Shown here: piece by piece, positions 1 through 64,000 of the stretch
How the letters are laid out: every line of letters begins with the position of its first letter
Numbering within the stretch: position 1 is the stretch's first letter
Made by a program: the position numbers and the translations under genes
Notes under the pieces: model-generated
The model's database searches: none
Seen by the model: only the letters and a program-made list of their open reading frames with translations
Told to the model about the DNA's origin: nothing
Origin: Cenococcum geophilum
Lineage: Eukaryota
Reading direction: 5' to 3'
Assembly (NCBI GenBank): GCA_050273025.1
Contig: CP158635.1
Span: 12,400,001 to 12,464,000, forward strand
Length of the DNA: 64,000 bases

Positions 1-435
1 GACAAATACATTTGCATACCTCTATAGTCCATAAAATTAAACGACTTTTTTCTAATAGGCCGTAGGATTACTTCTAACGGAAGGGGATAGGTTTAGTTAG
101 CAGTTTGACATGGTTTCCACACATGCCTGATCTTTAACGCCTACATCGCGGCCGCAGCAGCCACATAACTCAAGCCAATCTGCTATCCGCTTCCACCCCA
201 TATACACCTACAACATAAGAAAATAATACCCTCACACCATTCGCCATCAATACGGCGGAACATTTCACGGCCCTGAGGATCCTACCCCGCCGCTGAAGAA
301 ACCCTTCAGCAAACTGTCTGCTGCTCCACCACAGAGCCTTGTTCTAATTTTTACATTTACGTTATCCTATCCACCATAGGAAGTTAGCAACTTACCTTTT
401 TTCAAGCCTAATACAAGCCTGGGAGAGGTGTTACT

Positions 436-2247
436 ATGTCAACTTCTCCTAGAGCATTCCAATACGAAGCACTCACCGAAAAGGATGGAATTCGACTGAT
501 AATCATCCCGCCCAAAGTCTCAGGCAACAGAACCGTAAGCACTGCAGACCCGGACGCACTTCAGTGCAGCCTTATTCACACAACTCTATCACATTGCGAA
601 GACGAGATCATAGACCACTACACGGCACTGTCATATGTCTGGGGCGACGCGACGGACACGCGGACTATCTGGGTCAACGGGTCGCCCGTACAAGTGACTG
701 TGAACCTGTACGCAGCCTTGAATGATTTGCAGGATGAGACACGAGTCTTGCGTCTCTGGGCCGATGCTCTTTGCATTAATCAGAAAGATGACGAGGAAAA
801 GAGCTGGCAAGTGATGATGATGGATAAAATCTATAAGCTGGCACACCACACAATCATCTATCTTGGTCCTCTGACTGTTGCTTTAGAAGCACTGCTGAAG
901 GCCTTGGCCTCAAGAACGGGCGCTGAGAAAGAGGTAATCATAGGTGACCTCAATCTCTCTGCGATTGATAGCGACAGACTTGACCTTCTCCGTCGGCCCT
1001 GGTTTAACCGTGTGTGGGTGCTTCAAGAGTTGGTCCTGGCACGAGACCCGTGGGTTCAATGTGGGAAACTGCGACTGAGGTGGGACCGTATATGCGACTT
1101 TCTGTATCGAACAGTACAATCACAGGACAGCTCGATGGGTCGAGAAGACATGACACTCTTAGGGATGCAAAAACTTCGAAACTTATACCGCGCGAGTTTA
1201 TTTTCCGAAACGCCAAAGCCGGATCTGCTCGATTTGGTAGTATCTCGCCGCGGTCTTGGCGTTAGTGATGGCCGTGATATAATTTTTGCTCATCTCGGGC
1301 TTGCCTCAGACCTCCCTGATCACAGGATTGCAGTCGATTACAAGAAATCTTGCATGCGTGTATATAAAGACTTCGCTCTTTATGTGATGGAAAAATTCGA
1401 CATTAACCATATAACCTGCCACGTCGAGGATATACCCCCGGAGCAGCGAATGCAAGGTCTGCCTTCTTGGGTGCCTGATTGGACTTGGCTACCACAACAC
1501 AAACAGCGATATAGATTTGATCGGTACCAGGATGATAAATCAAGCCGCAACCCAAGACAGAAGTATTTTCTAATCGAAGAATCATCCGTTCTTGTGGTTT
1601 ATGGCAATATACCAGATCCTATCGTGGATATCAGTGTTGAACTGTCGAGCTCACTATTCTCAGCCGCCCAACGACGACAGTTCCAAGACGGCTTTAGATC
1701 TCTAATAAATGATCATGATACCCTTGACCAGCAGAAGATCTTCCAGCAAATGTGGAACGCATGGCGTGCAGTTCTTGGAAATGATGTAACATTTAAGTCT
1801 TACGAGATCCCTGCATATATGTATCTGCAACTTTCACTCGAAAAACTATCTACAATTTCACCCTATTCAGACGCTTTACCAGGCAAACACCTTCTCTCTC
1901 TATTTGACCCGAGAATATCCTCAGCTCACCTTATCGAAGGGAGAAGACTAGCTAAATTAGCCAGTGGGCGGTGTTCCATAGTCCCAGCTTCTACATGTAA
2001 AGGAGACATTTACGTCGAGGGATTAGAAGCGTCATGGATACTTCGACCATTGAACTCCTCTAAGCGGGATCAGCATCTAGAAGCGCAAATTAGGGACCTA
2101 TTAAGACATAATTTGAACCCAGATGATCGGCTTGGAATTACGCCAATCGAACACTGCGTGCTTGTTGGTCAGTGCTGGTCTTATTTCGATTCACTATATG
2201 GGAATTCCAGATCCCCATTTTCACCAACTATTTATGCTATTCATTAA
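436..2247 (+). CDS. HET-domain protein (HET-6-like heterokaryon incompatibility family)
   Basis: 603-aa intronless ORF with the typical HET blocks IRLIII, YTALSYVWG, NL..AL, LWADALCINQ..DEEKSWQV..M.KIY, RPWFNRVWVLQE, D.RD.IFA.LG and LPSWVPDW. Confidence 0.93.
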   Translation: MSTSPRAFQYEALTEKDGIRLIIIPPKVSGNRTVSTADPDALQCSLIHTTLSHCEDEIIDHYTALSYVWGDATDTRTIWVNGSPVQVTVNLYAALNDLQDETRVLRLWADALCINQKDDEEKSWQVMMMDKIYKLAHHTIIYLGPLTVALEALLKALASRTGAEKEVIIGDLNLSAIDSDRLDLLRRPWFNRVWVLQELVLARDPWVQCGKLRLRWDRICDFLYRTVQSQDSSMGREDMTLLGMQKLRNLYRASLFSETPKPDLLDLVVSRRGLGVSDGRDIIFAHLGLASDLPDHRIAVDYKKSCMRVYKDFALYVMEKFDINHITCHVEDIPPEQRMQGLPSWVPDWTWLPQHKQRYRFDRYQDDKSSRNPRQKYFLIEESSVLVVYGNIPDPIVDISVELSSSLFSAAQRRQFQDGFRSLINDHDTLDQQKIFQQMWNAWRAVLGNDVTFKSYEIPAYMYLQLSLEKLSTISPYSDALPGKHLLSLFDPRISSAHLIEGRRLAKLASGRCSIVPASTCKGDIYVEGLEASWILRPLNSSKRDQHLEAQIRDLLRHNLNPDDRLGITPIEHCVLVGQCWSYFDSLYGNSRSPFSPTIYAIH

Positions 2248-2448
2248 AGGAGTTTAGCCACACAATAGGAGTAGCACGAATTCAAAATGAGTATCAAGCG
2301 ATATTCATATGTCACCCACGATACCCTATACTACCCTATCTCATCTTACCTTGAGCAGGACCCAATGCACGCGCAAAACCTACCTACAAAATCAACCCAT
2401 CAAGCATCCTCTTCAACTCCCAAACTCCTTTCCATTACCCTCTCACAT

Positions 2449-4294
2449 CTACCAATCCCCCCACTCATCCTCCTTCCCCGCCGGCGCCTGCCCTCCCGCC
2501 CCCGCTCCCCCCTTCTTCATCGCCGCCGTCCCAATCCCCGCCGGCTTACTCCTCACCGCTACGACCCCCACCCCGGGCCCCGCCGCCCCCACCTCGCCCG
2601 CACTAGAAAACTCATCCCAGAAATCCCTCTTATCGGGCGCGGGCCCCGTCGGCGGCTGGCCGAACGAGTCCCAGAAGTCCTTCTTCTCAGGCGCTGTTGT
2701 ACTGCGGGGCCTGTTCGCCGACGACTGATTAGGGTCATGGTCATCCGCGGAGCCCTCGACGAAGCGGGACAGCGAGGTCGCGGCGGCGGAGGTGCCCTGC
2801 TGGATGCCCTGGCCAAGCGTGGCGGCTGTTTGGCGGGCTTGGGCTGTGAGGTCGGCTTCGGCGAGCTGTATAGACATGTATTAGCAATTGGAGAATCCCC
2901 GTCCGGAGCCCCCGGCGTAAAGCAGATGTAGAGAATGCTGTGCGAGCCCAATCCCTATCCTCATGCCCATCCCACCCCCTAACCACCACACCCGCACCCC
3001 CCAACCAACAAAAACCAAGCAAAGAACCACAAAAAAAACAACATACCTTCTGCACCCCCGGCTTAACCCACCCCTCATACCCCGTTCTGGCCCCCTTCCC
3101 CACCGTCGCGCCCAGCCACCCAAACCCCTTCGTCAGCGCCGCCACGGGATCCTTCTGGAACTCATCCAGCGCCGGCGGGGCCCCCTCCTCGCCCTCCCCC
3201 CCACCCCCCTTCCACCCCGCCGGCTCGCTCCCAAACCCCGCATACTTCCCGCCCTGACTCGGCGGCAGCTCCGCCGGGCGCTGCGCATTCTCAGCCCCCA
3301 TGCGCGCAAAGAAAGTCTCGTTCTGCGTCTTCTTCGACGGTGCAAGCGACGCCGTCCCAAGCGAGGGGGACGCCGACCGCGCGGGGATGCCGCCGCCGCC
3401 GCCGCCGCCGCCCGCCACGTCCGACGACCGCGTCCGCGACAGCGGCGTCTGCGACCGCGACCCGGCCGCCGAAGCGCGCCCACTCGTCGGCACCGCCGCC
3501 GCTGCTCCATCCCTCTTCCCACGCTTCGGCAGCTTCTCGGCGTCGAAGTCGCGCCCCTCGACTTTGCAGCTCAGTCGCTCCTTCCACTCGTCTCCGGCAG
3601 CGGAGTCGTATCTCTCTGCGATGGTGGACGCGGCGAAGGAGCGGCCGGCCGCGGCGTTGGAGCCGTGCGCGTTGAAGAAGGCCCGGAAGGGCTCGTTGCC
3701 GCCGGCGGCCATGCGCGCCAGCTCGGCGGGCTTGAAGGCGTCCATGGTTATCGAGCGCACGAAGGAGATGTGCACGCCTAGCCCGCGGTGGATCCCGCTG
3801 CAGGAGAGGCACATGAAGATGCCGAGTTTGGGGGAGGCCTGGAGGGCGGGAGGAGAGGGGAGGTTAGTGCTGGACGGAATTGGGGGGGAGAGGTGTGTGG
3901 GCGGTGGGGAGAGGAGAAGGGGTTGTGTGGATTGGGTTCGCGGGCTTCTGTAGAGGTGTGCTAGTGTGTATGGGATGTAATCGGCGGGCGTGGTGGTGGA
4001 GGGAGAGAGGCATGTACCCATTGCGGACTCGGCGCATTGCAATCAACGCAGATATTGTTCCCGTTCTCTTTCTGGATCTCGAGCAACTGTGAAAAAAAGG
4101 CGCACCAGATATTAGCTACTGCTCAAGAATATTCACTGAAACCTCGACGTGTTGAGTGGCACAGCTCTTCAGGAGTCTCTCTGCAACGAGCGAAACCCAG
4201 CGCGTAAGCCAGGTCTTTGCGGCAGAGTGTGTTGAGGGAATGTGTAGGAATGGTGGCCTACCTTGCTCCTGGTTTCAGGATCAACTTCCCACAT
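2449..4294 (-). CDS. GCS1: ADP-ribosylation factor GTPase-activating protein (Gcs1/ArfGAP1-like), 4 exons
   Basis: Exons 4294-4262 (MWEVDPETRSK), 4086-4018 (NNICVDCNAPSPQW), 3838-3047 (ASPKLGIFMCLSCSGIHRGLGVHISFVRS...SQGGKYAGFG) and 2865-2449 (...DFWD...DEWGDW*), joined by GT-AG introns. The ArfGAP CxxC...CxxC zinc finger is split by intron 2. Confidence 0.93.
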
Positions 4295-5117
4295 GTTGGT
4301 GGTAGTGTAAGGAGTGGGTGGAGGGGGCGCGAGCCCTAGGGTGTGAGAGTGTGATGTTGGCGGGAGTTTTCGAGGGGAACCGTGGCGAGAGTCTGACATC
4401 GATCGGCACAAAGAAACATAGATAATGCATAGAAACAAGCCCCAATTACCGTCACTGAGGCGCGCGTAGCATAATACGAACGTCAATCAAAGCTATAGAC
4501 GCTATCTTGTTGTCGATTGGTCTCGGTGTAGATTGTTACAGATTATTGTTGTTGAAGAGAGATTACCTGAATGCTGCTCGCGTGGCCTATGTCCAATTTC
4601 GACGTTCCAATTTTCTCCTTTAACAATTCAAAAATTATTTCTCCTCCTGCTCATTCCAACACATTTCCCACCATTGCTTTTGCATGCTCATAGTCTGGCC
4701 ACCACCTATCTGTCTTGTGCATGCGACACTACCTCCCCCAGTCCGCGCCTCCACCAAGACTACCAGATTTCATCTATCCACCACCAGAAATAGTAACCGT
4801 ATTGCCATCCTGAACCCCAGCCATATGTACGTGACATGCATCATTCGAGTAATAAAAAGACATTTACAAGTACAGCCCACAGCAATTACCATTTTTTCAG
4901 CCATCATTAAAGAACCCTCGTAGCCCACTGACATTCCACGCAAAGGTGAGAAGTCCACACCCTCAATAAGTCTAAAAGCCAATGGGGCCCCCCTTGGCTA
5001 AACAGAGTTCGGGCCGAAGCCACCATAGTCGCTCCACAAACACCGTTGCGCCAATGCTAAATTATGATCAAAAATAAAGACTAGAAGGTGAACTGTATTT
5101 ACGAGTGACCCGAGCGG

Positions 5118-6853
5118 TCATTGATCTGTCGGATCCGGATTTCTCACCTGTATTCATGTCAGCGTCGAGTTGAACAAGAGACATCACCGAGACTACTCAC
5201 ATTCAGAGTCCTGGTATAGTCCCGGTTATCTTCGATCGTTATTATACTGGTGTGGCTCCCGTTGTCCAAATCCATTAATGCCGTCGGATTCAGTCTCTGG
5301 TCATAGAACAGCGGCCTACTGTTTCTCCTTTCCGATATCGGGCTGATTGAGTCAATCGTGTCGAGCCCATGCGAGCTGCTTCGATTCACCGTTGTCGTGA
5401 TTACTGGCGGAATATAAGAATCTTTCTCCGTCTTCAAAAGACCCGTCTTACTCAATGTGCTGGTATTTCTTCGCGGGGGAAGAGTTGTTGCTGTAGCCTC
5501 CGAATCTTCCGCATTTTTATTCCGCTTGTGCCGAGACAGCAGAAGGAAAACGACGGCGCCGATTAGCGCGAGCCCCACAACCGATCCGACCACAGCTCCG
5601 GCAATGGCACCCTTGGAAACTCCTTTCTTAGGTGTTTGTGTCATTTGTGACGGATCAGTGGGCATGCTGGTGACGGTTTGTACCACCACTGCCCCGCTGA
5701 CCGTAATGGTTTGCACACTAGTTATAGGAGTTGCTACCCACGTGGAGCTGTGGGTTTGCGTTGCTTGCGTTGCTTGCGTTGCTGGTGACGATGCAGGAGC
5801 CGAGGTGGGTTGAGATGACGAGGTTGCTGCAGCTGGAGTCTATTTCAAGTTGATTAGCATGAGAATGATTCAAATCGACTCAAAGGAATAGAAAAAGGGA
5901 AAAAGAACAGGCTTTATCATACAGGAGTAACAACGGAACTAAATACCGAAGGTGATGCAGTGACCGTCCTAAAAACAGTCTTTGGATCGTCAACGGTCTG
6001 CTTCGCAGTAGGAGAAGGAGAAGAAGTTGGCGGAGCCGATGGACTCTGCAGAAAAAGTCAAAAAAATGCAAATCGAGGAAGTGGGTGAGGAATAAGAGCA
6101 AACCAAACTAATATAAGTTGACAAAACGGCAGACGAAATTATAACCAAAGACGTTGAATGTATAATCAGAAGACTTGACTGCGTAGACAACCCAAAAGTA
6201 GATTTGGATTTATGCCGAGAAGACAAGGACGTCCGCGTCGCGGAAGAGAGAAGTGTTGAAGTAGGTGAAATAGAGAACGAGGAAGAGGGTAAACCAACCG
6301 TCGTCTCTGAAGACCTAGAAGAAGAAAACGCCGCCGAAGTTGTAGGCAGCGAAGAGAATGTAGATGAAGGCACAGATAAAGAAGAGGTGGTTGGGCTACT
6401 GACCGTTGAACTAGTGCTCGAGGCGGCTCCCATGGTCCCAGAAGGACTCTTACTCAACGCAACATAACCAAACAGATCATTGTTTGAAGATCCACAACTC
6501 TCGGCGGGAAAGCCGGGACATTTATCGCTGCAGTCTGAGACGGATGACTGGTCAGCGGGAATGTAGTTTGAGCACCAGCAATTGTTCCCTTGTACAATTG
6601 CGAAGGCGTAATCGTCCTGGCAATGTGTTGAGCACCATCCGTTGGACTGCCACGTCCAATATGCTGTGAGGCTGTCAGCGAAAGTTATCTCAGAGAAATG
6701 GGGTGTGTCGTTCATACATGCTCCATTGCTTGCGCCTGTGTTTTCGGTCGAGCAGTACTCCTGAGTCAAAGAATCGGTACGGTCTATGAGTAGAGTGAGA
6801 ACGAGGGTTGCTACCATGAAGAGGCCCGAATAGTAAGGCATTGAGCCAGTCAT
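5118..6853 (-). CDS. WSC-domain cell-wall integrity sensor (Wsc1/Slg1-like), 4 exons
   Basis: Signal peptide, WSC domain (QSNGWCSTHC..YAFAIVQGNNCWCSN..CSDKCPGFPAESCG), Ser/Thr stalk, TM helix (GAIAGAVVGSVVGLALIGAVVFLLL) and cytoplasmic DQRLNP...DNRDYTRTLNVRNPD. Introns at 6717-6664, 6403-5840 and 5200-5148; stop TGA at 5120-5118. Confidence 0.9.
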
Positions 6854-9318
6854 GGTCGTGGTTGTGGATGTGGATTGTGGTCGTGTTCTCTCAGAGTAGG
6901 GTAGGATGGGATGGAGTAAAGACCGACGCGTGGGTGTGAAGAGCCTCACAGCGCCACGCGGTATTAATTCCTTCTCAAAGCGATTGTGTGATTATTAAGG
7001 GTTGTGCAGTAAGATGGTGAAAGGTGTCGAGGTCAATTGGTGAATTGAGACAGGTGTATGAGTGGACGAGGCAGGTATCCGGGGTGACAGGTTGCACAGA
7101 CAGATTTCACACTGCCTAGCCACCGATGAAAGCTCGGACTGAGGGAGTTGTCGATGAGGTTGTCAGAGACAGCAGATTCCTGGCAGCTGGGAAGCAAAGC
7201 CCGAAGTGATCGCTGGTGGCTTGCACAACAGCGCCGAGGAATAGCGATACGAGAGCTTCGGGTCTAGCACGGCGGCGAGCTGTCGGTCAGCATTTTCTCA
7301 AACTTTTCCCCTCGACCTGGAGGGCTTGAAGGAAAGGAATTGAAGAGGTTGGATCGGGAGGGAAGGCAAGAGATCGGAGAGCGGACATGATGGTGGAATA
7401 GTGGGAAGGAATGCCGCGAGCTTTGGGGGAAAGCTCGGGTTCAAGGTTTTGACCGAGGTGGTTTAGCGAAAGGCTTACCGCAAGACGGACGGGGGGGTTC
7501 CCTGCGAAAAAGAAGAGGTAGATCACTGTCAGCCCCGTTTTTGCCGTGCCAACAGGAAAGCGGACAGGGGTGAACAAGGCCGAACAAGGACGGTCGAACG
7601 ACGGTCAAGGACGATCAAGGACGGTTTGGGATGCACAGGACAGGTAATTGCAAAAGCCGCATCTACTCAATCGGGAGCCTGTGATTCCGCTGTTTGCCGT
7701 CGATAGTTCCGATAGTCCCAACCCAGTTCCCCAACCAAACGGCGATTTATTAATGTCGTGATGCACCCTCCTCCTTCGCCCTGGGTAGACCGACTGACTG
7801 AAGAGTGGCACGGGTGGCTACTACGATGGTAAAAGCCTCTCGCCCCTTCTCCGTCATGACGTGGACGAAAGCGGCGAAATGCAGTCTCGCAGCCACGGCC
7901 AGCTCGAGACTCGCAGATAGACGATCAGATTATATCCAATGCGGAACGACTATGCTGCCCTGTGGAGAATGGACAACAAGGGCTGGAAACCCACGGGCCC
8001 AGATCAAGAGCCTTCCAAACTGCGGCGCAAAATAGGGCGATTGAATAAAAAAGCGAATGTACGCGTCGTCCGTGGAATTGCTTCAGCGGAACGATCGCAA
8101 TAATGGACCCAAGTGCACAGAGCGAAATGAAAAGAAAAAACGAACGAATGTCGAGAAGGTCGGAGGGGAATGTCTCAAAGATGGGAGCGAAAAGGGCAGG
8201 AAATAGTCCTTGATCAGAAGATTCTCGCCTGCTGATCCCGCTTGTCGGCGCAAATTTAGAAGCACTTGCAGGGTCGTATTCGTGACTAGGATGTCCGGGC
8301 AGGATTGCGGGGAGGGGCGCAGGGGAACCAGAGAAAAATAACCCCAGAACAATCAAGAACAACCACATCAATTGCCATTAGAAGGCTTAATATTTATTCT
8401 ATATATACAGGGGGTTCGCGTTTGACAGGTGTCAGCCCTCTCTCCGCTGGCCGTTTCTTCTCTGCAGGCTTCAGGAGTTGTGGCTCCGTCGACTGCAGTA
8501 GTGCTCCGTAAAGCTGTTTGCGAAGGCGAAGCACAGCGTGACAGTTTGAGACAAAAGCCCCTCGGCTCAGGAGCGTGGCCATCCAGTGCCACCAGACGCT
8601 GTGGGCCAGCTCGGCGAGAGCAGTAAAAGAAAAAAACTTTTCACCCTTGGGGAAGCTTGGGGAGACTGAAGAAGTTTGGAAAGGTCGTCCGGCATTCGGG
8701 CGTCTCGCCGAAATCGTGTATCAGTGCTTCCAGAACGCTTCTTCATCACAAAACTGGCTGTGACAGTCTGCCATACCGCTGCCGGAGTGCATGTAATGTA
8801 TGATATGCATGATACGCTTGATACGTGGACATACCCTCACGGCCTCTCTTCACAACCTATGGGCGCGTTGAAGCGCTCTATCTACGGCTTTAGGCTGTAT
8901 TTGGCAATGTCAGCTGCCCTTCACCCGAAAGCGGACAGTCTCAGGCCAAAATGAGACTCTGTTGTCTCGTCCCGATCGAATCTCCACCAATCGTGATGCC
9001 AAGGCTCAAGATCGCAGCGGTGGTGGCGTTCCCTAGGGCGCTGTCGCTGTTTGGTTCGTGAACCACGTCTCGCTTAAGGTCGCCGAAGTCTTGGCCCTGC
9101 GCCTTGACAGACATTGCATCATAAGGAGGCGAAGCTAACGAGGAGGCGAAGCTAACGAAGAGGCGGGAGACTTTGTAGGTGCTGTGGGCGCTGTAAGATT
9201 TGCACGGCGAAAAAAAAGAACTAACGCGTTTCAAGATGGACAGGAGACAAGGACCTTGATACCCTGGAATTTTCGACCATCGTTGCGCTTTTAAGCATGC
9301 TAGAGGTGCCTTTGTTAT

Positions 9319-9829
9319 CCCTTGCACCGATAACTGCGTCCAATAAAGTGTGGCCCGTGCATACCAATTAAATAAGGGTTATGCACGGGCGGTAAGTTGT
9401 TCTACTGCATTACTAGAGTCTTGAATAAAGCAATAAATATATTAAAATATTAGTATATTCTATATATAGACTCTTATTCTTTAATATTTAGGCCGACTAA
9501 AATGCTCCTTCTAATAAGGCCCTACTTTATTGAGCGATATTCGACAGAATCCGCAGCTAAACCGAGTTCTTGGCGCCCACTGAGGTCTCTTAAACTCCTT
9601 GCTCCTGCGAGATCTCTTTATAGTATTTACTGAAAGCTCGCATAGAGGCTTCCTGGCCGAAAGCTTCTTAAGCTGGCTCTTTCTTCCTGCCTACAAGCAC
9701 GCCACGCAAGCCACTGACTTCTCGTTTATCTTAACCGATTTGTATCCGTGATATAGACTGGGTACCAATGTTTGATATTCGTGACCACGTGCACGGGCCA
9801 CAATCTATTGGCACCCATCGGTGCAGGGG
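9319..9829 (-). mobile_element. Non-autonomous piggyBac-like DNA transposon (internal-deletion derivative, about 511 bp)
   Basis: Imperfect ~40-bp TIRs (CCCTTGCACCGAT...CCAATAAAGTGTGGCCCGTGCA versus CCCCTGCACCGAT...CCAATAGATTGTGGCCCGTGCA). The RIP-mutated interior reads CVAC..AGRK..RKPLCELSVN..PRTRFSCGFCRISL..GPY*KEH on the minus strand, resembling the Cys-rich C-terminus of piggyBac transposases. No clean TTAA TSD. Confidence 0.65.
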
Positions 9830-10108
9830 ATAGACACCTTTCGTCATTCCTTCTATTGCGAGACCGCGATCGGCATATTCGGTTGAGGTACATTCTCCAT
9901 GATTTGACCAAGTTCATCGTTTCCCTAGACGTCGCGAAAAGAGTCATTTTAGAAAAATTTGCGAGTGCCAGAGCCATCTCTGACACGTGCCGGCTACACA
10001 ATCAAGATATCATGTTGGGGCGAAGTAAGCAAACCAAGATACACAACTTGGGCGAACCCCAGCACGAGTAATCTAAATATGCAGTTCTGCATATCCCATA
10101 CAATCCTT

Positions 10109-11465
10109 TCACAGCTTGGCCTTTTTGCCGCTTTTTACGCCTGTAACCGATTCTTCCGATAGCAGAAAGTCGGGATACTTCCAATCTCCTCCAGTGTTCG
10201 TCCCTTGAGTATGCCACGCTCCTCCGTCAACTAGATAGGAACAGTAGTGTTAGTTCAGCAGCCTAAAGAAAGATAATAGAACACACATATTATACAATAA
10301 TATCACTCACCAACAAGAATCTCACCATTCACATAATTCCCAGCATCTGAGAACAGATACACTGTCGCATCGGCAATCTCTTTAACCGTTCCGTATCTCC
10401 CTGACGGTACTTTCTTCATGTTCTGTTTTGCATTGTCTACTATGGAGAGCCTTGCCATACCCTCCGTGTCCGCAATTGGGCCGGGAGAGATGACATTCGA
10501 AGTAATTCCTCGAGGCCCTTGTTCAATCGCCACAGCGTGTGCCATGGCATCTACACCTGCTTTTGCGACGGAGACATGGCTCTGCATGGGTGTACCGGTG
10601 TAATGTAATGTTGCGCTGACGAAGATGATCCTGCCTCCAGTGCCTTTCGGTGGTGCTAAGGGCAGTTGGTTAGTATAATCGTACTCGTTCGAATTGAAGG
10701 GCGCTACTCACGGGTCTTCCCATCTGTCTTGTGCTTAGCCGCAGACTCGAGCAGATACGGCATCGTTGCTTTAATAGTATTCCACGAGCCCAAAACATCA
10801 ATATCCATAACTGACTTGAAGGCATTAGACGATATCTGGTTCATTGGTGCCAGGAAGTTTCCAGCAGCGCCAGCACTGTAGAACATCAGCATTCACCTTC
10901 GAACATCTCATCCCTTTACCAACGAGGCCTCAACATTAACGCCTCCCAGCCCAACTCTTTACTCACACCAATCAACCTCCGGCAAGACGGCCAAAACGAA
11001 AACACCTGTTCGCAGGACAAAATGAAGCCTACTCACATGACAAAATCAATCGTACCAAGCTCTTTCACACACTTATCGGCCGCCTCGTGCAGCGCTTCCG
11101 GTTTCCTCACATCGACGTCTCCAAATCCTAACACCTTAGCTCCCTTCCTCGCGGTAGCGATATCCTTCGCCATATTCTCCGTCTTCTCGACATTGCGACC
11201 TATGATGCAGGCATTGGCACCTAGGTGAACCATAGCACGGACTTGGGCTGAACAGATTGTGCCTGCGCCACCAGTGCAGAAGACAACTTTATTATCTGAT
11301 GGGGAGCGATGGCGCCATCAGCACAGGCAATACAAGTACACATCACAGGACGAAATAGACAGGAGAGGTGGCAATGCTAGCCAGATCTCGTGTCGGGATG
11401 GAGAGCATACCAAAGATGCCATCCTTCCACACTTCGCTCAGATATTCGTTCTTGGGAAGAGGCAT
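10109..11465 (-). CDS. SPS19: Peroxisomal 2,4-dienoyl-CoA reductase (SDR family), multi-exon
   Basis: [18 protein letters not shown] / [26 protein letters not shown] / [10 protein letters not shown] / [14 protein letters not shown] / [14 protein letters not shown] / VDGGAWH. C-terminal PTS1 -AKL precedes TGA at 10111-10109; GT-AG introns. Confidence 0.92.
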
Positions 11466-11989
11466 TGTTCTCGGCGTGCGCCACGGTTCGTTTCCTGCAG
11501 ACTGTCGCAACGCAGCACTGGATATAGCGGAAAAGTGAGTGGTTCTACAGGAATAGAGGTCGTGTAGAGCAGCTCACGCCTTGAAATAGCTACGGCCGAA
11601 GCTGACGGGTACCGGGAAGACGGTGTCGCCCAAAGCAGAAAACCTCGCGGCAGGCATTGACTTGCCGAGGTTGCAGTAGGTGATTAGTCGAGCATCTCGA
11701 GAAGCTCCAACGAGAGCATTAAGACGCTGCAGAACCCGTGAAGTTGCCATAGTAAAAAGTATTATAAGCCTGCATTGACACTTGATCAATCTTGAAGTGT
11801 GTAGGTGAGAAAATAACCCGGCGGAGCAGAGATGCGTAATTGGCGCAGCGTTACACTTCTGAAATTTACGGTCAGCCATAATGCCAAGACGCTTGTTTCA
11901 ACGCTAAAATGATTATAGCTAGCCGCTTCCATCCCTGCACCCACCTAATTAGATTGCTACCCTCCGACGACTCTCACCCGCACGTGGTG

Positions 11990-12775
11990 CATCCCTATGA
12001 ACCTGTAGTGGCATGGAGCGAATTTGCGTTAGGAAGAAAAACAAAAGAACCAGCACGGCGGGCCAGCACGACAAGCAAAGTCCCACGATTATTAACACGG
12101 TAAGAACGATACATAAGGGAAAAAGAACACTCCCTGAAGGCATAAGAAGATACTCGAAAGAAATGGATGCAGCGCTGCCAGGCAGGCATACCCGGACTCT
12201 TTATAACAACCTTAAGTGAGTGTATTGGCACAGCTCCGAACAGGAATAGCACGACTCAACGGGCACAGACTTATGTGCCTGCGGACAAGCAACAGAAACC
12301 GGCAAGTATTTTCTTTTCCGATGTCATACCAAACACAAATGCCAGCGCAGACGGATACAAGAAGAGGCAATCTCTCCTGTCACTTAGGAGGAAAAGCACC
12401 GTCTAGCCCACACCGATAGGCCTCTGACATGAAAGTCGTTCGAGCAACAATCAAATTCGCCATAACCACAAGATGACTCGACACTGAGACGGGGACCCCA
12501 ATAACCAACTGACAGCTGCAACTTCCAGTCCTACCCCGTCTCCTTCCCCGACTAACCCTCACTACGCACCCCCATGTCCCTAGCAAGTCTCGCTTCAATC
12601 TCCGAAAGTAGGACACTGAACACTTGAAAGATTGACACTAAGATAACCTGCCACCAACCCCATACGAGGCCTCTCTATCACAACCATAAATGATACTAGA
12701 GGAGGGGTTTTGAGGAGATTGGCGGAACCGAAAAGAAGTGAATTATGTAATCATAGCTTAACTGACTAACTAAGT
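11990..12775 (+). mobile_element. 5'-truncated LINE (Tad1-like) 3' fragment
   Basis: Degenerate ORF2 C-terminus ALPGRHTRTLYNNLK...VLAQLRTGIARLNG...CACGQATETGKYFLFRC...RRGNLSCHLGGK, then a 3' UTR ending in an ACTGACTAACTAA tail. Confidence 0.75.
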
Positions 12776-12777
12776 TA

Positions 12778-14624
12778 ACGTACCCTGCGGGCCAGTGGGC
12801 CATGCGGGCCAGTGGGCCACTTACTAAACCACCAACGCCAAATATTGCGAATTACTCAACCACGAATAATTATATTTGGTGTAGCTATCTACTAGCTAGT
12901 TGCCTGCCGTCTAGGGCACGTACGCGCCGTGTGTTCTGTTGAAGTACATACACTGCACTTGCGTGGTGCTCGCTGCGGTCGCTCGACCGCTGCCTCTGCT
13001 GCCCCCTCTGCTACCCCTATTTGGGCAGCTTGCGCACGAGATAACCCTTCTGCTCCTAATAAAACACCCCCCCTAGCTATATACGTGCGCGGCTGTGCCC
13101 TCTTCCTTTTCTGGCGTTGGTTTTCTGTACGTAGCTTCTCATTTTCACTTGCAAGCAGCACAGCGCTTAATATTGCTATTTCACACCCCTTAACAAGCTG
13201 GCTAAGGGCTTGTTCCGTTGGACTTGGTGGGGTATGCGTGCGCTGTTTAAGATAGCGTCTTAGCAAAGCCGTTTGCTGCTGTAGCTTAGTAATATTATGC
13301 GGTGTTTCAGCTACCTAGGATGGATTCAATTGCGGACAGCGTTGGGGTAATAGCGTCTGATATTCAGCGTGTAGCTGCGACAGCACGCGATTAGGGCTGT
13401 ACGGAATAAGGCTAGTAGCTGCAAATCCTGCCTGTATATTATTTTAATGCAGCGCTGTTTGCCTAGCCTGCCTATATAGTGGCAGGAATTTGTGTTTATT
13501 AATATGGTTAACACCACGGCTTATAAGCTGTTCAACGCTGCGTCCGTAGGCCTGCTTTAGCGCCAAGAAACAGCCTATATTAAGCGGCTGCAGTAGATGC
13601 GACGAATGCGCCGGCATGTAGATAACGATAATCTTGCGATCTAGGCAAAACTGGTTAAATTTGAGGTTAATGTGGCTGCCGTGGCCGTCTAGCACAAGCA
13701 GCTGATGCGTGCCAACGGTACGATCCTTTATATGCTTATAGAATAGATTTAGCCAGGTTAGGCCAATCTCATTTATTATCTAGCCATTTTTACTAACGCT
13801 AATCGACCAGTTATGTGGAATAATATCGTTCTCGTACTAAGCAGCTTAGTGCATTACTACTTTAAAGATAACTAGCGGTGGAATTATACCCCCTATTGCA
13901 TTAATGTATTTAACAATTATAACCCATTCTTAATTACCTAGCTATATTATTCTAGGCCGGCTAGCCCTATTAGTTCCAGTAACAACTCTTATAGTTGTAA
14001 TAACGCCCATTTGGAAGCCAGTTTTATTAAAATTCCAGGTATCGTTATTAAGAATCCTATATTATATCTTTATATCTAAAACGCGTTTAAACCAGGCCTA
14101 AATAAGCACAGGATCTTCGCATTTAGCACGCTGATAGTTATACTTGCGATTCCATTTAGATTATATATCGTTATGGCGCTTAATAAAGTCGTATACCCAT
14201 CGCTCACCAACTGGTTGTAAGCCGCGCTGGGTAGCTAAAAGACTAGCCATCTGCCGTACGGTAGAATTCCTAGATGGCATACCGCGTTAATCCATTGACA
14301 GAATCCACTGCTTAAGGGTCTCTTCTTGTGCTGGTGTAAGACGGCGATTTGGAGCAATAGAACCGCGTTATGGTGTAATACCTTTACGGCGTCGCTGAGC
14401 TGTAGATCGGGGCACGTCGTACGTGCTAGTGGCCTTTCGGAAACTTGTAAATTGGCCTTGCTTATGGGCATTAATAGATAGAAGAATTCTGCCCTCTTGA
14501 AAAAGGGGATTTTCTTGTTGTAGGGTAGCCATTGAGGTCGTAGTTGTATAACGCGTCGCGTCCTTTCGCGATTTTAATGGGGTGGCCCACTGGCCCGCAT
14601 GGCCCACTGGCCCGCAGGGTACGT
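12778..14624 (-). mobile_element. Fot1/pogo (Tc1-mariner) DNA transposon, full length, RIP-inactivated
   Basis: TIRs ACGTACCCTGCGGGCCAGTGGGCCATGCGGGCCAGTGGGCCAC at both ends; TA TSD at 12776-12777 and 14625-14626; 1847 bp. Confidence 0.95.
12892..14532 (-). pseudogene. pogo/Fot1 transposase (HTH_psq, CENP-B HTH, DDE_1, C-terminal zinc knuckle) with RIP stops
   Basis: QEGRILLSINA...YDVPRST, LVLDGHGSH, MPAHSSHLLQPLNIGCF and CSVCTSTEHTARTC, interrupted by TAA/TAG stops. Confidence 0.9.
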
Positions 14625-14760
14625 TAGTGCCTTTTATGCTTAGTCATCCGGGCGGAATAAATTCATTCGTCTATTCATCTGTCTTTGCTGCCATCACTGG
14701 CGGAGGAAATGATCGTTCTCAGCGAAACTTTCATGTGCGATAGATCTCCCACAAAGCATC

Positions 14761-17504
14761 ATGGCTGAAGCCATTGCAGTCATCAGTTTCGTATCCGCTG
14801 TCTGCTCCCTGGCCGACTATGGAACAAGAGTTGTGAAGCGCTTGAACGAATTCAGGACCAACGTCCATAACCTTCCCCAAACATTTCTTCATATTAGCGA
14901 CCAGCTACCCCTATTAACCGATACCGTGAATCGCATTCACCGGCAAGCAAAAGATGGTCATCCGAGCCCACAGACCGAGACGGTGCTACGCCCGGTGGTA
15001 GAAGGTATTCATGCACAATTGACACAGCTCGACTCTGTTCTTGTCAAGGTGTTGCCTTCTGCCAAAGCTTCAACGTGGGAGAAAGGCATCAAGGCAGTCA
15101 GAAGCTTAAAGGCCCAGAAAACTATTGACGACTTTGCTTCAGTCATCGATCGCTACATTTTAAACCTCACGGTCTACCAGACTACCCATAATGGTGATCT
15201 AATTAAAACTTTAATCAAGTTAATAGAACAGATGAACTCTCCGCGACTGCAGGACGTCCAAGTCGCGCCGCCGAGGAAGCCTTACTTCATGGTTCGCTAT
15301 CAAACTGACGAGGATTTCATCGGTCGCGAAAAGATCGTGGAGGAAATTAGGCGACGATTCGGGAGGAAAAATCGAGTGGCTATAGCTGGGATAGGCGGTG
15401 TTGGGTACGCTTTCCAGGTTGCCGGATTGATTTTGACTATTCTATTAATACAAACTGCAGAAAGTCCCGTATTGCCATTGAATACTGTTATCAGTACAGA
15501 AGGGACAACCCAGACGCCCACGTATTCTGGGTGCACGGTGGTAACAAAGTCAGATTCGAAGCAGCTTATCAAGAGATGGCAAGGACGATGAAGATACCTG
15601 GCTTCGATGACCCGAAGATCAATACTCTCCAGCTAGTTTCCGATTGGCTGACTGATGAAGACAACGGTTCTTGGCTAATGGTGTTAGATAACGCCGATGA
15701 CGCCGAGGTCTGGACCGAGCCTGCCATACAAGAGTCCTCCCAGCAAGACGGTCTCTACCGGTCAGCGCCTTTGATTGATTATATACCTCGAGGCTTACAT
15801 TGCTTTGTGCTGATCACAACGAGGAACGGCCAGCTTGGGGAGACACTTGCAGAAGTTAAGAGGGAAAAACCAATCGATGTTCTACCACTTGTCCCGAAGG
15901 ACGCGGAAAGTTTGCTGCGGAGGAAACTCTCAGAAAATGACGATATTAGCCAAGAGGATGCGAATGAGATTACGGAAGCTTTGGATTACCTCCCCCTTGC
16001 TATCACCCAGGCGGCGGCATATTTAGATCAGAACCGTATAACTGCCGCCGAATATCTTCATCTGTTCAGAGATGGTGAAGCAGATACCTCAGAACTCTTG
16101 GAGCAGGACATTTATGACGCAGGCCGCGACTATGAGATCCAAAACTCTATCTTCCGGACCTGGAAGATCTCCTTCGATCAGATTCTTAAGCAAGACCCAC
16201 GCGCGGCCGAGGTGTTGTCTCTCATGGCCATGTTGGATCGACAGGCAATATCGGAAAATTTGTTGCGGAAAAATGAGGAGCGGAAGTTAAAGTTCAATGC
16301 CGCCATCCAGAAGTTGAAGGCCTTCTCATTAATCACAGAGGAAATAAAGCCATCAATCTTCAGCATGCATCGCCTCATCCAGCTTTCAACCCAAATGTGG
16401 CTAGAGCATCAGAATGAACTGTCGAGATGGCAAGAAGCAGCGTTATCTACGGTGGCTGAATGCTGCCCGCTTAATGGGAACTACGAGAACTGGATCTCGT
16501 TGGAGGCTATAAGCCCGCATCTTCAGGTTGTGCTGGATTACCAATTTAGTACAAAACCTTGTCAGCTACAGCGCGCGAAAATACTGTTCACATTAGGATG
16601 GTACAACTACGAGCAGGGTCGATATTCGAAAGCCTACCAGCTCTATTTGGAATCTCTGGTGCTTCGAGAGAGTAATCTTGGGCCGGAGCATTCCGACACA
16701 CTGGACAGCATAAACAACCTGGCGTTGGTGCTATGGAGCCAAGGCAAGTACGGCGAGGCCGAGAAGATGCACCGACGAGTGTTGGGAGTAAGAGAGAAGG
16801 TGCTTGGGCTAGAACATTCCGGTACACTGAATTGCATAAACAACCTGGCGTTGGTGCTACGGAGCCAGGGCAGGTATGGCGAGGCCGAGAAGATGCACCG
16901 ACGAGTGTTAGAGGTGAGGGAGAAGGTGCTTGGGCTAGAGCATTCCGATACACTAAACTGCATAAATAACCTAGCGTTAGTGCTACGGAGCCAGGGCAGG
17001 TACGACGAGGCTGAGAAGATGCACCGACGAGTGTTAGAGGTAAGGGGGAAGGTACTTGGCCCCGAGCATCCTAATACGCTAACCAGCGTAAACAACCTGG
17101 CGTTTGTGCTACGGAGCCAGGGAAATTACAACGAGGCCGAGGAGATACACCAACGAGCGTTGAAAGTAAGGGAGAAGGTGCTTGGCCCCGAGCATCCCGG
17201 TACGATGACTAGCATGAATAACCTAGCGGAGGTATTACGGAGCCAGGGAAATTACGGCGAGGCCGAGAAGATGCACCGACGAGCGTTGGAAGTGAGGGAG
17301 AAGGTGCTTGGCCCTGAGCATCCAGATACGTTATCGAGTGTATATGGCCTTGCCAACCTACATCAGTGCCGGAAACAATACGGTGATGCGTCTATCCTTT
17401 ATCAAAGGGCCTGCTCAGGATATCAGAAGATACTTGGCTCTGACCATCCCGACACTCTAAAATGTTCAAAGGACTACCTTTCCATGCTGGGCTCTCTACT
17501 ATAG
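14761..17504 (+). CDS. Fungal NLR: SesA-like N-terminal domain + NB-ARC + TPR repeats (2 exons)
   Basis: N-terminus MAEAIAVISFVSAVCSLADYGTRVVKRLNEF (SesA-like). P-loop GIGGVG|KSRIA is split by intron 15405-15460. Walker B WLMVLDNADD, LITTR, YLPLAITQAAAY, MHRLIQ, then 42-aa TPR repeats (NNLALVLRSQGRYGEAEKMHRRVLEVREKVLG.EH). Confidence 0.93.
16660..17350 (+). repeat. Highly similar 126-nt TPR-coding tandem repeats (5 near-complete units) within the NLR
   Basis: Repeated AAYAACCTRGCG...CGGAGCCAGGG...GAGGCCGAGAAGATGCACCGACGAG...GAGAAGGTGCTTGG at 126-nt spacing. Confidence 0.9.
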
Positions 17505-17824
17505 GGCGGAATTTCAACAACTCAAATCATGCTTGTCCGACAAGAAGCAGCAGAAATCGGTGACCTAAAGTTCCTTAAGCCGATCGAGAATGCAGCCAGG
17601 GGTGTGGTTAGCTTGCTTCAAACTGCTGCACGGGAATTACGTATTGGTCATCAAGACATAAATATTGTGGTCAGAGATCAAGCTCAAACTTAATGATGCA
17701 TATAGTAGTGACTGGACAGGGAGCGCGATAGGTGTGTCTCACCAGTATAATAGTGTTGGGGTGGGAATAATGGGAAGGCTCTGATTGGGAACAAGTATGG
17801 TGGGAAAAGCTTTGGGACAATTGA
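17505..17824 (+). pseudogene. 3' remnant of a HET-S-like gene (end of HeLo domain + HET-s-related amyloid motif R1/R2)
   Basis: With three 1-nt frameshifts it reads QIMLVRQEAAEIGDLKFLKPIENAARGVVSLLQTAARELRIGHQDINIVVRDQAQT/NDAYSSDWTGSAIGVSHQYNSVGV/NNGKALIGNKYGGKSF/WDN*. The end matches the HET-s PFD end (VLIGNEYGGKGFWDN). Confidence 0.82.
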
Positions 17825-18778
17825 ACACGTCTATGACGACCAGGCTGACGGACGAGCCATTCCTCATCGTCAAGCTCGTAGAACTGGGATCATTTACTTG
17901 AGATCGGAACGGCTTATATTAGCCACAAGGGCCTGTAATGATACTCAATGACGCTTCAATCCCTCGTTTGCTTGATTTCGTAATGGTGGGTTAATCCTAA
18001 GGCTCAATTCTGAGGCTGCTAGCCATAATCGGGCTAGCTGCTTCTATCCTCGCATCCACCTAATCAAATTGCTACGCTCCGGTCAGCATTTTAATACATC
18101 TACGCACGTAATAGCACTGAATTATCGTAACTCCTTATAAGTGCAGCAAGCCTCAGTCGAAATAGGATTTTGTCTGTCCGCGATCTTGTACATTCCTCAA
18201 CTTTGAAATATGATTTCTGACGCTTTCCCAAAGTTGAACGTCGGGCAAGTTAATTCACTCACTTAATTTTAAGGCAGGATTTGCTTACTTGTTATCAAGG
18301 GCAACGATGACCTTCGATTACGCCATTAAAGAGGTATAGAAAGTCTACTTGATTTCAAATAACCGCCAAGATTTCAAAGCTAGTCAAGCTTAAGCCGATA
18401 CTATATGTAATAATGTAAGCTTTGCAGAGTGTGGAAATGCATGAACGACTTGATTGTAAATGTAGCTCTAGAGGCTCTATATATATACACGAAGAGGGTA
18501 GAAATGATGGGGTAATAGATAGCTAAAACGGGAACGGTGATCTACAAGCAATATTGATCTGCAAGTCAATATATAAGGTGGCTGTCTTGGAGCCCTCCAG
18601 GTGACGATCTCGACACAGTGTCGGTAGTCGGTTACAAATAAAATGGTTCTTTTTTCTAAGGGTATAGAAAGTAAGAGACCTGTGATAGAGGCGGGTGGCT
18701 GAAGAATTATCAAAAGCTAAACTCGGGCATTGAAATACAGCCTGATGGGTAGCCTATAACAACTATGTCTCCACAAAT

Positions 18779-19950
18779 CAGTGTGGGTAACAGTTAGCGT
18801 CGCTGGCAGCGTCGCTGATAGCTAGCTGCTGATGTAAGCAGTCAGTCAGCGTATAGAGTTATAACAGTCAGTCTACGATATATATACAGCGCGCTGACAG
18901 CTCGCTGCATAGGTGGTAAGAAAAGATAGATCTTGAAGCTTTTGGTAGAAGTTAAGGATATTCGGATATTCGGCTTAAATCCGGTTGGCCACTGACGCGC
19001 CAAGCACGGGAAACCTCTGGGATACTCATAGTACATAGTACTGTTTTCCCTAAAATCCCCGTCGCGTAGATGAACTTGTCCCCTCGCGATATTTACCTTT
19101 TTACCAACACGGGGCAATGCAACGCACCTTATATTTTACCTGCCGAGTAGTAGAGCTTCTTCCTCTGCTTCTTCCTCTGCTTCTTCCTCTGCTTCCTCCT
19201 TATTGCCTCTACAATCTACGCCTTAATTAAGCCACTCAGTAATCCGCAGGCGTCTTGGCTCTACTGCTTCCGTCCCCTCGCGGTTGAAGATACCCCGAGT
19301 CGGACGAGTCGAACGACTCTGCATTGCGCGAGCCTCTACCAATCGGCCGAGCCACCTAACCCAAATCCCTGCTACTGACGTCATTATCAAAACCTCCACA
19401 GGCGCGCTGAACGAATTTAACGATATTTAAATACTATATGGGGTAAACTGGGGTAGATTTGAAATTTGTCGGACGGACAAGTCACTCATAAGAACTCTGT
19501 CGATTGAAGCTGGCTCTAGAAGCTCTCTATATACATGAGGTCGGGGCAAAAGACTGACGACGACGCTGACGACGATTCTGGAACTATTACTCAATCGCCA
19601 CCAGGTCGATATTGCCACTCAGTCGGTGATAGGTAATGAATAGGTAATAGAAAGTAGATAGTAAGACATACGATGGCAAGAAACAGGTGTGAGTCATAAG
19701 GTGGTACTTGACAGTGACCTCAACGTTCGACAAAATTGGGCAACGTTAATATTTGTATATATAGAGGTGCTGCCAACAATCTATAATTTAACTTTATGAC
19801 TATCAGATCTATACAATTTACCCGATTTGGATAAGCGCGCTGACAGCTGTGCAGTCAGCGTATACATATACCCAGCGAGCGGACAGCGAGCGATTCAATT
19901 AGTACAGTTAGTCAGCGAAGCTCGCTGTACGCTGACTGTTACCCACACTG
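18779..19950. mobile_element. Non-autonomous hAT element (1172 bp)
   Basis: 22-bp TIR CAGTGTGGGTAACAGT(T/C)AGCGT with 1 mismatch; perfect 8-bp TSD CCACAAAT at 18771-18778 and 19951-19958; subterminal GTCAGCG repeats. Confidence 0.92.
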
Positions 19951-20099
19951 CCACAAATAGCCGTGACAGCCGCTCGATGTTCGCGAGGGAACCAAAGAAG
20001 GTTCACGTTTCTTCCACTTATCCACTCATCCCTTACAAGTAGTTCGGACAAATGAACTGACTAAGGGAGTATACTCACGGCATGAGAATGAAGCCGAAA

Positions 20100-21634
20100 A
20101 GAACCCCTGTTTGTTTCAAGGCGTGATCCGTCTATCGAGAAAGAAAGAATACATAGATCTTCAAAGCCCTCGAGCCTCTACAGCGCGGCACCTGTGGCGG
20201 CGTCTCGGAGCCGTATCGTCTTGTCCTGTGAGGCCGACGCTACCTACTTGACGTCCGGCGAAAATGTAACGGCTCCGACTAAGCTAGTATGCCCTTTAAG
20301 CTTCTGCAGCGCGGCGCCTGTGGCGGCGCCCCAGAGCCGTACCGTCTTCTCGTCCAAGGCCGACGCCACCTGCTTACCGTCCGGTGAGAACATGATGGCT
20401 CTAATTAAGCGGTGTGCTCCTCGAGCCTTTGCAGCGCGGCGCGTATCGCGGCATCCTAGAGGCGCACTGTCTTGTCGACCGAGGCCAACGCTACCTGCTT
20501 GCCGTCCGGCGAGAATGTGACTGCCATGGCCGAGTTAGTATGCCCTTCGAGCCCTTGTAGCGCGGTGCCTGCGGCGGCGCCTCAGAGCCGTACTGTCCTG
20601 TCCTGTGAGGCCGACGCTATTTGCTTGACAATGCTTGCCTTCCGGCGAGAACGTGACGGCTTCAACCGAGTCGGTATGTCCTTCAAACCTTTGTAACGCG
20701 ACGCCTGTGGCGGCGTCCCAAAGCCGTACCGTCTTGTCGTGCGAGGCCGACGCCACCTGCTTGCCGTCCGGCGGGAACGTGACGGCTCCGACCGGGTCGG
20801 TGTGCCCCTCGAGCGTCTGAAGAGGGGCACCCTAGACTTTTAAACTTGGGGTAACTGTGTAATCCATTTTGGTATGTAAGATATGAATTTCTTTCGGACT
20901 ATGCTCTCATCTGGCGCGAAAACAATAGCGGAACAGTCTGTTTGCAAAGGCGCTGTTTCAATTACAAATCGATTTGCGAGGATAAAACGCGTAGCATCAT
21001 GGAGGAAACTCGATACCTCCATGCTCTCACCCGGCTGTAAGAGTATCTTTAGTAGGCCGTTTTAACATTATGCTAGTGAAAACTTACTTCAAGGAGGCAG
21101 TGTGATTTATGAATCATTCGAATGCTTTCGGATATTAGCCCAGCCAAACTTATAGCCTCGAGCCAGTAACGGTAAGCATACTGGGCTTCCTTTGGTAGGC
21201 GATCCGAGATTGTTTAGGTGCTGACATCCCGTCGTAGGATTCCAGGATTTAGTAAATTGCAGATGTTTTACTTTAGCTTACCAGGGCTAGACATCAGTTA
21301 GATCCACCTTCTTGCTATTTTAAGATGCGTTCCATTTTCGTCTACCCAGAACGGACTTAAGGAATCTAGATCGCTACATCTCTCCTTGTCTACAAAGAAG
21401 TCGCGAAATAATAGGTGATACAGATAAAGCGGCCGGTGTGTCCTTTAGAATATCCAGGATGGCGTAGAGGTCCGCAAGTCCCCGCTCTATAGCCCCCTTA
21501 GGAAGATGAAGTAAGCTATAAAGTAAGCCAAGAAACAGCGGTAAGTATAGGACTATAATGTAGATTTTGTTGGGTTAGTGTTCTAGTGCTGAAGTAGATG
21601 TGATTCTGTCTAGTATCTTAGCTGGTCTCTTCGC
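20100..21634 (-). pseudogene. NACHT-WD40 NLR (HET-E/NWD-like), 3' part
   Basis: About 5 HET-E-type WD40 repeats (ASASHDKTVRLWDAATGVALQRFEGHTDSVEAVTFSP), plus the linker SSFLHDATRFILANRFVIETAPLQ..SAIVFAPDESIVRKKF; frameshifts and RIP stops. Confidence 0.85.
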
Positions 21635-21807
21635 CAGGGTTGTTTTGGATAATGCGAATAAGCGAGCATAAAATATCCTTTATCCAATAGAAAATGCATA
21701 AAATATCGCAATCGATAAGGATAAAAGTGCCCATGCGGAGCTTTTCTACCCCAACTGGTAAGACTCCTGGCAGAATTCGGCAGAATTTAGTAAACTTAGT
21801 AGAATTT

Positions 21808-21935
21808 GGCAGATATTGCAGATATTACAGATATTGTAGATATTGCGGATATTACGGATATTGCAGATATTACGGATATTACGAATACTGCCGATATTGC
21901 GTATATTGCGGATATTGTAGATATTGCAAATATTA
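21808..21935 (+). repeat. 9-bp subterminal tandem repeat (GCAGATATT) of the hAT element
   Basis: More than 10 degenerate copies just inside the left TIR; they produce the spurious ADI/YCR ORFs. Confidence 0.85.
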
Positions 21936-22599
21936 CAGTACCTTTCCCCCCTAACTATATAGCTAAATACTTAGAGAAAAATTACCTATTTCTCTTATAG
22001 TTCTTCTCTAATGCCAATTCTTTAAATACTTTATTTTCTTAAGAGTTTTAGAATCTATCTATATTCTCTCCTATAATACTATATAATATCCTCCTAAAAA
22101 GACTCTTTCTAGCTTATTACTCATTGCTATAATTAAGAGAATTTTAATTGCTATAAGCGAGAGCCGTGGCTAGCGCTTTCGTTGCTATTCTTAAGACCAC
22201 TACTAAAGTATAGTTATTAAAATCTTATATAGTGTTACGGACGCTTTAAGTACAATGTTATAACTACTTAGGGAAGAGTTAGAAGAAGCTAGTTGGTTAA
22301 TTTAAGCACAGTCTAGGATAGAGCCAATAGAACTATATAACGAGGAATAGTAACTAAGGTCATATAGGGTAATTTATATAATCTATAGGATCTATATAAT
22401 CCGTAATAGAGTAGATAGAGTATACGTATATTATATATAAGAAGGATTTTATAGGAGTACGGTTATATATTTAAGGACCCTCGTTAGGAAAAAATTTACC
22501 AGCATTTTCGCAGCATTTGGCGGCATTTGGCGGCCAAATGCGCAATCCGCGCACTGCAACGTGTAGCGTATAGTATCAACTTAGGTGCGGCATACTGCC

Positions 22600-22950
22600 G
22601 CATTTAATAACGCGGTGCAGCATACTGCCGCATCCAATAACGCGATACAGTATACTGCCGCATCCAACAACGTAGTGCAGCATACTGCCGTATCTAGCAA
22701 CGTGGTGCAAGCATACTACCGCATCTAACAACGCGGTATAGCATTCTGCCGTATCTAATAACGTGGTATAGCATTCTGCCGTATCTAATAACGTAGTATA
22801 GCATTCTGCCGCATCTAATAACGCGGTATAGCATTCTGCCGTATTTAATAACGCGGTATAATATACTGCTGTATCTAGTAATACAGTGTAAGTATACTGC
22901 TGCATTTAATAACGCGGTATAGTATACTGCCGCATTTAATAATGCGGTAT
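22600..22950 (+). repeat. 30-bp tandem repeat
   Basis: About 11 copies of GCATACTGCCGCATCTAATAACGCGGTATA-like units. Confidence 0.9.
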
Positions 22951-23316
22951 AGCTAATTATGTATTTATAGCCACTTGGGCAAATAGTGCCTTTATTTTAT
23001 TAAGCTCTTTTTATACTTAATATATAATTAATATATAATGCCCCCTTCGCGTATTTTATATATTTTACTTACTTTAAGTAATAAATAAGCATTACTCTTC
23101 CCACGTACTTAATAGTATTTACTTAGTCTACGCGGTTAGTAGTATTTACCTATTCCGCGTAATTAATATACTTTACTTAGTCTATATAGTTAGTACCCTT
23201 TACTTATTCTACGCAATTAGTACCCTTTACTTATTTTACGCAGTTAGTATTCTTTACTTATTTTATACGCCTGGCATATACTATATAAAGAATATATTTT
23301 AACCTAATAGTAGTAT

Positions 23317-23762
23317 TGTAACGTGGCCCGCCTCCACGTTGCTATACGGCCAAAAAGACTGAGAGTGCTTGCGAACTTGTCGCAAGCGCGGCGGGACCTA
23401 ATATATATACTCTTACAATTGCCCTCTCCTCTGCGCGCTCGTCCCCGAGCGCTCGCAGGGATTCCTCTGTGCGCCTATTTGGGCCTCCACAGGGATTAAA
23501 CGCCAAGAGTATCACTATATTAGTTAGTCCCTAGTAATATAAGTAATCGGAATCTTCATTAACGCCTTATCGCATAAATACGCGTTAGACTATACTAGAG
23601 CGAAGTAACTAATAGGGATTGAACCTATAACACCTAGCCCCAGTAAGTTCGCAAGCACAATTGTAACGTGGCCCGCCTCCACGTCGCCATACGGCCAAAA
23701 AGACTAAGAGTGCTTGCGAACTTGTCGTAAGCGCGGCGGGACCTAATATATATACTCTTATA
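23317..23762 (-). mobile_element. TRIM (miniature non-autonomous LTR retroelement, 446 bp)
   Basis: Two 101-bp TG...CA LTRs (23317-23417 and 23662-23762); 5-bp TSD AGTAT; 244-bp non-coding interior; minus-strand PPT AGAGGAGAGGGCAAT next to the left LTR. Confidence 0.92.
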
Positions 23763-24477
23763 AGTATAATATAACCTTAATACGCCTAATAACGCCCTTT
23801 AGTTAACTTACTATTTTAAGTTTAATATTTATATAAGTCCTACCGCGATAGTAATACCGTACTATTAAACCCCTAATTATCTTTATTCTCGCCGTTATTT
23901 TTACTATTATTTTCTCTATTTATCTTACTGCCTTCTCTACTCTTATTCTCTTTATTATCGTTATTTTCCCTATTTATTCTACTGCCTTCTTTACTCTTAT
24001 TCTCTTTATTAGCAAATTCTAGTATTACTAGTTTATCTCTACTTTATAGGTGGGCCTTTATATTCTCTAGTATAGTACTATCTATAATATCTATAACCTT
24101 AGACTTGCCGGTAAAAGTATACCGTAAGATACGGTAATTAATTCCTATTTCCTATTTATTATTACCTTAAATTTATTTAAGGCGCGCTTAGATAGCGTTA
24201 ATATTATAATTATATAGTATTAAAATCGTCTTATTAGTATACTATAAGAAAGAGACCTTATATATAGTTTTGGGGTTTATTCTTTATAATAAATACACTA
24301 GTCTACTATTATCCTATTATATTATCTTTATTAGCCCGTATATAATAATTAAAATAGCGTAATATTATAATATAGGAAATAGTAGGAAAGTACTATAGTA
24401 TATACATCGGGAAAATATTCGTAGGATAAGATTTAAGTAGACTTTGGTTTTCGCGTTTCGCGTAATTGATATATAAT

Positions 24478-24900
24478 TTAACCAACTCGACACGCAATTG
24501 ACCAACTTAACACGCAATTAACCAACTTAATATGCAATTTGACTAACTTAACACGCAGTTAACCTACTTAACATGCAATTTAACTAACTTAACACGCAGT
24601 TGACCTACTTAACATGCAATTTAACTAACTTAACACGTAGTTAACCTACTTAATATATAATTTAACTAACTTAACACGCAGTTAACCTACTTAATATGCA
24701 ATTTAACTAACTTAATACGCAGTTAACCTACTTAATATATAATTTAACTAACTTAATATGTAGTTGACCTACTTAATATATAATTTAACTAACTTAACAC
24801 GCAATTAACCTACTTAATATACAATTTAACTAACTTAACACGCAATTAACCTACTTAATATATAATTTAACTAACTTAATATGTAGTTAACCTACTTAAC
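24478..24900 (+). repeat. 20/21-bp tandem repeat (AACTAACTTAACACGCAGTT / AACCTACTTAATATGCAATTT)
   Basis: About 20 alternating units visible directly. Confidence 0.9.
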
Positions 24901-25039
24901 AACTTTAAAAGCTAACTGTATATTTCTTAACGTGCGATTAAGGTAAAGTTATATACTATATATTTAACTATTATATATAATCCTATACAATCTTATACAA
25001 TCTCATACAATCTCATACAATCTTATAGTCTTATTACTT

Positions 25040-25495
25040 GGAGGCTCTGCACGAGGCTCTACACAAAGCTCTGCGTATAGAGGCTCTGCACGAAGCTCTG
25101 CGCATAGAGGCTCTGCACAAAGCTCTGCACGAAGCTTCGCATAAGGCTCTTCACGAGGCTCTACACGAAGCTCTGCGTACAGAGGCTCTGCACGAAGCTC
25201 TGCACGAAGCTCTGCACGAAGCTCTGCACGAAGCTCTGCACGAAGCTCTGCACGAAGCTCTGCACGAAGCTCTGCACGAGGCTCTGCACGAGGCTCTGCG
25301 CGAAGCTCTGCGCGAAGCTCTGCGCGAAGCTCTGCGTACAGAGGCTCTGCACAAGGCTCTGCGAGAAGCTCTGCGTACAGAGGCTCTGCACGAGGCTCTG
25401 CGTACAGAGGCTCTGCACGAGGCTCTGCGTACAGAGGCTCTGCACGAGGCTCTGCGCGAAGCTCTGCGTACAGAGGCTCTACACGAAGCTCTGCA
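25040..25495 (+). repeat. 12-bp minisatellite GAAGCTCTGCAC
   Basis: More than 30 units with GAGGCTCTGCGTACA variants; source of the (EALH)n ORF. Confidence 0.95.
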
Positions 25496-25642
25496 TCGGG
25501 TCCCCGCTATATTCCCGATAGCCTCTACACGTGCCTCTACCCTATATAACCACCTTATTTTTTACCCTTCCTTCCTTCTTTATATCCTCCCTACCTAGGG
25601 AGGCACCAGAACGGCAGCCAGCAGAGGACCGTTGCTAGAACT

Positions 25643-26183
25643 AGACGACCGTCGCCAGAACCAGATGACCGTTACCAGAACCAGACGACCATCGCCAGCC
25701 AGACGACCGTCGCCAGAACCAGACGACTGTCGCCAGAACCAGACGACTGTCGCCAGAACCAGACGACTGTCGCCAGAACCAGACGACCGTCGCCAGCCAG
25801 ACGACCGTTACCAGAACCAGACGACCGTTGCCAGAGCCAGACGACCGTCGCCAGAACCAGACGACCGTTGCCAGCGCCAGACGACCGTCGCCAGAACCAG
25901 ACGACCGTTGCCAGAGCCAGACGACCGTCGCCAGAACCAGACGACCGTTGCCAGCGCCAGACGACCGTCGCCAGAACCAGACGACCGTCGCCAGAACCAG
26001 ACGACCGTCGCCAGCCAGACGACCGTTACCAGAACCAGACGACCGTTGCCAGAGCCAGACGACCGTCGCCAGAACCAGACGACCGTTGCCAGCGCCAGAC
26101 GACCGTCGCCAGAACCAGACGACCGTTGCCAGCGCCAGACGACCGTCGCCAGAACCAGACGACCGTCGCCAGAGCCAGACGAC
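25643..26183 (+). repeat. 20-bp minisatellite AGACGACCGTCGCCAGAACC
   Basis: More than 25 near-identical units; open frames on both strands. Confidence 0.95.
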
Positions 26184-26259
26184 AACGACTAGCCAGCCAA
26201 CACTATAAACGATTCGATCGATTGATCGAATTAAGGTAGCACAGACAGGTAGGCACAAA

Positions 26260-26680
26260 CAGGTAGATGCTAATGGGTAGGTAGATGTAGACAGATAGGC
26301 AGATGCAGATAGGTAAGCAGATATAGATAGGCAGGTAGATGCAGATAGGTAAGTAGATGCAGATAGGCAAGCAGATATAGATAGGTAGGTAGATACTAAC
26401 GGGTAGGTAGATGTAAATAGGTAGGTAGATATAAACAAGTAGATATAGATAAGCAGGTAGATGCAGATAGGTAAGTAGATGTAGATAGGTAAGCAGATAT
26501 AGATAGGTAGATAGATGCTAACGGGTAGGTAAATATAGATAGGTAGGCAGATGTAGATAGGTAGGCAAATGCAGACAGGTAGATGTAGATAGGTAGGCGA
26601 TGTAGATAGGTAGGTAGATGCAGATAGGTAGGCGATATAGGCAGGTAGGTAAGTCAATAGGTACAGTAGATAGGTAGAAG
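26260..26680 (+). repeat. Degenerate purine-rich (GTAGATAG/GCAGAT) simple repeat
   Basis: Low-complexity AGAT/AGGT/GCAG array. Confidence 0.85.
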
Positions 26681-29263
26681 AGAACCATCGCTATATTATA
26701 TTAAATTATCTAAAATAATAATATTTATTTTGCTAGCCTTATAAATAGCTTTAAAATAGCTTTTATTTATTTAAAATATGCTATTAGTATAAAAGAGGTA
26801 AATATAATTATGGTTGCCAAATGCGTAGATTACTGGCAGGTTGCGCGCAGGCTGCGTGTCAAAAAAACACGACATAGGCTAGTCGGTCGAGTTGCCAAAT
26901 GACCTCAACTGCGCGCCAATTGCGTCAACCACCAACCATTGAGGCCATTGAAAGGGTACCATATTTTGCTAATGTAGCGAGTATCGTAATATAATATTAC
27001 GATATAATTAATATAATATTATATATTTATACTTATAGTATACGGTTATTAAGTAAACCCGTTATTATACTTAGGATCTAGTTTCTTTAAATCTTTTATA
27101 GTATCCTTAAACGGATTACTAATTGCCTACTAAGTCTATAGTATCTTATCTCTAGTTATATTCCATATCTTATTAACTTATTATAAAAGTAGCCTATATA
27201 GCCTTTTATTACGCTTAAATTAGTAGCTCTTTTAAGTATTCCGTAGTTACTCCTAACTATCTATAATACGCTTTAGTAAGTATAGTAAGAGGCTTCCTAT
27301 AGATTTACCTATAATTATAGCGTTAGCTTTAAACTTATAAATAACTTATATTCTATTTCTATAGTCCTTAAAAGTATATTAAATCGCTATATATATATAA
27401 GTTATATCGTATTAGCTATAATAGGCGAAAAGAGGTTAGTACTATTCTTATTAAGGGTAAGTAACTTTAGCCTAGTATTAAAGAATACGCGCTTAATATA
27501 ATGTGTAATAATTAGTGCCCTAAATCTTATCTCTCTATTCTAGCCTTAGTTAGTTAGGTATAATAAAAGGCAAAGTACTAACTAGGCCACTAAGCGTAAA
27601 GCGGTTATTCTTAAGTAGTTCTACTACTTCCTCTACTATAGCCTTAGTATTTAGTTTAAGGCAGTTATAGTTCCCGGTAATAGTATTGTGTACTATATTT
27701 ATTATATAATACTAAAATACGCTAAGCTGGTTATATAGCTAGAAAATTAGTTAGTATAGTGCTACTAAATCTAAGGACCGCGAACCTTGCGTGCCGCCGG
27801 CCCTAGTAGTATACTTAATGCTCTATTTATTGGGTTTTTATAACAGTCTATAATAGCAATTGCCTCTTTCTACATTTGCTTTATTAGTATGTTTAAACTA
27901 CTTATGTTTATTTCTGGCTAGGGAGAGAGATAGAGCTTTTTAGGTATAGAGCCTATTATTATTTATATAATAAGACGTATCTAAGCAATACTGTATATCT
28001 TTATATTAACTAGGCTAAGTAGCTACTTTATATATTATCTAAAGTCATCCTATAGTAGTTGTTTATTTAAGTAATATATACGTTTCTTTTAAATGTAGGT
28101 TTTAGATGTCTTGCGGTTACTTAGGGTTTATAGGCTTTCGTCTAATAAGAACGGGACTATCTATTAAAATAATATTATTAAAATTAATAATAATAGGTTA
28201 TACTATAGCATATTAATAACAGCCTTACCTTTTAATAGAGATAGTTATAGTATAGAGCCTAATATTATCCCCTTTAAGATCTAGATTATTTTAGAAGCTA
28301 TTACTTAACTTATAGCGTCTTTATTTACTTTTTTATAGAATAGGTAGAGAATAAGTATATTAGTTTAGTAGAATTATTTAGCTTTTATACGCACCTTACT
28401 TCCCTAAAAGACGCTAAATAGTCTAGAGTCTTATACCTAATATACTTTAAATAATAACCTGGTTAACTTTTATAATATAAATTAGGTATTTTTTACTAAG
28501 TATATAAAAAGGAGTTTTAATAAACTTATAATAATAAGTTAGGAGGGCGGCCTGACTATTTATTAGGCTTTATAATAGGGTAATTAGATTACCTTACTAT
28601 AGCATAGGGTCCTACTTTATATAATATTTTTTCTATACCGCATAGAAGCCTAGTTCCTCGCGATATTTGCCTACTCTTAAGGTAGATGGTACGGTATATA
28701 GGATATAAAGAGTAGCTAGCGCGTAAAGGGCAATATATAGTAGTGTTATATTCTAGTTTATTATAGTTGCAGTAATCTACCCCTTTATTATAATCTGGCG
28801 CCGCTAGTTATAACTTACCGCTATTTTAGCTAAGTTATATTTATTTACCGCCTAGTATAAGCCTATTTCCTTATATATATATTAACCTATACCCTATTTA
28901 TTTACTTAAAATCTTTATTATATATAGTATTATATATATCCTAATTACTATAGTTGTTTATAAAGAAACAGTCTATAATATTAATGTCCGTTAGTATAAG
29001 TAAGATAGGCCTTGTGATATAGTTAATATTATATATCTAAAGGGTATCTAGCGTGCGTTTCGTCCTGCTATTAGATAGCTTTATACTTTATACTCTAAGT
29101 ATTCTAGTTTTTATGTTAATTTTACTACTGTTATAAACTTAGAGGGTCTTTACTAACGTACTAGCGTATTTTAGGTATTTGCCCTCGCTATCTAATCGCT
29201 TAGTATCCTAGATTATAAGTAGTAGACAAAGCTTCCCTACTTTATTACTATAGAGGCTATTAT

Positions 29264-32200
29264 TGTTAGTTACACAGGGTGACTCACCAATAACGACTAC
29301 TCGAGTAGGGTTACAGTAATGTTGGTTAATAAAGCTTTTTAATTAGAATAAGGGAGGGCGAGGAGCTTAAGGCTCCTTGCCACGCTAGTGCCGCGGCGTT
29401 ACGTAATAACCGCTTACCTTATTCCCGACACTAGCAACTCTTCTTTTATAGTTGCTATCTATATATAAATACTACTTAACTAGCGTAACAAATACCAATC
29501 CTCCTTACTTACTATTGCTATTGCAATATAAGTCTCGCTGTCCTAAAATTTGCCTTTTAGTATATAGTGCTTTCTTACTTAGAGTCGTAAGTCTATATTG
29601 TGTTAGGGCCGCTAAGGCGCTAGTTATAAGCGAGCCAATAGCAAATTTCTATCCCGGGGATGGAAAATCCTAATTGGCTAGGTTAAGTTAGGGTCTGCAG
29701 AATCTGGCCAATTAAACAACTTTAACCGGCGGTCGAAGTTCCTAGATATCTTAAGACCTTACGTAACTAAGAAATTTCTAGGGACTCCCTTTTAACCCAA
29801 CCTTTAACTTATATACGTAGAGTATTTATATTAACAAACGTCTCTAATGCCTTGTTTAGGTTCGCCTTTATTATCGCATCTACTAGGTTATCTTAGCCAT
29901 TAATCCATTAAATCTTAAAGAGTTCTTAACGCTTGTAGGATTGCTAAAGTGCTAAAATATTAATTATAAGGCGCTTTTTCTTTATGGTACTAAGCTTAAC
30001 TAAACACTTATAGAGGGAATATAAGTTGGTGTATACGATTATAGAGATAATAGGAAGTTTGAGTTAATCTATAATTATCTTTAGGGTAGTTCTAATTATA
30101 ATTGCTATATTAACTCCGCTAACTATTCTATATATCTCTAACACTAAAATACTTTAGGTAACGCGCTTGCTCTTAATTAAGCTCTAATAAATAAGATTGC
30201 TATAGATTATAAAGTTATTCTCTCTAGTAAATTTATTTATAATAATAATCTTATATCCTAACTAGGAGCTAAAATCTTTATTATTTATAAACGATCCATT
30301 AATAAATATAAAGAGCTTAATAGTAGGAAGATTAATAGGCACGTAGAGTAGTCCCCAATTAAGATGGTTTATTTACTAGGAAAGACGCTTATTTAGGGCA
30401 AGAATATTATCCTTAGTTAGTTCCTAGTGTTAAGCGGCAATAGAGAGATTAAATAAAGCCTTAGGTTAATAGATAGAAGTAATATAAGCTCCGCAAGCGC
30501 GTTGCTCCACGTATCCTTACTTTAGAGAATTAATGTTAATAACATTAATCTTCTTACCTTAACCCTTCTGGCGCAAAGCAATAGAATTCTTATTTAGGGA
30601 GAGGATGCATCTATTAAAGAGTAATGGTATTATTAAATTAAGCTTTTCCTTTGGCTTTACTATAAGATTTGCCTTTATTAGCTTATCTTCTTTAAGAGCT
30701 AAGAACTGGTCATCTCCTAAGATAATTATATTATTAGTTTATATACCAATAATTCCGAATAGAGTTCCTATAGTTATAATAAGGAAGCAGGAATTAAATA
30801 TAGAAGTAGTTATTAAAAGCTTCTCTTTATAGTGCTTACTGTAGGTAGCCTACTAGTAAGTTCCTGCCTCTGCGATTTTATATAATGGCTTAAGCATAAC
30901 TATAATTATATCTTTAGGATACTAGTAGCGAATTTGCTCCAGAAGGTATGCTAATATTAAGCGCTAAAGGTGTATCTCTAATTGGGTATAGGCTTAAGTG
31001 ATATCTCGTAAATAAACTGCTATTCTATTCTTTATTAAGGAGGGAGCTAGCGCAACAATAACTTACTAATTAGCTCGTTAAATTATAGGAGATTGCGTAA
31101 GAATTACCTCCTTACTATTATCGTTGTAACCTTAGATAATAAGCCTTAATTTCTTAAATAGGGCGTTAGTAGCTTTGCCCTTAATCTTGTTAACTATTCT
31201 TAACTTAAAGATGCGAACTCTATTGAACTTAGTAAGGTTATACTTCTTAAATTTAAAGACTCCTCTTATAATAAGACCATCGATCTCCTGCTTATCGGAT
31301 GCTTAAAAAGGAGCTCTTAGAGTTATAATACGACCTTCCTTTCAGAGCTGTTTTACAAGTTCGAAGTTAGCCTTTTCCTTAGCTGTTATAAAGGCCATTA
31401 ATAGCTTAACTCTATTCTTAATAGCGGCAATAAATTGCTCTTTAAAATTAATAAAATGTTAGCGATTTTATAATCCCTTCGGGCGACCTCTACCGCGTCG
31501 TGGTTGCGGCGTATCTACTATAATTGTGTTAGGATTGTGGTTCTCCTCTAGGGCATTTTCTATAGCATCCTACAAAGGCTTAGAACTGTTATCTTTGTAG
31601 TAAGGCTTAATAACAGTTAAACAGAATTAAGTGGGTCCGTAAGGCATCTAAATAGTGCAAGTTTAACTATTAATTGCAATAAGTTAATATGGGCCTAACT
31701 ACCCTCCTTTTTTACGCTATACGCGTACCTTAGACTAGAGTGGTAGATTAAGCGTAGTTAAGGTGTTTAGGCCATTTCTTATTTCTAGTGCGTTGTTAAC
31801 CTAGCGTATAGCGTAGAGATGTCGCACCTCCTTCATTGCCTTATAAATAGCCTTAGCTTATTATATAACAGAGGGAGATAGTGGAGAATTATTAGTTATT
31901 TAAGCGTAGGCGCTAAAGACAAGTAACGTAGGTATAAGTCTATTTAGGCCAGTAGAATTATTAACGGCTTTAACAGCTATTTATAAGGTAAGTTCTTCGC
32001 TAGCGTCCTCTAGTTCTAAAGAGATAATCTTATATACGCGGCGTAATGGTGCGTAATATCGTTCTACTTTTCTAATACTATTATATGCCTTAATAGGGAC
32101 TTCCTTAACCTTAATTGCCATTACTTTTATCTATTATTAAAACTCTATAGATAAGAAGTTCTTTTCTACATTATAGACGATTTAGTTAGGGGGTTTTAGG

Positions 32201-35200
32201 TAGATATTAATCTAGTATAATTATAGGGTGTCCTATGCATTTCTAGCTAATATATCCTTTAAGAAACGTGCGGCTTAGAAGGAGGTTAAGAAGTTAATAA
32301 CTTAGAGTACTAGCTTGCCGCTAAGGTATATAACGTTAATAATAATATAGAAGTTAAAGTTATAGTTATTTTTAAGGCTGAACTTAAATCGGCCAGGGGA
32401 CTTCTGGTTTATTTAGCAGTAATAGTAGTACTTTATAAGATGCTCAATCGCCTTAACCTTAACTTTATGGCCTACTCGCTAAAGGACCCTAAGTAGTTGG
32501 TAAATAGATAGGTGGCTAAAGCGATGGTGTAGTTAACGTAACTCTAACTTAGTTAAGTGGCTCTAAGCAATACTCTTTTCTAGTTAATAAAGGAGCAACT
32601 AGAGGTAACCCTATTTGCGCATAACAGGCACCCAATTATCTCCCTAAATAAGTATATCCTTAAGGTTATTAAGCTTAACGCCTAATTTATCTATATCTCT
32701 AATGTAAAATAGAAATAGGGTATTTATAGGAATAACGTAAAAGGTAATATACCCTAAGGGGGTTTGGACCCTAATTATGCTAAAAGAGATTGTAGTACCC
32801 TTGCTAAAACAAATCGTATATTGGCCTGCCGTTAAATAGTTAATCTAAACAGAGCTATTAAGCTGCTAAAGGGCTCGAACTTAAGGTTCTCCTACTATAG
32901 ATACTTTTACGGCTCTAGTATCTAGTATAATACTATAGAAGACGTTTGCCGAGTATCTGTTATTAAAGGAAAACGCGGAACTCTCCCTTAGCTTGTTAAA
33001 GATATCTAATTTTATAGTAAAATAGAGCGTAGATTAGTTATTAAGAATAGTGACGGTTTATATACCATCTACCTTATTATACTTAGTGAAGTATTAGTTG
33101 GGTAAGTAGTCCTTAATTTCTATATCTATAAGGAGCTATTTGGCCTTATTAACCTCACTCTTAAAATATTTTACGCCTTTATATTAAACCAGAAAGCTTT
33201 AAAAGTAGGCTATAGTAACCTTATAATTTCTAACATTTCTTATACTTTAGTAAAACTTATTATATACCTCCTTTCGCTTATTAAAAGAATGCCTAGTTAA
33301 CTAGTAATTCGGCTTCTTATAAATATAGCACTTCTTCTAGTAATTACTTTAAAATGAACCTCCATAAGGGCCTCCATCTTTACCTTATAGTTATTAATTA
33401 TACCCTCTACCGTATTATCCACCCCAGCTACTATATATTCGATTAGTCTAGTTATAATTATATTAGTTAGGCGGGTTAATTAAAGTAGGTTAGAGTTAGG
33501 CGTTAAATTGCTATACTTTTTAAGAGTGTAGAGTGGTGCTAATAGAAGATCTTAATTAAGTATATACTCCTTTATAAGTATTTACAGGATTAAAGAGTAT
33601 AAGGTTGCATTCTTTAACGCCTTAGTATACGCTAATAACTTAATTACATAGGCTGAAATCCTTTTAATATAATTTGGATAAACCACACTAAATCGTCTAA
33701 AGTTAATTAAAGAGCTTTTGAAGATAATTAAGTTAAGGGACACCTAGGTTTGTAGCGATAATCCTTAGGAAGGTAGTTTCTCTCCATTCTAATATATACT
33801 ACTACTTATTCTCTTCTATTTTAAAGTGGCATCTTAATATATATATTATGCGGTTAAAATCGTATCCTTTTCCTGCTAAATGATTATAATAGAAGGTACT
33901 AGCTTGGCCCTTAAGCATAACGGAATAGGCATTATAGTATTAATTAGACTCTATTCCTACCTTCTGGCAATAGTTATAGAAGATACGTAGTTTCGAATTG
34001 AGAATATCGTATAATTCCCCGCCAAACTTCTTCTCCTAATTTAAGTAGAGCTTCGCAAGCTTTATAAGCAATTTTGAACTACCTCCGATTTAAGATTAAG
34101 ATGGAGGTAGGAGTTGCATTATAGGCTGCAGTGGGGACGTAGGTCTGGTTGGTAGAGTCCGAAGGTCGTTAAATTGCGAAGCAATGGGATCCTATGCCTG
34201 CTCTTGTTGGGGTATAGTATCTAACGTTGAAGTTATAGGTTAAATTGGATATAGAGGAGTTAAGGGCGGAGGTAGGGTTGTCTCTAAAGGTGTATTACTT
34301 AGGTTCCATTATAAGTTAAGCTTCCTTATAGTGCGTAGTTGGTACTTAATCTCTTATGGAGTCCATTTATGCTCTTTTTTTATGTTAATAACCTACTCCT
34401 AAATATTGTCTCTAATAGTACCCCCATCCATTGGTATAAACACTCTATACTCCCACAAGAAGTTATAGAAGTCTTGTATAATATCCTTCTTTATAGGAGT
34501 CTATATTTCCTTTATCCATCTAATAAAGTCCTCCTTTATATAATACTATAGTATAGTATTATTGTATTTGCTATCTTTATAGTATACTATACGGTATAAT
34601 AAGAATCCGTTTAGGTCCTATTACTTAGCGTTTATAAAGTTAATTATATCGGTATTCCATATTTCCGGGTTAATGTCCTTCTCGTACTTCTTTAGATAGG
34701 TTAACGCTATAGTAAGTACAGAATTGATGGGGTGTCGTACGTTAAAGGTAAGTAGGATTTTTGGTTTTATAGGATCTCGTAGGTTTACTATTAAGAGGTA
34801 GGCAATTTAAGATATTGTTTAACGCGTTTTAGACGTCATTTAACGCGTTTTAGACGTTAACTTGGGACTATAGGTTTAGTAACACTTCTAACCTAAAGTA
34901 CTTAACCAAATCTTTGTAAACGTGGTTGTTTTATATAATAGACGCAACTTGGTATCTCCTAGTACTTAGTAACACTTCTATTACTAGTTTTCCGTAAGTT
35001 TAAGATAGCACAGTATCGCCAGAATCCATTCCATATAAGCATATATAGCACCCCTATACAAGACTATCTCTTCTATTTAAAAACCTAGCTGCTCTATAGT
35101 TAACTGTATATTTAACCACTAATTAGTGTTAGTTATATAGGGTAACTCACCAATAACAACTACTTAAGTAGGGTTACAGTGATGTTGGTTAATAAAGCTT

Positions 35201-35293
35201 TTTAATTAGAATAAGGGAGGGCGAGGAGCTTAAGGCTCCTCGCTACGCTAGTGCCGTGGCGTTACGTAATAACCGCTTACCTCATTCCCGACA
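29264..35293 (-). mobile_element. Ty1/Copia LTR retrotransposon, full length (6030 bp), RIP-inactivated
   Basis: 167-bp LTRs at 29264-29430 and 35127-35293 (TG...CA); 5-bp TSD ATTAT. Minus-strand order is gag zinc knuckle (~33330), protease (DTGA-like, ~32920), pre-integrase H.RF.H (~32530), integrase, RT (KSRL.IQGYND; KPLYGIAEAG, ~30880) and RNase H (DGSF.NNKD.SSQLGY, ~30290), which is the Copia domain order. Confidence 0.93.
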
Positions 35294-38200
35294 ATTATTA
35301 CCTACTTATATTCTTATACTATAACAGCATTATAACAGGGGGCTTTAGTATTAGCCTATAATAGGGTATATTAAGTAAATACCTTATTAAGCTTATTAGT
35401 ATTAATAGTATCCTTTTTAAAGTAAATATAGTATATAATGCTATAATAGATGCTTAAGGGTATCTTTAATACCTAATTATTATCGGCCTCTAGTTGGTTA
35501 ATATCCTAGTTTATTTACTAGATTCTATTAATCTACTTACGGTATTCCCTTATAAAGGGGGCTAGTTTAGATATAAGGTTGGTAATCTCTATCTAGCGCT
35601 ATACCTCCTTAACCGTACGCTAGATAGATATATTAATTCTTTAGTCTTAAAGTGTCTAAGTTATATAGTTGTTAAAGTTCTATATATATAAGTAATATAC
35701 GCATATATTAACTATAGGGCCTAGTTATATTGTCTATATTACGCTTATTAGGTCTACTAGGTTTAAAGAACGACATATAAAGGGCTGTTACAACGTAGTA
35801 ATAAGAAGATATTTCCTTACGGACGAGCCGTATACACTCTAGTAGCTATATTAAAAGTAGTATAGGCAGTGACGCAATAACGAGTAGGAAGATTTCTATA
35901 TATAGTTAGACGAAAAAGTTATCTAAGACCACCTAATTATAGAAAAGGCTATAAATCACATTAAAGGGGCCTTAATTATAATATTAAAAGATCTAGAGGA
36001 ATACTTAGAGGACTAGAGAAGTAAATAACGCATCTTAGTACCTGCGAATAAAGTTATAACATTTAGATTAACACAGCAGAGGTTTAAACTTAAGAACAAA
36101 GACGAGCTAAAAGTTAACCTAAAGCACTAAGTATATTATACGCTATTATAGATTATATATATGGATAATATATGCAACATACACAAAGCACTAAAGGATA
36201 AGCACTATAAGTATCCTATAAGAATATATTGGATAATAGAGGAGCAAAAATATAGGAATGCTAATTATATATATAGCTGGCATCTAATAGAAGTTCAGGA
36301 GTTAGGTAACTTAATACTTTAATTAGAAAGATTCTTTACAGAAGAATGCCTAGACAAATAATAGTAGTGGGAATATTTAGAGAATATACGTCTATGGTAT
36401 ATTAAAAACAAAAAGCAAACTAAGTATTAGCCTAAGTTAGACTAAGTATAAATAGGATTAAGCAGCCAATAGTTAGGAAAAGTAGAGGCCTATAGGACTA
36501 GAGGGAGCTAGTAGTAGAGCCTTAGACCCTTAAAGGAATTTAAGGATAACACCTAAATTTATAAATTAAGTGGTAAGATTAGCAGTTTAAGGCACTAATA
36601 GATAGTGGAGCAATAAGGAACTATATCTCGCTAATAGCAGTTAAAAGAATGGGTTTACTATATAGGAAAAAGAAGCACCCTTACCTATTAGTGACAATCT
36701 TAGGAGATCTAATAACTTATAGAGGAGGGATTATTAATCTTAAAATAGGACCTATTTAGTTAACCATTAAAGGGAGATAAATTAAGATGTCTTTTAATAT
36801 ATTACCATTAGGAAATAATAAGGCAGTATTAAGAATACCTTAGTTATAGGAATATAATCTAAAGATTAATTGGATTACAGGTTAGGTTAATATTAGGGAT
36901 ACTTAACACTATAAGAGGCGATAATAAGCTAAGATAGTATAGTACTAGGTCGGAGCGATATATAAGGAGACTAAGCGAGGCTTAAGTTATATACCAAAGA
37001 GATACTATAAGTATGGTAAAAAACTATAGTCACTGGAAAGTAAAAAGCTGTTAGAGTATATAGTATGGGACTATAAGATAGAATTAGAACTAGGAATAAG
37101 TTCTAAGTTCTTTTTAATCTATAAGCTTACTAAAAAAGAAGGTAGAGCACTAAAAGAGTTTGTCTAGAAAAATCTATAAAAGGGATATATTAGACCATCG
37201 CAGTTATTAACGGGTTATCTAGTACTATTTATACTAAAGAAAAATAGTAAGCTAAGGCTGTGTATTAACTATAGATAGTTAAACAGCATTACTAGAAAAG
37301 ATAGGTATCTTTTACCCTTAATTAGCGAAATTTAAGATAGGATAGATAACGCGTAAATCTTTATAAAGATAGATCTAAGATAGGCGTACCATTAAATTAA
37401 AATTAAGGAAGGTAATAAATAGAAGGCAGCCTTTAGATTAAAGAAAGGACTATATAAACTATTAGTTATACAATTTAGGCTTATAAACGCACTAGTAATA
37501 TTCTAAAAGCGTATTAATAATATATTAGGAGAATACTTAGATGAATTTATTATAGTATACCTTAATAATATTATTATCTACTTAATAACTAAGGAGGAAT
37601 ATGGAGAACACATTAAATAGGTCTTAAAAAGACTATAGGAAGAACAGATGCTAGTAATAATCAAGAAATGCGAGTTCTTTACTAGGAAGACCGATTTTAT
37701 TAGATTTATTATTAAACTAGGCTAACTTAGTATAAATCTAAAGAAGATTAAGGCTATAGTAAATTAGTAAGAACCAGAGAATGTTATATAGTTAAGATTG
37801 TTTCTAGGGTTTTATAATTACTATAGAAAGTTTATAGCGCAATAGTTAAAGGATATTAAGCTATTTACACGGTTAATAAAGAAAGAAGAACTATAGGTAT
37901 AGGGAGAGGAATAGTAGGAACTCTTTAAGAAAGTTAAAGAGTTGTTTACCTAGGAGCTAGTTCTTAAGATCTATTAACTAGGTCTAGAGACTGTTATAGA
38001 AACAGATGCATTAGACTATATACTAGGGGTATACTTTATATAGAAATATTAGGATGGATAGTACCTAGTAATATACTATAGTTAGAAGATAACACTACTA
38101 GAGTTAAACTATAACATCTATAATAAGGAGTTATTAGGTATAGTTATAGTATTAAAGAAATAGAGAGCATTTTTATAAGGTATAGAGAAACTATTTATAG

Positions 38201-41200
38201 TTAAGACGGACTATAAGAACCTAATAGGATTCCTTATAATAAAGGAACTTAACTAAAGATAGGTTAGATAGGTGGAGATACTTATAAAATACTATTTTAA
38301 GATTTAGTATACTAAGGGTATAGATAATATATAAGTAGATGCTCTAAGTTATAAAGCTAAACTACAAAATAATAAAAAGCTATTAGGGGCTTTACTGCAA
38401 AAAGATATAGATGGATTAATTAGATATAACTATCCGAAAATTATAGTAACTTAAGAGGAGTTAGAAAAAGTCTACAAGATACTAGAGAGCTTTTGGGTAT
38501 AAAGAATTCTAGAGGTATAACTAGAAGATCTATAAATAGATATATATAAAAATTAAGAAATGAAGTATATCCTAAGAAGCATAGTAGAGCAATTTATAGA
38601 GGACTTCTATAAGGGAATAACTTAAGGACATAATAGAGCTACGGGCTTAGTGTTAAGACTCTAAGAAAAGTACATTATTAATAAAATCTAGGGACTAGCG
38701 TAAAAAGTTATAAAGGAATATTTAGATTGCTAAAGAAATAAACTAATAAGGCATAAGCTATATAGAGGGCTATAACCTATTAAAACACTAGAGAGACTAT
38801 AGGAGGTTATATTATAGGACTTTATTATTAAGTTACTAAAGTTAAGAGATCCTATTACTAGATAAGATTATAACGCGATTTTAGTAATAGTAGATAAGCT
38901 TATAAAGTGGGGATACTTTATAGCATATACAGAAGAGATATTAGTAGAAGATATCGCTAAAATCTATATTAAAGAAGTATTCGCAAGATATAGAGCATTA
39001 AGTAAGATTATATTAGACAGAGATCTAAGATTTATAGTAATATTTTAGGAAGTGTTCTTAATAGAGTAAGGAGTTTAAGCAGTAACTTCCACTATATATT
39101 ATCCGCAGACAGACGGTTAAATAAAAAGACTAAACTAGACACTAGAGCAGTATCTAAGGCACTATATTAATTACGTATAGAATAATTAGGTATTATTATT
39201 ACCAGTTATATAGTTCGTATATAATACGACACCTTAAGAAGAAATAGGTATATTACTATTTAAGGCAAATTACGGATATAAGCTAAGAATATTATTATTA
39301 CTATAATAAGTGAAGAAGATAAGTAGTATAGCTAAAGAAAGAATAAAGACGTTAATAAATCTTTATATAGACCTTAAGGAATTAGTAAAAGGAGTATAAG
39401 AGAGAATAAGAAAGTACTATAATGCTAAGAGATCTAAGGGACCAGATCTTAAGGAGGGAGATAAAGTATAGCTACTACACAAAATTTTTAAGAGTTAACG
39501 ACTAAGTAAGAAGTTAAACTACGTTAGACTAGGACCTTTTAAAATTAAGTAAAGGATTTCACCAGTTACGTTTAAGTTAAACCTACTAGCTAAAATAAAG
39601 ATCTACCCTATATAGCATATTATAATATTAGAGCCAGTATATAGGAATATTAAGCCACTAATTTATAAAGCGGACACGTATAGAGGACAAGAAGAAGATA
39701 AATAGCAAGTTTTAAAGATTATTAGTTATAAGGACATTAATAACAAAATATAGTATAAGGTTAAGTAGATAGGCTATATTAAGACTACCTAGGAACTACT
39801 AGAGAATTTAAAAAATACTATAAAAAAGGTATAGGAGTATTAGAAGAAATTAGGTTAGGCAGCATTAATAAAGAAGGATTACTAAAGAATGAGTTACCTA
39901 AGGGGGACCTAAGAAGAGCAGTTACCGAGCTATTTGGACCTATTTCCTTCTCTATTGGAAGAGAATCTATTCTTTTATTACTAAGTTCCTATAAACCTTA
40001 TTTTATAAGTTTTTACTCCTTAGAATAAACCTTTTTACGCACCTTCTTAAAATAGATTAACTAAGTAGACGCCGTAAGACGAGACTTAAGGGCCCGTTGC
40101 TAAGCATCGGCAGCCTCCCGTTTAGCGTCCTAAGAACGGCGCAATTTAGCAAAAGTAATAGATAGCTTATTATCTAGCCGCATAGCAGCAAATTAAATAT
40201 AAGACCCTAAAATAAATTAATTAGGGAACTAGACAACTATTAAGAGTAATAGGTTATATATATTTAGCATTAAAGATAGAGCGAACGTTATAGGACAAAT
40301 AAATATTTGCTTTAGTGCACTTTAAGTAAGAAAACGGTTGTTATAAAGATAGGTTCGCCAATATAATATAAACCAACCCCTCTTTCAAATAGCAAAAATA
40401 TAAAGACGGTATAATCTTACTAAGAGACAATATTGTAGCGATAGTGCGAATACGACAAGCAGTTAAAGAAGAAGAAATTGCTTTAGGTATAATAAGCAAT
40501 AATATTAACTAAATTAATTAGACGGATATTACACCTCTAGTAAACAACTTAGAGATATTAAAAATCTTTAAGGATAAAGATAAAAAGGAGGGAGATAGTG
40601 TTACGGACGCTTTAAGTATAATATTATAACTACTTAGGGAAGAGTTGGAAGAAGCTAGTTGGTTAATTTAAGCATAGTCTAGGATAGAGCCGATAGAACT
40701 ATATGACGAGGAATAGTAACTAAGGTTATATGGGGTAATCTATATAATCTATAGGATCTATATAATCCATAATAGAGTAGATAGAGTATACGTATATTAT
40801 ATATAAGAAGGATTTTATAGGAGTACAGTTGTGTATTTAAGGACCCTTAATCCCTACCTAGATAGTTCCTTCCTTATAGTAATTCTTAGAATATAATTAG
40901 AGTTAATCTATTAGGTAACCACTCCACTAGTTATTATTACGTTGTTAACTTCTATACTTGCATTACCTATATACCTAGCCCAATAATAAGCCTATTGTAG
41001 TTCCTGCTATAAGGTTCCGTTATATATAGCGTCTTAAAGATAAAGTTCTTATACTTATTTTAACTTTTTAGTTAAAATATTATGCTATTAAAATCCTTAG
41101 CAATCTTATTAAACTTATTAAGGTCTTAAGCTAGAGCTAGCCTTTTATATAATAATATACTTCTAGGCGTAGAACTCTTATTCCAATATCTTTCCTAAAG

Positions 41201-42996
41201 CTCTTTAACGCTGTTAAGTATAGGCTTACGCTACTTTTTCTTCTAAACCTGCTTAATATATCTTATATAATAGGCTAGATAAAGAATAAGTACAGTGGCG
41301 TAAAGGGGCAAGTTATCTATTTTATAATAATATTTATTAAAGATATTCTAAGTATTTTTAATGCGTTTAGAGAACTCCTTATTAAATATATACTCCCTCT
41401 ATTATATAATATTAGCTAAATTAAGAAATAAAAAGGGGGGATAAACTAACCTAGGATTTATTAAGGTGCTTAATTATAATATTTATTATAAAGAGTATAT
41501 TCTTAAGCGTTGCTTTATATCCTTAGTATTTTAGGGTTACCTGGTAAAATATCTAAAGAAAACTTTTTATTATATAAAGCGCCTCCTAGTTCTTTAGACT
41601 AAGATAGTCCTTTTTAAGCGTATTAAGGTTATGCTTAGTATATATATTAAGGGCAAACTCTTTCTTAATTGCTACGCTAAGCATAAAATACTAGCTATTC
41701 CATTTTATATAATTATTAAGCGGAATTCTTCTCCTTATAAGACTTTTAAACTCCCTTATATAACTAGCTAAGCTATAGGTATATATAGTAATATTATAAA
41801 GCTTTTTAAGTACGCCAAGTTTCTAAAATATATTACTTTTTTCTTTCTCCTCTTTTGGATCTAACTCTTTTTCTTTTACCTTATCTTCTTTATACGACTT
41901 AATATTATTAAAACTAATTAAGTTTTTAAAGAGGAAAGCCTATATGGTAAGGTTAAGAATATAACCCTAATAGCGGATCTGTTAGTAGACAGGATTCTAT
42001 TTAATTCCTTCTTTTTAAAGAAGCTAGTTACTTATTATATAATAGAGCTTATTATTTATAATATAGTTATTAGATATAATGGCACCCAGCTTTTATATAA
42101 TCCTATAGTCCTTAAGCACTAAAAGAAAAGTATTTTATTGCTCGTTCCCGCTATAGGAGGCTACTATACAGAGGCCGAGAAGAGCGTTTATAAGCTTTTC
42201 CTAACTGTCTATAAAATGGCCGCAAATTATAAGAAGAAGGTAATTATTTAAAGAGGTCTAGATATTAATAGAGAGATAAATACTTATTAGTGTAGACTGC
42301 AGCCTCTTTTATATAATATCCTTTTATAATAGCTATAAGTTATAAATCTTTTTACTAACTGTTAAATAGGCTATAGTTATATGGCCGTTTACTTTAGGAT
42401 TAATTAACTATAGAAGAATATAGAACTCTAGCTACTTAACTATTTAAAATAGTAAGTTTTATATAATAATTAATGTAACAAGGGCCTTATTAATAACTTT
42501 TTTATTTAGGATTACTTGGAGTACTTCTAAATCTAGCTCTTCTATCTTATTTTAAGATGACGCTTTAAGGTAAAGGTCTTTTAATTAATCCTATATTGCT
42601 TCTTTTATACAACTAGTTTTAGGCTTAACTATAATGCTATACTTTAACGCTAAGTAGTTTTGGAAGTTGGAAGTTAACTATATAGCGTATAACTCTATAT
42701 AGTGTTTACAATAGAATAAAAGATGGGCTTTTTTATTTTATATAGGCTTATTACTGCCTAGTAGACGGGTATGCTCCTATGTTAAAAGAGCTGAGCAACC
42801 TCTTATATTTTTTAATTTAGAGGTATTAATAGAGTTAAGAGCTTTTGATTCCACTTCTAAAGTTATATTTTATACGATAATAAAGAAGAAGAAGGCAACT
42901 AAAAATTTATTTGGGGTATGCCAAGACTTATCGCGATAAGGATATCTATTGTGCCTTATCGCGATAAGATTTATCCAAAACAACCCTGCTCTTCGC

Positions 42997-43740
42997 AGCG
43001 TATCCTCTTGTCAGCCGGACATACCAGGTCAGGAACAAACTCGTGTAAGGATTGAAATCTACGTAGATGCAGGCTTATATACAGGCAGTGTAGTACCCCC
43101 CATAGGGGTCCCTGGAGAGCGGTGAAACTAAGCTAAAACTGGGCTAAAACTGACGTCTAACAAGTCGACACCTCTCCCTTTGCGGATAAAACGACATGCT
43201 GTCGCAGCCTAGATAAATAGACCACTGGTATTTGGAACCAGCCGTCTAAGAGCTTGCTCGCTTAACCGGCCGGCTTTAAGAGTTTATTCCTGTCTAATTA
43301 ATCTTAATTTATAGTCTAGAAAAATAGAAAAATAATCGTCTATAATAGCCGCATTTAGTATTATAAAGGATAAAGTTGTGGTACTTAGCAGTAGGAATCT
43401 AGCAGAAGCTGTAGCGGATTAGAACCTCTAGTCTACTTATAATTAGCACCCGCAGCCGGACCTTCTTTAGCGATCGAGCCTTATCTCAGAGTCGCAGAAC
43501 AATTTGCATGTTGTTTTTACCTTTATATTCGTCTAAAGCATCCAACACTATAATATACGATAGGTACGTGTTACCGCCGTTTAGCTTTAAAAGTAATCTA
43601 AGTACGAGTTGGCGGTATTAATCTGCGAGGGACTAGCTTATGATAATACTACACTCTATAAGAATATTACGAATGTACCGCTGGACTGGCAGAATGTATA
43701 TCGCAAGCTGTATAGTAATAGTAGTAATAAACTTTAGTAA
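42997..43740 (-). pseudogene. NACHT-WD40 NLR, 5' part (NACHT domain remnant)
   Basis: KFITTITIQLA...SLAD*YRQLVLRLL.KL...YIIVLDALDEY (Walker B)...ARSLKKVRLRVLIISRLEV.IRY. Continues the 20100-21634 pseudogene across the hAT insertion. P-loop and N-terminal domain not found. Confidence 0.78.
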
Positions 43741-44372
43741 ACTCGTGGATATTATTAAGAGTAAGCCGTATAGAGTCGTACAGCTTTAACGGGAGTAGGT
43801 TAAGAGCTGTAGTGGAGGTAGGGAAAGGTAAGGCAAATGCAAGGTATTAATTTAGGTATAGACGCGCACTAGATGTAAACAGGTTAAACGCATGTGATGT
43901 TTTAACTTTAAGTGGAAGGGTCTAAGCCTTTTTAGGCAGGGGTGTACGCATATCAGTTAGGGGGCGCATTAGTGATTAATGGCGCCCTAAATTAAAAGGC
44001 GTATTTGCTGCGAACGGTAGGAGGCTAAGCGGATTTTCTCGACCTATTACAGCCTGTACGAGCTTTGGCTTCTCCCCCCCCCTGGCGCGCAGCGGTATAT
44101 ATCTAATTTCGCTAAACCTGCAGCTAAATTAGTATGTAGGGCTAGTAGGAAGAGGTGTAGTGTGTGGCCCTGGCTTGGGCCACTAGAGCCACCTCGAATT
44201 TGAAGCTCAAATCTGAAGCTATTCGTGACTTGCCTCCCTTACCAAAACCGTGATATTTGCTCCAGATTGTGGTGTATTAAAGCTTCTTTCTCTCCTTAAT
44301 ATAAGCTCCAAACGTATAGCTGCTGCCTCTATTAGTAGTCCCTCTGGCCGCCTACCTATATAACGATTTCAA

Positions 44373-46056
44373 ATGTCACTAATATAACCTTCCTTATTAA
44401 TCGCCCGCCCACCTACTTTGACATAAAGCTTAAGTATAAGTACGGTGGTAACTCTCCCACCTGTATATAGTAGCCAAATTGGTATACAGTTCGAGTATCC
44501 TCTATAGTCTATATACGAGGGCCTATATACGTCGCAGCAGGCTGCCTTATTTGCTATGGGTGAGCTTAATAAGATCCTAAACGATCTAGCAGCTGCTAAG
44601 GAGTATAATAATAAGGAAGTTTGACACTTTTACTACCTACAAGGTTATGATGCGGTAAGAGCTCCTATACAACCTCTATAATTCTTATAGTATATGAATA
44701 TAGCTCCCCTTACATTGCTAAGTTAATCGTATACTTAAAGGCCTTTGTTAGCAGAGGCCTTAACACCTAAATCTTTAGTAGAGAGGGAGGAGAATTTGGC
44801 TCTAAGGCTTTGAATAGAATAGGAAGAGCAGCTGGCCAAGCCTTCTAGTAGAGGTTCCTTCTTTAAATATCGCCTCTTAGTAACTGCCAAGATTAAGAAG
44901 ATAAATCGCTTAGATTATTTCCTAACTTATACATTTCCTAAGGCTCGCCTTTATCTCTTAGTTATATATAACCGCGAGGTTCTTCCTAAGGTTAATAAGG
45001 CTCTGCAGCGGAAGTACGCTGGCTGTACTTTTATAAGTAATGGGTGTAATAGTATTATAAAGGTTCTTAGGCGATTAAAAGGCTCCTCTAAAGCTACCTT
45101 CTAATTTAATCCTAGCTATATAATAGATTGGCTTAATTCCGAGAGTGAGCTTATAAGGCTAGCGAGAGCCTATTACGATTGCCCTAGTGACATAATTAAG
45201 AAGCTTAAAGTTAAGCTTACTCTTAAATATATTAAGACTATAGGATAGTAAGCTCCTTATCCCTTTGGCCGCTCTTTTATAATAATATAATTGGCTTTAT
45301 AATTGGCTCCGGAATCCTTATAGAGCTCTCTACTAACTACGCCGCAGTATACGGCTAGTAATCTTGCGGCTTCCTCTATAGACCCTATAGCGAGCTTTAT
45401 AAAGATATTTTAAAGGTAGTAATGTTATAAGAACTGTGGTAGTAACTGGTGCTAGGTGTATTAGTAAGTCAACTATAGGCTTATATAAGAGGATATAAAG
45501 AAGTGGGCTTAGGTAATGGATAAGGGCCTTACTACTAAATATACTCCTCCCGTTAAGTTAATATAGAAGCTTTTTAATAAGAGGATAAGTAGTAAGAAGA
45601 AAGAAGAGCTTACTACTAAGGCTTCTATACCTAGTACTCTAGGTGTAGTTAATTAATTCTATATTAACCCTATGGGTAGTTACTATAGGCGCCTATCTAT
45701 ACCTTTAGCGGCCTCTCTCTTAAGCCTAAAGTTGTTGCTAATTGCTCCTCTACCGCGCGCTTAAGGCCTTAATCGGCTTGCTAATTTACGGGAGTAGTAT
45801 AAGTAGGCAGTATAAGAGTTAGAGGACTGGTAGGAAGATATTGAGGCCGTATATTAAGTGGTATTTAAGAAGCGGTGGGACTTAAAGATGATTTAAGAGT
45901 AGAAGCTAAATAAGTAAGGAAAGACGCTAATTAAGGTAATGATTGAGGTAGGCGTTCTAGAGGCAATTACTAAGAGATTATAAATAGATATCAAGGAGTG
46001 GAGGGCTTTGAGAGGCCTTAGTGGTAGTAACTTTAAGAGCCTTACACTTAATTAGT
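44373..46056 (+). pseudogene. RIP-inactivated ORF of unknown function (about 560 codons) with a C-x3-C-x4-C-W-x6-H motif
   Basis: Appears to be one frame broken only by stops that revert to Gln, Trp or Arg. De-RIPed core C..NCG.NWCWV.QQVNHRL.QED.KKWAQ.MD.GL.T..TPP. Confidence 0.55.
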
Positions 46057-46789
46057 AGTAGATTTTTTAACTTAAGCCTATATCTGCTTATAGGCACCTA
46101 TTATAATATATACTTTACTAGTAATCCTTATATAAATTGTATATTGTAAGTATAGAAGGTAGCTATACTAAGCTTTATACGTAAAGATACCTTACTCCCC
46201 CCTACTAATATAACCGCTATGGCGGAAATAGGCTCTTGCGCTCTTACCTTTGCCTCCTACTACCTCTATATACTAGCTTAGAAAGCTTTTAAAGCTATTA
46301 CCCTATTACTTTAGCGCCTCCTTCTAAGAAATAAAGTATTGCCGAATAAACTCCTTTAGTTTACTCTATTAAAAAAGAAAATGGAGATTTGACTGCCGTT
46401 TTTGGAGGGTTCTGTCGCCATTTTTGGAGGTCACGTTACTAAAACTCCCCACCGCCCTAAGCCTTTTGCTTACCGGTCTAACGTTAAGCCTCTCACTTAC
46501 CTAGCCTGTGCCCCGTTTTTTACAGGCAGACCAGTTCATCCAGAAGTATAACCCTTTTACGCGCCTAGCGCTGAACCTATATATACTCCATAGCTCCTAC
46601 CTCTAATCCGTTTAACCTAGGCCCCGTTTCTCTTATTCTTTACCCTCCTATCTCCTTAACCCCACATTACTCTCTATACCCTTTCCGCTGTCACTACCCT
46701 AAGTTCTCTTCTAGCTCCCTAAAATACGGCGCGCTTAATTATTAAATTGCAGCTTATTATCCAGCGTTACTAACAATAAGTATATAGAT

Positions 46790-49185
46790 ATGGATAGCGA
46801 CGGTAATAGCTACCGGATAAAACTAACCGTCCTCGATAGTAATACCGACAGCACTACTAAATCTAAAAATGCTTACGAAGTATCCGCTCAAGCATGGCTT
46901 TATAAAAATTAAGACCATCTACTAGAATATTACCTCAAACAGTTAGAAGAGTTTAAGAAATCTAATTTTACGACGCAGAACTACGCCGATGCCACTATAG
47001 CTCTCCTTAACCGCATTAAAGAACACTAGCATTAGTAAGTAATAACCTATTTAGCGGCTTCTTCTTAGGCCTAACTTAGCAGAGAGCTAATAATTTCTAG
47101 ATACTGCACCTATATAGGGAAAGACCCTAAGAAAACGTACCGAGTCCTCTCGCTTCGGCTCCTTTATAGCTTCTTTAACTAGTCCCTAAACTAGAAACGA
47201 GGAAAAGGTAGTAGAAAATGGTGCAGGACAAAGGTTTCTAGCTCGCTTAGCCTATACTAGAAGTACTATCGCCTTATATACAAGAGAGCGACCGAAGGGA
47301 AAATTGTTAGTAAACTAAACCGCTAGATATATAAGGTAATTACATTCCTAGTTAATCCTTTAACCTAGTAAGGTAAGGCAGAGCTAAGATATCTTTCTTA
47401 GGTACTTTAGAAACTGGCGGAGAAACATAGTCTAAGCAAAAAAAAGTAAGAAAAGACTATTATAGACGCGGAGGATCTCGCCCTAGTCCTTAAGACTAAC
47501 TTAGTTACAATAAGGAAGCAATATATAGTTAGACAACATTAGATATAAGTGCATTTCTTAATATAACTAGGTCTTTACACTGCGAGCTGACCTAAAGCTC
47601 TTCTAAACCTATGCTACTAACATATAATAATTACACTTATTTATAACCTAGAAGGCGGGCCTTATAAGATCGTGCCTAAGTTTATATTTGAATTTACTAA
47701 GGAATATCTTAGCATGAAAGAAGCGTATATTCCCTTTCTACCCCATTCCTCTCCTTACGCTTACAGAGAACCAGTAATACTTTCCCAATTCCTAAGATTA
47801 TCTTTAACCCTTCGCTTATTCTTAGCCCTTACGTCTTTCTCCTAGGCCTTCTTTTTACGGACAAAGCTTTTACGGCCCCTAATCTAACGTCCGTAGAGCA
47901 GCTTAGCAAGCTATATATTAAGCCTAGGCGTAATAAGTTGCCACTACCACTCCGTTTAGACCTAGATAATATCCCTATATTTTGGCGATTAATTAAAACC
48001 CCCTACGGCCATAAGGTCTTACTTAACTAGCCTTTACTATACTTAACTCTTTTGCCCTAGATTAAGGACCTTAGCGCAATTACGGGATTTTAGTAGGTTA
48101 CGCGCCTATATAGTCTCCATTACGGCGTAGGCAAGGCATTTAATAAGAATGGTAAGTTCTATTATATAGAGCTAGTTCTACTAAAACCTTTTTAACGCCT
48201 ATACTACCTAGGTAACGTAAGTAACGCCTTCCGGAACCTAATAATATAGTACGCCGACGCTCAAACGTTCCTAAAGCACTACCTTTCGCGGCGTGTTAAC
48301 GTAGATACATAAGTAATCGTTTAAGGCTTAGAGCCTTAAGAAAAGTTAATAAAAGTAGTATACTAAATAAGCCGATTAATTAACCCGCGGCGGCCACAGC
48401 ACCTAATAATAAAACAATCCTTATTGGTAAACGAGAACCCGCGTATTCGTTCCTTAATCGAAGTTTAAAATAAGCTAAAGCTTAGCCTTAAGCGCAAAAC
48501 CGCAGGAAGTACAGAATACCAAAAGCTTAGCCGAGAAATCACAAATAAAAGGCAACGTTAGAGAAATGCGCTATTAGAAAATATTAAGAAGAATTAGGAC
48601 AACGAACAAGCTATAATTAATATTAAGCGGCAACTTTCTAAAGTTACATTTAGCAAGGATATTAAAGCAACCTTAAAATCTAATAATAATAGATCGGCCG
48701 AATATAAACGCCTTATTAAAGTGATTATAACGCTACCTGGCACGTCACTAAAAGATAAGATATGCAGACGCAATAATGCCATTAATGCAGTTATAGATTA
48801 CTGCAATATTAAGAAAGGCAGAGCGTATCGGCTAAGTCATTGCCAGAGACAGTCTAGGGTAGGTGTCGCCCTTAGCTAAGTTAAGATTAAAGAAGATGCC
48901 AAGATTTTAGAAGCGGCTAAAGCGCTAGAGAGTGCAAAGTTATCCTTATTTAAGGAGAAAAGACCAAAGATATACTTTATCTGCCTTGGGAACCAAAAGC
49001 TACTAATTAGCAAGCGCATATATAGGTTCCATACTCCAACTACTTTTACGAAGCATTTTTGACAAGCGCATCTCTCTAAACTCCTATAGTAGGGTAAGAT
49101 CGAATATAACGTTTGCGAAGTAACCCTTAAGCATAAAATGCATCTTTAGAACCATACGCTTAGTATATATGGGACCTTTTCCTAA
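46790..49185 (+). pseudogene. DUF3435 tyrosine recombinase (Starship captain), RIP-inactivated, intron-containing
   Basis: De-RIPed: DHPPEYYLKQLEEF..., SSLGLYWKYYRLVY, TASRPEALLNLCY (first catalytic R; CGA>TGA at ~47588), FEFTKEYLG, IIFDPSLILSPHVFLLGL, RPYSLRYGAG (~48105), LMMQHADARTFLKHYLSRR (catalytic Y, ~48280), MSRSIDPRRP, and C-terminal CFICLGN...KHF...H...C.VC...HLQNH...HG. An upstream exon is possible. Confidence 0.88.
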
Positions 49186-49305
49186 TTATTACGCGCTTAT
49201 CTTATTATTCTTTACTACTTTTTATTTCATTTTAGTCTGTTATTATCCAATCCTATTCTAGTATTTAGTAGAATAGATGTAATAACTGGGATTTTATAAT
49301 TCGTC

Positions 49306-49423
49306 TGGGGGGGCAAGGGGTAATAGGTGAGGTAAGGGTAAGAGTAAGGTAAAGGATAAGATAAAGGGTGGGGTGAGGGGTAAGAGGTAAGGGGTAAGGG
49401 GTAAGGGATAAGGGGAGGGGAGG
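49306..49423 (+). repeat. G-rich (GGGGTAA-like) degenerate repeat downstream of the captain
   Basis: Runs of GGGGTAA/GGGTAA/GGGGAGG. Confidence 0.75.
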
Positions 49424-49789
49424 CTGATAGGAGATAGATAATACAGTTGCTATATAATATCTGACGGACCGACTATAGACGAGATATACATTTAAATTTC
49501 TTAAATCAACCCAAATAGAGAAAGGAAGAGAAGTATTATATAATAACTTCCTACCTAAGCCGATCTCCTAAGCTATATATCTTTACTTATGCATAATACT
49601 CGCACCTTTTATAATAAAGTATATAAGGGTAATTAGGGTCGAATAGATAACTGCTCTCCTTAATATAATATATAAACTCGGCTTTGCAACCAATATTACG
49701 ATAGGTCCTAGTCGTATAGAGGGTATTAAGACAGTTATTAATGTTTTCGCTTTTACGCTTAGCCGCGGCGCACCTCGCCTTGGCGGATT

Positions 49790-50740
49790 AAAGTAGTAAT
49801 TTTATTTATTATAGCTAGGATTAAACAGCTTAAAGTTTCTGTGTGAAATTTTCCTCTATATCCTTAGATGCGGTAATCGTTGTCCGTATAATACCGATAG
49901 CGAAATCGCTTATAACGTCTAGCTCTGTGAAGTCCTTAAGTTTGATAAGCTCTTTAATGTGCTTGGCCGCTGTTAAGGTAATTATATTATATAATGCTAA
50001 GTCGCCTATTAGGCTAAAGACATCCTTAATAATATTAGGGAACCCATTTGCAGACCAGCCGGTTCCTAGAATGTATTGGATTTTTATATTCGCAAGCTCT
50101 TTTAGCTGTGGTATATTGTAATAATCGGCAATTATATTAATATAGACGTGGCGAAGTATAATATAGGCCGTTGTCGGCCGTATCGTTGTGTCTTTATTAT
50201 CGCCACCGCTACTATTTAGTTTAGATGGCGATAAGGCATCGGCGTTGTCGAGTTACGCTACCTCTAATTCTATAGATTAAAGCTTAAGTACGGATAAATT
50301 GGATTAGCGTGCGAATATATCCCTTACCTTAGCCGAGCTTTTCCATACTTATAATATTGGATTTTTGCTCCTCCTTGCCATTATTATAGTCCCTCTTATA
50401 TATAAATTGGATTATTCTCTTAACGGTACCGGAATTGAACTCGTTGATATTTATAATATTAGTCGCTACCTCCTACCCGTTAGTGAGTTCCTAGTTAGGG
50501 TCAATTTCATTAGATGTTTGGTTGGCTTTTACCTAAAAACCTCTATTATAGGCAGCTGTAAGTACAGGAGATTAGGTGCATATAATTACTTTATAGACTT
50601 TAAACTCTAGCCCCTGGTATATAAGTTTTAAGTCGCTATATTTCTCGCTGTCTATAAGCTACGCTAAGCCGAGTAGAACATTTTTAGATAATATATTTTA
50701 TTAGTTTTCTTTTCTAGTTCTAGTTTTAACTGCGTCTTGA
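49790..50740 (-). pseudogene. BTB/POZ-domain protein, RIP-inactivated
   Basis: LIDSEKYSDLKLIYQGLEFKVYKVIICT*SPVLTAAYNRGF* / EVATNIINI.EF...TV.R.I.F.Y..DY ... LRHVYINIIADYYNIPQLKELA, a typical fungal BTB protein. Confidence 0.8.
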
Positions 50741-53699
50741 GTAATATTTAAGAGTGTAATTTAGTATTAAACAGGACGATTAAAAACGAGAACTCTGCTT
50801 TATTAAATATGGCTCTAGAGCCTCTATATATATATTAAGAAGTCATTATTAGCTTTGTCTAATCTGCGACAGATTTAGTTAATTAGTTAGAGCTTTAAAT
50901 ATTAATCGCTTAACTAAGGACTAATATAACTTCTAAAGTTATAGGTCGATATTTGGCTTATATATATGCTAAGCATTTTTTACTACCTCTCCACCCGGAT
51001 AAAGCCAGTCATATGACTAGAAAAACCCCACTATTTATATCTAGTAAAAGTATGGAAAATTACAAGGTAATAAATAAACACTATATAAACGTACGTGGCG
51101 GCTATAGGTAGAGGAGCGTATATTGCGGTAAAGGAAAAAAGGCAACTGTATTTTAGCCTAGTTAGCCTATAGGCCTTATAACTCTGCCAGTAAGCCCTAA
51201 ATTTCGTAATAGTAAACGGAACCTAGGCTTAATATAGTTAGCTATTAGCAAAGCAATGTTAAAGCACCTACTTAGATTTAAGATTAAGTTAATTCTCTAA
51301 GGAATATAGGGAAGAATCCGATTAGTTCTTAGTAGGAAAGGCTTTTATGGTATAGAACCTTAATTAAGGCTTATATTAACTTATCCTAGAAATCTCCTGT
51401 CTGTCTAGTTTAAGTAATTAATTCGACTCTTTAGGGATGCGATGCCGAGGAGGCTAGTATCTTATGATGAAATAGGGTAATTATTATAGGCTTATGACGA
51501 AGAGAGCGATATAGAGCTACCTGTAGGATAAGCCTATTGGAACGTAAAGAGAACTGGTAAATAGAGGTAAACGCGGGGTTAGCGCACCCGGAAAGGCACT
51601 AATATAGTATCGTTATATAGGCCGACCTATTGTCATATCTATAACTTTATTGGCTATATTAGGAGAAGGTAGAAGCGGAGACTAGTGGTGTTAGCCGGTT
51701 TTATATCGCTAGCGGTTAATTAGGTTGATGTAGTTAATATAGTTAATATAGTTAATAGGGTTAATAGGGTTGACGCGGTTAATAGCCCTACTTTAGTAAA
51801 CGGCACTCCGCGTAGTAACACTAACTTTTTATTTTAACGCCACTACGTATAATAAGTCTTACCGCTAGATCTAAAGCTAGTAATATATAGGCTGTTGCTG
51901 GACATTCCAAAACTCAATGGAAGCGGTTCCTGGTAAGCAGGGATATAAGTATAGCCTCAACTCTTAGTAATAAAGATTGGCAGATACTTATATAAGAAGA
52001 AGCTAAACGACTTCGCTTATTATATTTAATACGCTTTGCTTAGTTTAAGGTTTCTATAGACAAATAGAAGGAGCTTCTAGAGCGTTTAAACAAGCTGCTA
52101 GCGGCTGAGAGTATACCCTAGATAGCTACTAAAGTCCTTAATTAGCGTATAGCATAAGCCGTTAGGAAAGCCTATTGTTAGTTTTGTTGTATTATAGTTA
52201 GAATACTTATACTAACTTAAGTTTTAGCTTTATTAAATGTAGCGTCCAGGGAGGAAGCAAGTGAATCAATTAATTAACCCTAGGTATCGACTAAGTAATA
52301 TAATCCTATAAGAGATATAGACCGGTAACCTATATATTATAGGCCCTATAAGACGTAAGAGTAGAGGGGTGTCGCTTAAAAAGGTTGTTTTAGTTTTCTA
52401 AGTAGTTTATATGTCGACTCTAGCAGTGCCCCCACTTTTAAGTCTTCTTACTTAAGGAGGCTTATTTATACCGGACGTTATTAAAGAGATTAGGCTTTTA
52501 AAGGGTTAATGGGGAGATAAGGAGCTAGATAGAAAACGTTTATATCAATCCCTAACGTTAATATATATGGTCATAGCTAAGGTGCGCATATAGACAATAT
52601 ACCTCGTTTCGCTGCTATATACCCTATAGTACCTATCTTATATACTATACGAATGATGTAAACCGGCGATCAATATATAGGCTATAAGACGCGTCGTAGA
52701 CGAAATAGCATATGCCTTACGACTTAACTCCCTCCTATTCGTTAATATAAGACGTATATCTAGCTCCTACGCATAACTAGGACCGAAACTAAGCCCCGGC
52801 ATACAGCCCTATACTTTAAGCCTATTACTTAGTTTGGGGTTAAGAGGATATTAGTATAATTTAGCACTTTAGTACTTACCAGCTTAGCTATCCAAACGCC
52901 TCTATACCTGCAATGGCCTGCTAATAAATTTTTTTGTAGGCAATTAGCGTTTTGTTCTCGTTTTCTAGGTTATTTAACGCCCCCAATTTTAGACCTACGT
53001 ATACTTTCGCACAAATCTCTTTACTTTTCAATATTTTTAGTCTTTTAATTTGTCTAAGTTAAGGTCAAGAATACGGCATATGGTTAATTAAAGACAGTTA
53101 TATACTCGGCTCTAAGAACACTCCCCTAGCGTTTCTAATATCCACGAAATCGTATCCCCAGCAATGTGTTCTATGTGTAATATATAGAACGATTACCAGT
53201 CTTTATGTGTAAGTTTTTGTAGCTTTATATATTACAGCTAATCTAGCTTCTAACGCTAAAATAGAGTGAAATCAGTGACGACTGGAAGAAGGAATTTGAA
53301 AGACAACGCGATATTATTTACTCTTATTTTAAAGACTATAGGTTAATAACGGATAATAAAGAAGATAAGGCTTTCTAAAACCTTATTAATTACTACAACG
53401 CTTATAATAATCTAGAGAAAGTTTAATATTTAAAGGAGATGCTGCTTAACCTCGATCGGGGTAAGACTTAATAAGAGATACTTACTAAGAAAATATTATA
53501 GGAAGGATAGGAGATATTAAGATATGGAATTTAGATATACTATAGGCCTTAAGAAGCTCTTGGATATGACTTAGTAATAATATAGCAGTGCTTAATAGAT
53601 TATCTCCCCCGTTATAACTGAATGTGTAATATAACTTTTATTTATCTTTTAATTAACGCCTAGCGTGCAAATAAGATATTAATAGGTAAGCTAGGCGAT

Positions 53700-53955
53700 T
53701 CTATAAGCTGGGTAATCGTGCGAGCTGGGTGATTATACGAGCTAGGTGATCGTGCGAGCTGGATACTTATAAGAGCTGGCCGATCCTATAAGCTAAGTAA
53801 TTATACAAGCTAGGTAACTGTGCAAGTATAGTGCTTATAGGAGCTAGGCAATTCTGCGAGCTAGGTAATTATACAAGCTAGGCGATTATGTAAACTAGGT
53901 GATTGTATAAGCTAGGCGATTATGCAAGCAGGGTGATTATATAAGTAGGGTGATC
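53700..53955 (+). repeat. Degenerate ~20-bp tandem repeat (GAGCTAGGTGATTATAC-like)
   Basis: About 12 units visible. Confidence 0.75.
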
Positions 53956-55919
53956 TAACCTAGCGCCCTCTATTAACGCCTAGCATGTAAATAGGAAGCA
54001 GATATTAGGAAGATACTAAAACTATAAAAAAAAGAAATATATAAGTCCTAGATCTAAAAATATTAAAAAAGTTCCTATATAAAGACCCCTTATATATACT
54101 TAGAGAAGTTCCTATATAAATAGCCCTATAAGCGTAGCTATAAGTCCGAGCCCTTTCGCGTAACCTAACTACCCCTCCCTACTATACCGGAATAGATAAA
54201 CAACCGCTGTGTACTATAAGCAGAGAAATAATTTAAATAAAAAGAAAACACTATAAAAAAATATGTTTATATCCTTAAGATATAAATCTATAAGTACCGT
54301 AGTCTTAAACACGACTAATAGTTGCTAAGGTGGTATACGTCCTAGGTCTATAAGAAATTCAAAAAATCCTAGGTCATTAGCATAGATTTGCCTACTATTA
54401 TCGCTTTTAAGGTAGTAAATAAATTTATCTAAGTAAAAGCATAGATTATTGTAAATGCTTTATAGCTTACTATAAGTCAAGCAGGCAGAGACTCTAGTAG
54501 GAATAGTAAAATATTGTTTTGTTTCGCGATAGGCTAAACAAAAAAAGGCTAAAGTTTTAACCCTTTTACCAGCTTTTATTAGAAATCTTCTTTATATTTA
54601 TATCCTATACTTATAGATTTAAGACTATAAAGCTAAGGCCACCGTATTTAACCGTCGCCTATATAGCCTTATCACTTAATATCTCTTTATTGCTGTCTGC
54701 CCCTATTTCTTTATCTTTAGTGCTAAAATCATTTTCTCTGTTATATAATATCTCTGCGTCCTATTCTTAATCCTTATTACTAAAGTTACTTTCCCAACTA
54801 GCTAACGCCTTTACGTTGCCGTTATCTCTAAAGTCGGTTTCTCTATCTATAAACGCCCACTTACTAGCTAATAATTTAGGGACGTTGCGCTTATAGGTAC
54901 TTAGGGTTATAAATACCACTTAAGAAGAAATTATAGTTAATGTTATTAGGATATAGAACAAGCCTATAGACCTCTAAGTACTGGCTACTTAGCGCTTTAA
55001 GTAAAAGATCTCCCCTAACGCAAGGCAGATTAATAGGAGTTAATTTACTACCTATATAAGGCGGAGCGCTTATAAAGGGCTTAGCTAGAATAGTAATTAA
55101 ACCACCTTAAAGGCACTAATAGCTTCTTTACTATAGATAGGGGGTTAATATATGAGATTAACTGGCTAGGATAAGTTTACTGCTTAGGTAGTATCTTGCC
55201 CCGGGAAGGATAGGCGTCGGAAATAAATTATATAATGCTATTCCTACTAAGAGAGGCGTTATTAGGGGTTATTGTTAACTTCTAATTCCAGTTTATAACT
55301 TTATGTAAACGCTTCTAAACCCTACTAAGGCATACGGCGTCCGTTAGGGATCGTCAGCTATTTAAGTTTAGCAGCAGCTTAGCTAATAGCTACCCCCAAC
55401 AATGCCTTACTTGTAGACTACTTTAGGCACCTATAGTTTTAGGCGCAGACAATACGTAAGCTAAGAGTAATCATAGCTACTAAATATTGTACCACAAACA
55501 CTATATAAAGTGGAAAGGGGCGGCTAGTATATTTTGCCTTTCCCTTCTACCTTCTGTCCTAACTCCGCCTTAGGAGAGAAATGGAATATAAATATTATGC
55601 TCCTAGTTCTTATATGCCATTAATTTAACTTACCTTTAAATCTGACCTCTTAACCATATATCCCTTACCATCTTTATAAGAATACTAGATATTATATATA
55701 TTACCTTAACTAAGCTTAGATATATTACTAATATAACCTATAGGTCCTCAATTAGTGCTTATAAAAATATTATAATATGCTATCGCCCTAAAGATAATAT
55801 ACCTAATTATTAACCTACTAGAAACCTTAAATTATCTTAAAATTGCATTAATAATAAAGACACGGTATCTGGTAGCGGGGAGGAGAAACAATTGTAGCTT
55901 TCCGACCCTATGTAGAAAT

Positions 55920-57320
55920 AGATGCCTTATATACCTGCTTAAACACCTAATAAGGCCAATTCTTATGAAAGCGACGATAATACAAAGGGCGATATACAAG
56001 GGGATACGGTTTGGGGAGGTGTATAAAAAATATACCTCAATTATCTTAGGGGATTGGAAGGCGGCGAAACTAAGATAGACTTACCTAAGCTAATGGAGGA
56101 CCATGGCGAGGCCAAAATAGACTCGCCTTAACTAAAAGAGAACTATGTTAAAGGCTTATCCCAGCAGATAAATATAGTCGTGGGTTCTAAATATATTTTG
56201 CCGGTACCTAAAGGTATATTTATAAGACACCTATATTATTTAGCAATACTAATAATTAAGTAAAGAATGGTTTAGTCCCTATATATCCATCTAAAGTGTT
56301 AACAATTTCCGATGCCAAGATTTTAAGCGGATAAGTAAAGTATCTTATATCCTAGTTACCTACTTATTATATAATAAAGGACATAACACGTTTTCGAAAC
56401 CCTAGTTATAGAGAAATCATATCTTTATACGGTCCTATCGTAGTAATATGCTAGTATCCTACCTGGGTTTTAGCGGTGGCTATACCGCAAAAGAAACTTT
56501 TATTATACTATACTAAGAATCCTTATCACCTCCGCCGTTATGCTAAGATATATAAACCGCTTAAAGATATTATAATTGAGATAGCTAAGAAGGGTAAACC
56601 GTATAAGTAAGGAGATTAACCAGGATAGTAGTAGATGCCCTCTATACCTGCTTATATAACTAAGGAGGTTAACTTTTATAAAATCGACGATAATATGGAG
56701 GGTGATATATAAGAGGATACGGAAATGTATGCTAATTACCTTAAGAGCCTAGAAGGCCGTAGCAAAACCAAAACAGTCTTACCTAAGCTAATAGAGAGCT
56801 ATGGCGAGGCTAAGACAGACTCACCTCAACTAAAAGAGGTTTATATTAAAGGTTTACTAGTGCCTTTAGGTATGTTTATAAAACACCTATATATTATTTA
56901 GCAATACTAATAATTAAGCAAAGAATAGTTTAGCTAATCCTATAAACTTCCTTGGAGATATACCTCCCCCAACTAAAGTGTTAACAATTTCCGATACTAC
57001 AATTTTAGACGGACAACTAAAGTATCTCTTATTGTAGTTGCTAACTTGCTATATAATAAAGGACTTAAAGCGTCTCCAAAACCCTGGATATAGATTAGTT
57101 GTATTTACATATAGTCCTATCGCAATAGTATCCTAGTATCCTACCTAGGTTTTACCCGCGGGTATACCGTATAAGAGACTTATATTATACTATACTGAGA
57201 ACCCGCGTTACCTCTATCGTTATGCTAGGATATACAAACCGCTTAAAGATGTTATAATAGAGATAGCTTAAAGGGGTAAATTATATGAGTAAAGAGATTA
57301 ACTAGGAGAGGCGCCAGATG
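55920..57320 (+). repeat. Tandem duplication (~700 bp x2) of a degenerate coding segment
   Basis: Units start GATGCC.T.TATACCTGCTTA at about 55921 and 56634 and share ACACCTATAT.TTATTTAGCAATACTAA, CTAAAGTGTTAACAATTTCCGAT and AAACCGCTTAAAGAT. Confidence 0.85.
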
Positions 57321-58755
57321 ATCATTTAGAAGATCTATTAATAAGAGGGACACGTAAAAGAAAGGTAGATTGTACCATAGATGGAGCCTCTAAGAAGCCA
57401 AAGAAATGAGAAATTTCTTATAAGAAAAGATTTTCGCAATTATATTTATGTTTTCTGGCGCTAAGAATTAAAGCGCTAATTAGGATTTCCTTAGCTCGGT
57501 ATTGTTTTTCTATCTAGTTGCTTCTATATTAAGAGTATTTCATTATTGTTTGCATATACGTTAAATTAAAGTTAAGAACTCGCTTATAGTAAGCTTATAA
57601 GTCCTCCACCTTTATATGCTTAGTAGCGATAAGTTAGCCGCCCTGTGACTTGCTTAGTCCTCCATAAAGAATTAAAGTTAAGGTATTAAAGTCTTTAGCG
57701 TTTTTGTAGGTAACTAGGGTACGGGTTAACTCTAAATTTCATATTAATAAGGTAGGAATGTTAAGGATAAATATAGGATATCTCTCTTAATATTGAAAAT
57801 GGGATCTTATTCTAAGAACTGGATCTAATTCTAAAGACTATATCCTATCCCAATTCTAAGCTAAACGTACTAAATGTAGCCAAAAAGGTATAGCGTTAAG
57901 CCAAGCGGTTTAATGGTCTTGGAAGAGAGAAGCTATTTTTAATTATAGCTTAAGTTATAATTCCGGGAACGGAATCTAATTCTAAAACCAAGATCCTGAT
58001 TTGGGTTCATAAAGTAGACCAATTAACTACTGTAAAAAGGGCGCAATCTTAAAAAAGGATCCGGTTTTAAGAACTGGATCCCGGTTACGGAAAACAGGTC
58101 GATTACGCGCTGTAAAATAGGGTTGGCTATATCTATATTTAGCATATTAGGTTTAGCTCGTTTTAGGACCAGCTATATAATCAATCGTAGGTGCTTATAC
58201 AACCAACCCAATAATTAACCCGCTGTCGCCAGCTGTACCTTACCTAGCGCCTTTTAGCATCGCTGCATTAGAGCCTTACTCTATTTAAGCCTTACGCGTC
58301 ACGGAATAAACTAAAAGCTGATAACCACGATTACTAATAAATGCTGCCTATAACTTTCTAATAATACCAGAACCCTATATACGCACTATATTTTTAATCT
58401 ATACAACTAAGACTACAAACGATGTTTCCTATACTTTGGGTTATTATAGCTTAGTATTTAACTAAGCCCTATAAAGCCTCGGTCTAAGCTATATTAGATT
58501 AGCTTAACTTTTCCGCACCTAATCTTTAATCCTCTGCGTGTTTACTCGCACCTTACTTCCTTCCTCACACTTTTCTCCCTAGTTATTTTCTTATTGCAAG
58601 ACACTACTAACGTGTTCTCGACCTTCCTATACTTATTTAATTCTCTACTATTATACCGTCCGTTATATACTAGCCTCTTTAATCTCCCCTTCTTACTTAC
58701 CTATTTGCCTGCCATGCCGGCCACCCTAACATAGCTTTTATTGCGTTTGCCTACA

Positions 58756-61143
58756 ATAGTAAATCTCTCTAAATTAGAGATAATCAAAGCAAAACCTATT
58801 AGGGAAGGACTAAATAACTTTCGCGATTTATTTAACTTAACTTATTAGAATTTAGGTATCTTTAGCTCTTTAAACTTGTTACACCAGATAGGCGATAAAG
58901 GTAATTATTAATTAGTCTACTATAGGTCCCGTTTAACACATATAGGGCTTAAGAATCTCATTGTTAACCTTATTTTAGCATTATAAAACCTTTCTACTGC
59001 TTAACTACTCCCGTCTAGCGCTGGCCGCGGCACTCTTTATAGTGACCTTCTCCGACTCCTCCCTTCGGTTAATTCTGATAACTTTAATATTAAATAGTTC
59101 ACCCCTCTTCTAAAAACAGTTCTTAATTATAAATTAGATAAGGACGTTTAGAGTAAAACTATCGCCACCGTCACAGAGCCTACGCCTCCCCCCCGACCGC
59201 TACTATTCTACATTTAAACCCCACATCTACGCAATATAAGCAGCTTCGCTAACTTGTCTAAATATAGAAAATACGTAGATAATATTTTAAAGGAGGAGCT
59301 AGACCCTCTTTATGTGGGGATTCCTAGCTTATACAAAGCATTTTTTAGGGAAGTGAAAGGTCTTAAAAAGGCAAGCGCCGCCGTTTTTAAGAAATGTAAG
59401 GAAGGGGATAATCCACTATACGCTAATAAGGGCGGCTAGCGTAACTAGCCTAAAAGCGTAGAGTAAGATAATGTCCTAGAGTGGTTTAATAACCTAATTA
59501 AATTATTTTTAGGCTTTATAGAGGAGTATGGGTCCGCCCTAAAGATATAACAAAAGCTCATCGCATATACTAAGCAGCCTTTATAAGGGTTTACGGCGAA
59601 GCAAAAGCTAGATATTGGTTTTGTGGATGATTTAATAGCTAGCGAAGGCTCTTAATGCCATTAGTTATATATACTTGTGCTAAGAGAGCTAAAGAGTAAT
59701 TTAAATACTAATATAGCCTCGCAGGCATGGTTTGCTTTAGGGAAATATATAAGGGAAGTCTTCGCCGCTTAGGACAATTGTCGCTTTGTCCTAGGTTTTA
59801 CCCTCTATAGATCTATTATATAGCTATAGGAGTATAACCAGGTAGAAGGTATCGCATTATTACTATTTAATATTAATAAAGACGGACTACAATTTACCTC
59901 GGCGATATTAGGGTTTCTCTTAATAAATAAAGAGCAGCTCGGGTTTAACCCTACCATTTTAATATTAGACGGCAAATAATATATTAAGGTCGTACGCAAC
60001 AATTAAACTGAGTGTCTTATCCTTAACAAACTTATAAAGCGGGCACCCTACATTACTGGTCGGGCGATAACTTACTAGAAAGCGCACCGTAAGGGTGACA
60101 CCTTTAAGATACCTCTCGTTATTAAAGACTCGTGGTAGTACCTAGAGCGTAAAAAAGAAGGCGAACTGCTGCGTAAGGTAGCGGAGAAAGGAGTAATTAA
60201 TATAGCCAGGTATTATTACCATGGGACTATTTATATAGGTAGATAAGATAATAACATCTTTAATATCCGTAAGGGGCTGGATATTACTAAAGCGACAAAC
60301 TATAAGCCTAAAAGCTTAATAGTACCTCTAAGCGTAGCTGGAGTGCAAGGCAGTATAAGGAAAGGCCGAAGCACTAGTAAAAAAAGGTCGTCTAGCTATA
60401 CTAACGCCCTATTACCGCCTAACAAGCGCCTATATTTAAGCTCTCTAATTAAGCGCCCTATTATGCAGAATCAGGTGCATTAATGCGTCATTACTTACGA
60501 CTATAGAAAGGCTCTTTATAAGGCAAGCTCTCCGGTTGCAATGCTTACTGCGTTAAAGGGTGGCATTAAAGGATATAAGTCTTTATATACGTAGGCTGGC
60601 ATCCTCTAACGTGACATTTTAATAGGCAACCTCTTAATAAATAAGGAAGACGATAATCCCTCCTAGAAGTCATTCTTAATCGATCTTAATCTTGCGATTA
60701 AAGAGAAGTAAGAAGGACCTTTGGGAGTATAGGGCAAGACCGGTATAAGAGCGTTTATAGCTATAAGAGTGCTTCTAGGCGAGAAACACTCCTTTAGGCA
60801 TGATTTGGAGTCGTTTTTTTAGGTGCTTTTCTGGATATACGTATACTATAATAGGCTAAGTAAAGATATCGGTCTAACTAAGTTTAAGCGTTGGAACTAT
60901 AAGAATACTACTAAGTTGGCTAAGTTAAAATCGGGGCTAGTAAACAGGGAAGGGCATTTTCTTAACTATATAGCTAAGGCATTTATACCTTACTACCAGC
61001 CGCTAGTCCTGTGGGTTAATAAGGTATAGAAGGTAGTTTTCCTAATAGACGGGAAGTAGGAGAAGGAAAATAGGGCGCTTTATTCCTAAATAAAAGAAAT
61101 TCTCTAGCAAGTATAGAAGGATCTAGAAGTGTTAGCAGAGTAG
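58756..61143 (+). pseudogene. FunK1-type fungal protein kinase (Pkinase_fungal), RIP-inactivated
   Basis: TPPPRP..TP.LRN.SSFAN.S.YRKYVD.ILKEEL, KLDIGFVD, ILV..ELKSN, RFVLGFTL, LGF.PTI, GRA.T.WKA, VIKDSW*Y.ER..EGELL, GIL*RDI.IGNLL, FLIDL.LA, KTG.RAF.AI and HSFRHDLESFF*VLFWI. One intron at about 58901-58946. Confidence 0.9.
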
Positions 61144-61457
61144 ATAGAATAACATTTCATTATCCTATATTCTTCTACCGTATGAGTTAAAGTTTTATAG
61201 AGATTTGGGCGGCTAAGGCTAGGTAGCAGCCTTAATTAAAACGCATATAAAATAGCGTTAAGTAAGTCGCCTAGGCTAAATAAAACTTAGGAAAGCGGAT
61301 AACCCAATCTTCCGCTAGATTATTAGGTCCCTACACCCCATTATCCTATATAGGCTTTATTTTTCCATAAAGCGCATAATCCACTCTCTAGCCTATTAGA
61401 AGCCGCTTTATGCCGCCTAAATAGAGGCCATAAAAGAATTAATCCCATCTTTTAACC

Positions 61458-61740
61458 AATCCCCTACTTAAATAAGTCCCCTACTTAAACAAATCCCCTA
61501 CGGGAGCGATTGCCTATGTGTTTCGCCGCCCTATAGGAATTAGTCCCCTACTCTAATAAATCCCCTACAGGATTTAGTCCCTTACTTTAACAAATCCCCT
61601 ATACCAATAAATCCCCCGCGCTAATAAATCCCCTACTCTAATAAATCCCCTGTGCTAATAAATCCCCTACTTTAATAAATCCCTTACTTTAATAAATCCC
61701 CTGCGCTAACAAATCCCTTACTCTAACGAATCCCCTATAG
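61458..61740 (+). repeat. Tandem AATAAATCCCCTAC-type repeats (~17-20 bp units)
   Basis: More than 10 degenerate units. Confidence 0.75.
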
Positions 61741-64000
61741 GTGCTAATGCCTACGTGTTCTACCGCCCTACGGGAACTAATCCCTTGCGGCTTGCACTCC
61801 CGTATAGCTTTTGCTCCCCTACAGGAGCCCACAGCCACGTTTTCCTCTCCCCTATGGGAACTAATGCCCTACGGCTTCCGTTCTCCTATTCCTAGATCCA
61901 CTAGCAATTCGCCCCCGCTATGGCCTACTGTATAGGCCTTATTATTATAGGAGTAAGCAAGTATATATACTTATGCCCCGTATAGGAATGAAAGCCATTT
62001 ACGCACTAGTTACCCGCAATTGCGGTTTTAGGAGGGCAGTAGGCACCTTGGGTTATCTAGTTATATTTATTAGAATGCGGGCCTATAACTATAGAAGACA
62101 CTATTGCTTATATAGAAGTACCACAGCTGCTATAAGTATTGGCCTAGCCTAGTATATAAATCTAAACGCGAAAGGAGGCGCGGTAGCCTAGGTGGCTTTA
62201 TTAAGCTCCTGTATATATATCTCCAATTACTCTAAAGCTTCCTTTCCACCTTCTATAAACGCTATATTGCTAGAATAGGCTCTAGACCTTATCAATACTC
62301 CCTTATACTTAAATTCCGCTAGAATTACTCTGCTACTATGGTAGCTAGGTTTACCTAAAAAAAGCCGATTAAACAAATTATGTATGGGAACCGCAAGCTA
62401 GCGAATATTGGGCACAATATATACAATGGCGATAATTTTACAAATCTTTAAGATATTAGGGACCTGCTTACCTAATATATAGGCAATTACTTACCTTTAC
62501 CTCTCTTAAATTTTCTTCTTTCTATCCTATATAGGAGACCTTTCCTCTTTTCTTCCTTAAGGATAGTTTCCCCTACTATTGGAACCTAATAGATTGAAGT
62601 TTTGCCTATATTGGGCGTATTTATTATAGGGACAGGTATCTAAGGGTAGTAGTTAGATTATTAATGATATAAAAGGGGTGGGTTATATACTGCTTGCCTT
62701 TAGCGGGTGTATTATAGTTACTAGCCTTTAAAGGTCTTTAAAGGTCTTTAAAAGTCTTTAGAGGTCCTTAGAGGCCTTTAATGGTCTTTTTATATATTAG
62801 TTGGTGAAATACCAAGCAGAGGTCATACATATATGTCTATAAGGCCGAGCTATATAACAATTCTTATTGGAGTAACGAGAGCGTACGTAGACTTAAGCTA
62901 GGCTGTAAATGATATAAAATGCGAAGTTGCGCGTAAAGGTAGCCTAAATCCAAATCACTAGACCGTATAAATATGGGAAGACGCCACTCGCTCTACATTT
63001 TTATTCTTATATATAAAGAAGTTCCCGCTATATACTATAGGTGGTGAAGATTAGTAAAGGTCTTAACCTAACTCGGGGTCGCTAAATAGCAAGGAAGGGG
63101 TAAATAGATATATTGCACCCCGGCTTATAAAACTTAGGTATATTACCCCTTGGCTACCCTAGTTACCTAACTGCAATAAAAGCTTATAGATATGCATAAG
63201 ATAATAATATTCTTAACAGCCCCCGCCCCCAATCGTCCTTAGAGAGATATTTAGAACTACTTCTTTTCCTAGCCCAGTTTACGACGTTTAGATTAACCCC
63301 TAATATGGCAACTATTAAATTTATCTTATAACTTATAGACCTTGCTAAGAAGCTTAAACGGGTTATTAAAAGTGTCCTATGCTCTTACATGCATCCTACA
63401 AAAAGCAACTATTGGACAATTAAGGATTTAGGTATAAGGCTTTTCAAAGCTATAGAAAAGCTCCCAGTGGAGATTAAAGCACTTAAAAAAAGACGTACAG
63501 AGTCGGCTTATAAGGAGGGCAAATAGCGGTTAAACCAGGCACAAAAGAATAGAAAAGACACTATTACTAGTTCGAACTTAAAGAATCGAGGGATATTCGC
63601 AAAAAACATAGCACTTTTCTTTAGCGGTCTAAAGGATTTGGTCATTAATTTGGACGTAACTTAAATAAGGAAGCAGGCGACCTAAAAAAGGTGCGAGTGG
63701 ATTTATAGCCTAAGTCCTAACGGGATAATTTCCTAGGTAGCGGCCTTTAACCCTACCGTATAGACGGCAAATTTGATATTAAAGGATATGTTTGACTTTG
63801 TGGTCGAGCGGATTGACCTAGAGGATATTTAGGTGTGGCTATTTAATATATATTATATACTAAATGGTTTGGGAACTAAAGAGCCGTTATAAGAATTCTA
63901 AAAATATTATAAGTTCCTAAAAGGTAAGGTCTACTTTAGCGAGAACTTTTAAGTATAAAGCTGACGGCTACTAGCCGCTATAGAAGATAGGGAAAAACCT

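Follow-up and report, generated by a model that had tools for sequence, protein, structure and literature searches.

In the HET-S/NWD2 system of Podospora, which has been generalised to the HRAM families, the effector carries a HeLo pore-forming domain followed by a prion-forming domain (PFD) with the pseudo-repeats r1 and r2, and the motif occurs once (r0) in the partner NLR, at the N-terminal end (PMC4518210). Once activated, the NLR acts as a template on which the PFD folds as a beta-solenoid amyloid, and the toxicity of the HeLo domain is thereby released (PMC4518210). The pseudo-repeats of the HRAM families comprise 21 residues, with G at position 19, a hydrophobic core at positions 5, 8, 10, 16 and 18 and R or K at position 15, and H at position 3 marks HRAM3 (PMC4518210; Daskalov, Dyrka & Saupe 2015). 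In the parts of the two accounts considered here, the motif is placed at the N-terminus of the NLR and at the C-terminus of the effector (PMC4518210, PMC13449251). In the Podospora species complex, nwd2/het-s-type modules decay through stop codons, frameshifts and deletions as well as RIP-like C>T/G>A changes; they are associated with transposons and vary among strains as presence/absence or pseudogene polymorphisms (PMC13449251). The portion of that work considered here does not treat the Cenococcum locus.

Here, we describe a decayed relative of these effectors in Cenococcum geophilum, where the window, i.e. the whole stretch of DNA that was analysed, comprises 64 kb. With a probability of roughly 85%, positions 17485-17824, with 3′-UTR homology to about 17925, represent the non-functional remnant of a HET-S-like gene that was left by a rearrangement and then drifted. 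This reading builds on the observed homology, the lesions, the position of the junction, the reproducibility of the sequence and the canonical architecture of the related loci.

A SesA-type NLR and the reading frames behind its stop codon

The gene upstream of the remnant encodes an NLR on the plus strand. Exon 1 (14761-15404) comprises the SesA N-terminal domain (Pfam PF17107, E 5.4e-16) and the start of the P-loop (..GIGGVG), with the donor GT at 15405. According to the sequence reading, it is followed by an intron of 56 nt with GT..AG borders (15405-15460) and by exon 2 (15461-17504), which encodes the P-loop NTPase region, DUF7779 (E 1.9e-07) and a TPR_10/TPR_12 array (TPR_12, E 4.7e-101) consisting of 126-nt units at 16677-17329 (TRF period 126, 5.2 copies). 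Splicing restores GIGGVG-KSRIAIEY and yields 896 codons including the stop; the resulting model of 895 aa has the same length and sequence as the public protein P0273 (100% identity). The P-loop GIGGVGKS is seen after splicing, yet Pfam NB-ARC (PF00931) gives no match on this NLR; several homologues have a precomputed NB-ARC assignment. The NLR is not the templating partner of the adjacent HET-S-like gene, because its N-terminus is of the SesA type and the amyloid motif is absent.

The NLR open reading frame ends with the TAG at 17502-17504, and the same frame then stays open for 62 codons (17505-17690) up to a TAA at 17691-17693; the preliminary description had stated this continuation to the TAA, and reading the sequence confirms it. 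The relic of the HET-S-like gene runs through this region on the plus strand in several frames, which are numbered here by position modulo 3. Its first segment (17485-17518) reads WALYYRAEFQ in frame 1 from 17488 and corresponds to residues 210-219 of the HeLo protein P0002 (tblastn; DNA alignment), overlapping the last codons of the NLR and the TAG; it matches the related locus L001 with 82% over 39 nt (blastn, E 1.3e-4) and covers positions 148-162 of the family HMM described below. A motif does lie behind the TAG as described, but the start of the relic had been placed too late, the real start being at about 17485-17488 inside the last NLR codons and in another frame. The second segment (17519-17690) lies in the NLR frame and encodes the end of the HeLo domain and pseudo-repeat r1 (..IGHQDINIVVRDQAQT), with 66% identity to the HeLo protein P0001 over 56 aa (HMM positions 181-239, E 1.1e-4).

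At 17691-17693, a one-base insertion (17691) together with TGG>TAA changes creates the in-frame TAA and shifts the frame. The window reads CAAACTTAATGAT at this site, versus CAAAC-TGGTGAT in five of the six aligned relatives and CAGAC-CGGAGAT in L002; the inserted base is absent from all six. After the TAA, frame 1 reads NDAYSSDWTGSAIGVSHQYNSVGV, which comprises the loop and the first half of pseudo-repeat r2 (17692-17765; HMM 241-268), and a base is lost at about 17764. A frame 0 stretch of the relic reads NNGKALIGNKYGGKSF; the second half of r2 and the tail (NNGKALIGNKYGGKS.) follow in this frame at 17766-17812, where one T is lost from a T-run at about 17811. The DNA alignment supports each of these assignments. 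The relic ends in frame 2 (17813-17824) with WDN and a TGA at 17822-17824, the HET-S-like gene's own stop; TGA is found at this site in five of the six aligned relatives, and L012 has a TAA one base earlier. The former 3′-UTR of the gene (17825-17925; blastn and alignment) follows, with homology that reaches 17920-17925 in L015, L012 and L013 (blastn, 74-78% identity).

Homology of the relic and architecture of its relatives

The 62-aa piece behind the TAG was searched against 5.8 billion proteins, and 121 candidates yielded two hits, both of which are HeLo proteins (P0001, E 5.5e-12; P0002, E 1.1e-11; 65-66% identity). The earlier observation of a HET-s-type relic behind the NLR is real. P0002, the closest intact relative, carries Pfam HeLo at residues 67-261 (E 2.4e-45) and matches the HeLo structures of HET-S/HET-s in the PDB (2wvo, 2wvn; E 1e-50), and its residues 292-340 match the fibril chains of HET-s(218-289) (2kj3, 2rnm, 2lbu; E 0.002). 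The relic is 54% identical to P0002 across residues 210-340 of the latter. The family is large, with 1772 representatives at E<=0.001. A family HMM of 288 positions, built from 81 sequences, was used to score the full set of 4509 fragments that the six frames of the window yield; four relic fragments ranked 1st, 2nd, 3rd and 5th, colinear at positions 148-162, 181-239, 241-268 and 271-285. Scored with an X in place of each break, the read-through peptide reached 54.4 bits over HMM positions 180-287; the best of 1000 shuffles, of which only 830 were reported, had 7.3.

Searched against the PDB, the second half of r2 with the tail gave two hits only, both HET-s fibril chains (2mus, 2kj3; E 0.54), and piece A of the relic alone gave nothing but an unrelated reductase (E 0.8). 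Pfam found no match on the three single-frame relic pieces, HeLo PF14479 and HET-s_218-289 (PF11558) included (E<=10). However, PF11558 misses the intact homologue P0002 as well (E<=10); this subfamily evidently lies beyond the model, which is therefore uninformative on the relic. What speaks for a putative PFD is instead the match in the PDB, together with the family HMM and the pattern of the motif. In our register, r2 of the relic reads V-S-H-Q-Y-N-S-V-G-V-x-N-N-G-K-A-L-I-G-N-K and fits all listed positions of the 21-residue pattern (G19, hydrophobic 5/8/10/16/18, K15), and r1 fits only with a two-residue gap before the G, the register being read by eye. The H at position 3 suggests that the HRAM class is probably HRAM3 according to the text of PMC4518210, its logos apart.

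Among the related loci with at least 300 nt of upstream sequence, 10 of 11 contain an r0 motif on the opposite strand, immediately ahead of the HET-S-like gene (E 1.6e-7 to 0.15); it is absent in L008. The r0 of L003 matches r2 of P0002 with E 8e-4. The partner NLRs are of the NACHT+WD40 type in L003 and L005 and of the P-loop+TPR type in L007. L007, L012 and L015 each have a Tc1/mariner-like transposase downstream of the HET-S-like gene. In the window there is no r0, the best match of an r2 HMM outside the relic having E 0.92. A NACHT-WD40 relic at 19956-21502 on the minus strand was considered as the lost partner and rejected, since it shows 37-46% identity to the partners in L003 and L005, is convergent rather than divergent and carries no r0. 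Likewise, L014 and L015 were dismissed as relics cut at the same codon, since weak similarity carries on upstream.

Lesions, junction and the X21 allele

All breaks were positioned by aligning the DNA with that of six related loci. The relic lacks HeLo codons 1 to about 209 and about 84% of the HeLo domain; from the HeLo span (67-261 in P0002 numbering), residues 210-219 and 242-261 alone persist. The 5′ HeLo part is absent elsewhere in the 64-kb window (tblastn; family HMM on six-frame fragments). Moreover, 61 nt are deleted at 17518|17519, where 61 alignment columns are empty in the window only. The preliminary description had overlooked this deletion; its count of three single-base indels was right, and the DNA alignment resolves them as a base gained at 17691 and a base lost both near 17764 and near 17811. 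In 274 conserved columns the window shows 38 private substitutions, distributed 18/10/10 over codon positions 1/2/3, and 19 of the 38 are G>A or C>T. An intact reading frame for a HET-S-like effector is thus precluded by the 5′-truncation, the 61-nt deletion, the three 1-nt indels and the internal TAA.

The sequencing runs X1, X2 and X5, which stem from three studies, each yielded a contig that covers 17254-18440 without a gap or a differing letter; X2 may be the source sample of the window, so that at most X1 and X5 are independent. The chance that the indels are sequencing or assembly errors in a truly intact tail, or that the similarity is fortuitous, is negligible. Two of the three 1-nt lesions do lie in short homopolymer runs (GGTGG-GAA, AGC-TTTGGG), but the same contigs occur in all three runs, repair of the indels still leaves the 5′ 209 codons and the 61 nt missing, and the E-values and shuffle controls exclude chance; as far as the data allow, this reading is already refuted. 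The contigs of X1 and X5 are genome-like despite their RNA labels and were therefore excluded as evidence of transcription.

Seven of the nine nearest NLR homologues (P0274, P0275, P0276, P0277, P0027, P0278 and P0281) end with ..S/A-L/M-L-E/Q-E/N-M-K/T, some with two further residues. The window NLR ends with ..SML-GSLL, and the HeLo homology begins exactly there in another frame. The four GSLL codons and the TAG that close exon 2 are HeLo-derived DNA. As envisaged beforehand, the remnant stems from a HET-S-like HeLo+PFD gene whose 5′ part was lost where it now abuts the SesA-type NLR, and the homology searches and the DNA alignment support this. The further proposal, an NLR fused to a C-terminal amyloid motif, is mostly unsupported for the window sequence: at the junction, the HeLo frame (WALYYRAEFQ, 17488-17517, frame +1) differs from that of the NLR, and the TAG, one more stop (TAA) and three frameshifts intervene before the full motif. 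The frames of NLR and relic coincide past the TAG because the later 61-nt deletion shifted the relic.

The RNA run X21 contributed 29 reads, all 95-99% alike (about 94% by another figure) and with their first mates on the minus strand, that span the same NLR/HeLo junction. All six reads over the site carry a C at both 17500 and 17502, so that CTA-TAG becomes CCA-CAG; that the TAG is one step from CAG had been noted beforehand, a guess that is borne out here. Hence, a transcribed copy or allele lacking the TAG stop exists and the NLR stop is not conserved, which keeps the fusion idea alive for the X21 allele. Since no contig of X1, X2 or X5 shows the X21 variants, an allele or strain difference is indicated rather than a second copy in those genomes. 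The depth of X21 is 7.67 at 17449-17509, then 0.77, then 0 beyond about 17570. No X21 read reaches at least 99% likeness to the window allele; given this result and the genome-like contigs of X1 and X5, a role of the remnant as 3′-UTR is something that we infer.

It is very unlikely that translation of the NLR continues into the relic, be it in certain alleles or through read-through of the stop, to give a SesA/P-loop/TPR receptor whose C-terminus bears a HET-s-type motif (at least r1). The relic is in the NLR frame from 17519, the X21 transcripts with CAG for TAG have four different starts, their L>F change at 17478 also occurs in the homologue P0027, and their variants point to an allele or strain difference. 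However, the frame match is the product of the 61-nt deletion inside HeLo, the window has the TAG, the TAA at 17691 and three frameshifts in between, and X21 coverage ends near the deletion site, as expected if this allele retains the 61 nt and is out of frame. Moreover, the 62-aa search gave no NLR-length protein with the tail among proteins of 110-2000 aa, and inspection of the 14 nearest NLR homologues showed no such extension. To our knowledge, TAG-GGC is not a known read-through context, which likewise counts against such a chimera. If it existed, it could seed HRAM amyloids or be seeded by them. It is highly improbable that in the X21 lineage of the same fungus, lacking the stop at 17502, the reading frame runs into the HET-s-type motif and forms a natural NLR whose C-terminus carries an amyloid-signalling motif; if so, the X21 receptor could nucleate HRAM-type amyloids, or be recruited to them, from the sensor end.

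Origin of the remnant and comparison with known systems

The decayed remnant of a HET-S-like gene probably arose by one rearrangement, most simply a deletion, that joined the fifth-last codon position of the NLR to about codon 210 of a HET-S-like neighbour on the same strand. This event would have removed the natural last 4-6 codons and the stop of the NLR, about 84% of HeLo and the promoter, as well as the divergent r0-bearing partner NLR if the ancestral layout was that of the relatives. Afterwards, the remnant would have drifted, acquiring the 61-nt deletion, the three 1-nt indels and the 38 private substitutions, and its present role would be passive only, in supplying four codons (GSLL), the TAG and probably a 3′-UTR for the NLR. 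The deletion as mechanism and the loss of the partner are, like the 3′-UTR role, steps that we infer. The same dead relic might instead be a 3′ HET-S-like fragment brought into the 3′ end of the NLR by ectopic recombination or transposon-mediated capture, which we consider unlikely. The locus does border a region rich in transposons and in AT (28-40% GC from 22 kb on), a very high-copy repeat begins at about 18414 (X2 depth 7323 versus 47.6 beside it), and no remnant of an r0 partner NLR is detectable. However, the relic retains a stop of its own, followed by 3′-UTR homology over about 100 nt, and 250 nt (18034-18282) match DNA downstream of the HET-S-like gene in L012 and L013, where they are inverted, which suggests that the relic is in its native downstream context. 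In addition, there is no flanking transposase remnant or internal repeat (no Tc1/mariner-like remnant in the window; no internal repeat at 17800-20000).

Taken together, the relic is an ordinary decayed copy of a known module and adds no new mechanism. It provides a base-pair record of how an NLR/amyloid cell-death module dies: one rearrangement costs it the toxin domain and presumably the sensor too, the amyloid-forming tail persists as debris, and a neighbouring NLR draws its new stop codon from this debris. For the annotation of fungal immune-gene clusters, it is relevant that such a relic is invisible to ORF callers and Pfam, and caution is advised as an in-frame 'hidden domain' behind a stop can arise by accident of a later deletion. 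The TAG/CAG strain difference bears on the question of whether an amyloid motif can be captured by the C-terminus of an NLR at all.

Compared with HET-S/HET-s and NWD2 of Podospora anserina, the locus is alike in that the intact P0002 aligns end to end with HeLo and the PFD fibril chain, in that the relic tail ..GKALIGNKYGGKS.WDN aligns with ..SRVLIGNEYGGKGFWDN of HET-s, and in that the relatives of the relic have a divergent r0-NLR neighbour. Unlike that system, the window copy is devoid of about 84% of HeLo, is frameshifted, has no nearby r0 partner and is welded to an unrelated SesA-type NLR; moreover, repeat position 3 is H in the relic and N in HET-s. With the HRAM families as described in the part of PMC4518210 considered here, the locus shares two repeats behind HeLo and, in the relatives, r0 on the neighbouring NLR, whereas r1 is two residues shorter than r2 before the G and carries private changes in the window. 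In contrast to the pseudogenised Podospora modules, the casualty here is the effector, i.e. the HET-S-like gene, and not the NLR, and its remnant has been recruited to provide another NLR with its last codons and its stop.

HET-S-like sequence behind the NLR stop codon

The SesA-type NLR gene (Pfam SesA, E 5.4e-16; TPR_12, E 4.7e-101; no Pfam match to NB-ARC) occupies 14761-15404 and 15461-17504 on the plus strand (895 aa), with a 56-nt GT..AG intron (15405-15460) that splits the P-loop. The database protein P0273 ('TPR-like protein [Cenococcum geophilum 1.58]') has the same length (895 aa) and is 100% identical. The TPR array of the NLR (16677-17329) is built from a 126-nt unit, present in 5.2 copies with 84% matches, and belongs to the highly internally conserved repeats known from the sensor domains of fungal NLRs.

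The NLR ORF ends LGSLL-TAG, with the TAG at 17502-17504, and its frame then stays open for 62 codons (17505-17690) up to a TAA. The broken 3′ part of a HET-S-like gene (17485-17824, hereafter the relic) reads NDAYSSDWTGSAIGVSHQYNSVGV in frame pos%3==1 and NNGKALIGNKYGGKSF in frame 0, while frame 2 gives WDN-TGA, ending at 17824; these readings are as given in the preliminary description. Pfam did not match any of the single-frame relic pieces. Among 5.8 billion sequences (121 candidates), the 62-aa piece matched two proteins, both with a HeLo domain, namely P0001 (147 aa, truncated; E 5.5e-12) and P0002 (341 aa; E 1.1e-11, 65% identity). In P0002, Pfam HeLo covers residues 67-261 (E 2.4e-45), the solved HET-S/HET-s HeLo domains 2wvo and 2wvn match with E 1e-50, and residues 292-340 match the HET-s(218-289) fibril chains 2kj3, 2rnm and 2lbu (E 0.002), indicating that P0002 is a genuine HET-S homologue. 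The family is large and already known: HMMER retrieved 1772 relatives at E<=0.001 from 1.84 billion cluster representatives, many of them of ~280-290 aa and matching end to end.

A family HMM built from 81 of these relatives (288 positions) was applied to the complete set of six-frame fragments (4509) from the window. Ranks 1-3 and 5 all fall in the relic and are colinear, with 17461-17565 matching HMM positions 148-162, 17505-17690 positions 181-239 (E 1.1e-4), 17662-17781 positions 241-268 and 17754-17948 positions 271-285. The read-through peptide, with an X at each break, scored 54.4 bits over positions 180-287, as compared to 7.3 bits for the best of 1000 shuffles (830 reported at all), and aligns with P0002 residues 210-340. 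The last piece alone yielded two PDB matches, both HET-s fibril chains, at a weak E of 0.54 (GNNGKALIGNKYGGKSF with KGESRVLIGNEYGGKGF); piece A, another single-frame piece, retrieved no HET-s chain from the PDB. The HeLo-protein matches and the HMM score thus bear out the HET-s-type identity proposed for this stretch.

Damage to the relic and its junction with the NLR gene

We collected 18 metagenome loci with HET-S-like genes (L001-L018), to which the relic is 72-80% identical in DNA across 285-405 nt, and placed the lesions by nucleotide alignment with L001, L002, L012, L014, L015 and L017. HeLo homology starts at ~17485 (GCTGGGCTCTCTAC..) in frame pos%3==1, reading WALYYRAEFQ where the relatives have W-A/V-L/I-Y-H-R-S/A-E-L/F. 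Between 17518 and 17519, 61 nt present in all aligned relatives are absent; the TAA results from one inserted base at 17691 combined with TGG>TAA changes; one base is lost at ~17764 and one T at ~17811. The final TGA (17822-17824) lies at the stop position of five of the six aligned relatives (in L012 a TAA comes one base earlier), and homology runs ~100 nt further into the 3′UTR. Nothing similar to HeLo residues 1-209 was detected anywhere in the 64-kb window. The three single-base indels described earlier are real, one insertion and two losses, but incomplete as an account of the damage, which includes the 61-nt deletion and the loss of the 5′ HeLo part. Over the 274 columns that the relatives conserve, 38 changes are private to the window; 19 are G>A or C>T, and the 38 are distributed 18/10/10 over codon positions 1/2/3, a pattern indicative of unconstrained drift in a genome subject to RIP-like mutation.

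Of the nine nearest NLR homologues, seven (P0274, P0275, P0276, P0277, P0027, P0278 and P0281) terminate in ..S/A-L/M-L-E/Q-E/N-M-K/T, some with two further residues; P0279 and P0280 have other ends. Since the window NLR ends ..KDYLSML-GSLL-stop, it is full length except for the last 4-6 residues. It departs from the homologues at the point where HeLo homology begins, which indicates that GSLL and the TAG are HeLo-derived DNA read in another frame; within the W-A-L-Y-H-R motif, the T of the TAG closes the Tyr/His codon and the remaining AG belongs to the Arg codon. The in-frame junction had been taken to leave open an ancestral or read-through NLR with a C-terminal amyloid motif. For the window sequence this is mostly not supported: the relic came into the NLR frame only when the subsequent loss of 61 nt (20 codons plus one base) shifted its remainder. 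In the simplest history, a deletion would have run from the fifth-last codon position of the NLR to HeLo codon ~210; with ..ATG CTG GAG.. in the ancestral NLR, up to 5 nt (GCTGG) would have been common to both sides of the joint.

A transcribed allele or copy without the stop codon

In 20 of the 24 listed public sequencing runs (15 studies), 88% or more of the words sampled from 16800-18600 are present. Reads or contigs were mapped for four of the 24, X1, X2, X5 and X21. Runs X1, X2 and X5, from three studies, each gave one contig over 17254-18440 with zero differences and zero gaps; X2 is possibly the source sample of the window. Hence, a single faulty assembly does not account for the stops and frameshifts. 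As their contigs look genomic despite RNA labels, X1 and X5 were not counted as evidence of expression. The contigs of all runs break at 17254-17283, inside the TPR array, and at ~18414-18640, the border of a very high-copy repeat, where the word depth in the DNA run X2 rises from 47.6 to up to 7323.

X21 is raw RNA-seq, of which ~12% was sampled. It yielded only 29 reads, all 95-99% alike to the window with the first mate on the minus strand, located at the junction (~17327-17570) and otherwise in the repeat at 18425-18607; 13 reads share a joint 18461>18581 that skips 119 nt with GT..TG ends. The X21 reads show 11 fixed differences, including a C at both 17500 and 17502 in 6/6 reads with four different starts. 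These restore the His of W-A-L-Y-H-R in the HeLo frame, as in relatives, and change CTA-TAG to CCA-CAG in the NLR frame. Both window T's stand in CpA>TpA context. The guess that the TAG is one RIP-type step from CAG is borne out by these reads. Variants on the NLR side, from 17383 on, occur in the same reads, which hence span the junction; none of the X21 variants occurs in the contigs of X1, X2 or X5. X21 therefore represents a diverged, transcribed allele or copy with the same NLR/HeLo joint and without this stop, and the fusion is older than the X21 divergence (~6% in DNA).

Such an allele or copy bears on the alternative that a chimera of NLR and prion-forming domain is translated in some strain, as the CAG would let the NLR frame continue. 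The depth in X21, 7.67 over 17449-17509, falls to 0.77 and then to 0 near the 61-nt deletion site, with no loose ends reported at the drop; the allele could thus retain the 61 nt, leaving the relic out of frame. We consider a translated chimera very improbable, and assign a probability of about 0.85 to the reading of the stretch as a dead relic.

The intact module in relatives and the genomic setting

In L007, the partner facing the HET-S-like gene (280 aa; HeLo E 5.6e-49) is a P-loop/TPR NLR, with ..GNQYQHIRIDQGAKAQLGDQYN.. at its N-terminus. The partner is a NACHT protein in L003 and L005, in L005 also with WD40, and the L003 partner N-terminus matches the second pseudo-repeat (r2) of P0002 with E 8e-4. 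An r2-region HMM was applied to the loci that offer 300 nt or more of upstream sequence, 11 in all. In 10 of them (L001-L005, L007, L009-L011 and L018; E 1.6e-7 to 0.15) it detected the single NLR-borne motif (r0), immediately upstream of the HET-S-like gene and on the other strand; L008 had none. Passages of PMC4518210 and PMC9815663 present this divergent pair as the canonical layout of NLR/HET-S amyloid signalling. In the window, this HMM found the relic's own r2 (E 0.13), the next best match (E 0.92) being noise. The adjacent NLR is not the templating partner, because its N-terminus is SesA. In the numbering given in the text of PMC4518210, the relic r2 has H3, hydrophobic residues at 5, 8, 10, 16 and 18, K15 and G19; the first pseudo-repeat (r1) fits only with a two-residue gap. 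By our own register, taken from that paper's text, r2 fits the features of HRAM3, one of the families of HET-s-related amyloid motifs.

Other HET-S-like genes are decaying too: in L014 and L015 (99.7% identical to each other) the frame is interrupted by a TAA and the sequence ahead of residue ~214 is degenerate, and L018 is read in three frames. A Tc1/mariner-like transposase ORF (MAPN..SQH..I.DMILSKSL..) lies 270-640 nt downstream of the HET-S-like gene, on the same strand, in L007 (6285-6758), L012 (~690-850) and L015 (863-1534); the window holds no remnant of it. A 251-nt stretch downstream of the relic (18034-18282) is 71% identical to L012/L013 967-1187, likewise downstream of a HET-S-like gene, but inverted. 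The proteins P0172 (1233 aa), P0254 (1052 aa) and P0260 (869 aa) match P0002 only over their first ~180-230 residues; here, HeLo is probably the N-terminal effector domain of an NLR, a known alternative architecture.

The left flank holds a HET-domain ORF (436-2244, plus strand; PF06985, E 8.8e-30) and minus-strand ArfGap (2744-4042) and WSC-domain (5993-6949) ORFs; GC is 28-40% over 22-64 kb. The window is an incompatibility/NLR gene cluster adjoining an AT-rich repeat region. An NWD-type NACHT-WD40 NLR relic (19956-21502, minus strand) comprises WD40 repeats and the C-terminal part of NACHT; a NACHT piece at 43173-43734 (minus strand) covers partner residues ~104-290 at 39-51% identity. Both are colinear, with ~21.7 kb of 28-37% GC DNA between them, and may derive from a single NLR that transposon insertions and RIP have broken up; r0 was not detectable at either fragment.

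Taken together, the relic is the pseudogene of a gene type that is already well known. It lies within an NLR/HET cluster bordering on transposon-rich DNA. For Podospora, PMC13449251 describes how such modules decay through stop codons, frameshifts, deletions and changes of RIP type, with the decay often polymorphic from strain to strain. Distinctive here are the reconstruction at base-pair level, the stop codon that another NLR took from the relic, and the TAG/CAG polymorphism.

Follow-up and report, generated by a model that had tools for sequence, protein, structure and literature searches.

Starships are described as elements of tens to hundreds of kilobases, for which low copy number is expected (PMC11162782); examples include Enterprise with Kirc and Hephaestus with HhpA, and copies that have undergone RIP have been termed "derelict" (PMC8092012, PMC11162782). 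The window considered here is a 64,000 nt stretch of the Cenococcum geophilum genome (contig CP158635.1, positions 12,400,001 to 12,464,000, forward strand). Part of it probably represents, at a rough probability of 0.58, a compact derelict captain element of ~7.8 kb (~46.3–54.14 kb) belonging to a family whose copies number in the tens to hundreds, with the DNA from 54.14 to 64 kb made up of other repeat families. Observed directly are the recombinase gene, its RIP mutation, the multiplicity of the DNA around it, the collinearity of two copies, and a sharp 3′ end to the homology they have in common. Features are as follows, in window coordinates; L001 is the longer of two comparison copies.

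46080–46400, no strand: zone in which the high-copy captain element would have its left end (depth step)
46395–46408 and 46417–46430, plus strand: motif pair GCCRTTTTTGGAGG, two exact matches 22 bases apart
46764–51052, plus strand: 5′ module A, common to the window and L001
46790–49185, plus strand: DUF3435 tyrosine-recombinase (captain) pseudogene (Pfam, HMMER, alignment with relatives)
49850–50720 (approximate limits), minus strand: BTB/POZ-domain pseudogene, convergent with the captain (PF00651 at 50371–50655)
51053–53685, no strand: middle unique to the window copy, with no match in L001; lower-copy family
53686–54143, plus strand: 3′ module R, comprising a 17-bp tandem array and a further ~190 bp (shared with L001)
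54144–62000, plus strand: block B, other high-copy repeats (multiplicity, Pfam, frame scan)
55913–56628 and 56626–57310: tandem duplication, 70% identity between units
59608–60838, plus strand: domain of a FunK1 kinase pseudogene (PF17667), within an open-frame-like stretch at ~58.0–60.95 kb
61454–61737: 17-bp array in block B
62001–64000, no strand: lower-copy RIPped repeat (depth; without Pfam match)

Several traits are as described for the Starship superfamily: the DUF3435 gene comes first, close to the 5′ end and pointing into the element; its product, like Kirc, has a zinc finger; BTB would be at least one passenger without a role in transposition; and the setting is AT-rich and TE-rich, with inactivation by RIP (PMC8092012, PMC11162782). 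Size and number are unlike: the element would measure ~7.8 kb here and, in L001, ~13 kb not counting a nested LTR element, and the usual description of giant size and low copy number does not suit a captain block at 54–156x in isolate X1 and 135–406x in X11, as summed contig depth (PMC11162782). A DUF3435 gene without demonstrable large cargo is also the commonest case in the starfish survey, where such recombinase genes are called "solo" (PMC11162782). The captain here is not merely a lone gene, however, because the repeated unit to which it belongs also has a conserved BTB neighbor and a candidate 3′ module.

CryptonF elements are compact, multi-copy tyrosine-recombinase DNA transposons of fungi, with intron-containing genes and without terminal inverted repeats, and their recombinase carries a C-terminal GCR1_C DNA-binding domain. 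The locus resembles them in being compact and multi-copy, in its intron-containing recombinase gene, and in that no terminal inverted repeats were found. It differs in having a C2H2-like C-terminus, a DUF3435 match over the whole profile (2–418) and a second gene (BTB); GCR1_C (PF12550) was found neither in the window (E ≤ 0.1) nor in any of eight intact relatives (E ≤ 0.001). CryptonF recombinases are treated as an outgroup to captains (PMC11162782). For the kinase, the nearest described parallel is the expansion of FunK1 genes by lineage-specific duplication reported in Paracoccidioides and Coccidioides, which likewise involves amplification of a Pkinase_fungal gene where the DNA is non-syntenic and rich in repeats (PMC3203195); the copies here, by contrast, are RIP-dead, and the kinase block is itself high-copy, seemingly ~100–250x in X1.

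An earlier, sequence-only reading had proposed a nearly full-length, intron-containing captain at 46790–49185, with catalytic motifs recoverable by reversing RIP, and this holds in detail. Aligned with six intact relatives (561–783 aa), the pseudogene runs from an ATG at 46790 to the relatives' own stop at 49183–49185, with three GT..AG introns (47035–47079, 47336–47368, and 48152–48211, the last visible in the alignment as an insert of 20 residues) and an additional frame change near 47.75–47.80 kb. In a read-through translation with stops replaced by X, PF11917 matches at E 1.7e-73 (248 bits; profile 212–418, window ~48211–48802) and, in a second frame, at E 1.1e-11 (profile 2–92, window 47471–47744), so that the two frames together span the profile end to end (positions 2–418). 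HMMER returned 813 relatives at E ≤ 1e-3, the top match with 43% identity across the entire 462-residue query (E 1.5e-81), and DUF3435 is the sole domain in all eight long relatives scanned (E ≤ 0.001). Three catalytic residues have been lost, each by a transition-type change (C>T or G>A): the Box I Arg has become TGA (47588–47590), the Box II Arg His (CAT, 48118–48120), and the catalytic His Tyr (TAC, 48250–48252). The nucleophile Tyr is intact (48280–48282), the motifs align with those of relatives, and a C2H2-like finger is found at the C-terminus.

RIP extends well beyond the captain. The composite RIP index is 0.84–1.43 for all 2-kb bins from 22 to 64 kb and −0.54 to 0.20 from 1 to 22 kb; TpA/ApT is high, (CpA+TpG)/(ApC+GpT) is low, and differences between copies are mostly C>T and G>A, with 603 transitions and 64 transversions between the window and L001. 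Only two ORFs of at least 80 aa are found in 44–64 kb. That the region is RIP-mutated, as first proposed, is clear from these figures, but since RIP from 22 kb onward also covers unrelated LTR elements, it is no marker of a single element. According to a published report, transposable elements make up 78% of the Cenococcum genome and RIP affects 73% of it (PMC12910237).

Multiplicity along 44–64 kb was estimated by placing contigs of four isolates (X1, X5, X11, and X21) and scaling summed depth to that of exact single-copy contigs (79–101 in X1, ~4.8 in X5, an assumed value, and ~22 in X11); summed contig depth is not equivalent to copy number, and X1 is possibly the window's own source isolate. 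At ≥90% identity, 17593 contigs from one isolate fall on these 20 kb, bearing out the proposal that the block was multicopy. Multiplicity in X1 is ~5x at 44.7–46.0 kb, 54–156x at 46.0–51.3 kb, ~40x at 51.3–53.3 kb, 93–497x at 53.3–62 kb, and ~30x (26–41x) past 62 kb. For the captain block it is roughly 40–150x in X5 and 135–406x in X11, which has 10–40x in the middle (51053–53685) and 3–14x at 62001–64000; in X21 the captain block is at ~1x, vs. 5–20x for the kinase block. There are steps, then, at ~51.0–51.3, ~53.3–54.1, and ~62.0 kb, in a pattern that differs among isolates. A second, independent sign of dispersed captain copies may be seen among the HMMER matches: of 16 examined, five proved to be short fragments from Cenococcum geophilum, 59–82% identical to the query, and such fragments sit on three contigs (18.86, 24.09, and 27.58 Mb).

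On the left, an exact single-copy X1 contig spans 45550–46077 and stops there, and summed depth rises about ten-fold, from 523 in the preceding bin to 4863 in 46001–46667 and 7811 in the one following. Interpolation places the step at ~46.25–46.40 kb in X1, X5, and X11. With the captain ATG at 46790 on the plus strand and the step-up at 46.08–46.40 kb, the captain would be the first gene, reading inward, and depth suggests a left end ~400–700 bp upstream of it, any exact base being an estimate. The candidate left end suggested from the letters, a less-mutated patch (46400–46699, GC 0.47–0.48) with the GCCRTTTTTGGAGG direct repeat ~360 bp 5′ of the captain ATG, agrees with this; an exact-match search of both strands found no further copies of the motif in the window.

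The two comparison copies, the long L001 and a fragment, L002, come from one metagenome. Module A runs collinearly in the window and in L001 over at least 46764–51052, at 82.7–84.5% nucleotide and 97–98% purine/pyrimidine identity; in L001 (1–3004 for window 46764–49725, 8881–10211 for 49716–51052) it is split at the equivalent of 49716 by a nested LTR element, whose LTR pair was found. Beyond this the 2.6-kb window middle (51053–53685) shows no homology to the corresponding 8.4 kb of L001. L001 10226–10409 matches L002 6564–6378 at 98% purine/pyrimidine identity past the equivalent of 51052, and because these two agree with each other there, it is the window copy that is broken; its middle is probably a replacement or insertion. 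The copies in the window, L001, and L002 stand in differing contexts.

Homology resumes at module R (L001 18613–18954 for window 53686–54143, in identical orientation), which includes the 17-bp tandem array at 53688–53949, and it vanishes sharply just after 54143; past R, L001 has a DDE_1 transposase gene on the opposite strand (E 8e-30). The bin containing R follows the captain block in depth (111x vs. 143–156x in X1, ~111x vs. 98–149x in X5, 184x vs. ~330x in X11, ~0.7x vs. ~1.2–1.6x in X21), values inflated by the tandem array that forms part of R, whereas the adjoining bin (54005–54671) is unlike R, at ~497x, 430x, 672x, and 20x, respectively. Position 54143 is accordingly proposed as the right end of the captain element; it could alternatively be an internal breakpoint, of the kind that can arise between Starship relatives, which may share the captain end yet differ downstream. 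Transition-tolerant scans of any candidate end pair found neither inverted nor direct terminal repeats in excess of shuffled controls.

Of the genes said to lie downstream, two are recognizable. The BTB domain matches PF00651 at E 7.3e-5 (23.4 bits against a cut-off of 20.5) as a short query, and at 18.7 bits, under the cut-off, within a 3399-residue one; L001 has a weak match at the corresponding place (E 0.065, 13.9 bits), and the C-terminal part of the pseudogene was judged by eye from translations. FunK1 matches PF17667 at E 7.1e-92 over profile positions 2–386 of 387. The tandem duplication is also real, but its coding nature and the further ORFs once supposed are not borne out: no distinct reading frame stands out in a frame scan of 51–58 kb, and Pfam gives no further match at E ≤ 0.1. 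"Non-TE genes" proves to be an interpretive label, the kinase block being itself high-copy. While BTB is present in both long copies, weakly in L001, neither FunK1 nor the remainder of 54.14–64 kb accompanies the captain in L001 or X21. The kinase block is absent from L001, with no block B sequence in the 9.8 kb following module A, and L002 carries a block B fragment oriented opposite to its module A fragment. Block B, with FunK1, is not read as part of the captain element.

The sequence-only reading had taken everything from ~46.4 kb to beyond 64 kb as one giant Starship-like element whose cargo (BTB, unknown stretches, duplication, FunK1) exceeded 14 kb, duplication of the entire block having exposed all of it to RIP. 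A RIP-dead element with an inward-reading DUF3435 captain as its first gene remains from this, and the left end fits; its giant extent does not survive. RIP does cover all the downstream DNA, the captain block and block B are broadly alike in multiplicity in X1, X5, and X11, and cargo may differ among Starship relatives (PMC11162782). Such an element is nonetheless improbable given the stepwise multiplicity, the ~1x captain block of X21 beside 5–20x for block B, the end of L001 homology at 54143 and its lack of block B in the 9.8 kb after module A, the reversed fragment in L002, and RIP on unrelated LTR elements from 22 kb. A smaller mobile unit consisting of module A alone (~46.3–51.05 kb, 4.7 kb, captain plus BTB), with 53.69–54.14 kb an unrelated small repeat lying downstream in both copies by chance, is unlikely, though it has more to recommend it: window/L001 homology stops at 51052, breaks in X21 contigs fall at 50835 and 50937, the depth of the captain block drops within bin 50670–51336, and the 2.6- and 8.4-kb middles have nothing in common. 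Yet the captain family continues past 51052, because L001 and L002 share sequence there, and R lies downstream, like-oriented, in both long copies and tracks the captain block in depth in four isolates.

It is very improbable that there is no mobile element at all, only a solo captain pseudogene copied along when a heterogeneous repeat region was amplified in a segmental or satellite-like manner. Most DUF3435 genes do lack a bounded element (559 bounded vs. 10,212 "solo" recombinase genes in PMC11162782), and terminal repeats were not found here, but the block boundaries are sharp and differ from one another, the three copies are differently surrounded, and fragments are found on three different large Cenococcum contigs.

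The compact element favored here would begin at its left end with the inward recombinase, followed by the convergent BTB gene as conserved passenger, a copy-variable internal part, and a conserved 3′ module (17-bp array plus ~190 bp) ending at 54143. By analogy with its family, the recombinase would have excised and integrated the element by cutting and rejoining its ends, and the element would thus have moved by transposition, its copies multiplying into the tens or hundreds. Subsequent RIP would have left these AT-rich and riddled with stops, so that the window copy can neither move nor code for a product. What follows, from 54.14 kb up to the window end and with FunK1 included, would be independently amplified repeat families, a neighbor or insertion context and not cargo.

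The locus itself is dead repeat DNA, and annotations should not list the kinase or the other "cargo-like genes" as cargo of a Starship. If a captain family that is compact, bounded and high-copy were established, it would show concretely, for one lineage, whether a solo gene is instead an unrecognized element, and many aligned copies of such a family would suffice to define the ends its recombinase recognizes. A bolder proposal, somewhat doubtful as yet, is that, before RIP killed it, an 8–13 kb element carrying BTB as its sole passenger was driven by a Starship-type captain to hundreds of copies within a single genome. If so, captain-type recombinases could act as conventional high-copy transposons, and some "solo" captains across fungi would be the ends of small elements, not lost giants.

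This locus carries one dead copy of a captain-type element that exists in many copies, and other dead repeats flank it. Its captain, a DUF3435 tyrosine-recombinase pseudogene, is confirmed as first observed. A Pfam scan of 44–64 kb (all six frames, stops replaced by X, E ≤ 0.1) gave four matches: two to DUF3435, one to Pkinase_fungal, and a weak one to BTB. These are listed with the captain introns, which were placed by alignment with relatives:

47471–48802, forward strand: DUF3435, in two frames (Pfam E 1.7e-73 and 1.1e-11, jointly covering profile positions 2–418)
47035–47079, 47336–47368, and 48152–48211, forward strand: the three captain introns, GT..AG
50371–50655, reverse strand: BTB, weak in the six-frame scan (23.4 bits against a cut-off of 20.5 with a shorter query)
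59608–60838, forward strand: Pkinase_fungal, the FunK1 family (Pfam E 7e-92)

A word-index protein search with the captain as mutated by RIP (repeat-induced point mutation) gave no matches among longer proteins. This reflects the query and not a true absence, because HMMER, run over 1.84 billion representatives with the gene's second half, later returned 813 relatives at E ≤ 1e-3, of which 57 reach E ≤ 1e-30. The top relative is a 614-aa protein, 43% identical across the full 462-residue query. DUF3435 is the sole Pfam domain in all eight long relatives scanned; source labels for the long relatives read “C2H2 finger domain” or hypothetical, from Alternaria, Colletotrichum, Xylaria, Nemania, Histoplasma, Blastomyces, and Beauveria.

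Alignment with six of these eight bears out the gene limits of 46790–49185 proposed in the sequence-only reading: the N-terminal motifs come after the ATG at 46790, and the stop codon at 49183–49185 matches the relatives' C-terminal “VHGTVS-stop.” There is an additional frame change at ~47.75–47.80 kb. At the conserved catalytic positions, the box I arginine codon has become TGA, the box II arginine a histidine, and the conserved histidine a tyrosine, with the nucleophile tyrosine retained; cysteines of the C-terminal finger are now tyrosines. All of these catalytic-site and finger changes are of transition type. Immediately 3′ of the captain stop is a GGTAAG/GGGGTAA microsatellite (49318–49415), and a second captain copy, on metagenome contig L001, has one at the equivalent spot.

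RIP extends well beyond this gene. The composite RIP index is −0.54 to 0.20 across 1–22 kb, an ordinary composition, and 0.84–1.43 in every 2-kb bin from 22 kb to the window end, with a GC content of 28–42%; the region of the sequence-only reading (46380–64000) accordingly forms the final 18 kb of one 42-kb stretch affected by RIP, not a separate island. Just two ORFs of at least 80 aa survive in 44–64 kb. The flank without RIP carries an intact 603-aa HET-domain (heterokaryon incompatibility) ORF at 436–2247, forward strand, with relatives 76–84% identical. The idea of a 5S rRNA or tRNA gene as target site at the element end was dropped, Rfam and ARAGORN each giving no matches over the whole window.

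Sampled words of 44–54 kb were present at 62–65% in four runs with one organism label and at 9–19% in other isolates, with almost none in some. Root and soil metagenome runs also contain small shares of window words; these were left out of the evidence. Contigs from four isolate runs (X1, X5, X11, and X21) were placed on 44000–63999 at ≥90% identity. The contigs placed for X1, possibly the isolate from which the window comes, number 17593; their differences from the window are nearly all transitions, with C>T at 397 places, G>A at 429, T>C at 344, and A>G at 280, with fewer than 10 for every transversion type. Multiplicity in X1 was taken as summed depth divided by ~90 (exact single-copy contigs there have depths of 79–101), with single-copy depths of ~22 for X11 and ~7 for X21; summed contig depth is not copy number, and the resulting multiplicities are rough.

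Approximate multiplicity by block in X1 and X11.
44.7–46.0 kb: X1, about 5x
46.0–51.3 kb: X1, 54–156x; X11, 135–406x
51.3–53.3 kb: X1, about 40x; X11, 10–40x
53.3–62.0 kb: X1, 93–497x, highest at 54.0–55.3 kb; X11, 64–816x
62–64 kb: X1, 26–41x; X11, 3–14x

The blocks of 44–64 kb thus differ in multiplicity, with no single shared value, and the depth contrasts between adjacent, equally AT-rich bins are large and agree across isolates. In X21 the captain block is present roughly once, 54.0–54.7 kb ~20x, and the first half of the kinase ~12x; stretches with little or no X11 or X21 cover were not counted as absence. The earlier inference that the block was multicopy was right, by a wider margin than claimed (54–156x at 46.0–51.3 kb in X1). 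Independent support for a multicopy captain comes from short Cenococcum geophilum fragments, which made up five of the 16 HMMER matches looked up; they are 59–82% identical to the query and lie on contigs of 18.86, 24.09, and 27.58 Mb. The genome around the locus is probably extremely repeat-rich. All four runs show a “loose end” just short of 50801. It was considered as a breakpoint and rejected: its consensus is similar to what the window itself has at that point, and local divergence accounts for it.

A metagenome search with a 52-base transition-tolerant pattern from block A (~46.3–51.05 kb, captain plus BTB) found two long contigs, L001 (from a 65-kb contig) and the fragmentary L002. Both are RIPped throughout, with no ORF of at least 100 aa. 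L001 matches window 46764–49725 and 49716–51052 at 83–84% nucleotide identity and 97–98% purine/pyrimidine identity (transitions ignored), with 603 transitions to 64 transversions between the two copies. Pfam recognises DUF3435 in three of its frames and, weakly, BTB. Between its two block A parts is nested a 5.9-kb LTR element. Two features of L001 are:

L001 2993–8872: nested LTR retrotransposon, LTRs of ~360 bp, inserted at the equivalent of window 49716
L001 19555–20052, reverse strand: DDE_1 (pogo-like) transposase pseudogene, just past the proposed right end

Past the equivalent of 51052 there is no homology, over 2.6 kb in the window and 8.4 kb in L001. L001 and L002 agree with each other just beyond this point, which indicates that the family continues there and that the break or replacement is in the window copy. 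Homology resumes, orientation unchanged, between L001 18613–18954 and window 53686–54143, a 3′ module consisting of a 17-bp tandem array plus ~190 bp. The alignment is near-continuous to 54143 and random directly beyond, where L001 enters the opposite-strand DDE_1 gene (E 8e-30) and the window a ~500x block.

The depth and second-copy results fit a compact captain element, which in the window would span ~7.8 kb, with a left end somewhere within 46.08–46.40 kb and, as proposed from the two copies, a right end at 54143. Its order would be captain first, reading inward, then a convergent BTB gene, a copy-specific middle, and the conserved 3′ module. The bin with this module tracks block A in all four isolates; the adjacent bin does not. 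Scans for terminal inverted or direct repeats in a transition-tolerant alphabet (46.08–46.8 kb against 50.5–51.5, 53.2–54.2, and 61.6–62.5 kb) gave best scores within the shuffle range. The sequence-only reading had instead one giant Starship-like element with cargo to the window edge. Its observation was largely right and so was the kind of element, but its extent was wrong: multiplicity differs by block, and L001 homology stops at 54143. Among its downstream genes, BTB (reverse strand) and FunK1 were recovered by Pfam; coding between 51 and 58 kb could not be demonstrated.

On this reading of a compact element, 54.14–62.0 kb, with a tandem duplication (55913–57310, 70% identity between units) and FunK1, belongs to a different family or families from the captain element, as does 62–64 kb. 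L002 carries a small piece of 54.14–62.0 kb in the opposite orientation to its block A piece; it also has a short match (8079–8181; 94% purine/pyrimidine, 82% nucleotide identity) to 9315–9418 in the non-RIPped part of the window. The FunK1 pseudogene (58000–60950, forward strand) is in a repeat, ~90–250x in the source-like isolate and ~12x where the captain block is ~1x. FunK1 expansions in non-syntenic DNA are already reported (PMC3203195); the literature searches found no paper linking FunK1 with Starships. Tandem arrays of 17-bp period (53688–53949 and 61454–61737) each lie a few hundred bases before the multiplicity drop of their high-copy block. No relation between their units was detectable, the best purine/pyrimidine match (12/17) being the commonest value in 2000 shuffles; with no inverted match in self-comparison either, the arrays at 53.7 and 61.6 kb were rejected as mutual inverted copies.

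The upstream part of the RIP block holds further features:

29259–35293, coding on the reverse strand: Copia-like LTR retrotransposon (LTRs 29259–29430 and 35122–35293, 93% identical)
~22014–22214, reverse strand, on the border of the RIP block: weak match to the hAT C-terminal dimerisation domain (E 1.9e-4; 21.6 bits, cut-off 21.4)

Integrase and RNase H motifs of the former are visible by eye, although Pfam on 21–33 kb gave nothing beyond the hAT match; L002 398–6376 is a further copy at 98% purine/pyrimidine identity. A 253-bp direct repeat (22229–22481 and 40595–40847, 95% identity, 18 kb apart) brackets most of the upstream RIP block, and may be an LTR pair bounding one large element that carries nested insertions, or else two solo LTRs. 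Several tandem-repeat arrays lie within RIPped DNA at 24478–26678, some GC-rich (58% GC at 25–26 kb) and reading as proline/arginine/aspartate-rich.

A compact, high-copy captain element is similar in behaviour to Cryptons. The GCR1_C domain is typical of CryptonF; unlike CryptonF, the captain element has no GCR1_C match in the six-frame scan of 44–64 kb (E ≤ 0.1) or in the eight long relatives, and it has a second gene. It would be a variant of the known Starship kind. DUF3435 is the Starship recombinase family (PMC8092012 and PMC13465315), and the captain-first layout, passenger gene, AT-rich and TE-rich setting, and death by RIP (as a “derelict”) all agree with Starships as described in PMC11162782. 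That paper gives tens to hundreds of kb and an expectation of low copy, a mismatch with the ~7.8 kb proposed here and the high copy; it also counts 10,212 “solo” recombinase genes against 559 bounded elements, leaving the nature of the solos open. The literature searches found no description of recombinase elements in Cenococcum, and in the Cenococcum genome paper “Starship” is confined to the reference list. The locus itself is of moderate to low interest; the part worth following is the possible compact, high-copy captain family.
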